The position numbers were made by a program, and so were the translations under genes. A DNA stretch of 64,000 nt, from NCBI GenBank assembly GCA_015065295.1, contig SVQN01000005.1:2133-66132 (forward strand). The letters are read 5' to 3'. Shown in pieces: positions 1-64,000 of this stretch. Every line of letters starts with the position of its first letter. The first letter of the stretch is position 1. Under the pieces are notes generated by a model. That model was not told where the DNA came from. It worked only from the letters and a program-made list of their open reading frames with translations, and did no database searches. The stretch is from Oscillospiraceae bacterium (lineage in GTDB: Bacteria; Bacillota; Clostridia; Oscillospirales; CAG-272).

Positions 1-315
1 GGATTCGAGAAGGGTGAAGTCGTAGCCGACGGTATAGTCGCCCTTGTTGACTTCGTCCATGACGGATGCGGGAACAACGACGGTATAGGAGTCGTTGCCG
101 CCGAGGTTATCGACGGTGAGCGCACCGTTTTCGACGGTATACGTCGAAGTGTTGGTGGTAAGGGATTCCACGATTTCCCAGCCGAGATCGTCATAGGAAG
201 CGACGTTATCGAATGTCTGGAGATAAACGATATCGCCGTCCGCCGCTGCGGTGGGAAGAACCATGGTGCCTGCTGCGAGAACGGCCGCGAGCAGAACGCT
301 GAACAGTTTCTTCAT
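1..315 (-). CDS. secreted protein, N-terminal part only (gene continues past left edge)
   Basis: ATG at 315-313 on minus strand preceded by AAGGAGAA. Translation MKKLFSVLLAAVLAAGTMVLPTAAADGDIVYLQTFDNV... is a signal peptide. Frame is open to position 1; absent from ORF track because no stop lies in the window. Confidence 0.7.
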   Translation of the reverse strand, partial: MKKLFSVLLAAVLAAGTMVLPTAAADGDIVYLQTFDNVASYDDLGWEIVESLTTNTSTYTVENGALTVDNLGGNDSYTVVVPASVMDEVNKGDYTVGYDFTLLES

Positions 316-617
316 AAAAATGTTCTCCTTTTCTGAATTTTGGTTTACTAAAGATAAATAAATGCGGGATTCCCCGTAACCCCGGCATTTAATAATTAAG
401 TAGACGTATGTATTATATACCATCCCGGAAGAAATTGCAAGCGATAGCGGAAAATTCACGAAGTTTTTTCAGACAAAATGTATAGGTTTTCGAAAAAATC
501 GGATTTAAAATGCCTTAATTATCCCAAAAAGCACAGTAAACAAATATGAACCATGGGTTAACGACAAGTTTCGTTATTAGAGTGATACCCCAAAAATGCA
601 AAACAAAAAATGGCGAT

Positions 618-742
618 TCGTAGTCCGTCGATCAATTTGGGTAAACGATATTTTGTCGGAAATCCATCCAAAATCGGACGGTTAATTGACAAAATATGCT
701 ATGTTCAGACCCTTTGGCGGACACGGCACGCCGTGTCCCTAC
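618..742. repeat. H-family element copy H0 (right GTAG-hairpin intact, left hairpin deleted)
   Basis: Right end CGGACACGGCACGCCGTGTCCCTAC at 718-742. Left end cgtag|tccgtcgatcaattt aligns with the H1 left end but lacks the palindrome. Confidence 0.55.
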
Positions 743-799
743 GAAGGATTCGCGCTGTATTGCATATTTTTATGAAATTGCTGTAATTTGTATTTATGT

Positions 800-829
800 A
801 AAAAAGACGTGCCGCAGCACGTCTTTTTT
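800..829. terminator. bidirectional intrinsic terminator
   Basis: AAAAAA-GACGTGC-cgca-GCACGTC-TTTTTT: a 7-bp GC-rich stem flanked by an A tract and a T tract. Confidence 0.6.
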
Positions 830-841
830 GATGGTATTCCG

Positions 842-958
842 TTATTTCGCATTGATTACACAGCCAGCCGCCGAAAACAGGACGATCACGGCGATGATTA
901 CACCGAAATCGAACGTCTGCGGGGCAAGTGTGGAAAATATGGAGAGAAATACAAGCAT
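842..958 (-). CDS. hypothetical small hydrophobic protein (38 aa)
   Basis: ATG at 958 with AAGGA 9 nt upstream. MLVFLSIFSTLAPQTFDFGVIIAVIVLFSAAGCVINAK, followed directly by the 800-829 terminator. Too short for the ORF track. Confidence 0.35.
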   Translation of the reverse strand: MLVFLSIFSTLAPQTFDFGVIIAVIVLFSAAGCVINAK

Positions 959-986
959 GATGTCGTGTCCTTGAATTTGTAAAGAT

Positions 987-3467
987 TTAGTCAACAATCG
1001 GGATAGAAATTGTACGATAAGTGTCAGAAGCAGTTTTTAGCTGAAGTTTAATGTATGCCGCTTTGCCGCTACCGACCAGCTGAGAGAGATACTCGCCCGT
1101 GAGCATATCATAGATCGCACTGTAGTTATACTCATAACTTTCATCTTTTGATACAGAAATGGTTGTCAGTATCTGTTCAATTATTCCAGCTTTCAGTGTG
1201 ATGGTTACCGTCCCGTCATAATGGGAGATGAATTTCAAAATATGATTGTTGTAATCGTCTTGCATGGACGTATGTTCCAGACCTGTCTTGTTGGTTGTGG
1301 AACCATCGTCTTCTTCCCCTTTGTCGGAAGTACGTTCATCAAGGTCAACGACCACAGGCGTGAGATACACTTCCTTGCCATCGGCATTCGTTACCTTGAT
1401 ACAAACGACCAGATAACTATACCCATCGTCTTCATCTACAGGGATTTTAATTTCTTCGCCGTCGTCGCAGTTTTCGTAGTCATAATCCGACGCATCTTCA
1501 TAACGGGATTCAAACTTATCGCTGTTGACCGAGGAAGTATTAGAGAAGTACCAGTAAACCTTACCGTCGATGTCGGTCGTAACAACAACTTCATCTGCGG
1601 TAATAGAATCTACACTCAGACCGGTACCGCCCGCAGTACCTTCTTCGATGTCAAGAACAACCGGGAAACAGAACTTGCGAGTATCCTCATTATCTTCGGG
1701 AAGGAAAGCGAGAACAATATAGGGATAATCGTCGAGGATATCTCCATCAAGTTCAAATTTATCAAGGCTACCTGCACGAACCGTTTCTGTGCTGTAATAA
1801 CGAGCATCGTCGAATTCTTCCTCGAACTCAGAAGCCGCGAGGGATAATTCGGTCTTTGCGTAGAAGTACCATACTTCACCTGCAGATTCAGTCTTGAAGT
1901 AAACCGCATCGTCAATGATGTACGGAGCTATAATAAAGCCAGTATTAAAAGTTGTATTCAAATCAAATACATAAGGAGTGTACTCTGTTCCTTGATTATC
2001 AATAAACATCAAAACCATATATGGATAGTCTGATGCATAGCTCATATTGTATTCTATCTTTTCCCAAACATCGTCTACGTCAATCGTATACTTATAGCGG
2101 TTTGCGAGAGTATCGTAATGTTCGCGGAATTGAGAACTACTTAACACTGTATCACTCTTACTGTAGTAATACATGACTTCGCCGCCATCCTCAGTGCGGA
2201 ATTGGATAGTGCCTTCATCCACAATCTCCGGAAGATTACGGAAGCCGGTCTGGTAGTTGATATTCAGCGCGATGGGCTGCATATAGTAGCCGTCGGAGTT
2301 CCTGAGCGCAATGATAAGGTACGGATAATCTTCACTTTCGTTCACATCGTAATCAAAAGTATCCACCTTGTTCTTGGTTACGTCGATATACTTTCCTACT
2401 TCTGCTTTGTTATATTCACCTTTGAAATCATCGGGTGCCGGAAGATCAGATGTCTCAGAGTAATAGTAATATAGCATACCCGAAATACTTGATTTAAAAG
2501 ATACTGTTCCAACATTCTTCAAAGCTGGTTTATCCACAAAACCATTATCCCCTACCGGAAGAATCACCGGCACATAACAAGCGTTATTCTTGTTCTTTAT
2601 CATAAATGCAACATATGGATATTCCTCAAGATACGAACCTTTTAATGCAAAAGAAAGAGTTCTTCCCGAGGAAATAATTGCGTTTCCGCAATGAGTTCCC
2701 GCTGTCTCTGCATAAATTTTCTTAAATTCCGCCGCAGTCAATTCTTTTCCGTCTTTCAGGTAACACCAGTAGATTGTTCCCGCCTGTGCCGCTATAAACT
2801 TAATTGTCGTTTCATCCGCAAGATACGGTACAGTAGAAAATCCGTTCCCCTCCAGATCATCAGCAGATTTATCCGAAGTATCCACCGTCACCGGTGTATA
2901 TTTCTTCCCTGTTTCATCAACAAACCGGAACACCATATACGGATAGCTTGCCGTATACGCTTCCTCTGGATTCATCGTCTCATACATTCCGTTTGTCTGT
3001 ATCTCGCCTTTGTAATTCGCCGAAATATAGTCGTAATTGGCTGAGAATTCGTCTGTGTCGGGGTTCTTTCCATCCTTGCTGTAGTAATAATATACCGTTC
3101 CTGCAAGTCCCGCCTTATAGCCAACTGTTCCATCCTCCACAATCTGCGGATTTACCGAAAAACCGGTCTTTTTGGAATAAAAATATTCTCTCTCCGATTT
3201 CCATCCGTCCGTATACCGAGCAAGACGCATTCCGTCCTGCCGTGTCAGATATCCGTCACCGTCAACGTCCGCTTTATCAATATCAAACGGAATTTTTTCT
3301 CTATAATGTCCGGCAAAATACCGTTTCAGAACCGCGCTGTCCTCTTCCGTGACATCTCCATCGTTCGTCAGGTCACCAAGTACAAAAGGAACTGCCGCCG
3401 CAGACGAAACAGCGAGGGAAAATCCTAATACCACTGATACAAATCCGGTTAACCAAGATTTTTTCAT
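987..3467 (-). CDS. secreted dockerin-domain protein with about 7 tandem ~95-aa repeats of unknown function
   Basis: Start moved to MKKSWLTGFVSVVLGFSLAVSSAAA (signal peptide, GGAAAGGA upstream). Dockerin-type duplicated Ca-binding loops DLTNDGDVTEED and DVDGDGYLTRQD. Repeats share G(F/L)...G.(V/I)Y(Y/W)(Y/F)Y...(D/E)YPY(M/L/I)V. Confidence 0.85.
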   Translation of the reverse strand: MKKSWLTGFVSVVLGFSLAVSSAAAVPFVLGDLTNDGDVTEEDSAVLKRYFAGHYREKIPFDIDKADVDGDGYLTRQDGMRLARYTDGWKSEREYFYSKKTGFSVNPQIVEDGTVGYKAGLAGTVYYYYSKDGKNPDTDEFSANYDYISANYKGEIQTNGMYETMNPEEAYTASYPYMVFRFVDETGKKYTPVTVDTSDKSADDLEGNGFSTVPYLADETTIKFIAAQAGTIYWCYLKDGKELTAAEFKKIYAETAGTHCGNAIISSGRTLSFALKGSYLEEYPYVAFMIKNKNNACYVPVILPVGDNGFVDKPALKNVGTVSFKSSISGMLYYYYSETSDLPAPDDFKGEYNKAEVGKYIDVTKNKVDTFDYDVNESEDYPYLIIALRNSDGYYMQPIALNINYQTGFRNLPEIVDEGTIQFRTEDGGEVMYYYSKSDTVLSSSQFREHYDTLANRYKYTIDVDDVWEKIEYNMSYASDYPYMVLMFIDNQGTEYTPYVFDLNTTFNTGFIIAPYIIDDAVYFKTESAGEVWYFYAKTELSLAASEFEEEFDDARYYSTETVRAGSLDKFELDGDILDDYPYIVLAFLPEDNEDTRKFCFPVVLDIEEGTAGGTGLSVDSITADEVVVTTDIDGKVYWYFSNTSSVNSDKFESRYEDASDYDYENCDDGEEIKIPVDEDDGYSYLVVCIKVTNADGKEVYLTPVVVDLDERTSDKGEEDDGSTTNKTGLEHTSMQDDYNNHILKFISHYDGTVTITLKAGIIEQILTTISVSKDESYEYNYSAIYDMLTGEYLSQLVGSGKAAYIKLQLKTASDTYRTISIPIVD

Positions 3468-3488
3468 AAGTCCTATCCTTTCCCATCT

Positions 3489-3545
3489 GAAAGTTTTTGA
3501 AAAAGGGGTATGGGGAAAAAACTTTTTGAAAAAAGTTTTTTCCCC
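3489..3545 (+). repeat. U-family hairpin element U1
   Basis: gaaagtttttgaaaaaggggtatGGGGAAAAAACTTTTTgaaAAAAGTTTTTTCCCC. Confidence 0.7.
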
Positions 3546-3558
3546 ATGAATCATCCTT

Positions 3559-4446
3559 TTACCGTCCGATATACGCGCCCCACGCGGTTTTTCCGTCCGC
3601 GTCGATGACTTCCACGCGCACGAACGTTTCGTTCGTCATCTTGAAGCTGGATTCCGTGATCCCGTGACCCACGTCCGCGCGATGGCCGCACCACGCCGTA
3701 TCCGTGAAGTACACCACCGCTTCCGCCGGCGAACAGTGAACCACCACGGTGTCGCCGTCCTTCTTCACGTCGATGAACGGCCCCTGTGTCGCAAAGAACC
3801 GTCCCGCGCGGATCGCTTCCAGAATCGCTTCTCTCGTGCATTCCTCCGCCTGCACCATGATATAACTCAGGCAGGCTTCCTTTTCGTACCAGTGCGTGTC
3901 GTCGGTCGCCACGGGACTGGTGAAATATCCGCGCGCCGCCATGAGGTCGAGGACAATCCCCGAATACGGACGGCAGTTGCGCGGCAGGTCGGATACGGAA
4001 TTGAAAATTTCCGTCACGTCCGCGCCGAACAGCGGGGTCACTTCCCCGTCAATCACGGGAAGGAGCTGTTCGCAGGTGTTCATCGACCACGCGGGATGCG
4101 CGAGGCTGGCAATGCCGCCGCAGCGGTGGATTTCACGGATGATCGCGTCCGGCGTCATGCTGCGGTCGCACACGGGCGTTTCCGTACAGCCGAGCGAGGT
4201 GATATGGAAAATCCCGTCGCGGACATTGCGTCCGACGTCGTATTCGCATCCGGCGAGCAGGAGCATTCCGTCGTCGGTGACTGCCGTTTCGGACACCTTC
4301 CAGTGGTCGGTCAGCGCAAGAAAGTCGTAGCCGTTCTTCCGGTAAAGCGCGATCGAATCCTCAGGGGACATCCGCCCGTCCGAAAGCGTGGTATGGGTGT
4401 GGATATTTCCCTTGAACCATTTGTTTCCGTTGGAATCAATATACAT
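3559..4446 (-). CDS. PHP-domain metal-dependent phosphoesterase
   Basis: N-terminal GNIHTHTTLSDGRMSPEDSIALYRKNGYDFLALTDHW is the PHP motif. AGAGGA RBS. Confidence 0.85.
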   Translation of the reverse strand: MYIDSNGNKWFKGNIHTHTTLSDGRMSPEDSIALYRKNGYDFLALTDHWKVSETAVTDDGMLLLAGCEYDVGRNVRDGIFHITSLGCTETPVCDRSMTPDAIIREIHRCGGIASLAHPAWSMNTCEQLLPVIDGEVTPLFGADVTEIFNSVSDLPRNCRPYSGIVLDLMAARGYFTSPVATDDTHWYEKEACLSYIMVQAEECTREAILEAIRAGRFFATQGPFIDVKKDGDTVVVHCSPAEAVVYFTDTAWCGHRADVGHGITESSFKMTNETFVRVEVIDADGKTAWGAYIGR

Positions 4447-4464
4447 AGCTGAAATTCCTCTGCA

Positions 4465-4674
4465 TTATGACAATTTATCTTTGATTTTCCGGTACAGCGC
4501 GGCAATTTTCTTCCGCAGGAAGAACGATACGATAATCGCCACGGCCACGCAGAGGAAGAAAATCACTTCGCTCCACGGCCGGTCCGCCGCCCATTCCAGC
4601 CCTGCAATTTTGCAGACCGTGTAGATGATGCACATGACCGAAAACGCCCATGCGGTCGCCCAGATCCGTTCCAT
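4465..4674 (-). CDS. hypothetical small membrane protein (2 TM)
   Basis: 69 aa with two hydrophobic segments. AAGGGGGA RBS. Sits 19 nt upstream of the PHP gene. Confidence 0.55.
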   Translation of the reverse strand: MERIWATAWAFSVMCIIYTVCKIAGLEWAADRPWSEVIFFLCVAVAIIVSFFLRKKIAALYRKIKDKLS

Positions 4675-4692
4675 AAATCCGTCCCCCTTTCC

Positions 4693-4753
4693 GGAAAGTT
4701 TTTGGGATGGGATTTGGGGAAACCCTTTTTGAGAAAAGGGTTTCCCAAAGAAA
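4693..4753 (+). repeat. U-family hairpin element U2
   Basis: ggaaagtttttgggatgggattTGGGGAAACCCTTTTtgagAAAAGGGTTTCCCAaagaaa. Confidence 0.7.
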
Positions 4754-4762
4754 GTTCATTTC

Positions 4763-5476
4763 TTAATACGTCGGGGTGTCAAGCCGCCAGCCGTCCTCCG
4801 TGAGAACGAGCGTCAGCTCCACGTCCTGATCGTACGCGCCGTCCATGTACGTCGGGACGCTTACGGTCACGGAATTTCCCTTTTCCTCGACGACGGTGAG
4901 TTCTGCGGTTTTGTATTCCCGTCCGAGGGGATAGGCGTCCTCCGCGAGGTCGAGACGGACGGTCAGCATTCCGTTCTGCTCGAGATACCGCGCGTAGGAT
5001 GCACGCACATTGAGCAGAACAGGCTGGCTGTAGTCGCCTTCGATTTCCCCGCCGGCCTCGATGTATTCGCCTTCCCCGAGGTCGGCTTCCGTGGTTTCTT
5101 CGGTTTTCTCGGGAGTCGTGTCGGAAGCGATGCCGGCAAACGCGAGTTCATAGAGATACGCCGCGTATTCGTCGGTGAAGACCGCTTCGGTCGCGGTTTT
5201 GATGTCTTCGATGCTCGAATACCCGCAGTCCGCGGCAACGGGATGGTAATTGAGGGACTTCACATTGGCCGCGAACGTACCATAGAGCCTGTCGATCAGG
5301 GCCTTATCCTCGGTCGCGGGCAGTCCCTCTCCGAAGTAGATTTCGTTGAGTTCAAACGACGGCGGGAGGAGCGTGTCAAGGGCACTCCGCAGTTCCGCCG
5401 GATCGTATTTGCTGCCGCCACAGGAAGACAGCGTCAGTGCGGCAAGCGTCAGCAGGAGGGGAATGTGTTTTTTCAT
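4763..5476 (-). CDS. lipoprotein, hypothetical
   Basis: Start moved to MKKHIPLLLTLAALTLSSCGG (lipobox LSSC). The upstream part of the track ORF reads through repeat H1. Confidence 0.8.
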   Translation of the reverse strand: MKKHIPLLLTLAALTLSSCGGSKYDPAELRSALDTLLPPSFELNEIYFGEGLPATEDKALIDRLYGTFAANVKSLNYHPVAADCGYSSIEDIKTATEAVFTDEYAAYLYELAFAGIASDTTPEKTEETTEADLGEGEYIEAGGEIEGDYSQPVLLNVRASYARYLEQNGMLTVRLDLAEDAYPLGREYKTAELTVVEEKGNSVTVSVPTYMDGAYDQDVELTLVLTEDGWRLDTPTY

Positions 5477-5503
5477 ATCGTTTTGATCTGTCGTCTTTCC
5501 CCC

Positions 5504-5644
5504 GTAGGGACACGGCGTGCCGTGTCCGTCTATCAATTTAGACAAACCGAATTTTGCAGGATATGATCCAAATTCAAATCCTCCATTTACAAAATTTGAT
5601 TTGTTTGAAATCCATCAAACGGACACGGCACGCCGTGTCCCTAC
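5504..5644. repeat. H-family REPIN-like doublet H1
   Basis: GTAGGGACACGGCGTGCCGTGTCCG (5504-5528) and its inverted copy CGGACACGGCACGCCGTGTCCCTAC (5620-5644) flank about 90 bp of AT-rich spacer. Confidence 0.8.
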
Positions 5645-5665
5645 AGTATAGAAATTCTGTTTTGA

Positions 5666-8257
5666 TTATTCGTTCGTTTCTGTTTCCGGTGCAGCTTCCG
5701 CCGATTCTTCTGCCGGAACGGGTTCCGTTTCCGCAGGTTCTGCTGCTTCTGTCTCTGCAGCCGGTGCTTCTTCTTCCTTTTCCTTTTCGGTCAGGGCAAA
5801 GTTCACCAGCTTCGCGCCGTCGGAGAGCTTCATCACGATAACGCCCGCCGCCGGACGTCCGTACAGCGGAATTCCGTCCGCAGGGGTACGGATGATCGTG
5901 CCGTCGTTCGTAATCATCATGATGTCTTCATCCGCCTTAACGACCGCGATGCCGCAGAGGAGACCGGTCTTGTCCGTGATCTTCTGCGCGATCACGCCCA
6001 TGATGCCGCGTCCCTTCGCTTCGAATTCGGATGCTTCCATCCGCTTGCCGAAGCCGCCTTCCGTGATCGTAATTAGCTTGTTTTCCGCAGCCCACGCTTC
6101 GTCGCGTTCCACAATGCACGCGCCTGCCACGAGGTCGCCGTCACGCAGAGAGATACCGCGGACGCCGCCCGCCGAACGTCCCATGCAGCGTACCTGATTT
6201 TCGTCAAACCGTGCCGCATAGCCGTTCTTCGTGGCGATCATCACGTCGGACTGTCCGCGCGTGTGCGCGACGAACTTCAGACGGTCGCCGTCGTCGAGAG
6301 TCAGCGCGATCTTACCGCCCTTCCGCTGAATGCGGAATTCGGACAGCTTCGTACGCTTCACCACGCCGCGCTCCGTCACCATGACGAGGTAGCCGCAGTC
6401 TTCGGAATCCATTTCGCTTTCCAGATCGGGTACGGACAGCATCGCCGTGATCTTGTCGCCTTCCGCAATGTCCGCGATGTTGACGATGTTCGATCCCTTC
6501 GAGGTGCGTCCGGCTTCCGGAATCCGGTAGGCTTTCATTGAATGAACGCGTCCCGTGTCGGTGAACAGCATCAGGTACGAATGCGAGTCCGCAACGACCA
6601 CGCGTTCGATGTAGTCCTCTTCCTTCGTCGCCATGCCGATGACACCGCGTCCGCCGCGCCGCTGTGCCGAGTATACGTCGGACGGCTGACGCTTGATGTA
6701 CCCGTCGTGGGTCAGCGTGATGACCGCATTGTGGCGTTCGATGAGGTCTTCGAGCATGATTTCATTTTCAACTTCTTCGATATTTGTACGGCGTTCATCA
6801 CCGAACTTGGCCTTGATTTCCGTCAGTTCGTCGCGGATGATCTGACGGATGCGCGCAGGATCGGACAGAATCGCACGGAATTCTTCAATCGCCGCGTACA
6901 GTTCCACGAGCTTTGCTTCGATCTTCTGACGTTCCATGCCGGACAGACGGCCGAGCGTCATGGCAACGATCGCCTGCGCCTGTTCTTCCGACAGATCGAA
7001 CCGGACGCGGAGATTTTCTCTCGCCGTCGGCTGGTCGGCGGACGCGCGGATGATCGAAATAACCTCGTCAATGTGGTCGATGGCAATCTTGTAGCCTTCG
7101 TTGATGTGCGCTTCGTGGAGTGCCTTGGTGAGGTCGTACTTCACGCGGTTCGTGATGACCTCTTCCTGATGCTTGACGTATACGCCGAGAATCTGACGGA
7201 GGTTCAGTACCTTCGGTTCCCCGTTGACCAGCGCGATCATGATTGCGGAGCAGGTGTCCTGAAGCTGCGTGTACTTGTACAGCTGATTCAGGATGATCTG
7301 ACCGTTCGCGTCACGGCGGTATTCGATGACAATCCGCATACCGTCGCGGCCGGATTCGTCGCGGATGTCGGTAACGCCGTCAATGACCTTCTTGTCTCCG
7401 CGCACCATCGGAACCATCGACTTGATGAGTTCGGATTTCTGCACCATATAGGGAATCTCGGTGATAATAATGCGGTGGTGTTCTTCTTCAACGTGCGCCT
7501 TGGCACGGACCATGATGCGTCCGCGTCCGGTGGAGTAGGCTTCGTAAATGCCCGCCGTCCCGTAAATCGTCGCACCGGTCGGGAAGTCGGGGCCTTTGAT
7601 GAACTGCATCAGTTCGGAAACGCCCGCGTCGGGATGATCCATGAAATAAATCGTACCGTCGATGACCTCGGAGAGGTTGTGCGGCGGAATATTTGTCGCC
7701 ATACCGACCGCAATGCCGACCGCGCCGTTGACAAGCAGGTTCGGGATGCGCGCAGGGAGAACGGAAGGTTCGCGGCGGGTGTTGTCGAAGTTCATATCCC
7801 ACTTGACAACATCCTTTTCGATGTCGCGCATCATTTCGTCGGCGAGCTTCGACATTCTCGCTTCGGTGTAACGGTAAGCAGCGGGGCTGTCCCCGTCGAT
7901 GGAACCGAAGTTCCCGTGCCCTTCGACGAGCATATAGCGGTAGGAGAACGGCTGCGCCATGCGGACCATGGTCAGGTACACAGCGGTGTCGCCGTGCGGA
8001 TGGTAACGGCCGAGCACGTTACCGACGGTCGTCGCGGACTTGCGGAAGGGTCGGTCGTAGGTGAGGTTGTCCTCGTACATCGCGTAGAGGATTCGCCGCT
8101 GACCGGGCTTCATGCCGTCGCGCGCATCCGGAAGAGCGCGTGCCACGATAACGGACATGGAATATTCGATGAAGGACTTGCGTACTTCCTTTTCCATGTT
8201 GATCGGCACGATCTTCTGATCCGGAAATTCGATATTGTAATCGTTGTTTTTAGCCAT
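5666..8257 (-). CDS. gyrA: DNA gyrase subunit A
   Basis: [28 protein letters not shown] and HPHGDTAVY motifs. 863 aa with an acidic C-terminal tail. Confidence 0.98.
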
Positions 8258-8297
8258 ATTGTATCTTTCTCTGTTATTTAAACATTAAACGTAAATA

Positions 8298-8515
8298 TAA
8301 ATCTGTTCGATTCCTGAAAATTACGGCTTCACCCGTAGGGAGCGGCGCCCTCGTCGCTCCGTCTATATTCCTCAAGCAAACAGAATTTTATGGATAAAAC
8401 GTCAAAATATAACGTCTGTATTACAAAAAATATAATTTTTCTTAATCGTTCGACGGAGCGACGAGGGCGCCGCTCCCTACGGTCAGCCGTAATTTAATAG
8501 AATCGAACAGATTTT
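8298..8515. repeat. H-family REPIN-like doublet H2 (variant palindrome)
   Basis: aaatctgttcgattc..ttacggct..cccGTAGGGAGCGGCGCCCTCGTCGCTCCGTC on the left and its inverted copy on the right. AT-rich centre. Confidence 0.8.
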
Positions 8516-8519
8516 TCAC

Positions 8520-9407
8520 TTATCCTTCCACATACTTCGTAGCGGCATCGGACGCCCGCTGTACGGCATCCTCATTCCTCATTCCGCAGACGAACTTCGC
8601 ATATACGAACGTCCCGAGGAACGTGTCGCCCGCACCCTTGATGCGTACCGGCTTCACCTTCCGCGACTTCGCCGTAAACTGTCCTCCAGCCCACGTTATC
8701 ATGGAACCGTCGCCGCCGAGCGTCGTAATCACAGCCGTTTTCCCGCCCGTCTTTTCACAGACCGCGCGCGCGTTTTCCGCCGGAGCTCCTTCCGCCATGC
8801 CCATGTCGGCACACAGCTTCGCCAATTCCCCCGCGTTCGGCTTGATATAATCCGGCGGACAGTCGGAACCCACCGCCGTCTTCAGTGCTTCCCCGTCACA
8901 GTCAATGACGCAGACCGCACCCTTTTCCTTCACTTTCGCGCAAAGCTCCGCCGGATAGGACTTCGCTACCCCCTTCGGACAGCTTCCGCATACACAGACC
9001 ACGTCGCCCGCTTCCACGGCATCCAGAATCCGCGCCTCCGCCTCTTCCAGATCCGCCGCCGTCATTTCCGCACCGGGCGCGTTGATTTCACAGTCCTCGC
9101 CCTCGTCCGGAATCGCAGATACGTTGATTCTCAGAGGCGCAGCAATCGGCAGACGGGTCACGTCCATGCCTTCGTCCTCCAGCATCGCGCAGAACATCCC
9201 GCCGGACGCGCCGCCCACGGGAGCAACGGTCACAAGATTCACATCATGCCCGCCCGCCGCGTTCAGAATCGCACGGGAAACGTTGATGCCCTTGCCGCCC
9301 GCCGTCAGAACAAACGACTTCGCACGGTTCAGTCCGTCCGAAACCGGTTTGTCAAGCGCGTAGGTCACATCAATCGCCGGCGCAAGCGTTATCGTAAGAA
9401 TTTTCAT
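8520..9407 (-). CDS. pfkB: PfkB-family sugar kinase (1-phosphofructokinase/tagatose-6-P kinase type)
   Basis: Start moved to MKILTITLAPAIDVTY (GGGAGG RBS). GGKGINVSRA, KPNAGEL and GAGDTF motifs. Confidence 0.9.
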   Translation of the reverse strand: MKILTITLAPAIDVTYALDKPVSDGLNRAKSFVLTAGGKGINVSRAILNAAGGHDVNLVTVAPVGGASGGMFCAMLEDEGMDVTRLPIAAPLRINVSAIPDEGEDCEINAPGAEMTAADLEEAEARILDAVEAGDVVCVCGSCPKGVAKSYPAELCAKVKEKGAVCVIDCDGEALKTAVGSDCPPDYIKPNAGELAKLCADMGMAEGAPAENARAVCEKTGGKTAVITTLGGDGSMITWAGGQFTAKSRKVKPVRIKGAGDTFLGTFVYAKFVCGMRNEDAVQRASDAATKYVEG

Positions 9408-9423
9408 AGGAAAGCCTCCCGGA

Positions 9424-11565
<2,142 letters not shown>

Positions 11566-11595
11566 CTATATCTTCTTTCAAACAAAATATCGTTT

Positions 11596-11657
11596 TCTTC
11601 TCTTGGGGGAACCTTTTTGAGGAAAAGGTTCCCCCAAACCCCTTCCAAAACCTTTTT
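11596..11657 (-). repeat. U-family hairpin element U3
   Basis: tcttGGGGGAACCTTTTTgaggAAAAGGTTCCCCCaaaccccttccaaaaccttttt. Confidence 0.7.
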
Positions 11658-12216
11658 GGGCTATTATCAAATATAGTATGTGCAAGTTTTTGCTTTTTTA
11701 GGGGATTTTCTTGGGTGCCTGCGCTGACATATTGTTGATCCCATCCGCTGACATAACGTTGGTTTGAAACTCCACGAAAATCGTTCTGGGGAAGTCAGGC
11801 TCCGCCAAGACCCTGACTTCCGTTGCCGGAAGGGATACGTCAATGAAGTGCGTCACGTTTGAATTCAGCTACATAAAGGAATCCCCCGCACTCCTTGGCT
11901 GACGCCGTTCGTGCTTTTCAAAGAAAACTATATGTCAGCCAACCAAACTATCGGAAAGCGCGGACGGCGGGCGAGCCAAGACGCGCGGAAACCCAATAAA
12001 CCGTAGCTGAATTCAATAGTAGCGTACTGAATCACGCAATCGAAATATGGCGTGGGAAATCAGGGGGGCGGTCCCTGATTTCCCCAAAACAATTTTCGAA
12101 GAAATTAAAACCAGCCCCATGTCAACGGGTCGAACACTCTTAAACCGTACTCCACGGAGTATTTCAAAAAATCCCCTTCTCCACCATATCAGCTGCACAA
12201 ACCGGCTGCAGCAGAT
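11658..12216. repeat. M-family long palindromic element M1 with a nested insertion
   Basis: Outer arms match M2 (gatcccatccgctgacat..ggtttgaaa..gaaaatcgttctggggaagtcagg / cctga(c/t)ttcccca(g/a)aac(g/a)attttc..attaaaaccagccccatgtcaacggg). The centre carries extra sequence shared with M3 (tttgaattcagctacat). Confidence 0.6.
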
Positions 12217-12279
12217 TAAAGTTCTTTGCACAGCTTTCTTTTAAGAAAGCGCGTTTCCCCTGCACGCTACCCTCCGCAC

Positions 12280-12519
12280 TCACTCCCCCTCAGCCCGGGA
12301 CTTCAGAGCCGAGGTAGAAATATGAGTAAACACCACCCCGTCATCCGTCAGAACGAAGGAGCGGGGGAGATCGTCGCCGGCGGTCAGAGTCAGACCCGCC
12401 TTGTCGCAGCGTTTCAGAAAATCTTTCGTTGTGACGGAATCCCATTTGCCGTCCATGTCGAAGAAACCGAGGACGGAACGGTCGCGGATCAGACTGCCTG
12501 CACCAATGTGTATAAACAT
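12280..12519 (-). CDS. remB: DUF370 protein, RemB (YaaB)-like
   Basis: MFIHIGAGSLIRDRSVLGFFDMD...FLKRC...PRSFVLTDD...STSALKSR follows the B. subtilis YaaB pattern. It also occupies the YaaB position upstream of gyrB. Confidence 0.8.
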   Translation of the reverse strand: MFIHIGAGSLIRDRSVLGFFDMDGKWDSVTTKDFLKRCDKAGLTLTAGDDLPRSFVLTDDGVVFTHISTSALKSRAEGE

Positions 12520-12531
12520 ACAGCCTGTTCC

Positions 12532-13797
12532 TTATTTATTCATGCGGGTCGGCATGACGAAACTGATGAACGAGGACGGGTCTTTTTCCTCATCTTCCGA
12601 ATTTTTGTTCGCGTAGTCGGCGGCCGCATCAAACTTGCGTTCGCTGAAGACCGTTTCGTCCGGACGCGCGTCCTTGAAGGTTGTACCGCCCGCGGGCTCG
12701 ATGACAGCCCCCTTCAGCGATTCGTTCAGACGGATACGCAGCGTCTCACAGTTTGTGGAAGTTGCCTTGAGAGCATCCAGCAGGTAGCGTCCGTCGAAGC
12801 CGATCGAGATGTCCGCGCCGCCGACCGCTGCCGGAACACGTTCGCGGACCGAGCCGCCCGCCGAAACAGCGGAAAGAGTGACAGCATTGTCACCGATGTC
12901 CAGACGGATCGGCGATTTGCCTGCGCCGCCCAGTTTGTATTCCGTCACGATGGACGCGCGTTCCACGGCACTGCGGAGATCCGCCGCCGAAACGTAAACT
13001 TCCGTCCGGTAGGTATCCGGGAAAAGGCGTTCGTAGTCGATGTATTCCACATCCAGCATCCGGGTGAAGAAGTGGATTGTGTCAATTTTGAAAATAATGT
13101 GCTTGCGGCCGACCATCATGGTCACTTCGTCTTCCGTATCGCGGAGCATCTTGGTAAGCTCTCCCAGGAATTTTCCGGGGATCAGAATTTCCGAATCTGC
13201 GCCGCCGTTCGGAAGCGGGCATTTTGCCGCCGCCAGACGGAAGCCGTCACAGCCGACCACAGTCAGTTCGCCGTTCCGGATCTTGAAAAATGCGCCGTTG
13301 AAGGCCGCGCGGGTATCGTTCTGAGCGACCGCGTACACTGTCCGGCTGACCAGCTGTTTGATGATATACTGCGGGATACGGTAGGTATGTTCGCCGACAA
13401 ACTGCGGCATGGACGGAAATTCCTCGCCGGGTGCCGCCGTAATATCAAAAGAAGACTGGCCGCCCGCGATGTGAACGCGTCCTTTATCATCAATTTCAAT
13501 CGTAATGCTGCCGTCCGGCATGGCACGGATGATCTGAAGAATCTTGACCGTGTCAATGACAAACATACCGGTTTCGCCGATTTCGCATTCTACGGATGTG
13601 CGAAGACCTTTTTCAAGGTCGAAGGCGGAAATACGGCAAAGATTCGGGTTGGGATCCTCTACTTCTCCGAGGCGGGGATCCGGCGGGCATTCAAAAAGAA
13701 GACCGTCCACCGAAGCCATGGTGTTTTTGGACTGTGAGATACCTGCGGCCGGAGTCAGCGCGGCAAGCAGTTTCTGCTTATCAAATGTAGCTTTCAT
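12532..13797 (-). CDS. dnaN: DNA polymerase III beta sliding clamp
   Basis: Start moved to MKATFDKQKLLAALTPAAG (GAAGGAG RBS). It sits in the position downstream of dnaA. The track ORF N-terminus reads through parS. Confidence 0.95.
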   Translation of the reverse strand: MKATFDKQKLLAALTPAAGISQSKNTMASVDGLLFECPPDPRLGEVEDPNPNLCRISAFDLEKGLRTSVECEIGETGMFVIDTVKILQIIRAMPDGSITIEIDDKGRVHIAGGQSSFDITAAPGEEFPSMPQFVGEHTYRIPQYIIKQLVSRTVYAVAQNDTRAAFNGAFFKIRNGELTVVGCDGFRLAAAKCPLPNGGADSEILIPGKFLGELTKMLRDTEDEVTMMVGRKHIIFKIDTIHFFTRMLDVEYIDYERLFPDTYRTEVYVSAADLRSAVERASIVTEYKLGGAGKSPIRLDIGDNAVTLSAVSAGGSVRERVPAAVGGADISIGFDGRYLLDALKATSTNCETLRIRLNESLKGAVIEPAGGTTFKDARPDETVFSERKFDAAADYANKNSEDEEKDPSSFISFVMPTRMNK

Positions 13798-13837
13798 ATT
13801 CGGCTCCTTCGCACTCGTCCGGCGGGTTTTATCAAAA

Positions 13838-13853
13838 TGTTTCACGTGAAACA
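13838..13853. promoter_or_regulatory. parS site (ParB binding), perfect palindrome
   Basis: TGTTTCACGTGAAACA matches the Firmicutes parS consensus TGTTNCACGTGAAACA. It is embedded in the 24-bp palindrome AAAATGTTTCACGTGAAACATTTT. Confidence 0.9.
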
Positions 13854-13857
13854 TTTT

Positions 13858-14978
13858 TGATTTATTTTATATCGGTAGAATCACGGGAGATTCACCTGAA
13901 ATCCGCAGCGAGTGAGTGTACTATGAGTGTATTTGTGATTATTTATACAGCTTATTTATTTAATGTAGTGAGTTTGAAAAAATGTGAGTGTGTTGTAAGA
14001 TTGGCGGGTGGGTTGATTGTGCAGAGTGCAGATTTTTTTCGGCGGAACTGAATTTTTTCTTCTTATTTGCTTTTTTCCTGAAATTTGGGTGTATTTTCCG
14101 TTTAGAGGATGTACGTCCGGCGATGTTGGAGAGTTTTCGGTAAAGATAGAGTAAGAATTATATTGATATATAAGTTTTCAGTAGTAGTGGTAGTAGGAAC
14201 TGTGGGGTCTGTGGAAAACCTGCTCCAGCGCACGTTTCTGTACGATTTCTGCCGTTTTTTCTCAGATTTTTCTGAAAAAAAACGTATTTTTTTAATTTAA
14301 CCGTTTTTTCGGCCGATAAAATGGTGCTTTGGTTTTGTGGACAATTCTTGGAAAGTTCTGCGCTGTTTGTGATTCCGGCTCGAAAAAATGGGTGTATATT
14401 GATTGAAAATGCTCCGTTTTCCGCATATTTGGGTGTATTTTTCGGATACGCAAAAATTTTTTGTTTTCCAATGGCGTTTCCAACGGAAGTTTCCTGCCGG
14501 GAGCGATTGTTGAGAACCGGTCTTTCTCCGCCCGGGAAGAATCGAGCCGGGACGGTAGATAAGCATTTTTTGTGGAAAAAACGACGGTTTTTCATGAGTT
14601 TTCCAAAGGCTGCGGAGTCTTTTCCGAAAGCATGAACTTCGTATGAATTTTACGGAACTGAAAAAGCAAATTTCCGCGATTTCGGCGAATTTCGGCAAAA
14701 AAAATGAACAAAAACATTGGAAAATAGCGGACAGAACCAGATATCCACATAGGTTTTCAACAGCTTGTGGAAAACTGTTTTGGAAACTTTCCACCGCCGC
14801 AGCTGACAAAATATGGTTATCCAAAACCATTGGAAAACTTCTGTGGAAAGCGGGATACCGGCTGTGGAAAGGTCGGAAAAAGAGCAAAAAAGAAGAATCG
14901 CCCCTTTCCTGCGCGGAAAAGTCCACAGGAATCCACAGAAAATCCACAGTTGGAATCCGTGGAAAACCATCGGATTCC
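13858..14978. promoter_or_regulatory. oriC candidate (dnaA-dnaN spacer with DnaA-box cluster and AT-rich stretches)
   Basis: One-mismatch DnaA boxes: TGTGGAAAA at 14210, 14571 and 14766; TGTGGACAA at 14336; ATATCCACA at 14741; TTATCCAAA at 14817. Weaker boxes at 14842 and 14863, plus a triple TCCACA array at 14918-14966. AT-rich DNA at 13857-13990 and 14270-14310. No credible gene in 1.1 kb. Confidence 0.65.
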
Positions 14979-16553
14979 TCAGCCGCGCTTGATCTCTTTG
15001 GTGATCTCGTTGATCGTTGCATCGAGAATCGGATCAGACGACAGTTCGGTTTCCACGGCATTGATGTTGGAATGAATGGTACTGTGGTCGCGGCAGAAGA
15101 CGACGCCCATCTGGGGAAGAGACATATTGGTCACGGAACGGACAATGTACATCGCCACATTGCGGGCCGTCTTGATCTTTTTTGTGCGGGACGTGCCGAG
15201 GATATCCTCGACCTTGACGGAATAATGCTTGGCAACACAGTCAATGATGCGGCTGACCGTATCGGAAACGGGTTCGGCATCGCGGAGATATTCGGGAACC
15301 GTCTGAATGACCATTTCCATCGTCACCGGCTGACCAGTCAGAAGGTTGGAAACCGCGAGCTTCTTGATGACGCCTTCCAGCTGACGGATGTTTTCCTGAA
15401 GATTCCGTGCCAGAAAATCCACAACATCGGTCGGAACATCAATGTGGTTCTGACTGATCTTGTTTTTCAGGATTGCCAGGCGAAGCTCATAGTCCGGCGG
15501 CTGAATGTCCGCGAGAAGACCGGCTTCAAACCGGCTGCGGATGCGTTCTTCGAGCGAAGTCAGTTCACGCGGCGGACGGTCGGACGTAAGAATGATCTGC
15601 TTGTGGTCTTCGTATAACGCGTCGAACGTGTGGAAGAATTCCATCTGGGTTCCTTCCTTGCCGGCGATGAACTGGATGTCGTCGATCAGGAGCATATCCG
15701 CGCTGCGGTATTTCTGACGGAAGGCCTGATTCCAGCCGCGCTGGATGGCCAGAACGAGCTGATTGAGGAATTCCTCGCCCTTGACATAAACGACCTTCAT
15801 GCCGGGTTTGCGCTTGAGAGCGCGGTTGGCGATCGCGTACATAAGGTGGGTTTTGCCGAGCCCGGACGGACCGTAGATGAAGAGCGGATTGATCTTCATA
15901 CCGACATTGTCCGCGACATTGAGCGCGGCGGCATGGGCAAAGCGGTTGGAGTTGCCCACGATAAAGTTTTCAAAGGTGTAGTCTTCGTTGTAGGTCAGAC
16001 GGCGTTCTCCGCGGGATTCGTCGGGAGAGTTGGAGAATTCCGCGAACTCGACTTCGGTGACGTCGGCACTGTCCGCAAAAATAGAGACGGTCTCATTGCC
16101 TCTGCCTTTTTCCTTGTCGGAGTCGCGGTTCCGTTTGAGTTCGGCCTGACTGGGACTGACAGCAGCCAGCGGAAGCTGTTCCGCGGACGGCTTTTTTGCT
16201 CTGGGATTGTCTTTTTCTTTCTCGCGTTCCCTCACGATTTTGAGGGGGGAAACGACCGAGCCGTCGTCGGGGATTTCGGGAGCGAGGGACTCGTCCACTT
16301 TGATTTCCACGACGGGTTCATAGCCGATGGCTTCGACGAGCGACTCCACGAGGAGTTTCCTGTAATTTTTTTCAATGATGTCGCGCTTCAGTTCTTTTTC
16401 GCACACGAACACGGCGCGTTCGGCATCGAGGTAGGACATTCCCATCATGCCGAACCACAGATTAAACGACTGTTCACTTGGGATTTTTTTCTTCAGGTTT
16501 TCGCTCACCATCAGCCAGATTGAGGACAGATCCATATCGTTCTGCAATTCCAT
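14979..16553 (-). CDS. dnaA: chromosomal replication initiator DnaA
   Basis: Start set at MELQNDMDLSSIW (GGAGG 5 nt upstream). Walker A GPSGLGKTHL, DDIQFIAGKEGTQMEFFHTF, and the C-terminal DNA-binding region ARNVAMYIVR..FCRDHSTI. Confidence 0.97.
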   Translation of the reverse strand: MELQNDMDLSSIWLMVSENLKKKIPSEQSFNLWFGMMGMSYLDAERAVFVCEKELKRDIIEKNYRKLLVESLVEAIGYEPVVEIKVDESLAPEIPDDGSVVSPLKIVREREKEKDNPRAKKPSAEQLPLAAVSPSQAELKRNRDSDKEKGRGNETVSIFADSADVTEVEFAEFSNSPDESRGERRLTYNEDYTFENFIVGNSNRFAHAAALNVADNVGMKINPLFIYGPSGLGKTHLMYAIANRALKRKPGMKVVYVKGEEFLNQLVLAIQRGWNQAFRQKYRSADMLLIDDIQFIAGKEGTQMEFFHTFDALYEDHKQIILTSDRPPRELTSLEERIRSRFEAGLLADIQPPDYELRLAILKNKISQNHIDVPTDVVDFLARNLQENIRQLEGVIKKLAVSNLLTGQPVTMEMVIQTVPEYLRDAEPVSDTVSRIIDCVAKHYSVKVEDILGTSRTKKIKTARNVAMYIVRSVTNMSLPQMGVVFCRDHSTIHSNINAVETELSSDPILDATINEITKEIKRG

Positions 16554-16601
16554 ACTGCCTCCGGAAAGTATGTTTTTATACATTAAAATATATACCGATC
16601 T

Positions 16602-16630
16602 ATTATATCACAAAACGGCGCATTTGTCAA
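16602..16630 (-). promoter_or_regulatory. dnaA promoter (sigma-A type)
   Basis: Minus strand TTGACA-aatgcgccgttttgTGa-TATAAT, 17-nt spacer, extended -10. Confidence 0.6.
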
Positions 16631-16644
16631 GGAATATGGAGAAA

Positions 16645-17128
16645 CACGCCTCCGGCGGGGAAGGAAGAAAAAAGTACCGTTCCGGTACTTTTTTCAATTT
16701 TATGTCCCTGCGCGGGACGGCGCATAAAGGGGCTCAGACGCCGCCCCTTTATGAATTCCCGGCTTGACGTTCGGGGGACTCGCCCTTAAGGGCTCAGACA
16801 TACAGCGGTGTTCACTCAGCAGATTGCACGGAAGAACAGAGATTTCGTTTCACTAAAAGGTGGAACTGACATTTCAGTTTTCCCTCACGGCTATTTCTAC
16901 TGAACGAACAATTTGGACAGATTTGCACATAACCTTGTCTCTTCCTAAAAATCTGAATGCGGGCAAACCGCTGTCTGTCCGAGGCCTTAAGGGCGAGTCC
17001 CACGAACGTTTAGCCAGGAATTCACAAAGGGGCGGCGATTGAGCCCCTTTGTGCGCCCGTCCCGCGTAGGGACATAAATTTTGAAAAACGCCTTCAGGCG
17101 TTTTTCTTCCTTCTGCCCCGAAGGGGCA
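16645..17128 (+). repeat. L-family multi-hairpin element L1
   Basis: Long inverted arms (tatgtccctgcgcgggacggcgcataaaggggctcagacgccgcccctttatgaattccc... / ...gaattcacaaaggggcggcgattgagcccctttgtgcgcccgtcccgcgtagggacata) around an asymmetric core. A-tract/hairpin/T-tract modules at both ends. Confidence 0.85.
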
Positions 17129-17179
17129 CTTTTCAGGCATTTTGCTGTTCCATAAAATAAAGAAAATTTCCGAAACCTA

Positions 17180-17209
17180 TTGACAATCCGCGGTGAATTG
17201 TTGTATAAT
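17180..17209 (+). promoter_or_regulatory. rpmH operon promoter
   Basis: TTGACA-18 nt-TATAAT, about 75 nt upstream of rpmH. Confidence 0.55.
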
Positions 17210-17282
17210 TACCGTTGTCTATCTGCGCATTGTGCGTAAATTGGTAAAACAATTTTCTTAACTATGATAAGGAGGTGTGAAT

Positions 17283-17417
17283 ATGCTCAGAACATATCAG
17301 CCTAAGAAGAGACAGAGAAGCAAGGAACACGGTTTCAGAAAGAGAATGGCAACTGCTAACGGCAGAAAGGTTCTCAAGAGAAGACGCGATAAGGGTCGCG
17401 CTCGCCTCACCCACTGA
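17283..17417 (+). CDS. rpmH: 50S ribosomal protein L34
   Basis: [44 protein letters not shown] (44 aa). AAGGAGG RBS. Below the ORF-track length cutoff. Confidence 0.95.
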
Positions 17418-17442
17418 GTCTCAGAGTGTCCGGCCTATATCC

Positions 17443-17505
17443 ATAACCTCCGCTTTCTTAAGCAAACCCTGTTTGCTTTTCGGGAAAACCGGAGGTTATC
17501 GTTTT
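17443..17505 (+). terminator. stem-loop after rpmH (possible terminator or attenuator)
   Basis: ATAACCTCCG...CGGAGGTTAT encloses an inner hairpin AAGCAAAC/GTTTGCTT. Followed by cgTTTTa. Confidence 0.4.
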
Positions 17506-17564
17506 ATCTCCCCCTTTTTCCGCCTGTTTCGGACAAAGGGGACTTTTACGGAATTTTTTAACCA

Positions 17565-18059
17565 ATGAAATTCTACGCAATTACCGAAAATCACCTGTAC
17601 CGCAAGGCGTATAAAAACGGAAAGCGTTCGTCCCCCCACAGCATCTCTGTCTATGTGCTGCGCGACCGGCACGCCGCTCTCCTCAAAAAACAGAATCCCG
17701 AGAAGAAAACCATCAACCGCATCGGGATCTCAGCCTCAAAAAAAATCGGAGGTGCTGTACAGCGCAACCGCGCAAAACGGGTCATCCGCGAAGCCTACCG
17801 CCAGATAGACAAAGAAACCGGTATACGCACAGGCTATCTCATCGTGATCGTCCCCCGTACCGAATGTACAGTCCTGAAAATGCAGGATGTAAAACGCGAC
17901 CTGCTCTACGCCCTTGCCAAAACCGACCTGCTTGTCAAGTCCGACAAACCGGAGGACAAGCCGCCGAAAACCGGACCGGCTGCCCCCGCACCCAATACCA
18001 CCGACACACCTGACGTTCCGAAGGTACCGGAGACGGATTCCCATGATTCCGATGCGTGA
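17565..18059 (+). CDS. rnpA: ribonuclease P protein component
   Basis: RIGISASKKIGGAVQRNRAKRVIREAYR is the RnpA signature. Has a Pro-rich C-terminal extension. Confidence 0.9.
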   Translation: MKFYAITENHLYRKAYKNGKRSSPHSISVYVLRDRHAALLKKQNPEKKTINRIGISASKKIGGAVQRNRAKRVIREAYRQIDKETGIRTGYLIVIVPRTECTVLKMQDVKRDLLYALAKTDLLVKSDKPEDKPPKTGPAAPAPNTTDTPDVPKVPETDSHDSDA

Positions 18060-18363
18060 CCTTATTTTTCCGGAACGGGTACGGCGTGTCTTTTCGCGCG
18101 CCGTGATCGTTCTGCGGCACGTCTGGCTGGTTCCTGTGCGGCTGTACCGCCGTTTCCTTTCCCCGCTCAAACCCGCGTCTTCCTGCCGCTTTACGCCGAC
18201 CTGCTCGCGTTATGCTGTGGATGCCGTCATGGAATGGGGAATCGTCGCCGGTACTCTTATGTCGGTATGGCGCATCATGCGCTGCAATCCCTTTTCCGCC
18301 GGCGGATATGATCCGGTTCCTACAAGACGCGAGGTCTGGGAAAAACTGCGGCGGAAACATTAA
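18043..18363 (+). CDS. yidD: membrane protein insertion efficiency factor YidD
   Basis: YRRFLSPLKPASSCRFTPTCSRYAVDAV..GTLMSVWRIMRCNPFSAGGYDPVP. The start (ATG 18043, overlapping the rnpA end) is uncertain; 18052 is an alternative. Confidence 0.85.
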   Translation: MIPMRDLIFPERVRRVFSRAVIVLRHVWLVPVRLYRRFLSPLKPASSCRFTPTCSRYAVDAVMEWGIVAGTLMSVWRIMRCNPFSAGGYDPVPTRREVWEKLRRKH

Positions 18364-18388
18364 GACGGTTCGATTGTCCGGAGATAAA

Positions 18389-18573
18389 GTTCTTCTTTTT
18401 CTCCTTTATCGAGGAGTGCAGTTACTGCGTAACTGCCAAGAAGCAAAAAGAGGAACTCCTTGGAAGTCCAGAGAGTTTCGCGGACTGCGGTCCGCGACTT
18501 AGGGCTCTGCTGAAGATCCGAAGGATCTTCCAAGAACCCGCGACCTTTTGAAAAAGGTCGATCAAAACTTTTC
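18389..18573 (+). repeat. S-family four-hairpin element S1
   Basis: ctcctttatcgaggag; cgcggacTGCGgtccgcg; gaagatccGAAggatcttc; cgaccTTTTGAAAAAggtcg. Aligns with S2, with compensatory stem changes. Confidence 0.7.
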
Positions 18574-18654
18574 GTCTGGGTCAGTTGAAATCGTTTGTGA
18601 ACCCGTTACCCTATTGTCCGTAAAATCTGCACAAACTTTGTTTTATAACAGTTT

Positions 18655-18716
18655 GAAAAGGTTTTTGGGAGGGTGCGGGAACCCTTTTTCCTCAAAAAAG
18701 GGTTCCCGCGAAAAAA
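18655..18716 (+). repeat. U-family hairpin element U4
   Basis: gaaaaggtttttgggagggtgCGGGAACCCTTTTTcctcAAAAAAGGGTTCCCGcgaaaaaa. Confidence 0.7.
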
Positions 18717-18738
18717 CATCATTCCCCCGGAGAACCAC

Positions 18739-19860
18739 ATGGAAAGTATTTTTGATATTCTGTATATCCCGATGGGATATCTGATCCGGCTGGCATATTC
18801 GCTGACCGACAACTATCTGCTTGCCATCCTCCTGTTTACGTTCGTTATGGAAATCATCCTTTCCCCCTTCGGCATCAAACAGCAGAAAAATCAGGTCAAG
18901 CAGGCTTCCCTCGCTCCCAAGATCGCCGCGATCCGCAAGAAATACGCCGGACGCAACGACCAGGCCACCCAGCAGAAGATGCAGAACGAACTCATGGATA
19001 TGTACCAGAAGGAACATTACAACCCGGCCGGCGGCTGTGGTACCCTCCTGATCCAGTTCCCCATCATCATCTGCCTTTACAACGTCGTTATCAATCCCCT
19101 CCGTTATATCTGTAATGTTCCCAAGGCGGAAATCGAAGCACTCAAGACCTTCCTCACCGAGTCCGGCGTGACCCTCGATATCCGCAACGAACAGATTGCC
19201 ATCATCAACCACATCCGCGAGAATGTGCAGAGCTTTACCAGCATCGCGCCGTCTCTCGAAAATGCGGTCATCCCGAACTTCACCGTCGGTCCGTTTGACC
19301 TCTCCCAGATTCCCGAGATTTCCTTCAGCCCCTTCAACTGGCTGATGCTCATCCCGGTCATCACCTTCGTTGTGATGATCCTCTCCCAGAAGATCACCCA
19401 GAAGTTCACCTACCAGTCTCCCGAGTCCGCAGACGCGCAGAACAGCGCATCCATGAAGATCATGATGTGGACGATGCCCCTTCTCTCCGTTTACATCGAA
19501 TTCCAGATGGCGGCGGCAATCGGCGTATACTGGATCTTCCGAAGCATCATTTCCACGCTCGAACGCATCCTTTTCAGCAAGCTCTTCCCTGTGCCGAAGT
19601 TCACGGAAGAAGACTACAAGGCGGCGGAACGTGAAGCGAACGTGAAGGAAAAGAAGCCGAAGAAGGAAAACAAAGCCCCCGTCCGCAGCCTCCACCACAT
19701 CGACGACGAAGAATACATCGCCCGTCAGGAAGCGAAGGCAAAGGCTCTGGAAGCCGAAGAAGCCGCCGAACGGGAAGCCGCAGGGGAAACCACCGAAGCA
19801 AAGAACGGTGCCGCTCCCATCAAGAACGACGACAAATCGACCTACAAGAACAAGAAATAA
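18739..19860 (+). CDS. yidC: YidC/Oxa1-family membrane protein insertase
   Basis: Start moved to MESIFDILYIPMGYLI (GGAG RBS). LLFTFVMEIILSPFGIKQQKNQVKQASLAPKIAAIRKKY and MQNELMDMYQKEHYNP motifs. Lys/Glu-rich C-terminal tail. Confidence 0.93.
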   Translation: MESIFDILYIPMGYLIRLAYSLTDNYLLAILLFTFVMEIILSPFGIKQQKNQVKQASLAPKIAAIRKKYAGRNDQATQQKMQNELMDMYQKEHYNPAGGCGTLLIQFPIIICLYNVVINPLRYICNVPKAEIEALKTFLTESGVTLDIRNEQIAIINHIRENVQSFTSIAPSLENAVIPNFTVGPFDLSQIPEISFSPFNWLMLIPVITFVVMILSQKITQKFTYQSPESADAQNSASMKIMMWTMPLLSVYIEFQMAAAIGVYWIFRSIISTLERILFSKLFPVPKFTEEDYKAAEREANVKEKKPKKENKAPVRSLHHIDDEEYIARQEAKAKALEAEEAAEREAAGETTEAKNGAAPIKNDDKSTYKNKK

Positions 19861-19926
19861 GCAAGCAAACCTTTCAAGGAGACAGTTCCGGCGGGAAGTT
19901 CCCCGTTCCGGAACGAACAGCAGAAC

Positions 19927-21882
19927 ATGAACGAAACGTATCTCATTATGGCGAAGACCGTTGAGGAGGCGATCGCGATTGCAAACCGCGAATACGCCAA
20001 GGACGGCAAAGAAGTAAGCTACGAGATTCTCGAAATGCCCAAGAAGGGCTTCCTCGGTATCGGTGCGCGTGACGCGAAGATCAAGATCACTGTGACCGAA
20101 TCCGAATCCAGCAAAATCGGTTCCGAACTCAGCTCTCTCGTCGCCGATCTCCGCGGCATGAAGGTTCACACCAACCGCGGCGGCAGCGAAGCCGAAGAAA
20201 AGCCGAAGAAGCAGAACCCCGGTCAGGCTCAGAAGAAGCAGAGTCAGCAGGGTCAGAATCCGCAGAAGAAGTCCGGTGAAAAGCATCCGGAAACTCCGGC
20301 GGAAAAGCAGACGGAAAAGGCCGGAAACGCACCCAAGGCAAAGCAGCCGCAGAAGCAGAATCCTCCGAAGGCCGAACAGAAGCCTGCGGAACCGAAGCAG
20401 AACATGCCGGCAGACAAGCAGCCGAAGCCCGCGGACTCCAAAAAGCCGCAGGAACCGAAACAGAATGCACCGAAGCCGGAACGTCAGCCCGCTCCCGCAA
20501 AGACCGAAGCGAAGCCTGAAAAGCAGTCTGACAAGCCGCAGAACAAGCCGGCGGAAAAGCCCGCAGAACCCAAGAAGCAGGAACCGAAGCAGCCGAAACC
20601 GGAAAAGCCGGCAGAAAAGCCGGTCGAAACGGTTGTTCCTACAGAAGTCAAGCCGGAACCCGTTCCTGCAGAGGTACCCGCAGTAGCGGAAGAACCCGCA
20701 GCGGAAACTGTGGCTGAAATTGCCGCAGAACCGGCAAAGACCGAATACAAGTCCAATCTCCGCAATCAGGCAAAGCCTCAGCGCAGACAGAAGGCTCCGA
20801 AGTCCGCGAATGCCGATGCCGTTCCCGGCGCGGAAGCAATCATCGCAGCACCGATGGGTCTGACCGACTTCACCCGTGAAGAAAACGGTGAATCCTTCGG
20901 CAGCGGTTCCGGAACACAGTCCGGCGGCCGCATGAGCAACGACATCCGCAAGAAGCCGCGTCAGCCGAAGCCCGCGAAGACGGAAGAAACCGCTCCCGCA
21001 GCGATCGAAGAAACGAAGATCCCCGCAGAAGAACCGGTTGACGTTCCCGTTGACGCGGCTGAAGAAGCTGGCTGTGACGCACCGGAAACCGAAGCGGCAG
21101 AAGCACCCGTTGTTGAAGAAGACCGTCAGAAGGTCGGCGTTACCGAAGCGGAAATGCAGTACGCACTCGACTTCACGAACACGCTTCTCAAGAACATGGC
21201 AATCGGCGCGACGGCAAGCCGCGTGGAATGCCCCGAAGGCGAGGAATATATCATCGAAGGCGACGCCAACGTCTACCCGAAGATCAACATCGACGGCGAC
21301 GGTACCGGCATCCTGATCGGTCATCACGGCGAAACCCTCGACGCGGTACAGTATCTCGTGAACCTCGCGGCACTCCGCCAGTCCAAGCAGAAGGGCGGCG
21401 ACTACGTCAAGATCGTGGTTGACATCGAAAACTACCGTGCAAAGCGTGAGGAAACCCTCCGCTCCCTCGCACGCCGCATGGCAGCCCGCGCAGTGAAGTA
21501 CAAGAGAAACGTCTTCCTCGAACCGATGAACGCGTACGAACGCCGCATCATCCACAGCGAGCTGCACAGCTACGAAAACGTCTCGACCCACAGCGTAGGC
21601 GCAGACAAGAACCGCAAGATCATCGTCACCTACGAAGGTCCGGACAAGGCACCGCAGCAGCCGCGCAAGGAACGCGAACCCCGTGAGGATCGCGCAGAAC
21701 GCGCAGAAAAGAAGCCGAACGAAAACCGTGAAGGCAAGCAGGAACGCAGCGGTTCCGCAAGCCGCCGCGGGGAAAACCGCCGCCCGAAGAAAATCCAGAA
21801 GATGCCCATCGAAAAGCTCCCGGATTTCCTCGCCCCCGGCACCACCCCCGACGAAGACCGGTTCATCGAAATTGAAGATTAA
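19927..21882 (+). CDS. jag: Jag/KhpB RNA-binding protein with a very large low-complexity insertion
   Basis: N-terminal Jag_N (AKTVEEAIAIANREY...GFLGIGARDAKIKITV). C-terminal KH plus R3H (DIENYRAKREETL..MNAYERRIIHSEL). About 360 aa of PEKQ-rich sequence lies between them. The start could be 19948. Confidence 0.85.
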   Translation: MNETYLIMAKTVEEAIAIANREYAKDGKEVSYEILEMPKKGFLGIGARDAKIKITVTESESSKIGSELSSLVADLRGMKVHTNRGGSEAEEKPKKQNPGQAQKKQSQQGQNPQKKSGEKHPETPAEKQTEKAGNAPKAKQPQKQNPPKAEQKPAEPKQNMPADKQPKPADSKKPQEPKQNAPKPERQPAPAKTEAKPEKQSDKPQNKPAEKPAEPKKQEPKQPKPEKPAEKPVETVVPTEVKPEPVPAEVPAVAEEPAAETVAEIAAEPAKTEYKSNLRNQAKPQRRQKAPKSANADAVPGAEAIIAAPMGLTDFTREENGESFGSGSGTQSGGRMSNDIRKKPRQPKPAKTEETAPAAIEETKIPAEEPVDVPVDAAEEAGCDAPETEAAEAPVVEEDRQKVGVTEAEMQYALDFTNTLLKNMAIGATASRVECPEGEEYIIEGDANVYPKINIDGDGTGILIGHHGETLDAVQYLVNLAALRQSKQKGGDYVKIVVDIENYRAKREETLRSLARRMAARAVKYKRNVFLEPMNAYERRIIHSELHSYENVSTHSVGADKNRKIIVTYEGPDKAPQQPRKEREPREDRAERAEKKPNENREGKQERSGSASRRGENRRPKKIQKMPIEKLPDFLAPGTTPDEDRFIEIED

Positions 21883-21892
21883 ATGAAAAATC

Positions 21893-21933
21893 GGGGAAAA
21901 CCTTTTTGCAAAAAGGTTTTCCCCTGAGTTTTT
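21893..21933 (+). terminator. intrinsic terminator after jag (U-type hairpin, U5)
   Basis: GGGGAAAACCTTTTTgcAAAAAGGTTTTCCCC followed by tgagTTTTT. Confidence 0.6.
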
Positions 21934-22040
21934 GCGGAACAAATACTCAGCCCTTCTCCAAAAAACTTTATACTGGAAGAGGGAAAGAGTATGTGCAGAC
22001 CGATGCGGAAGGTCTGTATTTTTTTATTTTTCGGCAGAGA

Positions 22041-22070
22041 TTGACAGTATACGGCAGGATGTGGTACAAT
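22041..22070 (+). promoter_or_regulatory. promoter of the small hydrophobic ORF (toxin-like mRNA)
   Basis: TTGACA-18 nt-TGgTACAAT. Confidence 0.6.
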
Positions 22071-22140
22071 AATACGGCAATCGAAAGACGGCAGGTTGTT
22101 CCTCCGGGTTACATAAAGAACCCGCAAAGGAGGTGACAAC

Positions 22141-22227
22141 ATGACAACTTTGGAAGTGCTTGCACTTTTGAATCTTCTTGTCGTTGTTATCTTTGGAATC
22201 ATTGACATTATGATGAAAAAGAAATAA
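22141..22227 (+). CDS. 28-aa hydrophobic peptide, type I toxin / Hol-Tox-like
   Basis: AAAGGAGG-7 nt-ATG. MTTLEVLALLNLLVVVIFGIIDIMMKKK has one TM segment and a KKK tail. Flanked by convergent promoters. Confidence 0.6.
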   Translation: MTTLEVLALLNLLVVVIFGIIDIMMKKK

Positions 22228-22310
22228 CCGCCCCTAACACAGAACGGCATTCCTCGACTTAAAATCGACAAGGGAACGACCGCCAGGACCAGTGGCAGCC
22301 GTCTTCGATT
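22228..22310 (-). ncRNA. candidate antisense (antitoxin-like) RNA, extent unknown
   Basis: Inferred only from the minus-strand promoter at 22317-22345, which points into the 3' region of the small ORF transcript. Hairpin cggcattcctcgac..tcgacaagggaacgaccg lies inside. Confidence 0.3.
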
Positions 22311-22316
22311 GCATTT

Positions 22317-22345
22317 ATTATACCACAGATATCCATGTTTGTCAA
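22317..22345 (-). promoter_or_regulatory. convergent antisense promoter
   Basis: Minus strand TTGACA-aacatggatatctgTGg-TATAAT, 17-nt spacer. Confidence 0.6.
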
Positions 22346-22353
22346 GGCTCCCG

Positions 22354-22382
22354 TTGACAAATCGGACGGTGTGTGATATAAT
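22354..22382 (+). promoter_or_regulatory. promoter of smORF / ABC-class ATPase unit
   Basis: TTGACA-aatcggacggtgtgTGa-TATAAT, 17-nt spacer. Back-to-back with the antisense promoter. Confidence 0.6.
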
Positions 22383-22413
22383 CAGCTCAAACAAAGCCAA
22401 AGGAGGCGATCGT

Positions 22414-22482
22414 ATGAAACATACAACCGAATACATTGCAGGTATATCGCCGATATGCTTTTGTTTGGTGCGCGGTGAATAA
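22414..22482 (+). CDS. candidate 22-aa leader/small ORF
   Basis: AAAGGAGG-7 nt-ATG. MKHTTEYIAGISPICFCLVRGE. Lies about 100 nt upstream of the ATPase start. No homology recognised. Confidence 0.3.
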   Translation: MKHTTEYIAGISPICFCLVRGE

Positions 22483-22580
22483 AACGCCCGCCCGTAAATT
22501 GAGCACGATCCTTCGGTCATTCTCCGCAGTGTATTCGTTTTTTTGCGAATTCATCGGATGAATGAACGGAGGTATTTTTT

Positions 22581-24326
22581 ATGCAGAAATTATGTGAACT
22601 TATTGATTCCCTCGACGGCAAGCCGCTGACGAAGTATACCGCGCTCTACGGTCACTACACCCGCGGCGATATCGTCTACAGTATTGCCAATGTCTTCGGC
22701 GGACAGGTCAAATCCTGCTCGGCCGAACTGATCTTTCCCATGTCTCGCCTGTTCGGGGACTATCCCGTTGCTCCGCGTGACCGTATTGCCGCATCCGCGT
22801 ACCTTCTGCGCGAGTTTTCCGTCTGCGCCGCTCTTGCCAATAACACAATGGAACAGAGCGAATCGAAGGTCGAAAAAGGAATGTTCCTTCCCTATCGGTA
22901 CGGTCAGCGCGTTCTGGAAACGTCTGCCGTCCGCTGGGATGATGCGGCGGAAACGGTGTCCGTCTCCCTGACCGTCCGCCTTCCGCTGAACAAACCGCAG
23001 TACAGCGGCGGGAAATCGCTTGCTGGACCGACCGTTACGCTGGCTTCCAAAAATCACGTCATTTCCGCCCGCGCTGTCCGTCTGCTGCTCACGAAGAATC
23101 TCCCGCAGCTTGCCGAAACCTTTCTCGGACAGTTTGACATGGACGGCTTTCTCGAAGCAGTCCTTCTGTACCGCGATCAGTGCGCCATCCGCGCATGGCT
23201 TGCGAAAAACGGGTACGTTTCCTTCATCGGGAACGGCGCGATTCTTCCCAGACGCGGAAAAACGGACTTCAAAGAACCGAAAAACGCCGTTCCCTTCCAG
23301 TCGCCGCCGTCGATGGAGGTGGAAATCCCTCTTCCGTCCGGCTCAGCCGTCCGCGGGATAGGGATTCCGTGCGGCGTGACCGTCATTACCGGCGACGCTT
23401 ACCACGGCAAAAGTACCCTTCTCGATGCCGTATACAGCGGCATTTACAACCACATCCCCGGCGACGGCCGCGAGTACGTCATTACCGACGATACCGCGAT
23501 GACTATCCGCGCCGAGGACTGCCGCAGTGTCCGGTGTACGGATATTTCGTTTTTTCTTAAAAACCTTCCCGTTGCCGTCGACCCGCGAACGTTCACGACC
23601 GACAATGCCAGCGGCTCCACGTCGCAGGCGGCGGCCGTTGCGGAAGCGGTGGAATCCGGCTGCCGGCTGATGCTGTTCGACGAGGACCGGAGCGCGAACA
23701 ATTTCATGTATAAGGACGCGGCGATGCGGGCGGTCATTCCGGAAGCGGCGACCCGTCCATTTACGGACAACGCGCGGATGCTGTACCGGACGTTCGGGAT
23801 TTCCTCCGTTCTGGTGGTCGGCGCGTCCGGCGAAGCGTTCGGAATTGCCGATCATGTGATTCTGGTAAACCGGTTTGCCGCGTCGGAATACACGGGATAT
23901 ATCAGGCAGGATGTGCCGGATTCCCCGGAATATCACCCGGCTGTGCGGACGTTCGACTTACGTCGGCTGCGGGAATTCTGTATGGATCGCAGGCTGACCG
24001 TGCAGGATACCGGGACAGTGACGGTCGGCAGAGAACCCGTGAATCTTGCGGATATCCTCCCGCATGCAACGCGCGGTCAGTTGGATTTTATCGTATCGTT
24101 CCTGTATTTTCTGACGGTCATGGAACGTCCGAATACCCGTATCCTGCGCGATGCCGTAACCGGACTGTATCGAAAAATTGCCCGTAACGGGATAAATATG
24201 ATCCGTCAGGACGGACTGTGCGGCGCGTCCGCGATGGAATTCGTCCGGATGCAGGATATGCTGGCGATTCTGTACCGTCTGCGGTGCGTGGAATTCCGCA
24301 GTCCGGCATCTGAGAAAAATCGTTGA
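22581..24326 (+). CDS. uncharacterised ABC-class ATPase (COG3044 / PF09818-like)
   Basis: 581 aa. Walker A ITGDAYHGKSTLLDAV, Walker B-like LMLFDEDRSANNFM. Overall size and layout are typical of the predicted-ATPase-of-the-ABC-class family. Confidence 0.8.
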   Translation: MQKLCELIDSLDGKPLTKYTALYGHYTRGDIVYSIANVFGGQVKSCSAELIFPMSRLFGDYPVAPRDRIAASAYLLREFSVCAALANNTMEQSESKVEKGMFLPYRYGQRVLETSAVRWDDAAETVSVSLTVRLPLNKPQYSGGKSLAGPTVTLASKNHVISARAVRLLLTKNLPQLAETFLGQFDMDGFLEAVLLYRDQCAIRAWLAKNGYVSFIGNGAILPRRGKTDFKEPKNAVPFQSPPSMEVEIPLPSGSAVRGIGIPCGVTVITGDAYHGKSTLLDAVYSGIYNHIPGDGREYVITDDTAMTIRAEDCRSVRCTDISFFLKNLPVAVDPRTFTTDNASGSTSQAAAVAEAVESGCRLMLFDEDRSANNFMYKDAAMRAVIPEAATRPFTDNARMLYRTFGISSVLVVGASGEAFGIADHVILVNRFAASEYTGYIRQDVPDSPEYHPAVRTFDLRRLREFCMDRRLTVQDTGTVTVGREPVNLADILPHATRGQLDFIVSFLYFLTVMERPNTRILRDAVTGLYRKIARNGINMIRQDGLCGASAMEFVRMQDMLAILYRLRCVEFRSPASEKNR

Positions 24327-24343
24327 AAAGCATAGGACGGCAA

Positions 24344-24373
24344 TTGACAATATCTGAGGGATTGTGGTACAAT
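24344..24373 (+). promoter_or_regulatory. promoter of second (toxin-less) copy of the convergent module
   Basis: TTGACA-18 nt-TGgTACAAT. Confidence 0.5.
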
Positions 24374-24503
24374 AGAACGGCGATCGAAAGACGTTATGAT
24401 GAAAAAGAAATAACCGCCCCATGACATAAGAGCGGCGATTCCTCGACTATAAATCGTAAGGGAACGACCGCCATTGCCGTGGCAGCCGTCTTCGATTGCC
24501 TTT
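24374..24503 (+). other. degenerate copy of the 22.07-22.31 kb module lacking SD and codons 1-22
   Basis: Aligns with copy A on both sides of a 131-nt deletion. Retains only atgatgaaaaagaaataa and the downstream structured segment. Confidence 0.55.
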
Positions 24504-24532
24504 ATTATATCACATCCGAACAGATTTGTCAA
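24504..24532 (-). promoter_or_regulatory. convergent antisense promoter, second copy
   Basis: Minus strand TTGACA-aatctgttcggatgTGa-TATAAT, 17-nt spacer. Confidence 0.5.
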
Positions 24533-24558
24533 GTTTATAAAAAGGAAACACAGCCGTT

Positions 24559-25953
24559 ATGAATCCACTTTCCTCTACCATTGCCGCCGTATCGACTCCG
24601 CGCGGACGGGGCGGCATTGCCGTGATCCGTATTTCCGGGAGCGACGCCGTTTCCGTTGCGGGACGGATGTTTGTCCCCGCCGGAAAAACCGCCGTTCCTG
24701 ATCTGCCCGACCGCTATGCCGCGTTCGGCGATATCCTCGACCCGGACGGTATCCCCTGCGATACCGGGATCTGCACGATTTTCCGCGCGCCGAAATCCTT
24801 CACGGGCGAAACCATGGTCGAAATTTCCTGCCACGGCGGGATTTCCGTGACCGAAACCGTTCTTCTGTCCGCGATTGCCCACGGTGCGGTCATGGCGGAT
24901 GCCGGTGAATTCACCAAACGTGCCTTCCTGAATGGCAAACTGTCCCTCACCGAAGCCGAAGCGGTCGGCGGCCTCATCGACGCGGATACCGCCGAAAAGA
25001 TGAAACTGGCCGGAGGTGCCGTCCGTGGAAATGTCAGCCGGGAAATAAAGAGGCTCTCCGATTCCCTTCTCGACGTGATGACGGCACTGTACGCCGCGAT
25101 CGACTATCCGGAGGAGGATGTAGGCGACGAAGGCGAACGTCAGATCGGAGAGGTTCTCCGTACGGTCTCCGGCGGTGTCAAACGCCTGCTGGCAACGTAT
25201 AAAACCGGGCGCGCCGTCCAGTCGGGCGTGAAATGCGTCATCTGCGGCCGTCCGAATGTTGGAAAATCCTCCCTGTTCAACCGCATGGTCGGCGAAGAAT
25301 CCGCGATTGTCACGAGCGTTGCGGGAACGACGCGCGACGTTCTGCGGGAAACCGTATCGTTCGGCGGCGTAACGCTCCGTCTGTCCGATACCGCCGGCAT
25401 TCATGCGTCCGACGATGCCGTGGAAAAAATCGGGATCACCCGCGCCGTGGACGAAATCGAAGGAGCGGAACTGATCCTCGCGGTATGGAACGCGTCGGAA
25501 TCCCTGACGGAGCATGACCGCGAACTGCTTACCCGTCTGAAAACCGCATCCGCGCCGGTCATCACGGTGCTGAACAAAACCGACCTTCCGCGCGGATTGT
25601 CCGACGAAGACGAAGCGGCAGTTGCGGCAGTTTCCGGCGATGTGATCCGTGTAAGCTGCGAAACGGAAGACGGCATTGCCGAACTGGCATCGGCGGTTGC
25701 CAAGCTGTTCGGCAGCGACAAACTCGACCTGCGTCACGACGCGGTGATCTGGGATGTCCGTCAGCGGACACAGCTGATGCGTGCGGACGCGGCACTGGAT
25801 TCGGCGGTAAACGGTCTGACGTTCGGCGATCCCTTGGATGCTGTCTGCACGACGGTGGAAGAAGCGATGGCGGCGTTATCGGAGACCGACGGACGCGGGG
25901 TCAACGAAGAAATCGTGAACGAGATATTCGCACGATTCTGTGTGGGGAAGTAA
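24559..25953 (+). CDS. mnmE: tRNA modification GTPase MnmE
   Basis: STIAAVSTPRGRGGIAVIRISG, GRPNVGKSSLFN, DTAGI, and C-terminal FCVGK. Confidence 0.97.
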   Translation: MNPLSSTIAAVSTPRGRGGIAVIRISGSDAVSVAGRMFVPAGKTAVPDLPDRYAAFGDILDPDGIPCDTGICTIFRAPKSFTGETMVEISCHGGISVTETVLLSAIAHGAVMADAGEFTKRAFLNGKLSLTEAEAVGGLIDADTAEKMKLAGGAVRGNVSREIKRLSDSLLDVMTALYAAIDYPEEDVGDEGERQIGEVLRTVSGGVKRLLATYKTGRAVQSGVKCVICGRPNVGKSSLFNRMVGEESAIVTSVAGTTRDVLRETVSFGGVTLRLSDTAGIHASDDAVEKIGITRAVDEIEGAELILAVWNASESLTEHDRELLTRLKTASAPVITVLNKTDLPRGLSDEDEAAVAAVSGDVIRVSCETEDGIAELASAVAKLFGSDKLDLRHDAVIWDVRQRTQLMRADAALDSAVNGLTFGDPLDAVCTTVEEAMAALSETDGRGVNEEIVNEIFARFCVGK

Positions 25954-25957
25954 GGGA

Positions 25958-26443
25958 AGCCCCTTCGGGGCTAAAGGAAGAAAAAAGTACCGTTCCGGTA
26001 CTTTTTTCAATTTTTATGTCCTGCGCGGACGGCGCATAAAGGGGCTCAGACGCCGCCCCTTTATGAATTGCCGGCTTGGAAATCGTTCGGGGGACTCGCC
26101 CTTGAGGGCTCAGACAGACAGCGGTTTGCACTCAGCAGATCGCACGGAAGAACAGAGATTTGATTCACTGAAAGGTGGAACTGACAATACAGTTTTTCCT
26201 CACGGCTGTTTCTACTGAACAAACAATTTGGACAGATTTGCACCCAACTTTGTCCCTTCCTAAAAATCTGAATGCGGGCAAACCGCTGTCTGTCCGAGGC
26301 CTCAAGGCCGAGTCCCCCGAACGTCAAGCCAGGAATTCACAAAGGGGCGGCGACTGAGCCCCTTTGTGCGCCGTCCCGCGTAGGGACATAAAATCTGAAA
26401 AATGTCCGAAGGACATTTTTCTACCTTCCACGCCGAAGGCGTG
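25958..26443 (+). repeat. L-family multi-hairpin element L2
   Basis: Collinear with L1 over its full length. Begins 5 nt after the mnmE stop. Confidence 0.85.
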
Positions 26444-26465
26444 TTCCCATTTTGCAATCCCCCTA

Positions 26466-26494
26466 TTGACAAAATTCATATCCTGTGATATAAT
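26466..26494 (+). promoter_or_regulatory. promoter of the HMGL-like synthase gene
   Basis: TTGACA-aaattcatatcctgTGa-TATAAT, 17-nt spacer. Confidence 0.55.
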
Positions 26495-26547
26495 CTCCAC
26501 ATTCAATCCCAAATCCCCTTGATTTATGAAGGAAGTGTTTCTGAATT

Positions 26548-27996
26548 ATGCAAAATAATGACAATATTATAAATGACCCCGCGCTCAATACCGAGATCCG
26601 CGAACATGATACAAAGATCGAGTATTCTCACCAGACCCACCTCATCGAACAGTCCGCGTACCGCTATTCCCTCCAGGAACGCGCGACGCCCAACCTCTAC
26701 CGCCGCTTGTACGACTACCAGTCCGTCCCGAAGGTCTCCTTCAACCACCGTTTCGTTCCGGTGCAGATGCCCGAAAACATCTGGATCACCGACACCACCT
26801 TCCGCGACGGTCAGCAGGCAATGAAACCCTTCACTACCCAGCAGATCGTTGACCTCTATAAAATGATGCACCGTCTCGGCGGTCCCAAGGGTCTCATCCG
26901 TCAGTCCGAATTCTTCGTCTACTCCGAAAAGGACCGCGAGGCTCTTGCCGAATGTCAGGCTCTCGGCTATGAATTCCCCGAGATCACCACATGGATTCGC
27001 GCCGCAACCAAGGACTTTGAACTTGTCAAGTCCCTCGGCATCCGCGAAACCGGCGTTCTCGTGAGCTGCTCCGACTACCATATCTACAACAAAATGGGTC
27101 TGACCCGCCGCTCCGCGATGGACAAATACCTCGGCGTCATCAAGGAAGTGCTGGACATGGGCATCTCGCCCCGCTGCCATTTCGAGGATATCACCCGCGC
27201 GGACTTCTACGGCTTTGTCGTTCCCTTCGCGGAAGCTCTTCAGCATCTGTCCGAAGAATACGGCATCCCGGTCAAAATCCGTGCGTGCGATACGATGGGC
27301 TACGGTGTGTCCTATCCCGGCGCGGCTCTTCCCCGTTCGGTACAGGGCATCATGTACGGTCTGACGCACTACGCGGGCGTACCGTCCGAAATGCTCGAAT
27401 GGCACGGCCATAACGACTTCTACAAAGTCGTCACCAACAGCGCGACCGCATGGCTCTACGGCGCATCGTCCGTCAACTGTTCCCTTCTCGGCATCGGCGA
27501 ACGCTGCGGCAACTGCCCGCTCGAAGCGATGGTCATGGAATATGCGTCCCTCCGCGGCACGACCGACGGCATGGACACGACGGTCATCACCGAAATCGGC
27601 GAGTATTTCAAGAACGAAATGGGTTACGACATCCCGCCGCGCACACCGTTTGTCGGACGGGACTTCAATATCACCAAGGCAGGCATCCACGCGGACGGTC
27701 TGCTGAAGGATGAAGAAATCTACAACATCTTCAACACGGAAAAGATCCTGAACCGTCCTCCGCAGGTGGCAATCGACGCACACAGCGGCGCGGCAGGCAT
27801 CGCTCACTGGGTTAACCGCAAGCTGGCGAGCCAGGGCATCGTGACCGACAAGATCGACAAGCGTTCCCCGCTCATCACCCTGATGAAGGAATTCGTGGAC
27901 TACGAATACGAAGCAGGACGTGTGACCACGCTCAGCGACGACGAACTCACGCTGATTATGGACACCGCAAGAGCGACCATTGCGAGTGAAGAATAA
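26548..27996 (+). CDS. LeuA/NifV-family (HMGL-like) acyl-CoA condensing enzyme, Re-citrate-synthase-like
   Basis: WITDTTFRDGQQA, EWHGHNDF and LGIGERCGN motifs of the pyruvate carboxyltransferase (DRE-TIM) fold. The exact substrate cannot be told from sequence alone. Confidence 0.75.
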   Translation: MQNNDNIINDPALNTEIREHDTKIEYSHQTHLIEQSAYRYSLQERATPNLYRRLYDYQSVPKVSFNHRFVPVQMPENIWITDTTFRDGQQAMKPFTTQQIVDLYKMMHRLGGPKGLIRQSEFFVYSEKDREALAECQALGYEFPEITTWIRAATKDFELVKSLGIRETGVLVSCSDYHIYNKMGLTRRSAMDKYLGVIKEVLDMGISPRCHFEDITRADFYGFVVPFAEALQHLSEEYGIPVKIRACDTMGYGVSYPGAALPRSVQGIMYGLTHYAGVPSEMLEWHGHNDFYKVVTNSATAWLYGASSVNCSLLGIGERCGNCPLEAMVMEYASLRGTTDGMDTTVITEIGEYFKNEMGYDIPPRTPFVGRDFNITKAGIHADGLLKDEEIYNIFNTEKILNRPPQVAIDAHSGAAGIAHWVNRKLASQGIVTDKIDKRSPLITLMKEFVDYEYEAGRVTTLSDDELTLIMDTARATIASEE

Positions 27997-27997
27997 A

Positions 27998-28061
27998 TTT
28001 TTGGGGGAGGAACTTTTTAAGGAAAAGTTCCTCCCCCAAGCCCCCTCTTCAAAACCTTTTT
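27998..28061 (-). repeat. U-family hairpin element U6
   Basis: tttttGGGGGAGGAACTTTTTaaggAAAAGTTCCTCCCCCaagccccctcttcaaaaccttttt. Confidence 0.7.
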
Positions 28062-28091
28062 ATGTGAGGAATTGAAGAGGGGGATTTTTGT

Positions 28092-28367
28092 TTATTCAAA
28101 TAAATCGGAATGGGTACCGGTGCGGGAGAGAAAAAGAATCAGATCGTTTCCGTCAATACGGTAGATCAGGAGCCAGTCAGGTTCGATGTGACATTCCATA
28201 AAACCGGCATAATTGCCGACGAGTTCGTGAACACGATATTTTTGTTCAAGTTTTTCTCCGGCGGCGATCCGATCGACGACACGATTCAGCTTTTCAAGAT
28301 TGCATCCGCGTTTGGCAAGAAGTTTTAAGTCTTTCTTGAAGCGGTTGGAAAGAACAACGTCAAGCAT
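28092..28367 (-). CDS. yafQ: type II toxin, YafQ/RelE family mRNA interferase
   Basis: 91 aa. FKKDLKLLAKRG...L..G..L....R.H.L.G....ECHIEPDWLLIY...TGTHSDLF is the family pattern. Overlaps the antitoxin by 8 nt. Confidence 0.85.
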   Translation of the reverse strand: MLDVVLSNRFKKDLKLLAKRGCNLEKLNRVVDRIAAGEKLEQKYRVHELVGNYAGFMECHIEPDWLLIYRIDGNDLILFLSRTGTHSDLFE

Positions 28368-28641
28368 CGTCCAGAACCTCGTCCATTGCTTCTTTGAAAG
28401 AGGAGTAATGCTTATAATTTTCCGGATGCTTCTTCATTTCTTTATATTCGTCCAGCGCGGCTCTGGTTTCTGCGTTCGGAACATCCCGGCGAATTTCAAA
28501 CGGAATGCGCTGTTCCCGTACAGCCTGCTTTAGAAACAGGGTGACAGCGGTTGTAAGATCGATCCCGAAATCCGCGAACAATTCCTGTGCAGAGCGTTTC
28601 AGTTCGGCATCCAGACTGATATTCGTGCTGACTTTTGCCAT
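28360..28641 (-). CDS. dinJ: type II antitoxin, DinJ/RelB family
   Basis: MAKVSTNISLDAELKRSAQELFADFGIDLTTAVTLFLKQAVREQRIPFEI is a ribbon-helix-helix DinJ-type N-terminus. Confidence 0.85.
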   Translation of the reverse strand: MAKVSTNISLDAELKRSAQELFADFGIDLTTAVTLFLKQAVREQRIPFEIRRDVPNAETRAALDEYKEMKKHPENYKHYSSFKEAMDEVLDDA

Positions 28642-28662
28642 ATCAACACCTCCTTTTGTATC

Positions 28663-28691
28663 ATTATAGCATAATATGCGCGTGTTGTCAA
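28663..28691 (-). promoter_or_regulatory. dinJ-yafQ promoter with a palindrome in the spacer
   Basis: Minus strand TTGACA-17 nt-TATAAT. The spacer contains GCATATTATGC, a possible autoregulation operator. Confidence 0.5.
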
Positions 28692-28715
28692 CGTATTATG
28701 TGTATATCATTGGCA

Positions 28716-29408
28716 TCATTCCTTCCCCTGCCGCTTCTGCATCCGCTGCCAGTTGACGAAGCCGTAGGTGTCGTTGAGGAAGAACATCGCAAAGCAGAGG
28801 ATCATCGGGAAGTACGACGGGTCTTCCATGGAGGCCAGCACCCATAAAACGATCAGCACCACATCGTTCGCCGCATACGCCAGCGCATAGAACGGACTCC
28901 GGCGGAACGTCAGATACGACGCAAGAAAACTGGTCGTGACGGAAAGCGTACTCGGAAGCAGATTGGCGGTACCGAAAAACGCCAGAATGAAATAGAACAG
29001 CACCGTCACGGCGACGGTCAGTACGCCGAGCAGGCAGATTTCCGGCAGCTTCAGCCGGTTCACGCGGACTTCCGCTTTTCCCTGTTCATACGGATTCCGC
29101 AGCCATGACACGACCGCCAGTGCCGCCATCGGCGCGCTCATTCCGAGATAGGTAATCATCTCCCCGTAATAACGGAACGTCCACGAAATGCCCCCGTAAA
29201 ATACGCTGAACACAACGGTCAGCACCTGCCCGAGCGGATCGCCTTTCGCCACGAAAATCAGCGCAGTCACGCCGATCAGCGACGCGGTCAGGGACAGCCA
29301 GTCGAACACCGGAGACAATACGGACGACAGCGTCACGCCGACGATCGAAAACAGCCATAACCCCCGTTCAAATTTCGATAAACTCCGGATTTTACGAATA
29401 AAATACAT
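28716..29408 (-). CDS. pnuC: nicotinamide riboside transporter PnuC family
   Basis: 230 aa polytopic membrane protein. C-terminal FLNDTYGFVNW is PnuC-like. Confidence 0.7.
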   Translation of the reverse strand: MYFIRKIRSLSKFERGLWLFSIVGVTLSSVLSPVFDWLSLTASLIGVTALIFVAKGDPLGQVLTVVFSVFYGGISWTFRYYGEMITYLGMSAPMAALAVVSWLRNPYEQGKAEVRVNRLKLPEICLLGVLTVAVTVLFYFILAFFGTANLLPSTLSVTTSFLASYLTFRRSPFYALAYAANDVVLIVLWVLASMEDPSYFPMILCFAMFFLNDTYGFVNWQRMQKRQGKE

Positions 29409-29421
29409 AAAAAACCTCTGT

Positions 29422-29477
29422 AAAAAAGCACTTACAACGCATCTTCAAAGACCTAACGATGCGTCATAAGTGCTTTT
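29422..29477 (-). terminator. terminator-like hairpin in the pnuC leader (possible attenuator)
   Basis: Minus strand AAAAGCACTTATGACGCATCG..CGATGCGTTGTAAGTGCTTTTTT lies just upstream of the RBS. An upstream AGTGCaaaaGCACT could compete for the left arm. Confidence 0.45.
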
Positions 29478-29540
29478 GCACTTTCTACCCGGTGGCAGAA
29501 AAACTATAAATTCAAGCAAATCCGTATTTTATCCCAGTTC

Positions 29541-29600
29541 AAAAGTTTATGAAGAGGGGTTCGGGGAGGAACTTTTTTCAAAAAGTTCTTCCCCGAGAAA
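29541..29600 (+). repeat. U-family hairpin element U7
   Basis: aaaagtttatgaagaggggttcGGGGAGGAACTTTTTTcAAAAAGTTCTTCCCCgagaaa. Confidence 0.7.
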
Positions 29601-29610
29601 CTCAATTTTA

Positions 29611-30690
29611 TTAAAGATCAATGGTAACTTCGTGGCCGCACGCGTTGGAGCGGATGATACCGTCGATGATTGCCTGGTTGTAGATGATCTGGGAAGTCGG
29701 GATGGGAGCGGGACCGCCGGTGAGACAAGCGTCCACGAACGCGCGGATCTTGGATTCAAACATACCCATCTTGACGTTGTTGCCTTCGACTTCGATCTGG
29801 GTCGCAACCTGCTTGCCGTCTTCGTCGTCCTTGTAGAGAAGGAGATCGCCTGCGGCACCGTCCCAGCAGCAGCCGACGGGAGCCTTGACCTTCAGACCTG
29901 CGTCGGTACCGAAGAACATGGAGTCACCGGTGGTGTCCATATTCATCGCCCAGGATGCGCGGTAGTCGATCACGATGTCGCCTTCGCAACGGATCATGGC
30001 AACGGCGAAGTCGTCGTCAACGGTGAAGCGGTCAGCTTCCGCGTACTTCTTCGGGTTCTTGCCGAAGTGAGCGAACTGCTTTGCGGAAACGGTGAGCGGC
30101 TTCGGATAGCCGATGGAGTTGAGCGCGAAGTCGAGGCCGTAGCAGCCGATGTCACCAACCGCACCTACCGCAGCCTTGTCCTTTTCGATGAAGGTACGTC
30201 CGGGGATACCCTTGACGCGGCCGCCGCCGACGACAACGTAGTAAATCTGACCGAGAACGCCGGAGTCGATAACTTCCTTAACCTTCTTGACGTTTGCGCC
30301 GTAACGGGGCTGGAAGCCGACGGTTACGAACTTGCCGGTCGCCTGTTCAACCGCGCGGATCGCCTTTGCTTCGTCCAGCGTTACGCAGAGCGGCTTTTCC
30401 AGCATAACGTTCTTGCCGGAAGTGAGCGCGCAGATACACGGAGCCGCGTGCTGGGAGTTGTAGGTGCAGATGGAAACTGCGTCGATGTCGCGTCTCGCGC
30501 ACAGTTCTTCGTGGGTTTCGTAAGCGGTCGCTTCCGTCCAGCCGAATTCGTCGAGGAATTTGCGAGCCTTGCCGGGAATGATGTCCGCGCCGGCTACGAT
30601 TTCAACGTCGTCGAACTGCTTGTAAGCGTTTGCGTGAGCGTGCGCGATGCCGCCGGTACCGATGATCCCTACTCTTAATTTGTCTGCCAT
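29611..30690 (-). CDS. Gfo/Idh/MocA-family NAD(P)-dependent oxidoreductase
   Basis: Start moved to MADKLRVGIIGTGGIAHAHANAY (AAAGGAGA RBS). Rossmann GxGxxA motif. Confidence 0.88.
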   Translation of the reverse strand: MADKLRVGIIGTGGIAHAHANAYKQFDDVEIVAGADIIPGKARKFLDEFGWTEATAYETHEELCARRDIDAVSICTYNSQHAAPCICALTSGKNVMLEKPLCVTLDEAKAIRAVEQATGKFVTVGFQPRYGANVKKVKEVIDSGVLGQIYYVVVGGGRVKGIPGRTFIEKDKAAVGAVGDIGCYGLDFALNSIGYPKPLTVSAKQFAHFGKNPKKYAEADRFTVDDDFAVAMIRCEGDIVIDYRASWAMNMDTTGDSMFFGTDAGLKVKAPVGCCWDGAAGDLLLYKDDEDGKQVATQIEVEGNNVKMGMFESKIRAFVDACLTGGPAPIPTSQIIYNQAIIDGIIRSNACGHEVTIDL

Positions 30691-30797
30691 TTTTAAATTC
30701 TCCTTTGTGAGATTTAAGATTGGTTTTATTATAACACAGGTCGGAAGAGATTGCAAGTTTTTTGTGCAAATCTATAGTGGCAGTTAAATAGACGATC

Positions 30798-31020
30798 ATT
30801 GCCTCCCTCTCCGAGGGAGGTGGCAGCGTTTGTCAGTCGTCACTTTAAACGAAACGAACAATAGCTGACGGAAGGAGTGGCAATAATTTGCACCCAGCGT
30901 GATTCCTACTGATAAAACGAGTGCAGTTATTATGTTTAAGACTCCTTCCGTCGGCGAGTAACATACATCTAAGGGGAATGTTTGCTAATCGCCGCCACCT
31001 CCCTCAGCGAGGGAGGCAAT
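30798..31020. repeat. long palindromic element H4
   Basis: ATTGCCTCCCTCtccgaGGGAGGTGGC ... GCCACCTCCCTCagcgaGGGAGGCAAT. Inner arms gacggaaggagt/actccttccgtc. Confidence 0.65.
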
Positions 31021-31047
31021 GGATTCTTTTTCAGCGGACACTATGGC

Positions 31048-31815
31048 TTAAATCAGACTCTTGCCTTCCCATTCTTCGTCAGGTTCAACTCCGAGCAGAG
31101 TGGTGATGGTCGGCGCAATGTCCTTGATGCTGACGCCGGTGAGAACCTTGCCTGCTTCAAACGCGGGACCGCGGAAGAAGACGGGGATCGTCATGTCTTC
31201 CGGCATGGTGGAGCCGTGGCTGCGGTCGTGTCCGCCGTGGTCGGCGGTGATGATGACCGTCCAGTCGTCCGTGAGAGCGGAAATCGCTTTTTCAACCTTT
31301 TCCCACGATTCCTTCATGGCTTCCATGTAGTGTTCGGACATCCAGCCGCTTCCGTGGCCGACCGCGTCGGTCAGACCAAAGTAAAGGAACGAGAAGTCCG
31401 GCTGATACTTCGGAACGTAGTCGCAGAAAATTTCGCAGGCGTGCAGGTCGGCAGCTTCGTAGGTTTCGTGATGCCCGGCGCAGTAGCAGCCGAACGCGAT
31501 GGAATCCGGACGGGCAAGATCGCGCAGTTCTTCCCAGGTGTAGAAAAACGCGTTTTTCTTTTTTGCCTGCTTCAGGACTTCGCAGATACCGCGGATCGGA
31601 CGTACCTGCGGCATATAGGTGTTCGTCGTGATGCCGTGACGGCCGGGGTCAACACTGTGGAACAGGGACATATGGCACGGCAGCGTAACGGACGGAAAGA
31701 CGGTCTCCGCGTCAAGGGTGTAGCTGGACGTTTTTTTGAGTTCTTCCACGAGCGGAATACCGCCGATGGCGTCCGGACGCATACCGTCGAGAAGGATAAG
31801 GACAACTTTGTTCAT
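31048..31815 (-). CDS. alkaline-phosphatase-superfamily phosphodiesterase/nucleotide pyrophosphatase
   Basis: VVLILLDGMRPD, PSVTLPCHMSLF and ADHGGHD metal-site motifs. Confidence 0.8.
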   Translation of the reverse strand: MNKVVLILLDGMRPDAIGGIPLVEELKKTSSYTLDAETVFPSVTLPCHMSLFHSVDPGRHGITTNTYMPQVRPIRGICEVLKQAKKKNAFFYTWEELRDLARPDSIAFGCYCAGHHETYEAADLHACEIFCDYVPKYQPDFSFLYFGLTDAVGHGSGWMSEHYMEAMKESWEKVEKAISALTDDWTVIITADHGGHDRSHGSTMPEDMTIPVFFRGPAFEAGKVLTGVSIKDIAPTITTLLGVEPDEEWEGKSLI

Positions 31816-31983
31816 GAGAAAACCTCCGTTGCGAATAATTTCGGTGAGGTCATTGTAGCACAGCCGTCCGGGATTGTCAAGATGCGGACAAACTCTCGCT
31901 TTGGTTGGGGAATTCCGTCGGAATGAGTGCTGTACATCCGGCGGAATTTCCGGTATAATAAAACCGTAGATCTACGATAAACT

Positions 31984-32437
31984 CTGTTATAACAATAAAT
32001 GAGTAAATATAAAATCTGCCGAACGATAAGCCAAACTTTATCTTCGCACCCAACGTTGTCATTCCGAAGGCGATGCTTTCTGAAAATTAAAGCTGCACGT
32101 CCTACCTGAGGAATCTTCGCACGCCACTGTGTCAGCCGTAGGAAATGTCCGTGGTTATGTTAGGATTTCGGCTACCGAGGTTTACGAATGCCTATAACGA
32201 ACAGTCTACACAAATATAGAAACAGCGAATTGTACATTATGACAAAGTTGAACCTCTGAAGCTGAATAGGAGAACGTTACACGGACATTCCTTACGACTG
32301 ACACAGTGGCGTGCGAAGATTCCTCGGACAAGAACCTCAGCTGTGATTTTAAGTGATAAGTCCTCGGAATGACAACGTGAAGCCGAAAACGAAAGAATTC
32401 TGTCTATTTTTCGGATTTGCTCATTTACAGTTATAAT
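31984..32437. repeat. ~450-bp long-hairpin element P
   Basis: Arms ctgttataacaataaatgag...gtcattccgaagg...cttcgcacgccactgtgtcagccgtaggaaatgtccgtg pair with cacggacattccttacgactgacacagtggcgtgcgaag...cctcggaatgac...ctcatttacagttataa. Confidence 0.65.
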
Positions 32438-32450
32438 ATATCCACTCCAT

Positions 32451-32510
32451 AAAGGTTTTTGGAAGGGGTTTGGGGAAACCTTTTTCCTTAAAAAAGGTTT
32501 CCCCAAGAAA
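32451..32510 (+). repeat. U-family hairpin element U8
   Basis: aaaggtttttggaaggggttTGGGGAAACCTTTTTccttAAAAAAGGTTTCCCCAagaaa. Confidence 0.75.
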
Positions 32511-32533
32511 ACACATTAAAAAGGAGTTTCACA

Positions 32534-33295
32534 ATGCTCGAATTTGACCGAAGAATCAAAAACCTCCGCAAATCCCGCGGCATCACGCAGGAACAGCTTG
32601 CCGGATACCTCGACGTGTCCCCGCAGGCCGTCTCGCGCTGGGAAACCGGCACGTCCTGCCCCGATATCGCCCTTCTTCCGCAGATCGCCGCCCTGTTTGA
32701 AATCACCACGGACGAACTGCTCGGCGTGAACGAAACCGAAAAACGCCGCGAAATCAACGCGGTTGTCCGCGAAACGTCCGCGCTCATCGACAAAAATATC
32801 ACCGATGAGCCCATCCGCACCCTTCGCGCCGCACTGACGAAATATCCCAACAACGACCGTCTCCTCTGTACGCTCATGTACGCCCTCTATGCCGCCAGTG
32901 AGGATGAGGACTTCTGCAAAGCGCACGACGCGGAAATTCTCGCCATCGCCGACCGTATTTTCGACTATTCCACGGACGAAGACTGCCGCAACGAAGCGCG
33001 CCGCCTGCTGTTCCGCCACTGCTGCGACACCGGACGGACGGCGGAAGCCATGAGAATTGCCGGCGAAATGCCGGATATCGAAACGTGCGTCCAGCGCAAT
33101 ATCTACTGGGTTCTCACCGGGGAAGACCGCCTGTCCTACCTGCGCGAACGGATTTCGGACGATCTCCGCGCGCTGACGTGGGATATCTGGGCGTATGAAA
33201 CCCACGCCGACCTTCCGCCGGAGGAAAAACAGAAGCTGGAGAAGCTGTATCAGACCATCGACCGGATGGTGAAAGAAACCTTCCCGGAAGCGTGA
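32534..33295 (+). CDS. XRE-family HTH transcriptional regulator with helical C-terminal domain
   Basis: IKNLRKSRGITQEQLAGYLDVSPQAVSRWETG is the HTH_3 motif. Confidence 0.88.
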   Translation: MLEFDRRIKNLRKSRGITQEQLAGYLDVSPQAVSRWETGTSCPDIALLPQIAALFEITTDELLGVNETEKRREINAVVRETSALIDKNITDEPIRTLRAALTKYPNNDRLLCTLMYALYAASEDEDFCKAHDAEILAIADRIFDYSTDEDCRNEARRLLFRHCCDTGRTAEAMRIAGEMPDIETCVQRNIYWVLTGEDRLSYLRERISDDLRALTWDIWAYETHADLPPEEKQKLEKLYQTIDRMVKETFPEA

Positions 33296-33369
33296 AAAAA
33301 CGGGGCTGTCGCATTAAGGAAAAATTTCCGAAATACGACAGCCATATTTTATATCTGGACTGTCCATCT

Positions 33370-33518
33370 GTTCTTTTTCTCCTTTAGCGAGGAGAAAAAG
33401 AACCAAAAAGAGGAACTTTTTCAGAAGTCAAGGGCATTTCGACCTCTGCGGAGGTCGACGAGGGACTCCGTCCCTTCGAACCCTGCGAGCTTTTGAAAAA
33501 GCTCGACCAAAACTTTTC
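33370..33518 (+). repeat. S-family four-hairpin element S2
   Basis: ctcctttagcgaggag; tcgacctcTGCGgaggtcga; gagggacTCCgtccctt; gagcTTTTGAAAAAgctc. Confidence 0.7.
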
Positions 33519-33561
33519 ACTTGCGACAATTCTTGAAACCCCTGCACTTTTCCACAGGATG

Positions 33562-34761
33562 TTATTCCGCTTTAATCAATACGCCTTCGCCCGCCGCCAG
33601 CGTGATTTCGTTTGTTTCCGCATCGACGAACACGCCGTCCTTCATCACGGTCAGCGCGGCATCCGTGCGAATCACAAACGTGCGCGGCGCGAGAAAATCG
33701 CGGTTGACGAGGTACATACTGCCGTCATCGAACACACCGATCACGCCGCAGTCACCGTCAATACCCTGCACTTTTCCACAGGATGTGAACGCCGTCGTTC
33801 CCTTTTCGGCCGTATCGCCGATGTGGTAAACGCCCGTGGACGTGCGTCCGAACAGGTATTCGCCGACCGGCTTGATGACCTTGTTGATCGACTGTACGTC
33901 GTAGTAATGCTGCATCTTGTTGCCGACGGTGTCGCACATTGCGTTCGTCCACTGCCAGTGTTCGTCATACGACGGTTCCCAGTAGGTGAAGTAGGACACA
34001 CGCTTCATGCCGTAGACAAGGCTCATGTTGACTTCCCACAGAAGTTCGCCGTACGTCAGATTGCGGTAGGGGCCGTGTTCGGTCAGCAGGACGATCAGCA
34101 TCGCGTCGAGGTCATATTTGAGCGAAACGTTCCGGATGTCCTCGATGTTTTCGAAGAATCCGCCTCGGTTGACGGTCGTTTCGGCGGACAGACGGATGAG
34201 GCGTTCGCGTTCGTCCACGGTGCTGTCGATCACGGCGTTGCGCTTTTCCCGGCCGAGGAAGTGGTAATGGTCGTAACTGATGAAATGCGGGCGTACGACG
34301 TTGACGAATTCCTCGAGATGGGTGATGTAGTCGGGATTGCCGAGCTGTTCGGGGCTGGCGTAGTTCGGGAACAGGTTGATGACGGTTTCCTTATCGGGGG
34401 AATACCGGCGGAACGCGTTCACGATGGCGGCGAGGATCGGGAATTTCGCGGCGTTCGGCTCATCGGTGATGTCCCATCCGATGAGGTTTTCAAATTCCGC
34501 GTAATCTTCAACGATTTCGCGCACGACGGTATCCACGGCGGCAATGTCTTCGTCGTGATACAGCTTGCCGATGCGGGGATCGTGTACTTCTCCGCGCAGA
34601 CCGTAGCGGCGGAGGAGACGGAGAGCGGTCTTGTTGGTTTCGGTATCGCTTCCGAGCGGAACGAGCGTGATCCCGGATGCGGCGATATCCGCGATGACCT
34701 CCGGACGGGTGATGAATTCGCGGAACGGCCCATGGAAATAGGTAATGTCAAATTGATTCAT
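33562..34761 (-). CDS. hypothetical protein, possibly TIM-barrel glycoside-hydrolase-like
   Basis: 399-aa ORF with AGGAGG RBS. GWDITDEP resembles the acid/base strand of clan GH-A enzymes. The function is a guess. Confidence 0.7.
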   Translation of the reverse strand: MNQFDITYFHGPFREFITRPEVIADIAASGITLVPLGSDTETNKTALRLLRRYGLRGEVHDPRIGKLYHDEDIAAVDTVVREIVEDYAEFENLIGWDITDEPNAAKFPILAAIVNAFRRYSPDKETVINLFPNYASPEQLGNPDYITHLEEFVNVVRPHFISYDHYHFLGREKRNAVIDSTVDERERLIRLSAETTVNRGGFFENIEDIRNVSLKYDLDAMLIVLLTEHGPYRNLTYGELLWEVNMSLVYGMKRVSYFTYWEPSYDEHWQWTNAMCDTVGNKMQHYYDVQSINKVIKPVGEYLFGRTSTGVYHIGDTAEKGTTAFTSCGKVQGIDGDCGVIGVFDDGSMYLVNRDFLAPRTFVIRTDAALTVMKDGVFVDAETNEITLAAGEGVLIKAE

Positions 34762-34830
34762 GTGGAACCTCCTTGGAAAAATTTTCGATTGAATTTTATT
34801 TGGATGTGTTCGATGACCTCATTTGTTTTC

Positions 34831-34968
34831 GTAGGGACACGGCGTGCCGTGTCCGCCAAACAAATTGGAAAAACAAAATTTGATCGGATTTTTATCGGAA
34901 ACAAACATTTTTTGACAAAATATTGTTTGTCTGAATTGGTCTGCGGACACGGCACGCCGTGTCCCTAC
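34831..34968. repeat. H-family REPIN-like doublet H3
   Basis: GTAGGGACACGGCGTGCCGTGTCCG (34831-34855) and CGGACACGGCACGCCGTGTCCCTAC (34944-34968). The ends are identical to H1. Confidence 0.8.
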
Positions 34969-34984
34969 AGGTGATCGAACAGGT

Positions 34985-35320
34985 CTATTTATGTATCCAT
35001 GCGCTGAGAATCATAGCGGCGATCCCCAGTACAAAATAAACCGCGGCATATAACAGAAACGCCGTTTCTCCCGGCTCAAAACAAATCCACGTTCCCGCAA
35101 GAAACGCGGCGGCATTGTATAGCGGAACCCACCACAGGTTCCGGAGGTGCTTTCCGGCGGTTACGCCGGTGAAAACCGCGCACAGCGGATCGACGCAGAA
35201 AAACAGCAGCAGACAGATCGTCATCGCCATGCCGGACTGAATCAGCCGGACGGTCAGCCACGGCAGAACGAGCATCACGCCGAGGATCGCGGCGCAGGTC
35301 ACGAGGATCGTCTTTTTCAT
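34985..35320 (-). CDS. hypothetical membrane protein (4 TM)
   Basis: 111 aa, almost entirely hydrophobic helices. Confidence 0.65.
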   Translation of the reverse strand: MKKTILVTCAAILGVMLVLPWLTVRLIQSGMAMTICLLLFFCVDPLCAVFTGVTAGKHLRNLWWVPLYNAAAFLAGTWICFEPGETAFLLYAAVYFVLGIAAMILSAWIHK

Positions 35321-35382
35321 GTGATGGTTCCTTTCAGAGTTCTTCTGCGGTCATTGTATCATAAATGTCCGCAAAAATCCAC

Positions 35383-35417
35383 AGAAAAAAAGAAAAACCT
35401 GATGATTTCTCATCAGG
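35383..35417 (-). terminator. intrinsic terminator after tRNA-Ser
   Basis: Minus strand CCTGATGAgaaaTCATCAGG followed by a long T tract. Confidence 0.7.
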
Positions 35418-35422
35418 TTTGA

Positions 35423-35512
35423 CGCAAAGGGAGAGATTCGAACTCTCGGTCGGTTATTAGCCGAACACACGATTTCCAGTCGTGCGCCTTAGACCAGCTC
35501 AGCCACCTTTGC
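35423..35512 (-). tRNA. tRNA-Ser (anticodon GGA)
   Basis: Minus strand GCAAAGGTGGCTGAGCTGGTCTAAGGCGCACGACTGGAAATCGTG-long variable arm-GAGAGTTCGAATCTCTCCCTTTGCG. 7-bp acceptor stem, TTCGAAT T-loop, CTGGAAA anticodon loop, no encoded CCA. Confidence 0.9.
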
Positions 35513-35631
35513 GTATCGGTGTGCTGTGTCTATCAGACACAATATTTGTTTGCGCTGTTTCATCCAGCCTCTATATTATATCACCGCGACTTCCTTTTGT
35601 CAAGAGCTTTTTAAAACTTTTTTTGAAAAAT

Positions 35632-35664
35632 TTCAAAAAAATCGGGGAGGAGAAATCCTCCCCG
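35632..35664 (-). terminator. intrinsic terminator after first SBP gene
   Basis: Minus strand CGGGGAGGAtttcTCCTCCCCG followed by ATTTTTTT. Confidence 0.7.
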
Positions 35665-35678
35665 AACGATTCGTTTTC

Positions 35679-37169
35679 TTAACCGTTTGCCTGAATCTTT
35701 TCTACGGCTTTCTGGAGCATCTTGGTGATGACCTTGGAGTTGGTTGCCCAGTAGGAAGCGTAGTTGCTGTTCTTTGCGGGCATCAGCGTACGGAGGACGA
35801 ACCACGGATTGCCGATGGATTCGTTGTAAAGCTGTTCGAAGTTGATGAGTGCACTGTCCTGAATAAGGTCCATCATTTCCGCGGTCTGTTCGTCGCGGGA
35901 GTAACGGTTCTTCAGCGCAACGTCAAAGTATGCCGGAGTAACGGTGCGGTAGCTCTGTGCGCCGAGTGCTTCGAGAACTGCTGCGGACATTTCGGGATTC
36001 TTCGCGTCGATCGGCACGCACCAGAGAGACAGCGCGTCCTGTACGCGGGTACCGTATTTGCCCTGTGCTTCGTCGAGCATCGGGTACGGTAGAACGCCGA
36101 AGTCGTCTTCCATTTCCGCAAAGGTGGATGCGATGTTTTCCATTGCTGCCGTTACGAGAAGGGCACGGCCTTCCACGAAGATTTCACGTTCGGTGTAACC
36201 GCTCAGATGCGGACGGCAGCCCGGGTTGTTCCAGAACAGGTTGTAGACCTTTTCAACGATGGTCGTCATGCGTTCTTCATCCACATCGAGGAACGGCAGG
36301 CCGTTTTCGTCACGGGAAATCATCGAAACCTGACAGCCCTGAAGGAAGGAGTCAGCGTCGTTGATACAGGAAGTAATCAGACCGTAGTTGTCGGCAGGAG
36401 ATGCCGTACCGTCCCCGTCGGTGTCGATGTACGCAACGGAGGAGAGATTGTAGACATAGTCGATCGTCCAGCGGTTTTCCTTGACAACGTCGTACAGATT
36501 TTCAAGCTCATAGTCGGTCGCGAGCTTCTGGTTGAACGCAAAGACGAACATGGCGGACGTCATGGTCTTCGCGATGTTGCCGGTTACAAAGTACAGCTTA
36601 TTGGCAATTTCCAGTTCCTCAACGGCGGATGCGTTCCACCACGGCTGATCGAGATCGAGATGCGGCAGCGGCAGCACGTCGAGCAGCAGACCTTCCAGGG
36701 ACAGCGCCGGGATACGTGCGGACCAGCCCGCGATAATATCATACGCACCGTCCGCCGCCATAATAGAAGCGCGGAGCGAAGCAATGGCGTTGTTGTAGGA
36801 TTCCCAGCCTTCCGCGCGGATCGGGTTGAGCTGAATGTTGAGACGTTCCGATACCATCGCGTTGCGTTCGTAAACCGCATCATTGACGGGTTCGCCGGTC
36901 ATTTCTTCCACACCGATTTCCAGATACGCCTGATCGTCGCCGCGGGAGTGAATCGTCACGGTTTCCCCGTTGAAGTCCAGTTCGGGAAGGGTGTCCGGAA
37001 TATTTTCACGGGAAATTTCCGTTTCCTCGGGAACCGTTTCTTCCGAAACCTGTTCGCCGGAGACGGCGGGCGTTGCGTCCGGTGAAGCGGTGTCCTCGGT
37101 TTCCGCGCAGGACACAATCGCCGGCGCAAGCATCAGCAGAGCAAGGAGAAGGGACAGATGCTTCTTCAT
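35679..37169 (-). CDS. ABC-transporter extracellular solute-binding lipoprotein (family 1), paralogue A
   Basis: Start moved to MKKHLSLLLALLMLAPAIVSCAE (lipobox, AGGAGG RBS). About 500 aa, SBP-like. Closely similar to 37422-38912. Confidence 0.85.
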   Translation of the reverse strand: MKKHLSLLLALLMLAPAIVSCAETEDTASPDATPAVSGEQVSEETVPEETEISRENIPDTLPELDFNGETVTIHSRGDDQAYLEIGVEEMTGEPVNDAVYERNAMVSERLNIQLNPIRAEGWESYNNAIASLRASIMAADGAYDIIAGWSARIPALSLEGLLLDVLPLPHLDLDQPWWNASAVEELEIANKLYFVTGNIAKTMTSAMFVFAFNQKLATDYELENLYDVVKENRWTIDYVYNLSSVAYIDTDGDGTASPADNYGLITSCINDADSFLQGCQVSMISRDENGLPFLDVDEERMTTIVEKVYNLFWNNPGCRPHLSGYTEREIFVEGRALLVTAAMENIASTFAEMEDDFGVLPYPMLDEAQGKYGTRVQDALSLWCVPIDAKNPEMSAAVLEALGAQSYRTVTPAYFDVALKNRYSRDEQTAEMMDLIQDSALINFEQLYNESIGNPWFVLRTLMPAKNSNYASYWATNSKVITKMLQKAVEKIQANG

Positions 37170-37289
37170 GGGTATACCTCCTAAAAAATGATATATGGAT
37201 TTATTTATATTCAACAATTTATGAAGTGCATTTATGGATTATGCCTAAAAAAACAAAACGGAAATATAGTATTTTTGATATATGTATAA

Positions 37290-37318
37290 ATGATATCATA
37301 TTTTCGCTCATATGTCAA
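37290..37318 (-). promoter_or_regulatory. promoter of SBP paralogue A
   Basis: Minus strand TTGACA-17 nt-TATCAT. Confidence 0.45.
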
Positions 37319-37363
37319 TGGGTTTGACGGATGTGTTCCGGGAGATTTTCGGAATGTGTACAA

Positions 37364-37405
37364 TAAAAAAAGAGGGAAAACCCGTTTTTTCACAGGTTTT
37401 CCCTC
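37364..37405 (-). terminator. intrinsic terminator after second SBP gene
   Basis: Minus strand GAGGGAAAACC..GGTTTTCCCTC followed by TTTTTTT. Confidence 0.7.
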
Positions 37406-37421
37406 GGATTTATATTGCGCG

Positions 37422-38912
37422 TTAACCGTTTGCCTGAATCTTTTCGACGGCTTTTTCGAGCATCTTGGTGATGACCTTGGAGTTGGTAGCCCAGTAGGAA
37501 GCGAAATTGCTGTTCTTCTGCGGCATCAGCGTGCGGAGAACGAACCACGGATTGCCGATGGATTCGTTGTAGAGCGATTCAAAATTGATCAGTACGCTCC
37601 GTTCGATGAGGTCCATCATTTCCGCCGTCTGTACGTCGCGGGAATACCGGTTCTTCAGCGCTACGTCGAAATAGGCCGGAGTAACGGTACGGTAACTCTG
37701 TGCGGCGAGGGCTTCCAGAACCGCGGAGGTCATTTCGGGATTTTTCGAGTCGATCGGGATGCACCAGAGAGAAAGCGCGTCCTGTACGCGGGTACCGTAT
37801 TCCGTCTGCGCGTCGTTCAGCAGCGGGTACGGAAGAATCCCGTAGTCGCTTTCCATTTCGGCAAGGCTGGAGACAACCCCGCTGATACGGGTGGTAGAGA
37901 GGAGTGCGCGGTCTTCGGAGAACGGCTTCAGGTCGGTGCCGTCGCCGGTGATGGCGTAGCATCCGGGATTGTTCCACATCAGATTATAGACCTTTTCAAC
38001 GATGGTGGTGAACCGCTCGGTGTCAACGTCCAGAACCGGAAGCCCTGCTTCATCGCGGGAAATCATCGAAACGCGGAAGCCCTGCATATAGCCGTCCGCG
38101 TCGTTGACGGAGGAGCTGGTCAGACCGTAGAGGTCGGCGGTTCCCATCTGACCGTCGCCGTCGAGGTCCACATAGACATTGGTTGTCAGCTCGTTGATAT
38201 AGTCGATGGTCCAGCGGTGTTCGTTGACAACGTCGTACAGGTTTTCCACGTCAAAATCGTCGGCGACTTTCTGGTTGAAGACGTAGATGCACATCGCGGA
38301 CAGCATGGTTTTTGCGATATTGCCCGTTACGAAGTACAGATGACCGGCAATCTGCAGCTCGTCCACCGCGGACTGGTTCCACCACGGCTGTTCGAGATTG
38401 AGATGCGGCATTTCGTTCAGGTCGAGCAGAAGCCCTTCCAGGGACAGCGACGGAATTCTTGCCGACCATCCGGCAATGGCGTCATACGCACCGTCGGCGG
38501 ACATGATCGACGCGCGGAGAGAGGCAATGGCGTTGTTGTACGCGTCCCACTTTTCGCCGGCGAACCCTACGATTTTTACGTTCAGGCGTTCGGCGACCAT
38601 TTCGTTTCGTTCATAGACCGCGTCGTTGACAACTTCCCCGGTCATTTCTTCAACGCTGACTTCATAGATCGATTCGTCGTCGCCGCGGGAGTGAATGGTC
38701 ACGGTTTCGCCGCCGAAATCGAGCTCGGGGAGGGTGTCCGGATAATTTTCACGGGAAATTTCCGTTTCCTCGGGGACGGTTTCTTCGGCCGCCGGTTCCG
38801 CCGACACGGTCGGATCGGATGCGGGAGCCGCAGGGTCTTCCGTTTCCGCACAGGACACGGCCGCCGGTGCGAGCATCAGAAGCGCAAGGAGCAGGGACAG
38901 ATGCTTTTTCAT
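37422..38912 (-). CDS. ABC-transporter extracellular solute-binding lipoprotein, paralogue B
   Basis: Start moved to MKKHLSLLLALLMLAPAAVSCAE. Collinear with paralogue A, with the same C-terminus ..KVITKML(Q/E)KAVEKIQANG. Confidence 0.85.
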   Translation of the reverse strand: MKKHLSLLLALLMLAPAAVSCAETEDPAAPASDPTVSAEPAAEETVPEETEISRENYPDTLPELDFGGETVTIHSRGDDESIYEVSVEEMTGEVVNDAVYERNEMVAERLNVKIVGFAGEKWDAYNNAIASLRASIMSADGAYDAIAGWSARIPSLSLEGLLLDLNEMPHLNLEQPWWNQSAVDELQIAGHLYFVTGNIAKTMLSAMCIYVFNQKVADDFDVENLYDVVNEHRWTIDYINELTTNVYVDLDGDGQMGTADLYGLTSSSVNDADGYMQGFRVSMISRDEAGLPVLDVDTERFTTIVEKVYNLMWNNPGCYAITGDGTDLKPFSEDRALLSTTRISGVVSSLAEMESDYGILPYPLLNDAQTEYGTRVQDALSLWCIPIDSKNPEMTSAVLEALAAQSYRTVTPAYFDVALKNRYSRDVQTAEMMDLIERSVLINFESLYNESIGNPWFVLRTLMPQKNSNFASYWATNSKVITKMLEKAVEKIQANG

Positions 38913-39001
38913 GTGAATACCTCCTGTATAATGATATGTATATTTATAAAATATGCCCAAATTAATGAAATAATACGATCAAACTTGTAAAATATACATA
39001 A

Positions 39002-39030
39002 ATAATATCATATTTTCATGCGTATGTCAA
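39002..39030 (-). promoter_or_regulatory. promoter of SBP paralogue B
   Basis: Minus strand TTGACA-17 nt-TATTAT, homologous to the paralogue A promoter. Confidence 0.45.
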
Positions 39031-39085
39031 TGGGTTTTACGAATGTGCGGGGGATTTTCCGGGGATTGCGTTTCTTGGAGTTACG

Positions 39086-39142
39086 TTTTCTTGGGGGAAC
39101 CTTTTGAGGAAAGGTTCCCCCAAACCCCTTCCAAACCTTTTT
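39086..39142 (-). repeat. U-family hairpin element U9 (left end of composite U-M-U)
   Basis: ttttcttGGGGGAACCTTTTgaggAAAGGTTCCCCCaaaccccttccaaaccttttt. Confidence 0.75.
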
Positions 39143-39454
39143 GGTCTGCTATCAAATATTGGATGTGCGGATTTTGCGTTGGAGGGGGATTTTCATGGGT
39201 CTGTGCGTAGCCATATAGTTGATCCCATCCGCTGACATGATGTTGGTTTGAAATTCTATGAAAATCGTTCTGGGGAAGTCAGGGACCGCGACAAGGCGCG
39301 CGCCTTGCCACCCTGACTTCCCCAGAACGATTTTCGTGGAAATTAAAACCAGCCCCATGTCAACGGGCCGAACACTCTTAAGCCGAACTCCACGGTATAT
39401 TTCAAAAATCCCCCTCCCCATCATATCAGCCAAACAAACCGGCTACCACCGTCT
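39143..39454. repeat. M-family long palindromic element M2
   Basis: Near-complete hairpin centred on gtcagggaccgcgacaaggcgcgcgccttgccaccctgac. Arms gaaaatcgttctggggaagtcagg / cctgacttccccagaacgattttc. Confidence 0.7.
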
Positions 39455-39513
39455 AAAAAGGTTTTGGAAGGGGTTTGGGGAAACCTTTTCCTCAAAAAGG
39501 TTTCCCCAAGAAA
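39455..39513 (+). repeat. U-family hairpin element U10 (right end of composite)
   Basis: aaaaaggttttggaaggggttTGGGGAAACCTTTTcctcAAAAAGGTTTCCCCAagaaa. Confidence 0.75.
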
Positions 39514-39621
39514 TCCGTACCCCGCATATTTTTTAATCTGTTTCTAATCCAAATCCTCTTTTTCTTTAAGGAAAAATCATGTATAATAGAACCATCAGAA
39601 ACACATGGAAGGAAGATTGGT

Positions 39622-40098
39622 ATGGAACATATTGAAATGGTCGAACGACTTCACGAAAAAGCGAATATTTCGTATACGGACGCAAAGGACGCACTGGAAC
39701 GCAGCGGATGGGATATGCTCGAGGCTCTTGTGCTTCTCGAACGCGAAGGCAAAATTGATCCCCTGACGGCAAGCACGTCCTCCGCCGACGGGGAAACGGC
39801 GTATGAAACCGTTACCGCTACGGCTTCCAAATCCAAAAAAGAAAACGGCTTCCACGAAGCCATGAATAAGGTGGGCGAAACGCTGAAACGGCTGTTCAAC
39901 GACAGCATTACCACCGATTTTGTCGTCCGGCGGCAGGGGAAAGAGGTCTTCCGGATTCAGGTGCTGATCGCGGTGATCCTCTGCCTGTGCATTTGGGAAC
40001 CGATCCTCATCGCGGTGGTGGTCGGGCTGATCTGCGACTGCCGCTATTCCATCGACAGCCGTGCCGGAAAAAACGGAGATTCTGCGGATCATGAATAA
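39622..40098 (+). CDS. UBA/EF-Ts-N-like domain protein with C-terminal hydrophobic segment (DUF4342-like)
   Basis: Start moved to MEHIEMVERLHEKANISYTDAKDALERSGWDMLEALVLLEREGK. The track ORF N-terminus reads through U10. Confidence 0.7.
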   Translation: MEHIEMVERLHEKANISYTDAKDALERSGWDMLEALVLLEREGKIDPLTASTSSADGETAYETVTATASKSKKENGFHEAMNKVGETLKRLFNDSITTDFVVRRQGKEVFRIQVLIAVILCLCIWEPILIAVVVGLICDCRYSIDSRAGKNGDSADHE

Positions 40099-40789
40099 CA
40101 TTCTCATCATCGAAGACGAAGAAAAAATCGCGCGGTTCGTCGAGCTGGAGCTGAAACACGAAGGATATACGGCGGACAAAGCCACCGACGGCCGTACCGG
40201 TCTGGAGATGGCGGAAACCGGCGCGTATGACCTGATTATCCTCGACATCATGCTGCCGCAGCTGTCCGGCATCGAGGTTCTACGCCGTCTGCGGAAATCC
40301 GCGAACGAAGCGGCCGCCAGCGTCCCGGTGATCCTGCTGACCGCAAGGGACGCGATCACGGACAAAGTGACCGGGCTCGACATGGGCGCAAACGACTATA
40401 TGACCAAACCGTTCGCCATCGAAGAACTGCTTGCGCGCATCCGTGCGGCTCTGCGGCAGTCGCAGAACGGCGGCGCACACGGCGAACGTGCGGAAAAAGA
40501 CGACGGAATTCTCCGTGCGGCGGGCATCGAACTGAACGTGTCCGCGCATACGGTGACATTCCGTGGAAAACCGGCGGAGTTCACGAACCGGGAATTCATT
40601 CTTCTGCGTACGCTGATGGAAAACCGGGGAACGGCCATGTCGCGGGAAAAGCTGCTTGCGGCGGCGTGGGGGTACGACTACTACGGCGAAACAAACATCG
40701 TGGATGTGTATGTCCGCTATATCCGCCAGAAAACGGACGATACCGTCATTAGAACCATCCGCGGCGTGGGCTACATGATGGAGGAATAA
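40091..40789 (+). CDS. OmpR-family response regulator
   Basis: Start moved to MNNILIIEDEEKIARFVELELKHEGY. Receiver Asp (LIILDIMLP). Winged-helix C-terminus (VDVYVRYIRQK..IRTIRGVGY). Confidence 0.92.
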   Translation: MNNILIIEDEEKIARFVELELKHEGYTADKATDGRTGLEMAETGAYDLIILDIMLPQLSGIEVLRRLRKSANEAAASVPVILLTARDAITDKVTGLDMGANDYMTKPFAIEELLARIRAALRQSQNGGAHGERAEKDDGILRAAGIELNVSAHTVTFRGKPAEFTNREFILLRTLMENRGTAMSREKLLAAAWGYDYYGETNIVDVYVRYIRQKTDDTVIRTIRGVGYMMEE

Positions 40790-40792
40790 CCG

Positions 40793-42106
40793 ATGAACAA
40801 CCGAACCGGCTCGATTGCCAAGCGGCTGAACGCCGCGCTTGTACGGCGGAAATTCGCCCGCGCGTTTTTCATCGACCTGATGGTTGCGGTTCTCGTGATT
40901 GCGGTATGGTGCCTGACGATCGAAAGCACTTACGGCGGGAAGATCACCAACGTTGATGAGCGGTGGTTTGCCGGATACGAATGGGTGGACGACAACCTCG
41001 CGGAATTGCTTCAGACAAGCGGGAATCTCCGTGAACTTACCCGTGCGGGCGGCCTGATTTTCCGCGAAACAATGTACTGTTTTACGATGGACGGAACCGC
41101 TCATACAGTAAGCGCGGCGGGGATTCTGTCGGCGGTGACGCTGTCGCTGATTCTTGTGCTGATTGTACAGCTGATCGGCTTTCTTGCGGGACATTTTACG
41201 GGACAGAATCTGATCAAACGGTATCTCCGTCCGATTGACGAAGTCGCGCTGTCGGCGGAACGCCTGTCGTCGATGCAGTCGGCGCGGAAGACGGACGTGG
41301 CATCGCTTGCTCACGCGATCAACGAAATTGACGACAGCGACAAGCGGATCGCGGTGCACGATTCGGAACTCGGCGGACTGGAAGCGGCGGTCAACAATAT
41401 GCTGAAGCGTCTGGAGGAATCGAAGCGGAAGCAGATCCGGTTTGTGGACGACGCATCGCACGAACTGCGGACGCCGATTGCGGTGATTCAGGGGTATGTG
41501 AATATGCTCGACCGCTGGGGCAAGGACGATCCGAAGGTGATGGAGGAATCCATCACGGCGATCAAGAACGAATCGGAGCACATGAAAACGCTGATCGACC
41601 AGCTATTGTTCCTTGCGCGCGGCGACATGGAGCGGCACGAACTCCACAAAATGCCGTTAGACACGAACGAACTTCTGGAAGAGGTAGCGGAAGAGAGCCG
41701 CATGATCGACCGCGATCACGAATACCTCTTTGAAACGGACGGCCACCCGCACCCGACCCTCGCGGATCCGGCGATGCTCAAGCAGGCCTTGCGTATTCTG
41801 ACGGACAACGCGGCCAAATACACCCCCGCGGGCGGCACGATCAAATTCCGTGCCTTCTCCTCCGGCGACCGCGTCTGCTTGGAAGTGAGCGACACGGGCA
41901 TCGGCATCCCGAACGACGAACTCCCCCGCATTTTCGACCGCTTCTACCGCGGTCAGAACCTCCGCGGCGACAGCCACTCCGGCAGCGGTCTCGGTCTCTC
42001 CATCGCCAAATGGATCATCGACGAGCACGCCGGCACGATCACGGCGATGTCCAGCGAGGGCATCGGGACGCGGATGACGGTAAGTCTGGCGCGGTATGAC
42101 GGGTGA
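40793..42106 (+). CDS. sensor histidine kinase
   Basis: Two TM segments. H-box FVDDASHELRTPIAV. N, G1 and G2 boxes (TDNAAKYTP, DTGIGI, GSGLGLSI). Confidence 0.92.
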   Translation: MNNRTGSIAKRLNAALVRRKFARAFFIDLMVAVLVIAVWCLTIESTYGGKITNVDERWFAGYEWVDDNLAELLQTSGNLRELTRAGGLIFRETMYCFTMDGTAHTVSAAGILSAVTLSLILVLIVQLIGFLAGHFTGQNLIKRYLRPIDEVALSAERLSSMQSARKTDVASLAHAINEIDDSDKRIAVHDSELGGLEAAVNNMLKRLEESKRKQIRFVDDASHELRTPIAVIQGYVNMLDRWGKDDPKVMEESITAIKNESEHMKTLIDQLLFLARGDMERHELHKMPLDTNELLEEVAEESRMIDRDHEYLFETDGHPHPTLADPAMLKQALRILTDNAAKYTPAGGTIKFRAFSSGDRVCLEVSDTGIGIPNDELPRIFDRFYRGQNLRGDSHSGSGLGLSIAKWIIDEHAGTITAMSSEGIGTRMTVSLARYDG

Positions 42107-42129
42107 GGGGGATGCTTTTTGGGGGTACG

Positions 42130-42188
42130 TTTCTTGGGGAAACCTTTTTGAGGAAAAGGTTTCCCCAAACCCCTTCCAAAACCTTTTT
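42130..42188 (-). repeat. U-family hairpin element U11 (left end of composite)
   Basis: tttcttGGGGAAACCTTTTTgaggAAAAGGTTTCCCCaaaccccttccaaaaccttttt. Confidence 0.75.
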
Positions 42189-42653
42189 AGACTGTGGTAG
42201 CCATTTGGTTACTGCAGATTTTTTGTTTTTGGGGGTGGAAGAGATAAGGCGCGTTCGTGCAGCTGACAGGGGGAACTGTCTCCAATACATACGAATATGG
42301 TGGAGCGAGCTCGCAGGGGCCACCGAGACCCTGCTCGCCGTAGCCGTGGAGTACGTTTTGTGATCTTGAAAGGGGTTTGAATTCAGCTACATGGCGAGTC
42401 TGACATATAGGAATCCTATATGGCGGGATTACATCAAAGATTTCCCTTATGGCGAGTCTGAATTGACGGTTTTCTCCACGGCGTGGGAAGTCAGGGTCTT
42501 GGCGGAGCCTGACTTCCCCAGAACGATTTTGAAGGAATTTCAAATCAACGAAATGTCAGCGGATTGGGATATCCAAAATGGCTACGCACAGACCCAAGAA
42601 AATCCCCCTCAAAAAACAAAAAATCTGCACAGTCAAAATCACTGTAGCAGACC
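42189..42653. repeat. M-family related composite element M3
   Basis: Shares gggaagtcagggtcttggcggagcctgacttccccagaacgatttt and tttgaattcagctacat blocks with M1 and M2. Confidence 0.6.
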
Positions 42654-42712
42654 AAAAAGGTTTTGGAAGGGGTTTGGGGGAACCTTTTCCTCAAAAAGGT
42701 TCCCCCAAGAAA
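42654..42712 (+). repeat. U-family hairpin element U12 (right end of composite)
   Basis: aaaaaggttttggaaggggtttGGGGGAACCTTTTcctcAAAAAGGTTCCCCCaagaaa. Confidence 0.75.
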
Positions 42713-42731
42713 AAAACGTTATTTCCACGGT

Positions 42732-43577
42732 TCACGGCGTTTCCGCACGCACAATCACACCGTTTTCGAAGTAGCCGGTGTAGACACGACCCGAAGGCCA
42801 GGAGTAGACACCCGCACCGGAGAGGAGATTGTTCTGGAATTCGCCGGTGTAGGATTCGCCGGAGACCCAGGTGTAGGTGCCGGTGCCGCTGCGGACATCG
42901 TTCACATAGTCGCCTTCGTAAACGTCGCCGGAAGCCCAGGTGTAGATGCCGGTGCCGTTTTTCATGTCGTTCGCGTAGCTGCCGACGTAGACGTCGCCGG
43001 AGGCGTAGCGGTATTCGCCCATGCCGTGCTTGCGGTCGTCCGCGAATTCGCCTTCGTAGACGGAGCCGTCCGCGAAGGTGTAGACCCCGCTGCCCGACTT
43101 CACGCCGTCCGCGAACGTGCCTTCGTAGATGTCGCCGCCGACGTAGGTGTAGACGCCGCTGCCCGAGATGTTGTCGTTCACGAACGTCCCGACGTAGGTG
43201 TCGCCGTTCGCGTAGATGATCTGTCCTTCCCCGTTCTTCATCAGGTTGTCCAGACCGCCCGTGTAAACGTCGCCGTTCGAGTAGGAAATTTCCTCACGGT
43301 CGAGGTTTACGTCTGCCGAAACGCCGTTCGAGTAGATCAGGCGTCCCTTGTACGGCTCGCCCGCTTCGTCCACCTGTCCGAGGAACTTCACATACAGGTC
43401 GTCCGTCACGTTCACTTTGATATAGCGCACGCCGGAGGCGTAGACCACCGCGATCAGTCCCGCCACACAGAGGATGGCAGCGATCAGGATCGTGATAATC
43501 ACCGCCGCAAAGCTGCGCTTCTTTTTCTTTTTGCGGGGAGGCTGGTTTTTTCCGCCCCGGTTCATCTGCTGATTCAT
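42732..43577 (-). CDS. membrane-anchored MORN-repeat protein
   Basis: Start set at MNQQMNRGG (AGGAGA RBS). One TM segment, then about 9 MORN units (Y.NGD.Y.G.F.....G.G.Y). Confidence 0.85.
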   Translation of the reverse strand: MNQQMNRGGKNQPPRKKKKKRSFAAVIITILIAAILCVAGLIAVVYASGVRYIKVNVTDDLYVKFLGQVDEAGEPYKGRLIYSNGVSADVNLDREEISYSNGDVYTGGLDNLMKNGEGQIIYANGDTYVGTFVNDNISGSGVYTYVGGDIYEGTFADGVKSGSGVYTFADGSVYEGEFADDRKHGMGEYRYASGDVYVGSYANDMKNGTGIYTWASGDVYEGDYVNDVRSGTGTYTWVSGESYTGEFQNNLLSGAGVYSWPSGRVYTGYFENGVIVRAETP

Positions 43578-43622
43578 AGGATGACTTTCTCCTCTTGGAT
43601 TTCTTGAATGCCGCACATTCTT

Positions 43623-45653
43623 TTACCGCCGTACTTCCAGTAACAGCGTTTCGCCCTTTGCCATGACCACATCGGCGAACGATTCGTTTCCCGGCAGTGT
43701 TTCGCCTGTGAATACGTTCACAAGTGCCGCCTTGTACGGAACGCAGATCCGCTTCACACCGTCCGATGCCGCATGAACGGCCACATATCGCTCACTTGCG
43801 TACGCCACATCGCCGCCGAAAACATAGACCTGTCCCGCCGCCGCCAGAATCAGACGGCGCAGACTGTCCGCTGACGGAATCCGTTCCGCCGTGCAGTATA
43901 CACTGTAGTTTTCCACAGGATGTCGGCGGAGCAGGGACGTGATGTTTCCTGCCGTGTCGGTCGCTGCCAGTGCGTCCCCCGGAGTCCGGACAAATCCCGC
44001 TTCTCCGAGGGCGATTCCGCTTGCGGTTTCCGGATTTGTGTTTACCGCATCGAGGAACACAAGCATCCGTCCGCCGGATTTCCATTTGTCCAGCGCGGCG
44101 AGAGCTTCTTTTGTCCACGAGGTATCCGCCGTCGGACCGAAAATTGCCACGCGGTAATCCGCCGGATCGACCCGCGTCAGGTCGTCCATCAGGGACAGCT
44201 GATACGGCGTACCCGTGAAGCCCAGCGTTTTGCACAGATCGGAATACATCCACGCATAACCTGTGATCGGGCTGATGCGGTTGAAGAACGCGTCGTCGAG
44301 GAATACCGCCGTCGGAGCCGCGTTCTTTGAGCCGCCGGTGACGGAATAATCATTGTAAATTTCTGCCGCTTTTTTGTGGAATTCCATGAAGCGGGGATGG
44401 TCGTACCAGCCGCCCCACATATCGAACCACCAGATGGCCGTGTTGTGCGTCAGGACGCGGGCGAGAGCCTTCGTCATCTGTCCGAGCGAACCGTCCACCG
44501 TGTCGGGACCAAGCCAGACGGGGCCGTCGTACGCACGGTTTACCACCGGATCGGCGTGCGGCATACAGCGGCTGATCGGTTCGGACAGGCACGTCCGGAC
44601 GTCCGCTTCCATAAACCACGGCTTGCCGTGAAGCATCGACGACGCAACGGAGCCGGGGAATCCCCAGTCCACACCGGCGGCACGGTTGTCCGTGTACATG
44701 AACGGACTGGCGAGAAAATCGACCGCGTCGCTTTCAAAGACGATGTGCGCGGCGTGATGCCCTTCCTCCGTTCCCACCGTGGAGTAGCCGAAGAACGCAC
44801 CGATTACCTGTTCCCCGCCGGTCACGCGCTTTGCCGCCGTACACAGATCGACCACCGCCTGTGCGTTCACTTCGTTCAGGAATGCATAGGTGTCAATCGC
44901 CTGCTGTTCAAACGCCGGATCGTGGAGCGCACCGCCGGCCGCCGAGCCGAACATCCGCTGTCCGGGATCGGCAAACTGCGCGTCGTCAAACGAAGGGTAT
45001 GCCGTATGCCATGTTTGATTCAGTACGTCAATGTCCGCATACCGTCCGGTCAGCCATGCGCGGAACGTACGGAGCGCACACGGCGAGTAATCCGTGTACT
45101 GCATCGGATGATGATTCGGACGAAGGAATTCTTCCGTGTTGCCGCAGGCGATGTGCCATCCGGGAACGTAAGCGTCAAATCCGCTGTCCCTGAGCCAGCC
45201 GCGGAAGGCTTCCAGCATAATTTCAGTGTCCCGCTTCCATTTGTCGGAGCAGTAGGAGTGATGCACCGGCGTTCCCTGCGCGTCGCGGCACAGTTCGTCC
45301 GGATTTTCCGTTTCCCACCATGACGGCGGTTCCACCATCAGACGGGGAATCAGATAAACTTCTCCGGGACGGCTGTTTCCGAGAATCCGCCGGAAATCGG
45401 CTTCCGCCGTGGAGAAATCATACTGACCGTACCCCTTCCAGAAACCGGGGCGGAACGGACGGATGCCGGAGTTTTGGTTGATCCCGCGATCCCCGGCATA
45501 GACCGCAGTGAAAAACAGATTCACCCCGGCCTGTTTGAATGCCTCATAGCACGCCTTTTCCGGCTGATAGGACATATACCCGTACATCGGGATCGCCCGT
45601 CCGTCAATTTCCAGAAGAAAAATTTCGTTATTGCGAATAATCTTGCTTTTCAT
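43623..45653 (-). CDS. hypothetical large cytoplasmic protein, glycoside-hydrolase-like (GH42-like layout?)
   Basis: 676-aa ORF with no signal peptide. The assignment is weak, based on length and on W/E-rich TIM-barrel-like N-terminal segments. Confidence 0.7.
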   Translation of the reverse strand: MKSKIIRNNEIFLLEIDGRAIPMYGYMSYQPEKACYEAFKQAGVNLFFTAVYAGDRGINQNSGIRPFRPGFWKGYGQYDFSTAEADFRRILGNSRPGEVYLIPRLMVEPPSWWETENPDELCRDAQGTPVHHSYCSDKWKRDTEIMLEAFRGWLRDSGFDAYVPGWHIACGNTEEFLRPNHHPMQYTDYSPCALRTFRAWLTGRYADIDVLNQTWHTAYPSFDDAQFADPGQRMFGSAAGGALHDPAFEQQAIDTYAFLNEVNAQAVVDLCTAAKRVTGGEQVIGAFFGYSTVGTEEGHHAAHIVFESDAVDFLASPFMYTDNRAAGVDWGFPGSVASSMLHGKPWFMEADVRTCLSEPISRCMPHADPVVNRAYDGPVWLGPDTVDGSLGQMTKALARVLTHNTAIWWFDMWGGWYDHPRFMEFHKKAAEIYNDYSVTGGSKNAAPTAVFLDDAFFNRISPITGYAWMYSDLCKTLGFTGTPYQLSLMDDLTRVDPADYRVAIFGPTADTSWTKEALAALDKWKSGGRMLVFLDAVNTNPETASGIALGEAGFVRTPGDALAATDTAGNITSLLRRHPVENYSVYCTAERIPSADSLRRLILAAAGQVYVFGGDVAYASERYVAVHAASDGVKRICVPYKAALVNVFTGETLPGNESFADVVMAKGETLLLEVRR

Positions 45654-45659
45654 AATATT

Positions 45660-46232
45660 TTATATGAACTTCGATCTGGGGGTGAGTTCGGTCATAAGGT
45701 TGTCGAGCATCTGGAGCAGTTCCGGAACAAAAACGGTCGCTGCCGCGATAACGACGGCGAGGATAGCGGCACAGAGAACGAACGTGCGGACAGGGGCCTT
45801 TTCTTCCGTGAAGCGGAGTTCCGCCGCAATCCGGCGTTCTTCGGGGAGATAGAATTTCGCCGTTTCAAAGGGGATGACGGAGATATCCTCGTTTCCGAGG
45901 AAGAAGCGTCCGAACGCGCTGCGCTGCTTCTTCGGGAAGGTGTCCGCGTTGGTGCAGACGAACAGGCGGCTGAACGAATTTCCGGCGCGGAGCTGACGCT
46001 TGATGTACCACTTTCCGCGGAAATCCAGACTGTCGAGCGTGACCGCATTCTGTTCGTCGAGCGCACCCGCCTTGATGACGGCACTCACAAACGAATGCGT
46101 GGACACGCGGTAAATGAGCGAAGCAAGCACACCGATCACAATTCCGGCGTAAATGCTCCACAAGAGAACGTCGAGGGCACCGTTGTTTACGTCGAAGTCA
46201 AAATTCTGATACGAGTAAATTTTGTTTGCCAT
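45660..46232 (-). CDS. hypothetical membrane protein (N- and C-terminal TM)
   Basis: Start moved to MANKIYSYQNFDF (GGAGG RBS). Lies directly downstream of parB. Confidence 0.7.
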   Translation of the reverse strand: MANKIYSYQNFDFDVNNGALDVLLWSIYAGIVIGVLASLIYRVSTHSFVSAVIKAGALDEQNAVTLDSLDFRGKWYIKRQLRAGNSFSRLFVCTNADTFPKKQRSAFGRFFLGNEDISVIPFETAKFYLPEERRIAAELRFTEEKAPVRTFVLCAAILAVVIAAATVFVPELLQMLDNLMTELTPRSKFI

Positions 46233-46267
46233 AAGTATAGTCCTCCGTTGATGGATGATTGGGGGGA

Positions 46268-47161
46268 TCAATAATCGTCAAAAATTCCGGCACCGGCGAG
46301 TTTTTTCAGAAGTTCTTCCAGGTCTTCGTTGTCACGGTATTCAAGCTGGAACATCTTTTTGTTCTTCGCCGCGCTGATCTTGCATCGGCGGCCGGTGAAA
46401 TTTGTGAAGCGGGTTTCCAGAGAATGGATATAATCCACCTGTACGCCGACCTCTTCGGCTTCCGTTTCCTGCTGTTCCTGCCCGTAGAGCTTGTTCGCCG
46501 CCTTGACCGCCGCTTCCACATCGCGGACGGAAAGGTTCCGGTTGACGCAGCGTTCCGCAAGGGGAACCATCTGGGATTTGTCCCGTAAACCGAGAAGTGC
46601 ACGGCCGTGACCGGCGGTGAGAAGGCCTTCGACGAGCATCCGGACGATTTCGTCGGGCAGATCGAGAAGGCGGAGCGAATTGGCAATCGCACTGCGGGAC
46701 TTGCCGATCTGGAGGGAGATTTCCTCCTGACTGAGCCGGTACTCTTTCATGAGCATACTGTACGCGCGGGCCTCTTCGTAAGGATTGAGGTCTTCGCGCT
46801 GAAGGTTTTCGATCAGCGCAAATTTAGCCGCCGCGAGATCGTCCGCTTCGAGAACGATCACAGGAATTTCGCTGAGACCGGCGAGCTTGGAAGCACGGAA
46901 GCGACGCTCCCCGGCGATAATTTCGTAACGGTCGTCCACTTTACGGACGAGAATGGGTTGAAGGACGCCGTTGGCAGAGATGGAATCCGCGAGACCCGCG
47001 AGAGACTCGGAGTCGAACGTCCGTCTGGGCTGGTCGATCTTGGGGTCGATCTGCGAGATGGAAACGGAGAGCACGCCGTTTTTCGCTTCGCCGTCATTGT
47101 CGACGGCGTTATCGAGGAAGATCGCGTCGAGACCTCTGCCGAGGCCTTTGTTTTTTGCCAT
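46268..47161 (-). CDS. parB: chromosome partitioning protein ParB/Spo0J
   Basis: KGLGRGLDAIF, VLQPILVR and IIAGERRFRASKLAGL motifs. Confidence 0.96.
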   Translation of the reverse strand: MAKNKGLGRGLDAIFLDNAVDNDGEAKNGVLSVSISQIDPKIDQPRRTFDSESLAGLADSISANGVLQPILVRKVDDRYEIIAGERRFRASKLAGLSEIPVIVLEADDLAAAKFALIENLQREDLNPYEEARAYSMLMKEYRLSQEEISLQIGKSRSAIANSLRLLDLPDEIVRMLVEGLLTAGHGRALLGLRDKSQMVPLAERCVNRNLSVRDVEAAVKAANKLYGQEQQETEAEEVGVQVDYIHSLETRFTNFTGRRCKISAAKNKKMFQLEYRDNEDLEELLKKLAGAGIFDDY

Positions 47162-47202
47162 TTGCTGTAACTCCAGTATATGATTTTCTTTTGGTTTACA
47201 AA

Positions 47203-47718
47203 ATGTAGAATACCAAACTGTACGTTTGGATTAATTAGGAAGAAAAATGACCTAAAGGTCATTTTTCAATTTTATGTCCCTGCGCGGGACGGCGCACAAA
47301 GGGGCTCAGACGCCGCCCCTTTGTGAATTCCCGGCTAAACGTTCGTGGGACTCGGCCTTGAGGCCTCAGACATACAGCGGTTTGCCCGCATTCAGATTAT
47401 TAGGAAGAGACAAAGTACTGTGCAAATTTGTCCAAATCGTTCGTTCACTACAAACAGCCGTAAGGGATAATTGCAAATTTAGGTTCCACTTTTCAGCAAA
47501 ACAAAATCACTGTTCTTCCGTGCGATCTGCTGAGTGAACACCGCTGTCTGTTTGAGCCCTCAAGGGCGAGTCCCCCGAACGCTAAGCCGGGAATTCATAA
47601 AGGGGCGGCGTTTGAGCCCCTTTATGCGCCGTCCGCGTAGGACATTAATTCTGAAAACCGCTTCAGCGGTTTTCTTCCTTTCAAACGAACGGTTTGCACT
47701 TCCCACCCCGCTGTAAGC
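47203..47718 (-). repeat. L-family multi-hairpin element L3 (inverted relative to L1/2/4/5)
   Basis: Same arms; the core is in reverse-complement order. Fills the parA-parB gap, ending 5 nt from the parA stop. Confidence 0.85.
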
Positions 47719-47723
47719 AAACC

Positions 47724-48500
47724 TCAAACAACCCCGATCCGGGACAATACCTCCTCCGTGGCATCCGTATACGCGCGGCACGCCTTGGAGTACTTGTCGT
47801 GGTAGTTGATCGGCGTGCCGAACCCCGGTGCCTCCGAGAGCTTCACCGCCCGCGGAATCGTTGTGGAAAGCAGCTTGTCCGCGTAATATTTCTTGATTTC
47901 GTCAAGTACCTGTACCGACAGATTCAACCGTCCGTTGTACATCGTAATCAGAATTCCCAGAATCGACAGATCGTGATTGTACAGCTTCTTGACGTTCCGG
48001 ATCGTCAGCATCAGCTGCGTCAGCCCTTCCAGCGCGTAGTATTCGCACTGCATCGGGATAATGACCCCGTTCGATGCCGTCAGTGCATTGATCGTCAGCA
48101 TCGACAGCGACGGCGGACAGTCGATCATCACCAGATCGTACGCGTCCCCCAGCTTCACGATGAACTGCTTTAACTTTGCTTCACGGTTGTCGAGGTCAAC
48201 CAGCTCGAATTCTGCCCCCGCCAGACTGATCGTGGACGGAACGATCGACAGATTCTCGAATTCGGTCTTGATAATGCAGTCTTCCGGAGACGCATCGTCG
48301 ATAAGCGCATCATAGATGCTTTTCTTGATATTCTTTTTGGTAATGCCCACGCCGCTGGTGGAGTTGCCCTGCGGGTCTTCGTCGATGAGCAGGACACGCT
48401 GTCCCATCGCCGCCGCACAGCTCGCGATGTTCACGCAGGAGGTCGTTTTGCCGACTCCGCCCTTCTGATTGGCGAAGGAGATGACATAAGGTTTGGTCAT
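47724..48500 (-). CDS. soj: chromosome partitioning ATPase ParA/Soj
   Basis: ISFANQKGGVGKTTSCVNIA is the deviant Walker A. Also LLIDEDPQGN. Confidence 0.96.
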   Translation of the reverse strand: MTKPYVISFANQKGGVGKTTSCVNIASCAAAMGQRVLLIDEDPQGNSTSGVGITKKNIKKSIYDALIDDASPEDCIIKTEFENLSIVPSTISLAGAEFELVDLDNREAKLKQFIVKLGDAYDLVMIDCPPSLSMLTINALTASNGVIIPMQCEYYALEGLTQLMLTIRNVKKLYNHDLSILGILITMYNGRLNLSVQVLDEIKKYYADKLLSTTIPRAVKLSEAPGFGTPINYHDKYSKACRAYTDATEEVLSRIGVV

Positions 48501-48589
48501 AAAACGCTTCGGAAAATGGATTCCCTTCTACAAAATCTATACTGTAATTATAGTAAATTTCGCAGCAGATGTCAACAGCTATTGAAAAA

Positions 48590-48605
48590 TGTTTCACGTG
48601 AAACA
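48590..48605. promoter_or_regulatory. parS site, perfect palindrome
   Basis: TGTTTCACGTGAAACA with the same AAAA/TTTT flanks as the site at 13838. Confidence 0.9.
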
Positions 48606-48704
48606 TTTTTCATTTACAATTTCATTATACCACAAAGATATACGTTTGTCAATATTAGAATATAGAAAAATGACCGAACCGGTCATTTTTCTATCCAGTA
48701 TACC

Positions 48705-49547
48705 CTATACCGCTTTCGGCAGAAGGATCGAGATCAGCGTCCCGCTTTCGGTTTCCTTCCGCGTGGATTCGACGGGGATCCCGCTTTTTTTGATGACATC
48801 CACCGCATGGTCGATCGAATTGTAGAAGATCCGGATGTCCTTGATAATCAGCTTATGACGCTGTTCGCTTTTCGGCGGCTTGCTGCGGATCTCCGCCGCG
48901 CGGGATTCCGCACATAACAGCGATTCAATGTATTCCTCCGCCGCCGCAACGTTCATTCCCCGCTCCGCGAAGATTTCAATCACGCGTATCCGTTCGGCTT
49001 CCTCCGATAACCGCAGGAGCGCACGCGCATGACGTTCCGTCAGACCGTTTTTGAGAATCCGTTCCCGTTCGTCCTTGGAAAACCGCAGCAGGCGGAGTTT
49101 GTTCGCAATGTACGATTGACTGACCGCCAGCCGCCGCGCACACTGCTCCTGCGTCATCCCGGATAAACCGATCAGGGAGCCGATGGCGGTCGCTTCCTCG
49201 AACATATTCAAATCCTCGCGGTGCAGATTCTCAATGATCGCAATGACCGCCGCGTCCACTTCGCTTGCCTCGATCGCAACGCACGGGACGGTATCCAGCC
49301 CCGCGATTTCCGCTGCACGGAGCCGCCGTTCCCCGGCGATGAGATGGAACACCGGAATGCAGTCGGTGGCCGGTTCTTTACGAACGAGCAGCGGCTCGAG
49401 GATGCCGTGTTCCTTGATGCTCGCGGCAAGCGCACGCAGACTTTCGTCGTAGGCGACTTGCCGGATGCGCCCGTCCGGGACGACGATGTCCTGCACGTCC
49501 ACATCGCGGATGACCTTCGTAATTTCTTTCAGCTTTCCCCAGAACAT
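48705..49547 (-). CDS. noc: ParB-like nucleoid occlusion protein Noc
   Basis: Start moved to MFWGKLKEITK (AGGAGG RBS). HLIAGERRLRAAEIAGL and ENLHREDLN. Position upstream of soj. The track ORF N-terminus reads into L4. Confidence 0.88.
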   Translation of the reverse strand: MFWGKLKEITKVIRDVDVQDIVVPDGRIRQVAYDESLRALAASIKEHGILEPLLVRKEPATDCIPVFHLIAGERRLRAAEIAGLDTVPCVAIEASEVDAAVIAIIENLHREDLNMFEEATAIGSLIGLSGMTQEQCARRLAVSQSYIANKLRLLRFSKDERERILKNGLTERHARALLRLSEEAERIRVIEIFAERGMNVAAAEEYIESLLCAESRAAEIRSKPPKSEQRHKLIIKDIRIFYNSIDHAVDVIKKSGIPVESTRKETESGTLISILLPKAV

Positions 49548-49580
49548 AGATTTTGTACCTCCTGTGATTTGGATGTATGT

Positions 49581-50116
49581 ATGGCTTACAGCGGTGGAGA
49601 ATACCAAACTGTACGTTTGGATTAATAGGAAGAAAACCGCTAAAGCGGTTTTCAATTTTATGTCCCTGCGCGGGACGGCGCACAAAGGGGCTCAAACGCC
49701 GCCCCTTTGTGAATTCCCGGCTTAGCGTTCGGGGGACTCGCCCTTAAGGGCTCAGACATACAGCGGTTTGCACTCAGCAGATCGCACGGAAGAACAGCAA
49801 TTTCGTTCAACCAAAGGTAGAATCTGAATTTTAAGTTTGCCTTCACGGCTGTTTGTAGTGAACTTACGATTTGGACAGATTTGCACAGTACTTAGTCCCT
49901 TCCTAAAAATCTGAATGCGGGCAAACCGCTGTCTGTCCGAGGCCTCAAGGCCGAGTCCCCCGAACGACTTTCAAAGCCAGCAATTCACAAAGGGGCGGCG
50001 TCTGAGCCCCTTTGTGCGCCGTCCGCGTAGGACATAAAATTCTGAAAACCGCTTTAGCGGTTTTCTTCCTTTCAATGCAAACGAACGGTTTGCACATCCC
50101 CCACCGCTGTAGGCAT
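49581..50116 (+). repeat. L-family multi-hairpin element L4 (longest copy)
   Basis: Extended outer arms ATGGCTTACAGCGGTGGAGAATACCAAACTGTACGTTTGGATTAATAGGAAGAAAA / inverted partner. Begins 34 nt upstream of the noc start codon. Confidence 0.85.
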
Positions 50117-50183
50117 ATTATACACCTCCGGAGGAAATAAACCTGTCTCAATCCGCTGTTTGATTTTTGAACCTCCTGTGGGA

Positions 50184-50224
50184 AAAACAAAAAACTCACG
50201 GACGATTGGTGCTCTCGCCGTGAG
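50184..50224 (-). terminator. intrinsic terminator after rsmG
   Basis: Minus strand CTCACGG..CCGTGAG followed by TTTTTTGTTTTT. Confidence 0.6.
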
Positions 50225-50258
50225 TTTATCCCTTGCCGTCGGGAAATGCGGACTTGCC

Positions 50259-51032
50259 TCAGCCCAGCGGTTGTTTCGTGATTTCTGCGTATCTGCGGGG
50301 GAATTTTTCGGGAGTGTCGCCGTTTTTGCGGTAAAAGATCACACAGCGCGTGTCGCCCCCGGGAAGTTCGTAGTCGATTTTCGCTTCCTTTGTCAGTCCG
50401 AGAAGAGGTGCCGCCGCGTCGCCGTGCTGCATTTCTTCCTCCGCGTGCGACTTCAGTGCCGCGAAAACACCGCCCTTCTTTACCAGCGGCGCGCACAGTT
50501 CCATCAGAACCGGCAGATTCGCTACCGCGCGCGCGGTCACGAGGTCGAATTTTCCGCGATACGGTCCCTTCTTCGCCATCCCGAATTCTTCCGCACGTCC
50601 CGCAATCGCCGTAACATTCGTCAGTCCGACGTACTTCGCCGCCGCGTTGATGTGGGAAATTTTCTTCGCCGTGGAATCAATTCCGGTCAGACGGGTCTCC
50701 GGGGAAATTTTCGCAAGTCCCGCCGCCATCGGGAGAAGCGGGAATCCCGCACCTGTGCCGATGTCCGCCAGCGTCTTCGGAAGTCCGCAGGTGTCCGCGA
50801 TCAGTGCCAGCGGGATGAGCGAGTCAATCAGGTGCTTCCGGATGATTTCCGCCGGCTCCGTGATCGAGGTCAGGTTGAATTTTTTCGCGTCGTCGATGAG
50901 AGAATCCGCGATGAGGTACAGGCGGCGGACGGTTTCCGCGTCGGTCAGCTCGTCGTGAATGCTGCCGTAGTCTACATACCGGGTCTGTTCGTCGTACAGC
51001 GCGGCAAAGGTTTCGTAAGTGAGTTCAGACAT
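50259..51032 (-). CDS. rsmG: 16S rRNA (guanine527-N7)-methyltransferase RsmG
   Basis: Start moved to MSELTYETFAALY. LADIGTGAGFPLLPMA SAM motif, and ARAVA. Confidence 0.93.
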   Translation of the reverse strand: MSELTYETFAALYDEQTRYVDYGSIHDELTDAETVRRLYLIADSLIDDAKKFNLTSITEPAEIIRKHLIDSLIPLALIADTCGLPKTLADIGTGAGFPLLPMAAGLAKISPETRLTGIDSTAKKISHINAAAKYVGLTNVTAIAGRAEEFGMAKKGPYRGKFDLVTARAVANLPVLMELCAPLVKKGGVFAALKSHAEEEMQHGDAAAPLLGLTKEAKIDYELPGGDTRCVIFYRKNGDTPEKFPRRYAEITKQPLG

Positions 51033-51093
51033 GATGTCGTCCTTTCGTAATACGGTCGTTTCGGAAAAGTCTGCACTTTTCCACAGAATGTTT

Positions 51094-52311
51094 TTACTCC
51101 CAGTACAGGTCAAAATACATATTTTCGATGGTTTCCACAGGATGTGTTTTGCTGAAATCTTCGTCGGTGTCCGGTTCGATGACCGGCGTGTGCGCGAGGT
51201 CTTCGAGGAACTGCCCCAGCATCGCCGCCGAATCCGGTTTGGCGATCGCGGCAATGCAGTCCCGCATCGCCGACAGACGGACGTCCGAGGTGAGAAGCTG
51301 ATACAGGCATTCGTCGATCGGACAGGTGTCCGATGTTGCCAGCGCGCAGCCGTTGTTCAGGAGGAATTCCGCGTTGCGCTCTTCCTGTCCGGGAATCGGG
51401 TTGGCGATAATCATCGGCAGATGCTTCGCAAGGGCTTCGCTTGTCGTCAGTCCGCCCGGCTTGGTGATGATCGCGTCGGATGCGTCCATCATCTGCGGGA
51501 TCGTTTTGACGAATCCCGTGACGAGCATCGGATGGCGCGAGGTTTTTGCGATTCGGTCAATGTCCTCCTTCATGTCGGCGTTGTTGCCGCAGACGACGAT
51601 GAGCTGGAAATCCTGTTCCGTGTCGAGCGCGTCGATTTTCCGGACGTTTTCCGCCATGTTGCCGTAGCCCATCGACCCGCCCATCACGAGGAACGTGCGG
51701 AGGTTTTCGTCGATGCCGAGGAACCGGCGCGCCTCCTTCTGCGGCATGGTTTCGGAAAATTTCGGATTGATCGGTATGCCGAAGGAGAGAATCTGGTCGT
51801 CGGCGAACCCTTTGCGCCGTGCCTGCGGGAGAAGAAGACGGTCGGGAACGACGACGTAATCGTTCGCGGTGCAGTCCTCCCAGTAGGGATGGAACGTGAA
51901 GTCGGTGAGAATGCCGACGGTGCGGTTGGTGATGATCCGCTTTTTCTTCATGATGCCGAGCAGGATGCCCGCAAACGGATGGGTGAAGAGAATCGCGTCG
52001 TAATCGTCCGCGCGGATGTATTCGGCGAGTTCCTCCGCGCCCGCGCGTTTGATGAGGTTGGCGGGCGTGTATTCACGTTCGCTGGCACGCCGTTTTTCAG
52101 CAAGCTCGTAGCCGAATTTCCATGCAAATTTCGCTTTTTCTGTGACAAGGAGGTACCCTTCGGAAATGAGCTTGGCGAATTCGGGAGAGAAGTAGTCGAA
52201 GGTATCAAGGATTGTGCAGTCCGCGCCGCGGTTTTCCAGTTCGGTACGGATGGCGCGCGCGGTGGAATTATGTCCTTCGCCGGCGGTGACGGATAAAATG
52301 AGGAAATTCAT
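51094..52311 (-). CDS. GT28-family glycolipid glycosyltransferase (MGDG synthase / UgtP-like)
   Basis: MNFLILSVTAGEGHNSTARAI N-terminus, and ITKPGGLTTSEALA near the C-terminus. Confidence 0.85.
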   Translation of the reverse strand: MNFLILSVTAGEGHNSTARAIRTELENRGADCTILDTFDYFSPEFAKLISEGYLLVTEKAKFAWKFGYELAEKRRASEREYTPANLIKRAGAEELAEYIRADDYDAILFTHPFAGILLGIMKKKRIITNRTVGILTDFTFHPYWEDCTANDYVVVPDRLLLPQARRKGFADDQILSFGIPINPKFSETMPQKEARRFLGIDENLRTFLVMGGSMGYGNMAENVRKIDALDTEQDFQLIVVCGNNADMKEDIDRIAKTSRHPMLVTGFVKTIPQMMDASDAIITKPGGLTTSEALAKHLPMIIANPIPGQEERNAEFLLNNGCALATSDTCPIDECLYQLLTSDVRLSAMRDCIAAIAKPDSAAMLGQFLEDLAHTPVIEPDTDEDFSKTHPVETIENMYFDLYWE

Positions 52312-52356
52312 AGGGACGCTCCTTTCGGGAATATTGGGATGCGGGAAAAGCGGGGT

Positions 52357-52974
52357 TTACTTTCCGTTCTTCCCTTTTTGTTGTGGCTGAATGCCTTTCG
52401 GCGGTGTTTTTTTCTTCTTTTTGTCCATGCCGAACCCGATTTTGCCGATTTTCCTGCCGATCTCGAAGTATTCCCCATGTGCGAACGTGCAGAGATGCGC
52501 GCGGTCGAGACAGAGGTGTCCTTCTTTGTCGAGCAGTTCCTCCTCAACTGTGACCTGCACCACGTCTGCGAGGAACATATCGTGCGAACCCTGCGGAAGA
52601 ATGTCTGTCACGCGGCATTCAAGAGCCAGCGGGGACTGTGCCAGCGTCGGGCAGGAAACCGCGGCGGACGGCGTGAGCGTGAGTCCGGTTTTTGCGAATT
52701 TGTCCACGCACCGTCCGGTGACGGTGCCGACGTAGTCGCAGGTTTTCGCCAGCGCGGCGGGGGTCAGATTGAGGACGAACTCGCGGCTGTCGCGGATGAG
52801 GGCATAGGAGTGGCGGGTCGGCCGGATGGAAACATACACGCGCGGCGGATGCGTGGAAACAATTCCGCACCATGCGGCGGTGAACACGTTGGTCTTTCCG
52901 TCATGTTCGCAGGTGACCATAACGGCAGGAAGCGGCGCAAGAAGTGCCGAGCCTTTCCAGGAGATTCTGGGCAT
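52357..52974 (-). CDS. flavin reductase-like FMN-binding domain protein
   Basis: PLPAVMVTC....NVFTAAW....S..PP.V.VSIRP.R.S..LI is the split-barrel pattern. Lys-rich tail. Confidence 0.8.
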   Translation of the reverse strand: MPRISWKGSALLAPLPAVMVTCEHDGKTNVFTAAWCGIVSTHPPRVYVSIRPTRHSYALIRDSREFVLNLTPAALAKTCDYVGTVTGRCVDKFAKTGLTLTPSAAVSCPTLAQSPLALECRVTDILPQGSHDMFLADVVQVTVEEELLDKEGHLCLDRAHLCTFAHGEYFEIGRKIGKIGFGMDKKKKKTPPKGIQPQQKGKNGK

Positions 52975-52981
52975 GGGTGGA

Positions 52982-53040
52982 TTTCTTGGGGGAATCTTTT
53001 TTGTAAAAAAGATTCCCCCAAACCCCTTTCAAAAAACTTC
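52982..53040 (-). repeat. U-family hairpin element U13
   Basis: tttcttGGGGGAATCTTTTTTgtAAAAAAGATTCCCCCaaacccctttcaaaaaacttc. Confidence 0.7.
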
Positions 53041-53072
53041 AGTCTGGGAAAATGGATTTGGAATGTGCGGAT

Positions 53073-54053
53073 TTATTCTTCCCCGATGGTTTCGAGGATA
53101 TTTACAAATTCGGATAACGTTTCCGCGTGATTGAGACGTTCGCGGACGCGTGCGGCACCGCGCATTCCTTTGATGAAATAGGCCGCGCGGGAACGGGATT
53201 CGCGGACGCCGACGGGTTCGCCGTGTTCGCGGACAACCGCTTCGACGAGAGAAATCGCAAGAGCCTTGATTTCGTCCACAGTCGGCGGGACAAAATGTTC
53301 CGGATCGGACAGCTCGCGGAAAATCCACGGATTTCCCAGAGCGGCACGGCCGACGGCAACTTCCGTACAGCCGCAGGCAAGATAGCGTTCCGCGTCATTG
53401 AGAGTTTCGATGTCGCCGTTTCCGACGAGAATGACGGATTTTTCAAGTCCGCGCAGAGCTTCTGCGACGGATGCCGCATGAGACGGATCGGCGGAGGGCA
53501 TATACATCTGCTCACGGGTGCGGCAGTGGATCGTGATTTTGGATGCACCGGCACGCACCATCGCGGCGGCAAATTCCGCGCAGTTGATGTGACCGGAATC
53601 CCACCCGGCGCGGATCTTGACGGAGAGCGGCACACCGAACTTCGCGCAGACTTCCGCAGCGGCAGAGGTCACAGCGCAGGCAGTATCGGGTGTCCGCATA
53701 AGGGAGGAACCGTCGCCGGACGTCACGATTTTTTTGACGGGACAGCCCATATTGATGTCGATACCGGCAGGCGGCGCGGCATAAGAGCAGCCGGGATAGT
53801 CTCCGGAGAGGAGCTTCCGCGCGGCCTCGGCCATCATCGCAGGGTCGTGCCCAAACAACTGGAGGATGACGGGAGCTTCGCCCTCGCCGATTTTGGCAAG
53901 TACGGCGGTTTTCCGGTCGCCCATACACATAGCGACGGAGGAGATCATTTCGGACACGACGTAGTCGGCACCGAAGTCTGCGGCGATCTTCCGGAGGGGA
54001 AAATCGGTATACCCCGCCATCGGAGCGAGGGAGGAGGTGATTTTTTTCTTCAT
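53073..54053 (-). CDS. dusB: tRNA-dihydrouridine synthase
   Basis: LAPMAGYTDFPLR and INMGCPVKK catalytic Cys motif. Confidence 0.93.
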   Translation of the reverse strand: MKKKITSSLAPMAGYTDFPLRKIAADFGADYVVSEMISSVAMCMGDRKTAVLAKIGEGEAPVILQLFGHDPAMMAEAARKLLSGDYPGCSYAAPPAGIDINMGCPVKKIVTSGDGSSLMRTPDTACAVTSAAAEVCAKFGVPLSVKIRAGWDSGHINCAEFAAAMVRAGASKITIHCRTREQMYMPSADPSHAASVAEALRGLEKSVILVGNGDIETLNDAERYLACGCTEVAVGRAALGNPWIFRELSDPEHFVPPTVDEIKALAISLVEAVVREHGEPVGVRESRSRAAYFIKGMRGAARVRERLNHAETLSEFVNILETIGEE

Positions 54054-54075
54054 AGTGTTGATTATGATGTACGTT

Positions 54076-54584
54076 ATGGCTTACAGCGGTGGAGAATACC
54101 AAACTGTTCGTTTGCATTGAAAGGAAGAAAAATGACCGTTCCGGTCATTTTTCAATTTTATGTCCCTACGCGGGACGGCGCACAAAGGGGCTCAGACGCC
54201 GCCCCTTTGTGAATTCCTAGCTTGCCGTTCGGGGGACTCGGCCTTGAGGCCTCAGACATACAGCGGTTTGCACTCAGCAGACCGCACGGAAGAACAGAAA
54301 TACAGTTTTGCAAAAAGGTGGAACTTAAATTTACAGGTATCCCTCACGGCTGTTTGTAGTGAACGAACGCTTTGGACAGATTTGCACCCAACCTTGTCTC
54401 TTCCGAAGGGTCTGAATGCGGGCAAACCGCTGTCTGTCCGAGGCCTTAAGGCCGAGTCCCACTTCCGTCAAGCCAGAAATTCACAAAGGGGCGGCGACTG
54501 AGCCCCTTTGTGCGCCGTCCGCGTAGGACATAAAATTTTGAAAAACGCCTTCAGGCGTTTTTCTACCTTTTGCGGCGAAGCCGC
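54076..54584 (+). repeat. L-family multi-hairpin element L5
   Basis: Left end of the long type (as L4), right end of the short type (as L1). Fills the mreD-dusB gap. Confidence 0.85.
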
Positions 54585-54587
54585 GCT

Positions 54588-55277
54588 TCACTGAACTTTC
54601 GCATCACGCGACTTGTTAAACGGCCGCAGCGCAAAATACGCCGCCGCGTGCGGAATTACCGCAAACAGCAGGTTCGCCGCAAATTCCGGCAGAACAACGC
54701 CGATAACGGCCGTTGCCAACGAAATGTCCCCGACCGTCATGGCCAGCGTGGTGAACGTGAAAATCGCACGCACAGCGGACGATATCCCCGTGTACAGCGC
54801 GCGAACCGCCGCCGAATCACGGAAATAATAAATCGTCAGTAAGCCGCAGACATAGCCCGACGGCATATATAACAGCGGCAGCAGCGTCAGACGGGAACCG
54901 CCCAGCGATTCGATCACAAACGCGGCGATCAGCCCGACCACCGCGCCCCAGCGTTCCCGCTCGGTCATCGCTATGGCAATCACCAGCGGCAGAATCAGGT
55001 CGGGGACTGCCCCGAACGGTCGGAACCGCGTGAACAGCGTCGTCTGAATGAGGGAAAATACCACGATCAGAAGAGCGCAGACCGCCCCCTTCGCAATCGC
55101 TTCACCGTCCATGTTCAGCGCAAGCCGCCATTCGCGGAACCGGTCGGTCAGACTTTCGCTGCCGGGTTCGCGCGGAGACGCAGACGGTGCTTCCCTGTCC
55201 GCATTTTCCCGGGAACGGTCAGGGGTTCTGGGATTGTTGTTCATACGTTTTTGAGAAAACGTGGAGTTATTCCACAT
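54588..55277 (-). CDS. mreD: rod shape-determining protein MreD (start uncertain)
   Basis: Polytopic membrane C-terminal about 170 aa directly after mreC. The hydrophilic 55-aa N-terminal extension may not be translated; alternative starts at 55244 and 55112. Confidence 0.75.
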   Translation of the reverse strand: MWNNSTFSQKRMNNNPRTPDRSRENADREAPSASPREPGSESLTDRFREWRLALNMDGEAIAKGAVCALLIVVFSLIQTTLFTRFRPFGAVPDLILPLVIAIAMTERERWGAVVGLIAAFVIESLGGSRLTLLPLLYMPSGYVCGLLTIYYFRDSAAVRALYTGISSAVRAIFTFTTLAMTVGDISLATAVIGVVLPEFAANLLFAVIPHAAAYFALRPFNKSRDAKVQ

Positions 55278-56106
55278 AAATTTCGTAGTCGGTGATAATC
55301 ATGACCTGCGTCAGTTCCGAAAAATCGGCGGCGCATTTGACGGTTACGTCCGGCGAACGGGTGAATTCGTTGATCCCCACCGTTTCCACATAACCGATGA
55401 CCAGCCCGCGCGGATATACGCTTCCGAACCCGGTGGACAGTACGCGGTCGCCAACCTTCACGTCGGCTTCCGCCGGAAGATACGAGAGACGGCAGAGCCC
55501 GTCCGCGGAAAGTTCAAACGCCCCTTCGCAGATGCCCGCCTCATCCGTCCGCTCAATGTATGCACCGACGGCGGACTGCGCTTCCACGATGGTCGTCACT
55601 TTCGCCCAGTTGTAGCCGAGTTCCGTAATCTGTCCGACAATTCCTTCGGAGGTCACAACGGGCATATTCAGCTGAACGCCCGCGCCGGTACCGGCATCAA
55701 TAGTCAGAATCTTCGAATAATTGCCGCTTTCCCGGCCGGTGACGGAGGCGGAGAGCATCTTGAAATCCGTGTGCTGGGTCTTCATTTCCAGAAAACTGCT
55801 CATCCACGCACTGCGTTCTTCCAGTTCGGCGGCGTCGTAATTCTGCTTCTCCAGTTCGGCAATGCGTTCCCGAAGCGCGTTGTTCTCTTCAACCAGCTCG
55901 TCGAACTTGTAGAAATACGCCGCAAATCCGTCCAGAGCCTCCGTTGCGTAGTTGAACACCTTCTGCATGGGCGTCAGCAGCACGCATACCGCGTCGCGGA
56001 ACACAAACGTCAGTCCCATCGAATAAAAAATCGTCGGGACGATCGTGAAGAGCAGCGCAAGCACGGTCATGATATAGAAAAACTTGTTTTTGAAAAATTG
56101 TTTCAT
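55267..56106 (-). CDS. mreC: rod shape-determining protein MreC
   Basis: N-terminal TM, coiled-coil ENNALRERIAELEKQN, and beta-barrel motifs GIVGQITE. Confidence 0.92.
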   Translation of the reverse strand: MKQFFKNKFFYIMTVLALLFTIVPTIFYSMGLTFVFRDAVCVLLTPMQKVFNYATEALDGFAAYFYKFDELVEENNALRERIAELEKQNYDAAELEERSAWMSSFLEMKTQHTDFKMLSASVTGRESGNYSKILTIDAGTGAGVQLNMPVVTSEGIVGQITELGYNWAKVTTIVEAQSAVGAYIERTDEAGICEGAFELSADGLCRLSYLPAEADVKVGDRVLSTGFGSVYPRGLVIGYVETVGINEFTRSPDVTVKCAADFSELTQVMIITDYEIYVE

Positions 56107-56115
56107 AGAGGGATA

Positions 56116-56190
56116 TTTCTCGGGGAAAACCGGAGATTCCCTTCGGGAACTCCGAAAAAAGTTTCCCTCGAACCCCTTTCAAAAAACTTC
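56116..56190 (-). repeat. U-family hairpin element U14 (extra hairpin inserted in the loop)
   Basis: tttctcGGGGAAAAC[cggagattcccttcgggaactccg]AAAAAAGTTTCCCTCgaacccctttcaaaaaacttc. Confidence 0.6.
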
Positions 56191-56345
56191 AATTAAATAA
56201 AAGTAAATAAAAAAATAACGAATAATTCAAGCAGCACATCCCACTGTGCCGAGGTAACGAGGTCGCGAGCGATTTTCTCGGAAATTGGATCGCTTCCATT
56301 TGATGCACCGGAATTGCAGGAACGAAATCCTGTCCCATCCCAGCC

Positions 56346-56403
56346 GAAAAGTTTTTGAAGTGGGGTTTGGGGAGAAACTTTTTCCAAAAAGTTTCTCCCC
56401 AAC
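56346..56403 (+). repeat. U-family hairpin element U15
   Basis: gaaaagtttttgaagtggggttTGGGGAGAAACTTTTTccAAAAAGTTTCTCCCCAac. Confidence 0.7.
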
Positions 56404-56422
56404 GTTTCCCCAACGTTCCCCC

Positions 56423-57427
56423 TCACCTCGTCCGGTAATTCACATACGCGCTTGCGTCGCCGGTCGTTTCGATGATGCGGCCGATGCCGACGGCGACACA
56501 GTCGATGGGGTTCTTGGCGATGACGGTGCGGATGCCCGTTACGCGGGAGATCAGAAGGTCGAGACCCGCGAGGAGCGCGCCTCCACCGGAGAGCATGATG
56601 CCCGTGTCGTAGATGTCGGATGCCAGTTCCGGGGGCGTGTTTTCGAGCGCGTTGCGGATGCTTTCCACAATATGCAGAACCTCGTCCTGCATCGCTTCGC
56701 GGATTTCCGCCGACGTGATCGTCACAATTGCCGGAAGCCCGTTCAGCAGGTTGCGCCCGCGAATCTCCATCGCGCCGCGGTCTGTCATCTTGTGGACGCT
56801 GCCGATGCGCTTTTTCAGAAGTTCCGCTGTCGTTTCGCCGATCAGAATGTTGTATTTGCGCTTGATGTAGGAGACGATCGCTTCGTCCAGTTCGTCCCCC
56901 GCAATGCGGAGCGAGCTCGGCTGAACAATCCCGCCGAGCGACATAACCGCCACTTCCGTTGTGCCGCCGCCGATGTCAACAATCATCGAGCCGCGCGCGT
57001 CTTCCACGCGGAGTCCGCTGCCGATCGCCGCCGCGATGGGTTCTTCCACCAGAGCGACCGACTGCGCGCCCGCTTCTAACGTTACGTCTTCCACCGCACG
57101 GCGTTCGACTTCCGTTACGCCGTAGGGGATGCAGATGATTACTTTCGGGCGGCTCAGAAGCGTGTTGCCCGATACTTTCTTGAAATAATGACGAAGCATG
57201 GACGCCGTGATGTCGAATTCCGCAATGACGCCGTTTTTCAGCGGGCGCATCGCAACAATCGAACCGGGCGTCTTGCCGAGCATGAGCTTCGCTTCGCTGC
57301 CGACCGCGACGACTTTCTGCGTCTTCGCTTCCACCGCGACGACGGACGGTTCCCGCAGGACAATGCCGCGTCCTTTGACGTATACGAGTGTGTTCGCAGT
57401 ACCAAGGTCGATGCCGATACTTTTCAT
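56423..57427 (-). CDS. mreB: rod shape-determining protein MreB
   Basis: IGIDLGTANTLVY, DIGGGTTEVAV and SGGGALL actin-fold motifs. Confidence 0.97.
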   Translation of the reverse strand: MKSIGIDLGTANTLVYVKGRGIVLREPSVVAVEAKTQKVVAVGSEAKLMLGKTPGSIVAMRPLKNGVIAEFDITASMLRHYFKKVSGNTLLSRPKVIICIPYGVTEVERRAVEDVTLEAGAQSVALVEEPIAAAIGSGLRVEDARGSMIVDIGGGTTEVAVMSLGGIVQPSSLRIAGDELDEAIVSYIKRKYNILIGETTAELLKKRIGSVHKMTDRGAMEIRGRNLLNGLPAIVTITSAEIREAMQDEVLHIVESIRNALENTPPELASDIYDTGIMLSGGGALLAGLDLLISRVTGIRTVIAKNPIDCVAVGIGRIIETTGDASAYVNYRTR

Positions 57428-57476
57428 ATATAAAATCTCCAGTAATGGTTTTTGTTAGGAGGTAATTTCGTGGGAA

Positions 57477-58163
57477 TCAAAGAGTATTTTGTTCCTTATA
57501 ATAATGCGGTTTTCCGTCCGCGGGGGAACGCAGATTCCGCAGTGCGGTGTACACGCGGCAGACGGGAAGTCCGACGACGTTGTAGTAGTCGCCGACGAGC
57601 TTTTCGACAAATACGCACGCACCGTCCTGGATGCCGTAAGCACCGGCTTTGTCCATCGGACGATGTACGCGGATGTAGTTCCGGATCTCGTCGTCGCTCA
57701 GTTCGCGGAAATGGACTTCCGTCGATTCCGCAAAACAGGAGGTGGCACGGGTCGAAAGGTCATACAGCATAACGCCGGTGATGACGCGGTGCGGACGGCC
57801 GGACAGAGTACGCAGCATATCAAATGCGCCCTGTTCACTGCCCGGTTTGCCGAAAAGCGTCTGCGTTTCATCGGAATACACGATTGTGTCGGCGGACAGA
57901 ATGACCGACGAATGAAGTTCGGCTTCGGTCAGACCGATGTTCGATAAATTTACATTTTCGGGATTTGCAAGAGCGTCCCGGACGGCAATCCCTTTGAGCC
58001 GCGCGGTGCTGTGGACGTAGGCTTCGGGCTGACCGGGAATGTATTCGACGGAACCTTCGTCTGCGCCCGAAACAAAAACGGTGTGTGCAATCCCCGCAAG
58101 TGTCAGCAGCTCGTGCCGGCGCGGGGACTGCGATGCCAGAATGACGTTGGGAAGATCGTTCAT
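57477..58163 (-). CDS. maf: Maf-family nucleoside triphosphate pyrophosphatase
   Basis: Start moved to MNDLPNVILASQSPRRHELL. Also KAGAYGIQD. Confidence 0.92.
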   Translation of the reverse strand: MNDLPNVILASQSPRRHELLTLAGIAHTVFVSGADEGSVEYIPGQPEAYVHSTARLKGIAVRDALANPENVNLSNIGLTEAELHSSVILSADTIVYSDETQTLFGKPGSEQGAFDMLRTLSGRPHRVITGVMLYDLSTRATSCFAESTEVHFRELSDDEIRNYIRVHRPMDKAGAYGIQDGACVFVEKLVGDYYNVVGLPVCRVYTALRNLRSPADGKPHYYKEQNTL

Positions 58164-58216
58164 GAAAAGAAAACTCCGTTGGATGTCGTTAAAAGGATAA
58201 AACAGGGGAGAAACTC

Positions 58217-58474
58217 TTACTTTTCGGCGAGATAACGGCCGAGAAGGAGCGAAAGTGCGACGCAGAGCGCGGATGAAATCGTGAGCTTGACCGTAACGCC
58301 GAGGGTCAGGGAGACCGCGTTGAGGTCGAGGACAATCGGGGTTTTTGTGCCGAAATCCAGACCGTAGGAGAGCCACGACAGAACGGGAATGCCGGCGGTG
58401 ATTTCCGCAAGCATGGAGCCGACCACGATGCCGACGCAGATCAGAAACAGATGAAACCAGAAGGACTTGAGCAT
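58217..58474 (-). CDS. DUF4321-like small membrane protein
   Basis: 85 aa. IVVGSMLAEI...LSYG..FG.....LDL.....T.G pattern and position upstream of maf. Confidence 0.7.
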   Translation of the reverse strand: MLKSFWFHLFLICVGIVVGSMLAEITAGIPVLSWLSYGLDFGTKTPIVLDLNAVSLTLGVTVKLTISSALCVALSLLLGRYLAEK

Positions 58475-58524
58475 GAGCGGAACCTCCGGTAAGGGTAAAA
58501 AATTAACATAATATATACGCGTTA

Positions 58525-58977
58525 TTACAGCGCACCGGTGCTGCCGAATCCGCCGGAACCGCGTTCGGTGTCGTCCAGATTGTCCGATTCGGTGAACGCG
58601 GCACGGAAAATCGGCGTGACAACCATCTGGGCGATCCGTTCGCCGTGCGTGACGGTGTACGGCTTGTCGGAGTGGTTAATCAGTCCGACCTTGATCTCGC
58701 CGCGGTAATCCGCGTCAATCACGCCGACGCTGTTCACGAGGGCGATGCCGTGCTTGACGGCAAGTCCGCTGCGGGCGTAAAGAAGCAGGACGACGGGCGA
58801 TTTTGACTCCGGTGCGACGGCAATGCCGGTGGGGATCAGCGCGGACTGTCCCGGCAGAAGCGTCACCGGTTCGTCGAGACAGGCGGAGAGATCGCACGCG
58901 GCGGCATCTGCCGTCTGATAGGCGGGAATCTTTGCACCTTCCCGCAGGAGCTTGATTTTGACAGGAATATTGTACAT
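58525..58977 (-). CDS. dut: dUTP diphosphatase
   Basis: ARSGLAVKHGI, GVIDADYRGEI and RGSGGFGSTG motifs. Confidence 0.95.
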   Translation of the reverse strand: MYNIPVKIKLLREGAKIPAYQTADAAACDLSACLDEPVTLLPGQSALIPTGIAVAPESKSPVVLLLYARSGLAVKHGIALVNSVGVIDADYRGEIKVGLINHSDKPYTVTHGERIAQMVVTPIFRAAFTESDNLDDTERGSGGFGSTGAL

Positions 58978-58993
58978 AATTTATGAATAAAAC

Positions 58994-61273
58994 TCACAGA
59001 CGTCTGCTGCGTGAGTGCGGACGTTTTTCGATGTATGCGCGCACTACATCGGCAGCTTCTTTGGACGATTCGACGGTGAAGAGAAAATGGACGTGGGGAA
59101 TGTGCTTCCACTGTTCACTGCGGTCTGCCATCCAGGTGGGGACAGAGTTGTAAACGACGTTGACGCAGTCGAAATCCGGAACCCCGATGACGGGGAATTC
59201 CTCGCCTTTCCGGTCGCGCAGGAGAGCGGTACAGCAGGTTCCGCGCGGGATTTTGGTGATATTGCTATTCGGTGACAATGTATAATTATCCGGAATCACG
59301 GCGCGTCCGCCGCGGTTTCCGTGAGGACATTTTCCGCCGCAGATTACACAGCGCGCCAGCGTCATCAGCGGAAGCCGGCCGTAAATCATCGTACCGCCGC
59401 CGATGTCTTCCACGGCGGCCGCCGGGAGTTCGGGGGACAAAAGAATCCGTTCACAGCCGCGCGTGCGGTATTCCGCGAACGCCGAGGTGTTGGTGATATT
59501 CGCGCGGAACGACAGATCGGCGGAAAGTTTGCACTTTTCCACAAGATGTATCTGACCGACCGAGTGGCAGAGAACCCGCGCGCATCCCGCCTGTTTCAGG
59601 GAATCGAGCAGATGCCGGAGTACCTCGTCGGACGGCGAGTAAACCGGCAGAACGGCGGCAGGTTCGGGACCACCGGATGATCTGCATACATCCGCAGCCT
59701 TGCCGTAAAGGTGAGCCGGGACGTAGATTGTATCAAAATATCCGAAGAATTCCCGCAGAACGGACGGATCGGATAACGTACGAATATCCGAGATTTCCGC
59801 GGTGCGGAGCTGTTTTTTTGAAGGACATTCGATGGATTCCGGTATGTAATGCAATAATTCCGGTGAATTTTCGCGCGGTTTTGCTTCTGCTGCGGTATCT
59901 GCCGGAGCGACAGCCGGACGTACCGCTTCCAGTGCGGCAAGCGCGCTTCGGCGGAGTGCGTTCAGTGCCGATACGGGATACCACAGATTGGCTCCGATGT
60001 CAAAGTCGATGTCCGCGGCGGACAGAGAGAATTCCGTGCCCCCGAATTTGGTGAGATTTTTTGCTGCGGATCCGGGGGTAATCGGATTTCCGGACGCGGT
60101 CTGCGGAGGTTCCCCCGTGACGGTCGCCGTGCAGTCCGGCGTATCTTTCAGCGACAGCGTGAACCGCGCGGGTTCGCCGGCGGTCAGACGGAATTCCCCG
60201 GTCAGAGGAACCGTCGTTTCCGGAACGGCGTGTGCGCGGATGCGTTCGTCGAGAGCCTTCGTGATTTCTGCCGACCGATCCGCAGGAGCTTTGTCCACGT
60301 CGCCCGACACCTGAATGCTGGACATTTTTGAATAATTATTCGTAAAATATCCGTCTGTGAAGCCGCGCGAGAATAATTTGGCAAGCTCTTTGACTTCCGC
60401 TTCCGTCGCCCGTCTGCGTTCATCCAAAAGAGTGCGATAGATTTTTGTCGTACCGTACACATACGCGGCGGATTTGAGCCGTCCTTCGATTTTGAGAGAA
60501 CGTACTCCGGTGCCGATGACCTCCGGAATCCGTCCGGCAAGGCACATATCGGCGAGAGAAAGTACGCCGTTTTGTGCAGAATCCCGGTTTCCCGGACGTT
60601 TTTTTGTGGAATCCGCGCCATTGTCAGTTGATACAGCGGCAAACGGCAGACGGCATGGCTGGGCGCATTCGCCGCGATTTCCGCTCCGGCCGCCCATCGT
60701 GTAGCTCATCAGGCACTGTCCGGAGCAGGAGACGCAGTGTGCGCCGTGGATGAACATCTCGATTTCGAGCGGGGACTGTTCGCAGAGCCGCCGGATCTCG
60801 GTACGGGACAGTTCGCGGGGGATGACCAGCCGCGTGAAGCCCATTTCGGCGAGCATCCGGCAGTCGGCAGGACTGGCAAACGAGGTCTGCGTACTTGCGT
60901 GGAGCGCGATTTCGGGATACCGGCGATGAATTTCCCGCGCAATTCCGAAATCGGCGACGATCAGGGCATCGGGAGACGCATCCGGATCGCCGACGTTCAG
61001 CAGCGTGTCCGCAAGACGGAGAATCTCGTCCATTTCGCGGTCGCGCACGCGGGTGTTGACGGTGATATGAGCCGCCGCGCCGACGCTGTGGCAGAGACGG
61101 ATCGCGTCGGTCAGCTCGCTGTCCCCGAAATTTTTCGCGCGCATCCGGTTGGAAAACGACGTTCCGCCGAAATACACCGCGTCCGCACCGGCGGCAAGAG
61201 CCGCACGGAGACTGTCAACGGAGCCTGCGGGAGCCAGAAGTTCCGGCAGATCCGGTTTGCGGGTTTCCATCAT
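58994..61273 (-). CDS. U32-family peptidase (long form)
   Basis: ELLAPAGSVDSLRAALAAGADAVYFG, LVIPRELS and HGAHCVSCSGQC motifs. Confidence 0.9.
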   Translation of the reverse strand: MMETRKPDLPELLAPAGSVDSLRAALAAGADAVYFGGTSFSNRMRAKNFGDSELTDAIRLCHSVGAAAHITVNTRVRDREMDEILRLADTLLNVGDPDASPDALIVADFGIAREIHRRYPEIALHASTQTSFASPADCRMLAEMGFTRLVIPRELSRTEIRRLCEQSPLEIEMFIHGAHCVSCSGQCLMSYTMGGRSGNRGECAQPCRLPFAAVSTDNGADSTKKRPGNRDSAQNGVLSLADMCLAGRIPEVIGTGVRSLKIEGRLKSAAYVYGTTKIYRTLLDERRRATEAEVKELAKLFSRGFTDGYFTNNYSKMSSIQVSGDVDKAPADRSAEITKALDERIRAHAVPETTVPLTGEFRLTAGEPARFTLSLKDTPDCTATVTGEPPQTASGNPITPGSAAKNLTKFGGTEFSLSAADIDFDIGANLWYPVSALNALRRSALAALEAVRPAVAPADTAAEAKPRENSPELLHYIPESIECPSKKQLRTAEISDIRTLSDPSVLREFFGYFDTIYVPAHLYGKAADVCRSSGGPEPAAVLPVYSPSDEVLRHLLDSLKQAGCARVLCHSVGQIHLVEKCKLSADLSFRANITNTSAFAEYRTRGCERILLSPELPAAAVEDIGGGTMIYGRLPLMTLARCVICGGKCPHGNRGGRAVIPDNYTLSPNSNITKIPRGTCCTALLRDRKGEEFPVIGVPDFDCVNVVYNSVPTWMADRSEQWKHIPHVHFLFTVESSKEAADVVRAYIEKRPHSRSRRL

Positions 61274-61821
61274 TTTTCGGAATCGTTGCCGCGGAGGAGC
61301 GATTCGATGTATTTGAGCTTTTCGTCACGGGACTGCCCTTCTTCGCGGGAGTCTTCGGACTTCTTGCTTTCGAGGTAGCGTTCGAGGGTGCGGACCTTGT
61401 CTTCGGGGGTCGAACCGGTCTTGCTGCCGCGGAGGATGTCGCTGATTTTCTTCATGTCGTTGGCAACTTCGGCGGGCATTTCTTCTTCGGCAGTTTCCTC
61501 GGAACCTTCCAGCTCTTTCAGTCTGGCGTTGGCGGCGTCGAGCTGTTCGCGCAGGCTCTGGATGTTGTTTTCGTAAACGGAGAACTGACCTTCGAGAATC
61601 TTGATGCGCTTGTCGGCTTTCATTTTGTCGCCGAGATAGTCAATCGCGCAGAGAAGGCAGGCGTCGAGGGTGGAAATGCGGTAATTGCTCTGCGTCATTT
61701 CGGTGATCCGTTCGTCGAGACGGGTGACGATGCTTTCCACGAACGAAGCGGGTTCGTCGGTTACGATGGAGAGCGGCATTCCGGCAATTTCCAGATTATA
61801 TTTTTTCTTATGTGTTTCCAT
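61270..61821 (-). CDS. zapA: cell division protein ZapA (with C-terminal coiled-coil/acidic extension)
   Basis: Start set at the ATG (METHKKKYNLEIAGMPLSIVTDEP); the track start is a GTG 4 codons upstream. LDACLLCAIDYLGD motif. ATGA overlap with the U32 gene. Confidence 0.85.
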   Translation of the reverse strand: METHKKKYNLEIAGMPLSIVTDEPASFVESIVTRLDERITEMTQSNYRISTLDACLLCAIDYLGDKMKADKRIKILEGQFSVYENNIQSLREQLDAANARLKELEGSEETAEEEMPAEVANDMKKISDILRGSKTGSTPEDKVRTLERYLESKKSEDSREEGQSRDEKLKYIESLLRGNDSEK

Positions 61822-62046
61822 GGGAGACCTCACTCAATGAAGGAAGGATGATGTATCGTAGAATACTGAATTTACAGAAATTGGCACAAATCAAAAAAAG
61901 CCAATAATACATATACATTATAATATATTTGCGGCCGTATTTAAAGGGGAAAATGTGAATTTCACGGATTTGTTCAAAAAAAGACGGCGGTCTGTGAGAA
62001 ATCCCGGAAAACAGACAGCTATCCGGCAAATATTCACGGAAAATCG

Positions 62047-62075
62047 TTGCATTTTCTGTAAAAATCTGATATAAT
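62047..62075 (+). promoter_or_regulatory. promoter of the SGNH hydrolase gene
   Basis: TTGCAT-tttctgtaaaaatcTGa-TATAAT, 17-nt spacer. Confidence 0.5.
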
Positions 62076-62134
62076 ATAAAAAACAGCGCAGGAACGTTCA
62101 CATAAATTTTACATTTTGTCAAGGAGAACGTACA

Positions 62135-62929
62135 ATGGATATCACGAAATATTATCTCGGCGAAAACGAAAAGCCGCTCGACGTTATCAAGCCGGACGGA
62201 GGATTTTTCGGTATTTTCCGCACCGTTGCGGTGGTCGGCGACAGTCTGTCTTCGGGCGAATTCGAGTCCACGGACGAACAGGGCAACAAGGGCTATCACG
62301 ACTATTACGAATATTCGTGGGGACAGTACATGGCGCGTGCGGCAGGCAATACCGTCTACAATTTCTCGCGCGGCGGCATGAGCGCAAAGTGGTATCTCGA
62401 TTCGTTCGGGAACGATATCTGCGCGTGGGATAAGTCGAAGGCGTGTCAGGCGTATATCTTCGCGCTGGGCGTGAACGACCTCATGGGTCAGAACCGCGAA
62501 GTCGGCTCGGCGGACGACGTTGACCTCGAAAATTATGAGAACAACAAGGCAACCTTCGCCGGTGACTATGCAAAGATCATCCAGAAATACAAGCAGATTT
62601 CTCCGGACGCGTACTTCTTCCTGATGACCATGCCCTATACCGAAAACAAGGACGAACGCGTTGCCAAACACGCTGCCCTGCTCCATGACCTCGCAAAGAT
62701 TTTCACCCGTACCTACGTCCTCGACCTGTCGGCGTACGGCCCCTGCTATGACGCGGAATTCCGCCGCAACTTCTATCTCGGCGGGCATCTCAACGCCGCA
62801 GGTTACCTTCTGACCGCGCAGATGACGATGAGCTATATCGACTACCTCGTCCGCAAGGATCCCGAAGATTTCGCTCAGGTCGGCTTTATCAATAAAGGTT
62901 TCCACAACCGTCAGGCAAGATGGCTGTGA
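62135..62929 (+). CDS. SGNH/GDSL-family hydrolase
   Basis: Block I VAVVGDSLSSG, block III GVND. AAGGAGA RBS. Confidence 0.85.
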   Translation: MDITKYYLGENEKPLDVIKPDGGFFGIFRTVAVVGDSLSSGEFESTDEQGNKGYHDYYEYSWGQYMARAAGNTVYNFSRGGMSAKWYLDSFGNDICAWDKSKACQAYIFALGVNDLMGQNREVGSADDVDLENYENNKATFAGDYAKIIQKYKQISPDAYFFLMTMPYTENKDERVAKHAALLHDLAKIFTRTYVLDLSAYGPCYDAEFRRNFYLGGHLNAAGYLLTAQMTMSYIDYLVRKDPEDFAQVGFINKGFHNRQARWL

Positions 62930-62983
62930 CCGATTCTGTCCCAACAAATTTCCGATAAATTATTTACGAAAGGACACATCCCT

Positions 62984-64000
62984 ATGAAACTCCGCAGACT
63001 GACCGCACTGCTGCTGGTGTTCCTCATGGCTGCCAGTGCCTGCTCCGAAACCGCGACCGCCGGTTCGGATGAAGCGAACGCGACTGCTTCCGATCCGACC
63101 GCTGCCGAAGAAACCGTTGCGGAAGAACCCACTCCTGAAGAGGAAGTGGACGCCCGCAAAGCAATCCCGGACGAACTCCCCGAAAAGGATATGAACGGCT
63201 ATACGTTCCGTATCCTGACCCGTGACCGCAGCGACTTCGTCGAAGACGTCGGTCTTGAACTCGAACAGACCGGTGAAGTCATCGACGACGCGATCATCGC
63301 CCGGAACCTCGCCGTTTCCGAACGCTTCAACATCGAATTTACGGCAAGCTACTTTGTCAACGGCCAGTCCATGCCGCTGAATTCCGTTATGGCGGGCGAC
63401 GATGAATTCGACCTTATGCTCGGTCAGATCATCGACGTTACCAAGAACGCGACCAAGGGCTATTACCTCGACTGGTACGAACAGCTTCCCCATGTCAATC
63501 TCGAAAAGCCGTGGTACATCGGGAACGCAGCGGAAGCTCTGTCCGTCAATAACCATGCCTATATCATGATCGGCGAATACGACCTCGACGTTCTCCGCTT
63601 TACCTACGGTATGTTCTATAACAAGACCCTGTCGGACGAATATTCGCTTGACAACATCTACAATGTCGTCAAGGAAGGCCGCTGGACGTACGACTACCTG
63701 TATAACCTCTCCAATACCGTTTACATGGATCTGAACGGCGACGGTCTGAAGGACGAAGGTGACCGTCTGGCGATTTCCGGCGACCCGTACAGCGCAGTCG
63801 TCACCTACCAGTATTCGTTCAATAACCCGCTGGTTTCCCTGGATGCGGATGGACTTCCGGCGATCACATTCAACCGCGAAAAGGCATACGATATCGTTAC
63901 GCGCCTGAACGCACTGTATCATGAATCCATGGGCGGCTTCACCTCCGGCTGGGGTACCGGCGGATCGACATGGATGGCAGGCAATCTGCTCGTTTACACA
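62984..64000 (+). CDS. ABC-transporter solute-binding lipoprotein, paralogue C (C-terminus beyond right edge)
   Basis: MKLRRLTALLLVFLMAASACSE lipobox. Collinear with paralogues A and B (..ELPE.D..G.T..I..R...). Open to the window end; not in the ORF track. Confidence 0.8.
   Translation, partial: MKLRRLTALLLVFLMAASACSETATAGSDEANATASDPTAAEETVAEEPTPEEEVDARKAIPDELPEKDMNGYTFRILTRDRSDFVEDVGLELEQTGEVIDDAIIARNLAVSERFNIEFTASYFVNGQSMPLNSVMAGDDEFDLMLGQIIDVTKNATKGYYLDWYEQLPHVNLEKPWYIGNAAEALSVNNHAYIMIGEYDLDVLRFTYGMFYNKTLSDEYSLDNIYNVVKEGRWTYDYLYNLSNTVYMDLNGDGLKDEGDRLAISGDPYSAVVTYQYSFNNPLVSLDADGLPAITFNREKAYDIVTRLNALYHESMGGFTSGWGTGGSTWMAGNLLVYT

Follow-up and report, generated by a model that had tools for sequence, protein, structure and literature searches.

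REPIN-like doublets of GTAG-headed hairpins and candidate cognate RAYT genes in uncultured gut Clostridia

Results

Elements of the window

The window, i.e. the whole stretch of 64,000 nucleotides that was analysed (C50:2133-66132 of the assembly), carries gyrA on the minus strand (5666-8257). Its product is 99% identical to proteins of 'Clostridia bacterium' MAGs and shows 74-77% identity to Ruminococcaceae/Oscillospiraceae proteins, which bears out the Firmicute host that had been assumed in an earlier note on this DNA. A bare A-type doublet of 141 bp (5504-5644), with neither an outer inverted repeat nor a target-site duplication, lies within the 188-nt spacer that separates the gyrA stop codon (5666, minus strand) from the neighbouring gene, which starts at 5477. 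It consists of one REP unit on the plus strand (5504-5527), built of a GTAG head followed by the hairpin GGACACGG-CGTG-CCGTGTCC and identical to the left in-frame hairpin of a transposase gene located elsewhere in the genome (RAYT#1, see below), and of the same 24-mer in inverted orientation (5621-5644, minus strand). The doublet folds into one long hairpin with -44.4 kcal/mol (z = -11.95). A further A doublet of 138 bp (34831-34968; -48.3 kcal/mol, z = -11.5) is enclosed by an outer TIR element of the A1 type (GATGTGTTCGATGA...TGATCGAACAGGTC; 34803-34985, corresponding to C50:36935-37117), for which no duplication was found at the boundaries used. Inverted A pairs with identical ends had been claimed for these two places, and the 24-mer GTAGGGACACGGCGTGCCGTGTCC was indeed recovered exactly at all four ends (5504-5527 and 34831-34854 on the plus strand, 5621-5644 and 34945-34968 on the minus strand), with another exact match at 719-742 (minus strand); the five matches in the window compare with 0 in 100 shuffles.

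A different palindrome within a longer outer repeat had been described at about 8298-8515. At this site, in the spacer between pfkB and gyrA, a B doublet of 146 bp (8335-8480) is formed by copies of the 26-mer GTAGGGAGCGGCGCCCTCGTCGCTCC (8335-8360, plus strand; 8455-8480, minus strand) and is surrounded by an inverted repeat (AAATCTGTTCGATTC...GAATCGAACAGATTT) that reaches out to approximately 8299-8514, the fold of the complete element amounting to -74.1 kcal/mol (z = -14.6). The copy reported as half-deleted at 618-742 could likewise be recognized as a decayed A doublet in an A2-type palindromic context (620-742): the right hairpin (719-742) is intact and the left one is short by exactly 17 nt, with GTAG|TCCGTCGATC remaining at 620. 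An Rfam scan of the window returned tRNA only and no match to the doublets.

An additional 9-mer, GTAGGGACA, had been related to the REP hairpins through its occurrence in the arms of so-called L-elements. The occurrence was confirmed, albeit at 17066-17074 and not at 17064-17072, but it is no sign of a relationship, as the 9-mer forms an arm of a different small hairpin. The 9-mers at 17066-17074, 26380 and 54161 belong to one separate repeat module and head no palindrome; each serves there as the 3' arm of a GTCCC/GGGAC hairpin, small in size and with a terminator downstream.

Genome-wide census

The assembly (G000; 2.9 Mb in 135 contigs, 53.7% G+C, ~71% complete) was scanned for GTAGG followed by a stem-loop. 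With 182 GTAGGG-headed hairpins in this 71%-complete assembly, a very low copy number is excluded. The hairpins fall into three families with 70 A, 70 B and 42 C sites and stem-loops of GGACACGG-CGTG-CCGTGTCC in family A, GGAGCGG[C/T]G-CCC[T/C]-CG[T/C]CGCTCC in family B and GCGGGGG...CCCCGC types in family C. All three share the anatomy of GTAG-tagged REPs, namely a GTAGGG start, a stem of 8-9 bp and a loop of ~4-8 nt.

Altogether 84 doublets (33 A, 31 B and 20 C) were found, each consisting of a plus and then a minus hairpin with the GTAG heads directed outward, and with sizes in families A, B and C of ~139, 137-146 and 74-76 bp, respectively. As single-stranded DNA, a doublet forms one long hairpin in the minimum-free-energy fold, both REPs being paired together (z about -11 to -12). 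The copies are dispersed and mainly extragenic, as an overlap with long ORFs of no more than 20% is seen for 46 of 68 doublets compared with 6.5% of random 140-bp segments; this dispersal is that of REPs and the layout that of REPINs. The hairpins are not followed by T-runs. For divergent, i.e. promoter-side, spacers the count was 9 of 63 as against ~15 expected, a slight and non-significant depletion based on crude gene calls.

RAYT genes of the assembly

In accordance with the earlier note, the window is free of RAYT genes; both genes of this kind lie elsewhere in the genome, on C113 and C93, and each is associated with the hairpins. A Pfam Y1_Tnp search of the genome had RAYT#1 (C113:12419-13027, 202 aa) as its sole hit, with 30.6 bits against PF01797 at a cut-off of 23. 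The best NCBIfam match of this protein is the REP-associated tyrosine transposase (REP_Tyr_transpos); the match is split into two stretches by insertions encoded by the hairpins, which is probably why its 66.1 bits stay below the curated cut-off of 80. RAYT#1 also matches TnpA-REP of E. coli (4er8), with Y181 aligned to Y115 of the latter. For the AlphaFold model of RAYT#1 (pLDDT 80), the top Foldseek match in the PDB was again 4er8, TnpA-REP bound to REP, placed above the ISDra2 and IS608 transposases. H79 and H81 of the HUH motif and the catalytic tyrosine Y181 are invariant across 34 homologs, so that a HUH motif and a catalytic tyrosine are combined on a Y1_Tnp fold as in RAYT and TnpA-REP proteins.

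Two exact A hairpins lie in frame within the RAYT#1 gene, 126 nt apart and with their heads outward, between the HUH and tyrosine motifs. They encode the peptides VGTRRAVS (residues 94-101) and GHGTPCPY (residues 144-151), both of which are situated in low-pLDDT loops of the model (residues 92-113 and 143-158) that are predicted to be disordered. The gene is single-copy and stands in conserved housekeeping synteny in related assemblies. The inner part of the A doublets was compared with the segment between the two in-gene hairpins, and a hairpin-free profile gave 4.3 bits, a score equalled by 1 of 300 shuffles; the idea that the dispersed A doublets are copies of this RAYT#1 segment with internal deletions was dropped, as this similarity is too weak to rely on. 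Sequence adjacent to the stems is weakly common to gene and doublets, which may be noted as a hint of a gene acting as portable seed (see Discussion).

RAYT#2 (C93:23908-24441) was found by tblastn as an intact ORF in an AT-rich stretch and is 27% identical to RAYT#1. A tblastn search of the assembly with seven clostridial RAYTs gave only the genes on C113 and C93, and no tnpB was found near the RAYT genes. A B doublet begins 23 bp past the stop codon of RAYT#2. Single-copy, vertically inherited genes associated with REPs, as is typical of RAYTs, are thus present in both cases, with family A inside RAYT#1 and family B beside RAYT#2. The genome of G034, a member of another family of the same order, contains 17 B hairpins and a RAYT that is clearly of the ortholog type of RAYT#2; it carries two B hairpins in frame, and a third one supplies its TAG stop codon. 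RAYT#2 itself retains a decayed in-gene hairpin relic of equal length at the second site of the hairpins in the G034 ortholog. These sequence relationships support family B as cognate to RAYT#2. As to family C, no RAYT was found in the 71%-complete assembly; C-like hairpins do occur inside RAYT genes of other Clostridia, e.g. L046.

Covariation of hairpins and RAYTs across genomes

Eighty RAYT#1 homolog loci from named genomes (Clostridia, Chloroflexota, Bacteroidota and others) were compared. GTAG hairpins lie within the gene at 58 of these loci and only beside it at 12 of the 80. Hairpin identity was 87% within one gene as opposed to 42% between loci, and in-gene and flanking hairpins of one locus showed 92% agreement. 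In a Ruminococcus sp. MAG (L015), a RAYT 50% identical to RAYT#1 carries the A hairpin unchanged at both corresponding sites, so that the gene-borne A hairpins must be old. They are older than the dispersed copies, a second hint of the kind mentioned above.

Apart from one doublet in G044, none of 52 congeneric species was found to have A hairpins, and an expansion was seen in G000 only; among the representative genomes of the genus, no close ortholog of RAYT#1 was found. The single doublet of G044 is 100% identical to the copy on C2 of G000, 60 nt of flank included, and was left out as evidence since it may represent a chimeric contig or a recent transfer. In the congener G048, the RAYT is 55% identical to RAYT#1 and contains in-gene stems of GGACACAG/CTGTGTC and GGACATAG/CTATGTCC, which show compensatory changes with respect to GGACACGG/CCGTGTCC and alter the encoded peptides. 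Three dispersed doublets of ~132 bp in the G048 genome have exactly the stem variants of its own RAYT, and cross-occurrence was not observed, there being no G000-type hairpins in G048 and no G048-type hairpins in G000. Sequence identity and this one clear two-genome covariation support family A as cognate to RAYT#1. Covariation of hairpin and RAYT between two congeners is also a third hint in the direction of a portable seed.

TIR elements around the doublets

Alignment of the flanks revealed that most doublets are located at the centre of longer inverted repeats, and ~58 of the 84 doublets were found inside TIR elements. Elements named TIR-BC (ACGTGAGTTCGA...TCGAACTCACGT; ACGTGAG elements) enclose 26 of 31 B and 13 of 20 C doublets, A1 elements (GACCTGTTCGATAAC...GTTATCGAACACATC) enclose 18 A doublets, and another 7-9 A doublets are found in a third palindromic context (A2); the remaining doublets are bare. 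The same A doublet thus occurs in four unrelated contexts, i.e. bare, in A1, in A2 and inside the RAYT#1 gene, and bare doublets of all three families stand in unrelated flanks.

In TIR-BC, the best-defined TIR family, 17 of 34 elements have direct repeats at their ends; these measure 5-8 bp, most being AT-rich and 7 bp long (such as TAATTTA, TAAGATA and TAAAATA). One TIR-BC copy is nested in an A doublet (C27:18801-18964) with the duplication TAGTTTA. Most clean A1 copies have TA or TAWTA direct repeats at their flanks. Copies with no recognizable outer TIR, including a few with degenerate remnants, showed no duplication at the hairpin ends (13 of 13), as is to be expected for insertion of the Y1 type. 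That duplications are found on TIR-BC elements and none on bare doublets is the last of the hints of a portable seed. In G000, the TIR-BC termini are also combined with unrelated cargo (C44, C47, C99, C89), and L134 as well as G006 and G009, the species nearest to G000, possess TIR-BC elements free of GTAG hairpins. An A1-type TIR without a doublet was sought in relatives and none was found, for which reason A1 can be regarded as an independent host element on account of its direct repeats only.

TIR-BC elements thus possess the features of MITEs, that is TIRs, target-site duplications and no coding capacity. Y1 transposases (IS200/IS605 family) make no target-site duplications, and for this reason the outer TIR elements are probably ordinary MITEs moved by an enzyme of the DDE type, with the enclosed doublets as passengers. 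As an autonomous insertion sequence, a TIR pair 0.6-4 kb apart and enclosing a transposase gene was looked for and not found, a weak absence in an assembly that is 71% complete. Near-identical copies have arms and TIRs in common in addition to the doublet. Conservation within the B elements is 0.90 in the TIRs and 0.96 in the hairpins, compared with 0.51-0.67 in the arms and 0.78 in the inner part, and in the A doublets it reaches 0.98-1.0 in the hairpins and 0.71 in the inner part; TIRs and hairpins are two separate islands of conservation.

Age of the gyrA-flanking copies

The spacer downstream of gyrA, 188 nt long in G000, measures ~24 nt in G006 and 17 nt in a relative with 89% GyrA identity, both without a doublet, and in a relative with 97% GyrA identity it has 89 nt and holds a different hairpin. 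Upstream, the pfkB-gyrA spacer comprises 262 nt here as opposed to 58-59 nt in the 97% and 89% GyrA relatives, the whole B element being missing from the former (58 nt). Since the sites are empty in close relatives, the insertions are recent, and the A and B elements beside gyrA were acquired only once the lineage had separated from that of the 97% GyrA relative. Both spacers contain unrelated repeats in other relatives and represent hot spots. Within the species no polymorphism was observed, as six of six assemblies with identical GyrA (this one and five others) carry both gyrA-flanking elements.

Discussion

The findings support an interpretation of the GTAG-headed pairs as REP hairpins arranged in REPIN-type doublets of REP-RAYT systems in an uncultured, Oscillospiraceae-like bacterium of the gut Clostridia. 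This reading had been put forward from the window alone and is strengthened by the high copy number in the genome, by two Y1/RAYT genes and by the covariation of hairpins and RAYTs. We consider it likely that the doublets were seeded by RAYTs and afterwards mostly copied as passengers of TIR elements.

In such a course of events each RAYT would bind its own GTAG hairpin in single-stranded DNA, cut and rejoin it and thereby seed doublets at new intergenic sites without target-site duplication, a step that we infer from the homology to TnpA-REP, the bare copies and the covariation. Some doublets would have landed at the centre of palindromic MITEs, speculatively because an extruded palindrome exposes single-stranded DNA at its apex. 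The composites would then have been multiplied, with the doublets mostly as passengers, by the MITE's own transposase, presumably of the DDE type, as target-site duplications and near-identical copies of whole elements indicate. Most amplification was thus probably hitch-hiking on a DDE-type MITE; since most doublets are cargo in TIR elements, the RAYTs were probably not the main agent, and in view of the target-site duplications the multiplication of most B and C copies, probably also of those in A1, need not have required any RAYT activity. The catalytic activity of the RAYTs as well as the direction and order of events are to be understood as presumed throughout.

A further-reaching version, to which we are rather disinclined, regards the gene itself as a portable seed: the in-frame hairpins would bring the substrate along, the gene would found doublets with a preference for the MITE apex, and Y1 and DDE enzymes would jointly spread the composite.

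Seeding by RAYTs would be superfluous if the doublets were mere internal modules of MITEs, so that a DDE transposase would account for all spread and the match to a RAYT gene would be a by-product, e.g. of an insertion. The location of ~58 of 84 doublets within TIR elements, the target-site duplications of 5-8 bp on 17 of 34 TIR-BC elements and the fact that near-identical copies share arms and TIRs, not just the doublet, are compatible with such a view. However, bare doublets of all three families are situated in unrelated flanks with neither TIR nor duplication, one type of A doublet occurs in four unrelated contexts, and the hairpins are conserved far above the surrounding arms. Moreover, the in-gene hairpins are old, being common to the 50%-identical Ruminococcus RAYT, whereas the dispersed copies are lineage-specific, the hairpin variants of G048 track the variants of its RAYT, and sister species possess members of the TIR family that lack GTAG hairpins. 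In sum this makes an origin of the doublets from MITEs only improbable.

The doublets could also be thought of as structural or regulatory elements that are now immobile and under selection, such as stabilisers of mRNA 3' ends, attenuators or protein-binding sites, with the RAYTs domesticated or inactive. Fixation in six of six same-species assemblies, the strongly extragenic position with very stable folds and the mild, non-significant depletion in divergent spacers (9 of 63 vs ~15) would agree with this, but the elements were inserted later than the divergence from the 97% GyrA relative, no T-runs follow the hairpins, Rfam gives no match to them, and the unrelated repeats found in the same spacers of relatives fit better with opportunistic insertion. 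As a full account we regard it as quite doubtful; it is, for that matter, compatible with seeding by RAYTs and subsequent copying in TIR elements. That the hairpins are subterminal ends of an autonomous insertion sequence of the IS200/IS605 family, or derivatives thereof, is extremely improbable, for although the RAYT proteins have a Y1_Tnp fold and also match the IS608 and ISDra2 transposases, there are only two Y1 genes, 27% identical and each single-copy, RAYT#1 keeps its housekeeping synteny across assemblies, tnpB is not found nearby, the hairpins lie in the RAYT#1 gene and not at its flanks so that the RAYTs are not bracketed as in an insertion sequence, and TnpA-REP, not IS200, ranks first among both the family and the fold matches.

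Among the known systems, the seeding RAYT proposed here comes closest to TnpA-REP subclass 2.4 (Quentin et al., 2018; PMC6006769). In-gene REPs, placed in a variable region at the periphery, were described there as both unique to this subclass and predominant in it, and its members as abundant in Cyanobacteria and Bacteroidetes with a scattered occurrence in other groups. RAYT#1 is likened to this subclass because its in-frame hairpins lie between H81 and Y181 and 58 of the 80 homolog loci are alike; the assignment to the 2.4 type is judged by features only. In-gene REPs, one cognate REP family per gene and a single-copy gene are common to the REPtrons of subclass 2.4 (Quentin et al., 2018; PMC6006769) and the present system, whose host belongs to a lineage of gut Clostridia. 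The hairpin pair of RAYT#1 occupies the second and third permissive sites (~residues 93 and 143), whereas most clostridial relatives have theirs at ~38 and 93. Subclass 2.4 is probably the counterpart of RAYT group 4 as defined by Bertels et al. (2017), in whose analysis abundant REPs were tied to RAYT groups 2 and 3 only (10.1101/119735).

Compared with the REPINs of Pseudomonas and Escherichia (Bertels & Rainey, 2011; PMC3116915; for the structure, 4er8), the inverted GTAG REPs with a spacer that form one long hairpin, the extragenic dispersal, the conserved REPs with variable spacer and the vertically inherited, single-copy RAYT are alike. REPs are found at the flanks of the RAYT in Pseudomonas and Escherichia and in the gene here, and the copy number of 20-33 doublets per family is below that of their REPINs (PMC3116915). 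Furthermore, about two thirds of the present doublets have a TIR element around them, in many cases one with target-site duplications, and such nesting is outside the REPIN model.

The GTAG-tagged REP superfamily was described from Proteobacteria, Cyanobacteria, Chloroflexi and the PVC group, in a text without Firmicutes or Clostridia (Di Nocera et al., 2013; PMC3733652). The GTAG tag, GC-rich stems of 6-13 bp, dimers with outside GTAG termini, several families per genome and sub-families with compensatory stem changes recur here, as does the occasional fusion of GTAG units to unrelated stem-loops known from the 'TIRtron' composites of the same study. Unlike in those composites (PMC3733652), the outer TIRs here are an independent family with duplications of 6-8 bp that is found free of GTAG hairpins in sister species.

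With TIRs of 12-16 bp, lengths of 77-400 bp, a non-coding and AT-rich sequence and target-site duplications of 6-8 bp (TIR-BC) or TA/TAWTA (A1), the outer elements resemble bacterial MITEs, which are mobilised in trans by DDE transposases, e.g. RUP, NEMIS/Correia and Nezha. They differ from such MITEs in carrying, as part of their cargo, a REP doublet for which a Y1 transposase is the cognate enzyme.

To our knowledge, work on REP/REPIN-RAYT systems has so far dealt almost exclusively with Proteobacteria, and the present case would add, on the grounds of sequence comparison, a new host lineage to a known system with RAYTs of the subclass 2.4 type. A new point is that REP doublets appear to be amplifiable second-hand, within unrelated transposons that make target-site duplications, which matters wherever RAYT activity is deduced from REP copy number. 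The RAYTs described here carry their putative substrate within their own reading frame, and the diverged RAYTs of G000 and G048 with their compensatory hairpin variants offer a natural specificity pair. Finally, the intergenic space of this lineage is unusually rich in repeats, which the doublets explain in part.

Outer inverted repeats, nesting and loss of hairpins

Most doublets, i.e. inverted pairs of GTAGGG-headed REP hairpins (families A, B and C) with their heads outward, are enclosed by MITE-like terminal inverted repeats (TIRs) of three outer types, all of which share the core GTTCGAT. A MITE family with ACGTGAGTTCGA...TCGAACTCACGT as its TIRs, whose target-site duplications are AT-rich and about 7 bp long, was present in the source assembly (G000; C44:5004-5161, C47:12248-12463, C99:12642-12799 and C89:10729-11126) as well as in the sister species G006 (C66:1920-1988) and G009 (C23:57-124). 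Its cargo was varied and comprised GGGGAGGAACTTTTT hairpins and a 398-bp palindrome, and an autonomous partner was searched for in the source assembly, which is 71% complete, and not found there.

At C27:18715-19024 of the same assembly an A doublet is interrupted by a TIR element of 164 bp whose cargo is a C doublet; a 7-bp duplication, TAGTTTA, was detected on both sides of this element. TIR elements with a deleted doublet were found at C64:17285-17370 and C81:33251-33327; in one of them the deletion lies between GGTG microhomologies and left the remnant GTAGGGAGCGGTG, and the other is devoid of both C hairpins. Loss of hairpins through slippage appears to be frequent.

Distribution of doublets

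RAYT#2, the Y1 transposase gene cognate to family B (C93:23908-24441), forms together with a B doublet an AT-rich island (C93:23880-24660) bordered on one side by an upstream gene and on the other by a cysS-like gene at its 3' end, which suggests that both were gained as a block.

Both spacers flanking gyrA (window 5478-5665 and 8258-8519), a housekeeping gene located close to the origin of replication, are insertion hot spots: in relatives with 89-97% GyrA identity the repeat in both spacers differs by lineage or is missing.

The sole A doublet among 52 congeners of the source species (L145, G044:C16:21131-21270) was identical to C2:16859-17061 of the source assembly over 203 nt (100%), including the right flank, whereas the left flank was different; it may represent a very recent transfer or a chimeric MAG contig.

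The 9-mer GTAGGGACA is shared, possibly by chance, between family A and a terminator-side repeat module distinct from the family A hairpins, to which its copies at window 17066-17074, 26380-26388 and 54161-54169 belong (about 22 sites genome-wide). The module is arranged as ...AAAGGGGCGGCG-TGAGCCCCTTTGTGCGCCGTCCCGC-GTAGGGACA-TAAAATTGAAAAA and has a terminator-like hairpin after it; here a small GTCCC/GGGAC hairpin has GTAGGGACA as its 3' arm.

Around a minus-strand tRNA gene (window 35423-35512), the region of about 35418-35640 displayed 90-100% conservation genus-wide.

Follow-up and report, generated by a model that had tools for sequence, protein, structure and literature searches.

What is the element that recurs in five intergenic spacers around this chromosomal origin of replication? 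The window (the whole 64,000-nt stretch analyzed here, from an Oscillospiraceae MAG) is the chromosomal origin region and carries gyrAB, dnaN, oriC, dnaA, rnpA, mnmE, gidB, noc, and parAB. A preliminary description of the window, made from the letters of the sequence, had proposed a family of five multi-hairpin copies, which we term c1 to c5. Here, we ask how these copies are built, which of their features are conserved, and which kinds of known sequence they resemble.

Five copies of one element lie in the origin region

All five of the copies that had been proposed, four in direct orientation and one inverted, were recovered at the same positions by a repeat finder and by a profile search (Table 1), and the profile search of the whole window yielded no additional fragments. 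Pairwise likeness among the five copies is 85-94%, and a five-way alignment that includes their flanks has a mean column identity of 77%. Every copy is intergenic, lies between housekeeping genes, and falls within 40 kb of dnaA/oriC/noc/parAB. The copies are positioned with a stop codon adjoining one side and a strong promoter adjoining the other: c2, for instance, ends ~25 nt short of the 12/12 TTGACA-17-TATAAT promoter of the next gene (26466-26494), and it is kept in place in nine further contigs of the same species. Both flanks of c1 carry 12/12 sigma-70 promoters, each reading away from the copy.

Table 1. Positions of the five copies, their component modules, and the adjoining noc promoter in the window.
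Copy	Feature	Position	Strand	Remarks
c1	Full element	16645..17128	+	Between divergent dnaA and rpmH/rnpA promoters; directly upstream of dnaA
c1	Profile-search extent	16627-17158	+	
c1	Left arm			Terminator 16661-16696; H4 16702-16720; H3 16720-16757; H2 16773-16796
c1	Core	16802-16974		
c1	Right arm			H2 16981-17001; H3 17019-17056; H4 17057-17075; terminator 17082-17110
c1	Outer GAA-loop hairpin	about 17113-17128		
c2	Full element	25958..26443	+	Begins 5 nt past the mnmE stop codon
c2	Profile-search extent	25917-26476	+	
c2	Left terminator	25974-26009		
c2	Core	26118-26289		
c2	Right terminator	26396-26425		
c3	Full element	47203..47718	-	Between parA and parB
c3	Profile-search extent	47185-47724	-	
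c3	Right side			Terminator 47238-47268; H4 47274-47292; H3 47292-47329; H2 47347-47367
c3	Core	47374-47547		
c3	Left side			H2 47553-47576; H3 47592-47629; terminator 47652-47680
c4	Full element (flagged copy)	49581..50116	+	Between gidB and noc
c4	Profile-search extent	49572-50113	+	
c4	Left outer module	49581..49625	+	GGCTTACAGCGGTGGAGAATA-CCAAACTGTACGTTTGG-ATTAAT
c4	Left terminator module	49626..49654	.	A-tract, CCGC/GCGG stem, T-tract; predicted on both strands
c4	Left-arm hairpins	49660..49754	+	H4 49660-49678; H3 49678-49715; H2 49731-49754
c4	Core with polarity	49760..49932	+	Left inner junction 49760-49781; GCACGGAAGAACAG 49784-49797; GGTAGAAT 49815-49823; CACGGCTGTTTGTAGTGAAC 49844-49863; TTTGGACAGATTTGCAC 49870-49886; invariant CTGAATGCGGGCAAACCGCTGT 49911-49932
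c4	Right-arm hairpins	49939..50035	+	H2 49939-49959; H3 49982-50019; H4 50019-50035
c4	Right terminator module	50043..50069	.	Predicted on both strands
c4	Right outer module	50070..50116	+	GCAAACGAACGGTTTGC..CCACCGCTGTAGGC; inverted repeat of left outer module
	Ancestral noc promoter, extended -10 TGTATAAT	50117..50124	-	Directly abuts the end of c4
c5	Full element	54076..54584	+	Between a 229-aa gene and dus
c5	Profile-search extent	54074-54591	+	
c5	Left terminator	54121-54154		
c5	Core	54260-54433		
c5	Right terminator	54539-54567		

Two homologous arms flank an asymmetric core

Elements of the family are about 460-560 bp in size and consist of two homologous arm units, each about 200-240 nt, arranged head-to-head on either side of an asymmetric core. 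From the center outwards, an arm runs from GCAAACCGCTGT through hairpin H2, GAGTCCCCCGAACG, an optional hairpin, and AAGCCGGGAATT to hairpin H3, which sometimes contains an inserted hairpin. It then continues through GCGCC, hairpin H4, and ATAAAATTGAAAA to a terminator hairpin, the stem of which varies freely, and closes with TTTTTCTTCC and an optional outer hairpin. In keeping with the two long inverted arms noted earlier, the repeat finder identified within-copy inverted arms of 100-104 nt that are 85-88% complementary, and the whole of c4 folds as a single giant hairpin (-325 kcal/mol, z = -23). The core is shorter than the 150 bp or so first assigned to it; homology between the arms runs ~40 nt further in, leaving a truly unique core of about 95 nt.

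The core blocks that had been listed as conserved are so to differing degrees. Within the ATTTGGACAGATTTGCAC block, four copies share TTTGGACAGATTTGCAC without a mismatch and c3 differs by one A for G, and CCTCACGGCTGTTTGTAGTGAAC occurs alongside a GTAG/CTAC alternative; GGTGGAAC, however, is found in c1, c2, and c5 and is replaced by AGTGGAAC in c3 and GGTAGAAT in c4. Conservation is highest in the internal linkers and at the junction of core and arm, with 22 nt invariant in 24 sequences, and the termini (terminator stems and outer hairpins) are the most variable parts of the element. The terminator modules do not mark its bounds, as had been supposed, since an outer module, GCTTACAGCGG..CAAAC-N5-GTTTG, lies beyond the terminator in c3, in c4, and at the left end of c5. 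Its ends are thus not fixed but modular. A typical MITE or IS end shows the opposite pattern; conserved linkers and junction with variable termini are more in keeping with a functional RNA or with a single strand recognized by a protein.

Local hairpins, not arm-to-arm pairing, are maintained

The preliminary description held that local hairpin folding is conserved instead of pairing between the arms, and this was confirmed by relatives with unmatched arms, by half copies, and by a shuffle test on 37 arms. In that test, 98.4% of cells pair, compared to 92.3% in shuffles, and 37 cells show double changes, compared to 11.4 in shuffles, a number reached by none of 500 shuffles. The alternations between stems noted earlier are likewise real: CATAAAGGGG/CCCCTTTATG alternates with CACAAAGGGG/CCCCTTTGTG, and GCCC..GGGC alternates with GGCC..GGCC. 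In the relatives L001, L075, L086, L088, and L094, the left-arm H3 (CAYAAGAGG../..CCTCTTRTG) and extra hairpins are unmatched to the right arm, yet each of these left arms still folds locally.

Paired changes of this kind can also arise in other ways. Arms and copies exchange sequence, probably by recombination, and a single conversion event can therefore introduce both halves of a ‘compensatory’ change; in addition, template switching specific to palindromes can mimic compensatory change without selection on RNA. Arms cluster neither by side nor by copy. A pairwise covariation scan over all columns was run on 24 sequences, in which the signal was swamped by relatedness.

Both ends carry predicted two-way terminators

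As the preliminary description had it, terminator-like modules with variable stems are predicted at both ends of the element. In a pattern scan, such hairpins lay at the ends of the copies, with both strands called in c2, c4, and c5, and numbered 4-6 per region of about 1 kb compared to 1.3-1.6 expected. The module is a GC-rich hairpin with an A-run before it and a T-run after it and is two-way by prediction, and because two arm units are joined head-to-head, terminators face outwards and inwards at each end.

Promoter-like sequences are associated with the ends as well. The left outer module of c4 contains TGGTATTCT on the minus strand towards noc, and c3 and c5 carry the same module at the end nearer the gene. 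TGGTATTCT is a possible outward extended -10 with a putative promoter role, and the CAAACGTACAGTTTGGTATTCT module may be a candidate promoter module. As the end of c4 abuts the extended -10 of noc, noc transcripts would start inside c4; TGNTATAAT, with the upstream ATTGAGACA..GTTTATT, is kept at the noc promoter in the empty-site genomes L090 and L092 too. The terminator and promoter activities of the element are, throughout, predicted ones.

The element has no match in Rfam or among plasmids, phages, and viral contigs

Consistent with the earlier failure to recognize a named RNA family, a search of Rfam 15, at gathering and at permissive thresholds, left the window copies, nine related loci, and type 2 elements (see below) without a match. 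The sole match in the window at the gathering threshold is a tRNA (35423-35512), and in E-value mode no match overlapped any copy. A protein-coding element was rejected, in agreement with the preliminary description, given that all six frames are interrupted at different places in each copy; spurious ORFs called on public copies contain no Pfam domain. An origin in plasmids, phages, or viruses was rejected as well, with no similar DNA in collections of plasmids, phages, or viral contigs.

No transposase, recombinase, or RAYT-like gene was found in the window or adjoining other copies, and no RAYT (Y1 transposase) gene flanked by repeats was seen in ~100 kb of the host species. We also rejected a recurrent neighbor gene (transposase, RT, or nuclease), the neighbors being ordinary housekeeping genes. 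The ends of c4 read TATGGC..GCCATA and its flanks read ..GTATG / TTATA.., with no direct repeat, and filled and empty sites are too diverged to place the junctions exactly. The outer hairpins are two distinct module types and not a target-site duplication.

Copies are dispersed among genomes and missing from sister species

The preliminary description would have failed had the element been confined to this region of 64 kb, but copies are present at unrelated loci and in several MAG lineages beyond the window. A second locus of the window's own species holds a copy at an unrelated place. Elsewhere, copies adjoin sugar-metabolism genes (L001/L075) or a ROK-family gene (L064), lie between thiI and the nicotinate phosphoribosyltransferase gene (L002), or lie near rpmF, yicC, gmk, and priA (L076), and further copies are held by L086-L089. 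With copies at such unrelated loci, the element is not specific to the origin. Its host lineage is uncultured gut and rumen Clostridia. Metagenomes scanned with a 22-mer from the left core gave zero matches; a scan with an 18-mer gave 62, of which nine are real.

Two sister species, L090 and L092, have ParA proteins 88-89% identical and the same gene order, and the element is missing from their c3 site, where the empty parA-parB spacer is 80-84 nt. The spacer before dus (c5 site) is 28 nt in L092 and 188 nt in L090, in both cases without the element. At the c4 site, the gidB-noc spacer of L090 is empty (217 nt), and that of L092 (384 nt) is occupied not by the element but by a second repeat family. 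Within 20.8 kb of L090, there are zero copies.

A mobile family of intergenic repeats is the favored reading

We judge the chances to be about even that these elements form an uncatalogued family of large, modular, quasi-palindromic intergenic repeats in the style of BIMEs, REPINs, and MITEs, and that they are mobile and stop transcription in two directions. Such a family would be non-autonomous, recombining DNA that comes and goes in the spaces between transcription units, with recombination between copies and between an element's own arms reshuffling it. Wherever it resides, the element would stop transcription from both sides, as a bidirectional terminator or insulator. The insertions of c3, c4, and c5 would sever a gene from its promoter or operon and yet are tolerated, probably because the gene-proximal end carries the outward extended -10-like TGGTATTCT.

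Several classes of known repeats share parts of this organization. In Proteobacteria, a REP is a single imperfect palindrome of 20-40 nt with a conserved head, BIMEs and REPINs are clusters or inverted doublets of REPs, and a RIP (RIB) consists of two inverted REPs around a non-palindromic linker. Like BIMEs, RIPs, and REPINs, the element is extragenic, with inverted palindromic units around an asymmetric centre, and is mosaic and modular; paired changes maintain its stems, it occurs both as single units and as doublets, and effects on termination or mRNA ends are implicated. Unlike them, its unit is 200-240 nt with three to five separate hairpins and a full intrinsic terminator (predicted), it has no GTAG-type head, no RAYT gene was seen, its core and linkers are more conserved than its stems, and its host belongs to the Firmicutes/Clostridia.

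MITEs include the Correia elements of Neisseria, in which promoter and terminator activities reside, as well as ERIC, RUP, and bcr1. The element resembles MITEs in being small, non-coding, and multi-copy, with terminal inverted repeats and either orientation, and in its presence or absence between relatives; like them, it may supply neighbors with terminators and outward promoters. However, its inverted repeats are about 200 nt as opposed to 10-40 nt, its ends vary the most, neither a target-site duplication nor a parent IS was found, and half elements keep the internal block and not the terminus. Pneumococcal BOX elements are modular (boxA-boxB(n)-boxC) and 100-300 nt in length. They share with the element optional modules in variable number, strong folding, intergenic placement, and a Firmicutes host, but there is no sequence relation, and BOX elements lack both terminator modules at the two ends and a long asymmetric core.

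The right half as a possible structured RNA

Some related loci (L026, L064, and L076:5287-5543) hold stand-alone right halves without a left arm, all of them intergenic, which retain all of the conserved blocks and close with a terminator. In addition, type 2 elements have unrelated structured sequence in place of the inner left arm, with the right half unchanged. Both observations fit a structured non-coding RNA whose unit would be the right half, about 280-330 nt, from ~15 nt upstream of CACGGCT to the right terminator. The full element would then be two related RNA genes, or one RNA gene and a degenerate copy, placed head-to-head and transcribed outwards from the core, and the family would be a new multi-copy RNA class. 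We regard this explanation as possible but doubtful.

Invariant linkers between covarying hairpins, together with a half copy that folds with z = -4.1, are in its favor. Moreover, right halves at the same site in two species are 81-84% identical, compared to 64-76% at flanking four-fold sites, which suggests constraint or homogenization and not neutral decay. A TATAAT-like box lies about 75 nt upstream of CACGGCT in L064 and L037; however, no conserved sigma-70 promoter was found inside copies or upstream of half copies, where candidate -10 boxes vary, and a search of the core by eye for sigma-54, sigma-B, and ECF-type spacing gave nothing consistent. One half copy (L076:5287-5543) starts only 25 nt from a divergent start codon.

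Evidence on the transcribed strand points both ways. H3 has G.U pairs on the outward-reading strand in both arms, but these cases share ancestry. Assigning the strand by folding energy or by G.U counts over whole arms was rejected as contradictory, non-native pairings being dominant: minimum free energies are equal on both strands, and for most right arms the complement is more stable. Loop bias settles nothing either, as the outward C(GAA)G occurs seven times and C(TTC)G zero times, but the former reads cUUCGg inwards. In a candidate long-range helix, TTGGACA/TGTCCGA, A.C breaks are as numerous as compensated pairs, and guide-like complementarity of the core to the flanks was rejected, the longest matches (6-8 nt) being equal to the shuffled expectation.

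Known large RNAs offer a mixed comparison. ROOL, GOLLD, OLE, raiA, and HEARO/omega RNAs, bacterial families in Rfam that have no known function, are similarly several hundred nt long, have many hairpins and conserved single-stranded linkers, and occur in Firmicutes and in gut or rumen metagenomes. In contrast to these, the element matches no covariance model, has five copies in 64 kb, is quasi-palindromic, and lacks an associated ORF and a conserved promoter. A broader proposal, which we advance tentatively and consider unlikely, is that the right half (CACGGCT...TTTGGACAGATTTGCAC...CTGAATGCGGGCAAACCGCTGT, H2, H3, H4, and terminator) is a new, self-duplicating structured RNA of ~300 nt, or a single-stranded DNA recognized by an unlinked enzyme, which would both have a function and spread in multiple copies, and of which the elements would be head-to-head dimers.

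Alleles at parA-parB and the remaining alternatives

Three alleles occupy the parA-parB site in genomes whose ParA proteins are 97-100% identical: type 1 forward, type 1 with an inverted core and a 53-nt insertion, and type 2. The close species L094 has the left half of type 2 at this site. The core is inverted in L070 and L071 relative to the window, L065, and L072, which come from different samples; two independent assemblies have the inversion with both flanks intact and flanking genes 97-99% identical. These opposite orientations, arms 85-88% complementary over at least 100 nt, and weak promoter-like boxes in both directions in the c3 core would suit an invertible DNA switch, in which the long arms flip the core and alter transcription towards the neighbors (phase variation). 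We nevertheless find such a switch quite improbable. The alleles are not simple flips, given about 15% divergence between their cores, one arm hairpin of a different type, and the 53-nt insertion in one allele. Furthermore, no promoter is conserved in the core, any transcript leaving it would be blocked by the terminators at both ends, and no invertase or recombinase gene was found near the copies. L106 was rejected as a second clean inversion, with a right flank that differs; it may be a chimeric contig.

Scarcely credible, and already largely refuted, is an origin-region DNA signal to which DnaA, ParB, Noc, or a condensin loader would bind in an array: the five copies do cluster around the origin, with c1 upstream of dnaA and c3 between parA and parB, but copies lie at unrelated places in other genomes and at the second locus of the window's species, sister species have no copy in their origin regions, the DnaA-box cluster (14210-14825) and two perfect parS sites (13838-13853 and 48590-48605) lie outside every copy, and neither consensus, TTATCCACA (DnaA box) or TGTTTCACGTGAAACA (parS), has a match at or above threshold inside any copy.

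Significance

There are good descriptions of interspersed palindromic repeats from Proteobacteria and a few Firmicutes and, to our knowledge, hardly any from the uncultured Clostridia that are dominant in animal guts. The family described here is unusually large and ordered, with ready-made two-way terminators (predicted), and it has inserted at sites normally thought untouchable: the gap between parA and parB, the noc promoter, and the position directly upstream of dnaA. As the host genes are intact at such insertions, the family is a natural experiment in operon splitting and re-promotion. The family probably also causes contigs to break or become chimeric when MAGs are assembled, and it may drive local inversions. 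Should the right half turn out to be transcribed as a structured RNA, Rfam would gain a multi-copy class that it now lacks, and if the unit is an RNA or single-stranded DNA that duplicates itself, the family would represent a new mobile or regulatory system of gut Clostridia and not a passive repeat.

Copies of the repeat in the window

The repeat is real, and the preliminary description of it is essentially correct. A repeat finder recovered c1 to c5 from the window, four in direct and one in inverted orientation (each an intergenic element of about 500 bp), and a profile built from full copies agreed, locating all five and detecting no further copies or fragments there. Mean column identity in an alignment of c1-c5 is 77%, flanks included; the right halves of these paralogous copies (CACGGCT to the right terminator) are 91-94% identical, and the inverted arms within each copy are 85-88% complementary over 100-104 nt. 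When folded, the entire c4 forms a single giant hairpin (-325 kcal/mol, z = -23). The conserved core blocks and alternating stems reported earlier were found in the copies, and terminator-like modules are predicted at both ends, on both strands in c2, c4 and c5. As also proposed, no reading frame is conserved, every frame being broken at different points per copy, and no named RNA family applies: a search of Rfam 15 gave no match over any window copy at gathering or permissive thresholds.

Features of the window and their positions
Feature	Position	Strand	Remark
c1	16627-17158	+	profile search
c2	25917-26476	+	profile search
c3	47185-47724	-	profile search
c4	49572-50113	+	profile search
c5	54074-54591	+	profile search
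gyrA	5666-8257
gyrB	9424-11556
dnaN	12532-13854
dnaA	14979-16583
rnpA	17565-18059
mnmE	24559-25953
parB	46268-47161
parA	47724-48500
noc-like parB paralogue	48705-49547
gidB	50259-51254
dus	53073-54053
DnaA-box cluster	14210-14825		dnaA-dnaN spacer
parS	13838-13853		upstream end of dnaN ORF
parS	48590-48605		noc-parA spacer
Extended -10 of noc promoter	50117-50124	-	TGTATAAT
Second repeat family	11595-11662, 18648-18713, 32444-32509, 39087-39148, 39433-39513, 42130-42239, 42603-42712, 52985-53046	both	..GGGGGAACCTTTTTGAGGAAAAGGTTCCCCCAAACCCCTTCCAAAACCTTTTTGG..
Second family, inverted pairs	39087-39513, 42130-42712		around ~300-360 nt
Second family, shared blocks	11688-11805 with 39172-39289; 12073-12177 with 39311-39415
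Tandem 512-aa ORFs	35679-37217, 37422-38960	-	1743 nt apart
tRNA	35423-35512		90 nt
Long hairpin	34832-34968
RelB / ParE-YafQ type pair	28092-28641	-	origin-proximal
Inverted repeat	32080-32153 / 32280-32353		74-nt arms, 126 nt apart

Anatomy of the arms and the element

In an alignment of 37 arms, each oriented from the centre outwards (A5), left and right arms consist of one and the same string of modules: GCAAACCGCTGT, hairpin H2, GAGTCCCCCGAACG, an optional hairpin (CCAGAGG..CCTCTGG), AAGCCGGGAATT, H3, GCGCC, H4, ATAAAATTGAAAA, the terminator hairpin and TTTTTCTTCC, outside which there is often one more GC hairpin. The stems vary: H2 is GGCC..GGCC, GCCC..GGGC or GGTC..GACC; H3 begins CAYAAAGGGG or CAYAAGAGGG, in some cases with an inserted GGAGTTCAC..GTGAACTCC hairpin; H4 is GTCCC/GGGAC, CGCC/GGCG, GCCCC/GGGGC or TGCCC/GGGCA; and the terminator stem varies almost freely. 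A non-palindromic core is present, as described, but because arm homology reaches about 40 nt into it (..CTYTTCTTCC..ATCTG..), its truly unique part is only about 95 nt rather than the 150 bp first given.

Three architectures were observed among the window copies and loci from other genomes and metagenomes (L-numbers): type 1, the form in the window, has both arms complete; in type 2 the inner left arm is swapped for GACTGTCCTGCC..AAGTCCGGCGAAGCCGGCAGTTAAAGTAGGCTAACCGCGAAAAC (L094, L012, L015, L041); and some loci hold the right half alone (L026, L064/L037, L028, L076:5287-5543). All three retain the right half, which runs from CACGGCT to the terminator. Across 24 sequences, 33 columns are invariant, and the 20-nt run GAATGCGGGCAAACnGCTGT has just one variable position.

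Local hairpins and the possibility of a structured RNA

The claim that local hairpin folding is conserved, and not arm-to-arm pairing, is supported by relatives with mismatched arms, by RNAalifold and by a shuffle test. In L001, L075, L086, L088 and L094 the left arm no longer matches the right because it carries a CAYAAGAGG-type H3 plus an extra hairpin, and each hairpin is nevertheless intact. RNAalifold on 11 full copies returned a covariation term of +1.09, which is no net support, with arm-to-arm pairs broken in exactly these five. Across H2, H3 and H4, the local stems of the 37 arms, 98.4% of cells are paired (92.3% when shuffled) and both sides have changed in 37 cells, compared with 11.4 in shuffles, none of 500 of which reached 37; the signal was lost when partners were slid.

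Invariant linkers and an invariant core junction, stems that vary with compensation and half units that keep the same block make up a conservation pattern atypical for a passive repeat, and for this reason a new structured RNA encoded by the right half (~300 nt) is a serious rival, albeit a doubtful one. The paired changes themselves carry two caveats: as arms and copies exchange sequence, a single conversion may import both sides of a paired change, and template switching within DNA palindromes can yield paired changes without selection on RNA. In left and right arms alike, the G.U pairs of H3 fall on the outward-reading strand, in cases that share ancestry; the two strands are not distinguished by folding energy, and the outward-strand bias for C(GAA)G loops is equally an inward-strand bias for cUUCGg. 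In a candidate right-half helix, TTGGACA/TGTCCGA, two pairs are compensated, two positions are A.C breaks and several are G.U. Neither the interior of the element nor the sequence upstream of half copies has a conserved sigma-70 promoter, and no guide-like match was found between core and flanks.

Gain, loss and recombination between close species

Syntenic origin regions of sister species were reached via ParA homologues. In the window species, the parA-parB, gidB-noc and dus-upstream spacers measure about 560, 710 and 535 nt, with a copy in each. The corresponding spacers are 80, 217 and 188 nt in L090 (ParA 88% identical), which has no element in 20.8 kb, and 84, 384 and 28 nt in L092 (ParA 89%), where the element is represented only by one H3-H4-terminator fragment downstream of noc. 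In L094 (ParA 97%; four-fold sites 64-76% identical), the parA-parB and gidB-noc sites are both filled by type 2 elements. At L070 and L071, whose flanking genes are 97-99% identical to the window, the core of the parA-parB copy, H2 hairpins included, is inverted relative to identical flanks; in addition, H3 differs on one side and 53 nt are inserted. Arms cluster neither by side nor by copy, the c5 left arm being 96% identical to the c2 right arm. Taken together, the empty sites, type 2 alleles, inverted core and unclustered arms show that the element has been inserted and deleted between close species, and that recombination between copies and between arms is frequent. An invertible switch, which the inverted core might suggest, is improbable; no recurrent companion gene (transposase, recombinase or other) was found beside the copies.

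The 'empty' parA-parB spacer of L092 (L092:10760-10904) contains GTGCAAAGCGTTTGTTTGGTTCT, which looks like the left and right outer modules of c3 joined at a common GTTTG and may be a footprint of element loss. At L106:3555-4121, c2 matches the window exactly over its opening 169 nt, as does the adjoining mnmE end; an inverted core, another right arm and another flank come next. The contig is either a chimera assembled across the repeat or the product of rearrangement between inverted copies. Neither the c4 ends nor the filled and empty sites allowed a target-site duplication to be defined.

Dispersal and the chromosomal origin

A core 22-mer compared with 185,579 genomes identified two other species, a faecal Eubacteriales MAG (L001) and a Clostridia MAG from water-buffalo caecum (L002). 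Metagenomes scanned with an 18-mer yielded 62 matches, only nine of them real by profile search, and a protein-collection search with a spurious ORF through c5 added nine ORF calls located on other copies, whose contigs provided further loci. In the window's own species, a full and a half copy lie within 17.7 kb of each other's contig sequence at a second locus (L076). Copies outside the window adjoin ordinary genes without relation to the origin: sugar-phosphate isomerase-like, arabinofuranosidase, nicotinate phosphoribosyltransferase and ROK-family genes, thiI, rpmF, yicC, gmk and priA. The family is dispersed and not origin-specific, with copies at unrelated loci and in other species.

The window itself is the origin region of the chromosome in an Oscillospiraceae MAG, with genes identified by Pfam scans and a DnaA whose exact sequence is NCBI MBE6709796.1. 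Seven DnaA boxes (<=1 mismatch) cluster in the dnaA-dnaN spacer, which is likely oriC. In many Firmicutes, DnaA boxes also lie upstream of dnaA; here that spacer is mostly filled by c1 and has none. Of the two perfect 16-bp parS sites (TGTTTCACGTGAAACA), the one between noc and parA also occurs in a sister species (L092:9896-9911). Neither the DnaA-box cluster nor a parS site lies inside any window copy, and an origin signal, despite the location, is very unlikely.

Other features of the window

A second hairpin repeat family, unrelated to c1-c5, occurs in both orientations, and its inverted pairs and shared blocks suggest another composite element; it also lies beside the L026 half copy and, in L092, in the 5' region of noc. 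The tandem ORFs, 73-87% identical at the DNA level, adjoin a tRNA, and a Pfam scan of one of them (35679-37217) gave no match. Two plant microRNA precursor models, one on each strand, weakly match the long hairpin (E = 2.8e-5 and 7e-3, well short of gathering thresholds), which is probably no more than a strong inverted repeat at the end of a gene. The toxin-antitoxin pair was called from Pfam marks on identical genes in L097. A further inverted repeat, 81% complementary, is unrelated to c1-c5.

Position of the copies relative to neighbouring transcription

Two 12/12 sigma-70 promoters flank c1, both pointing away from it, and c2 lies between the mnmE stop codon, 5 nt before its start, and a 12/12 promoter about 25 nt beyond its end; many more copies are likewise placed between an abutting stop codon and a strong promoter. 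c3 separates parA from parB, and c5 separates dus from its upstream gene, a pair lying 28 nt apart in L092. c4 directly abuts the extended -10 of the noc promoter, which is conserved in L090 and L092. The gene-proximal ends of c3, c4 and c5 share a module (..CAAACG(T/A)ACAGTTTGGTATTCT..) holding a TGNTATTCT box; c1 and c2 do not have this module and are followed by independent promoters. The module may supply an outward promoter, by which insertions of the c3/c4/c5 type would be tolerated.

The reading we favour, with middling confidence, is that the element represents a new family of composite palindromic intergenic repeats, unusually large and ordered, which resembles BIME, REPIN and MITE elements in style and is built of head-to-head arm units that each end in predicted intrinsic terminators. 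Such a family would be gained, lost, inverted and recombined within this lineage, and where inserted it would act as a two-way stop, blocking transcription from both sides.
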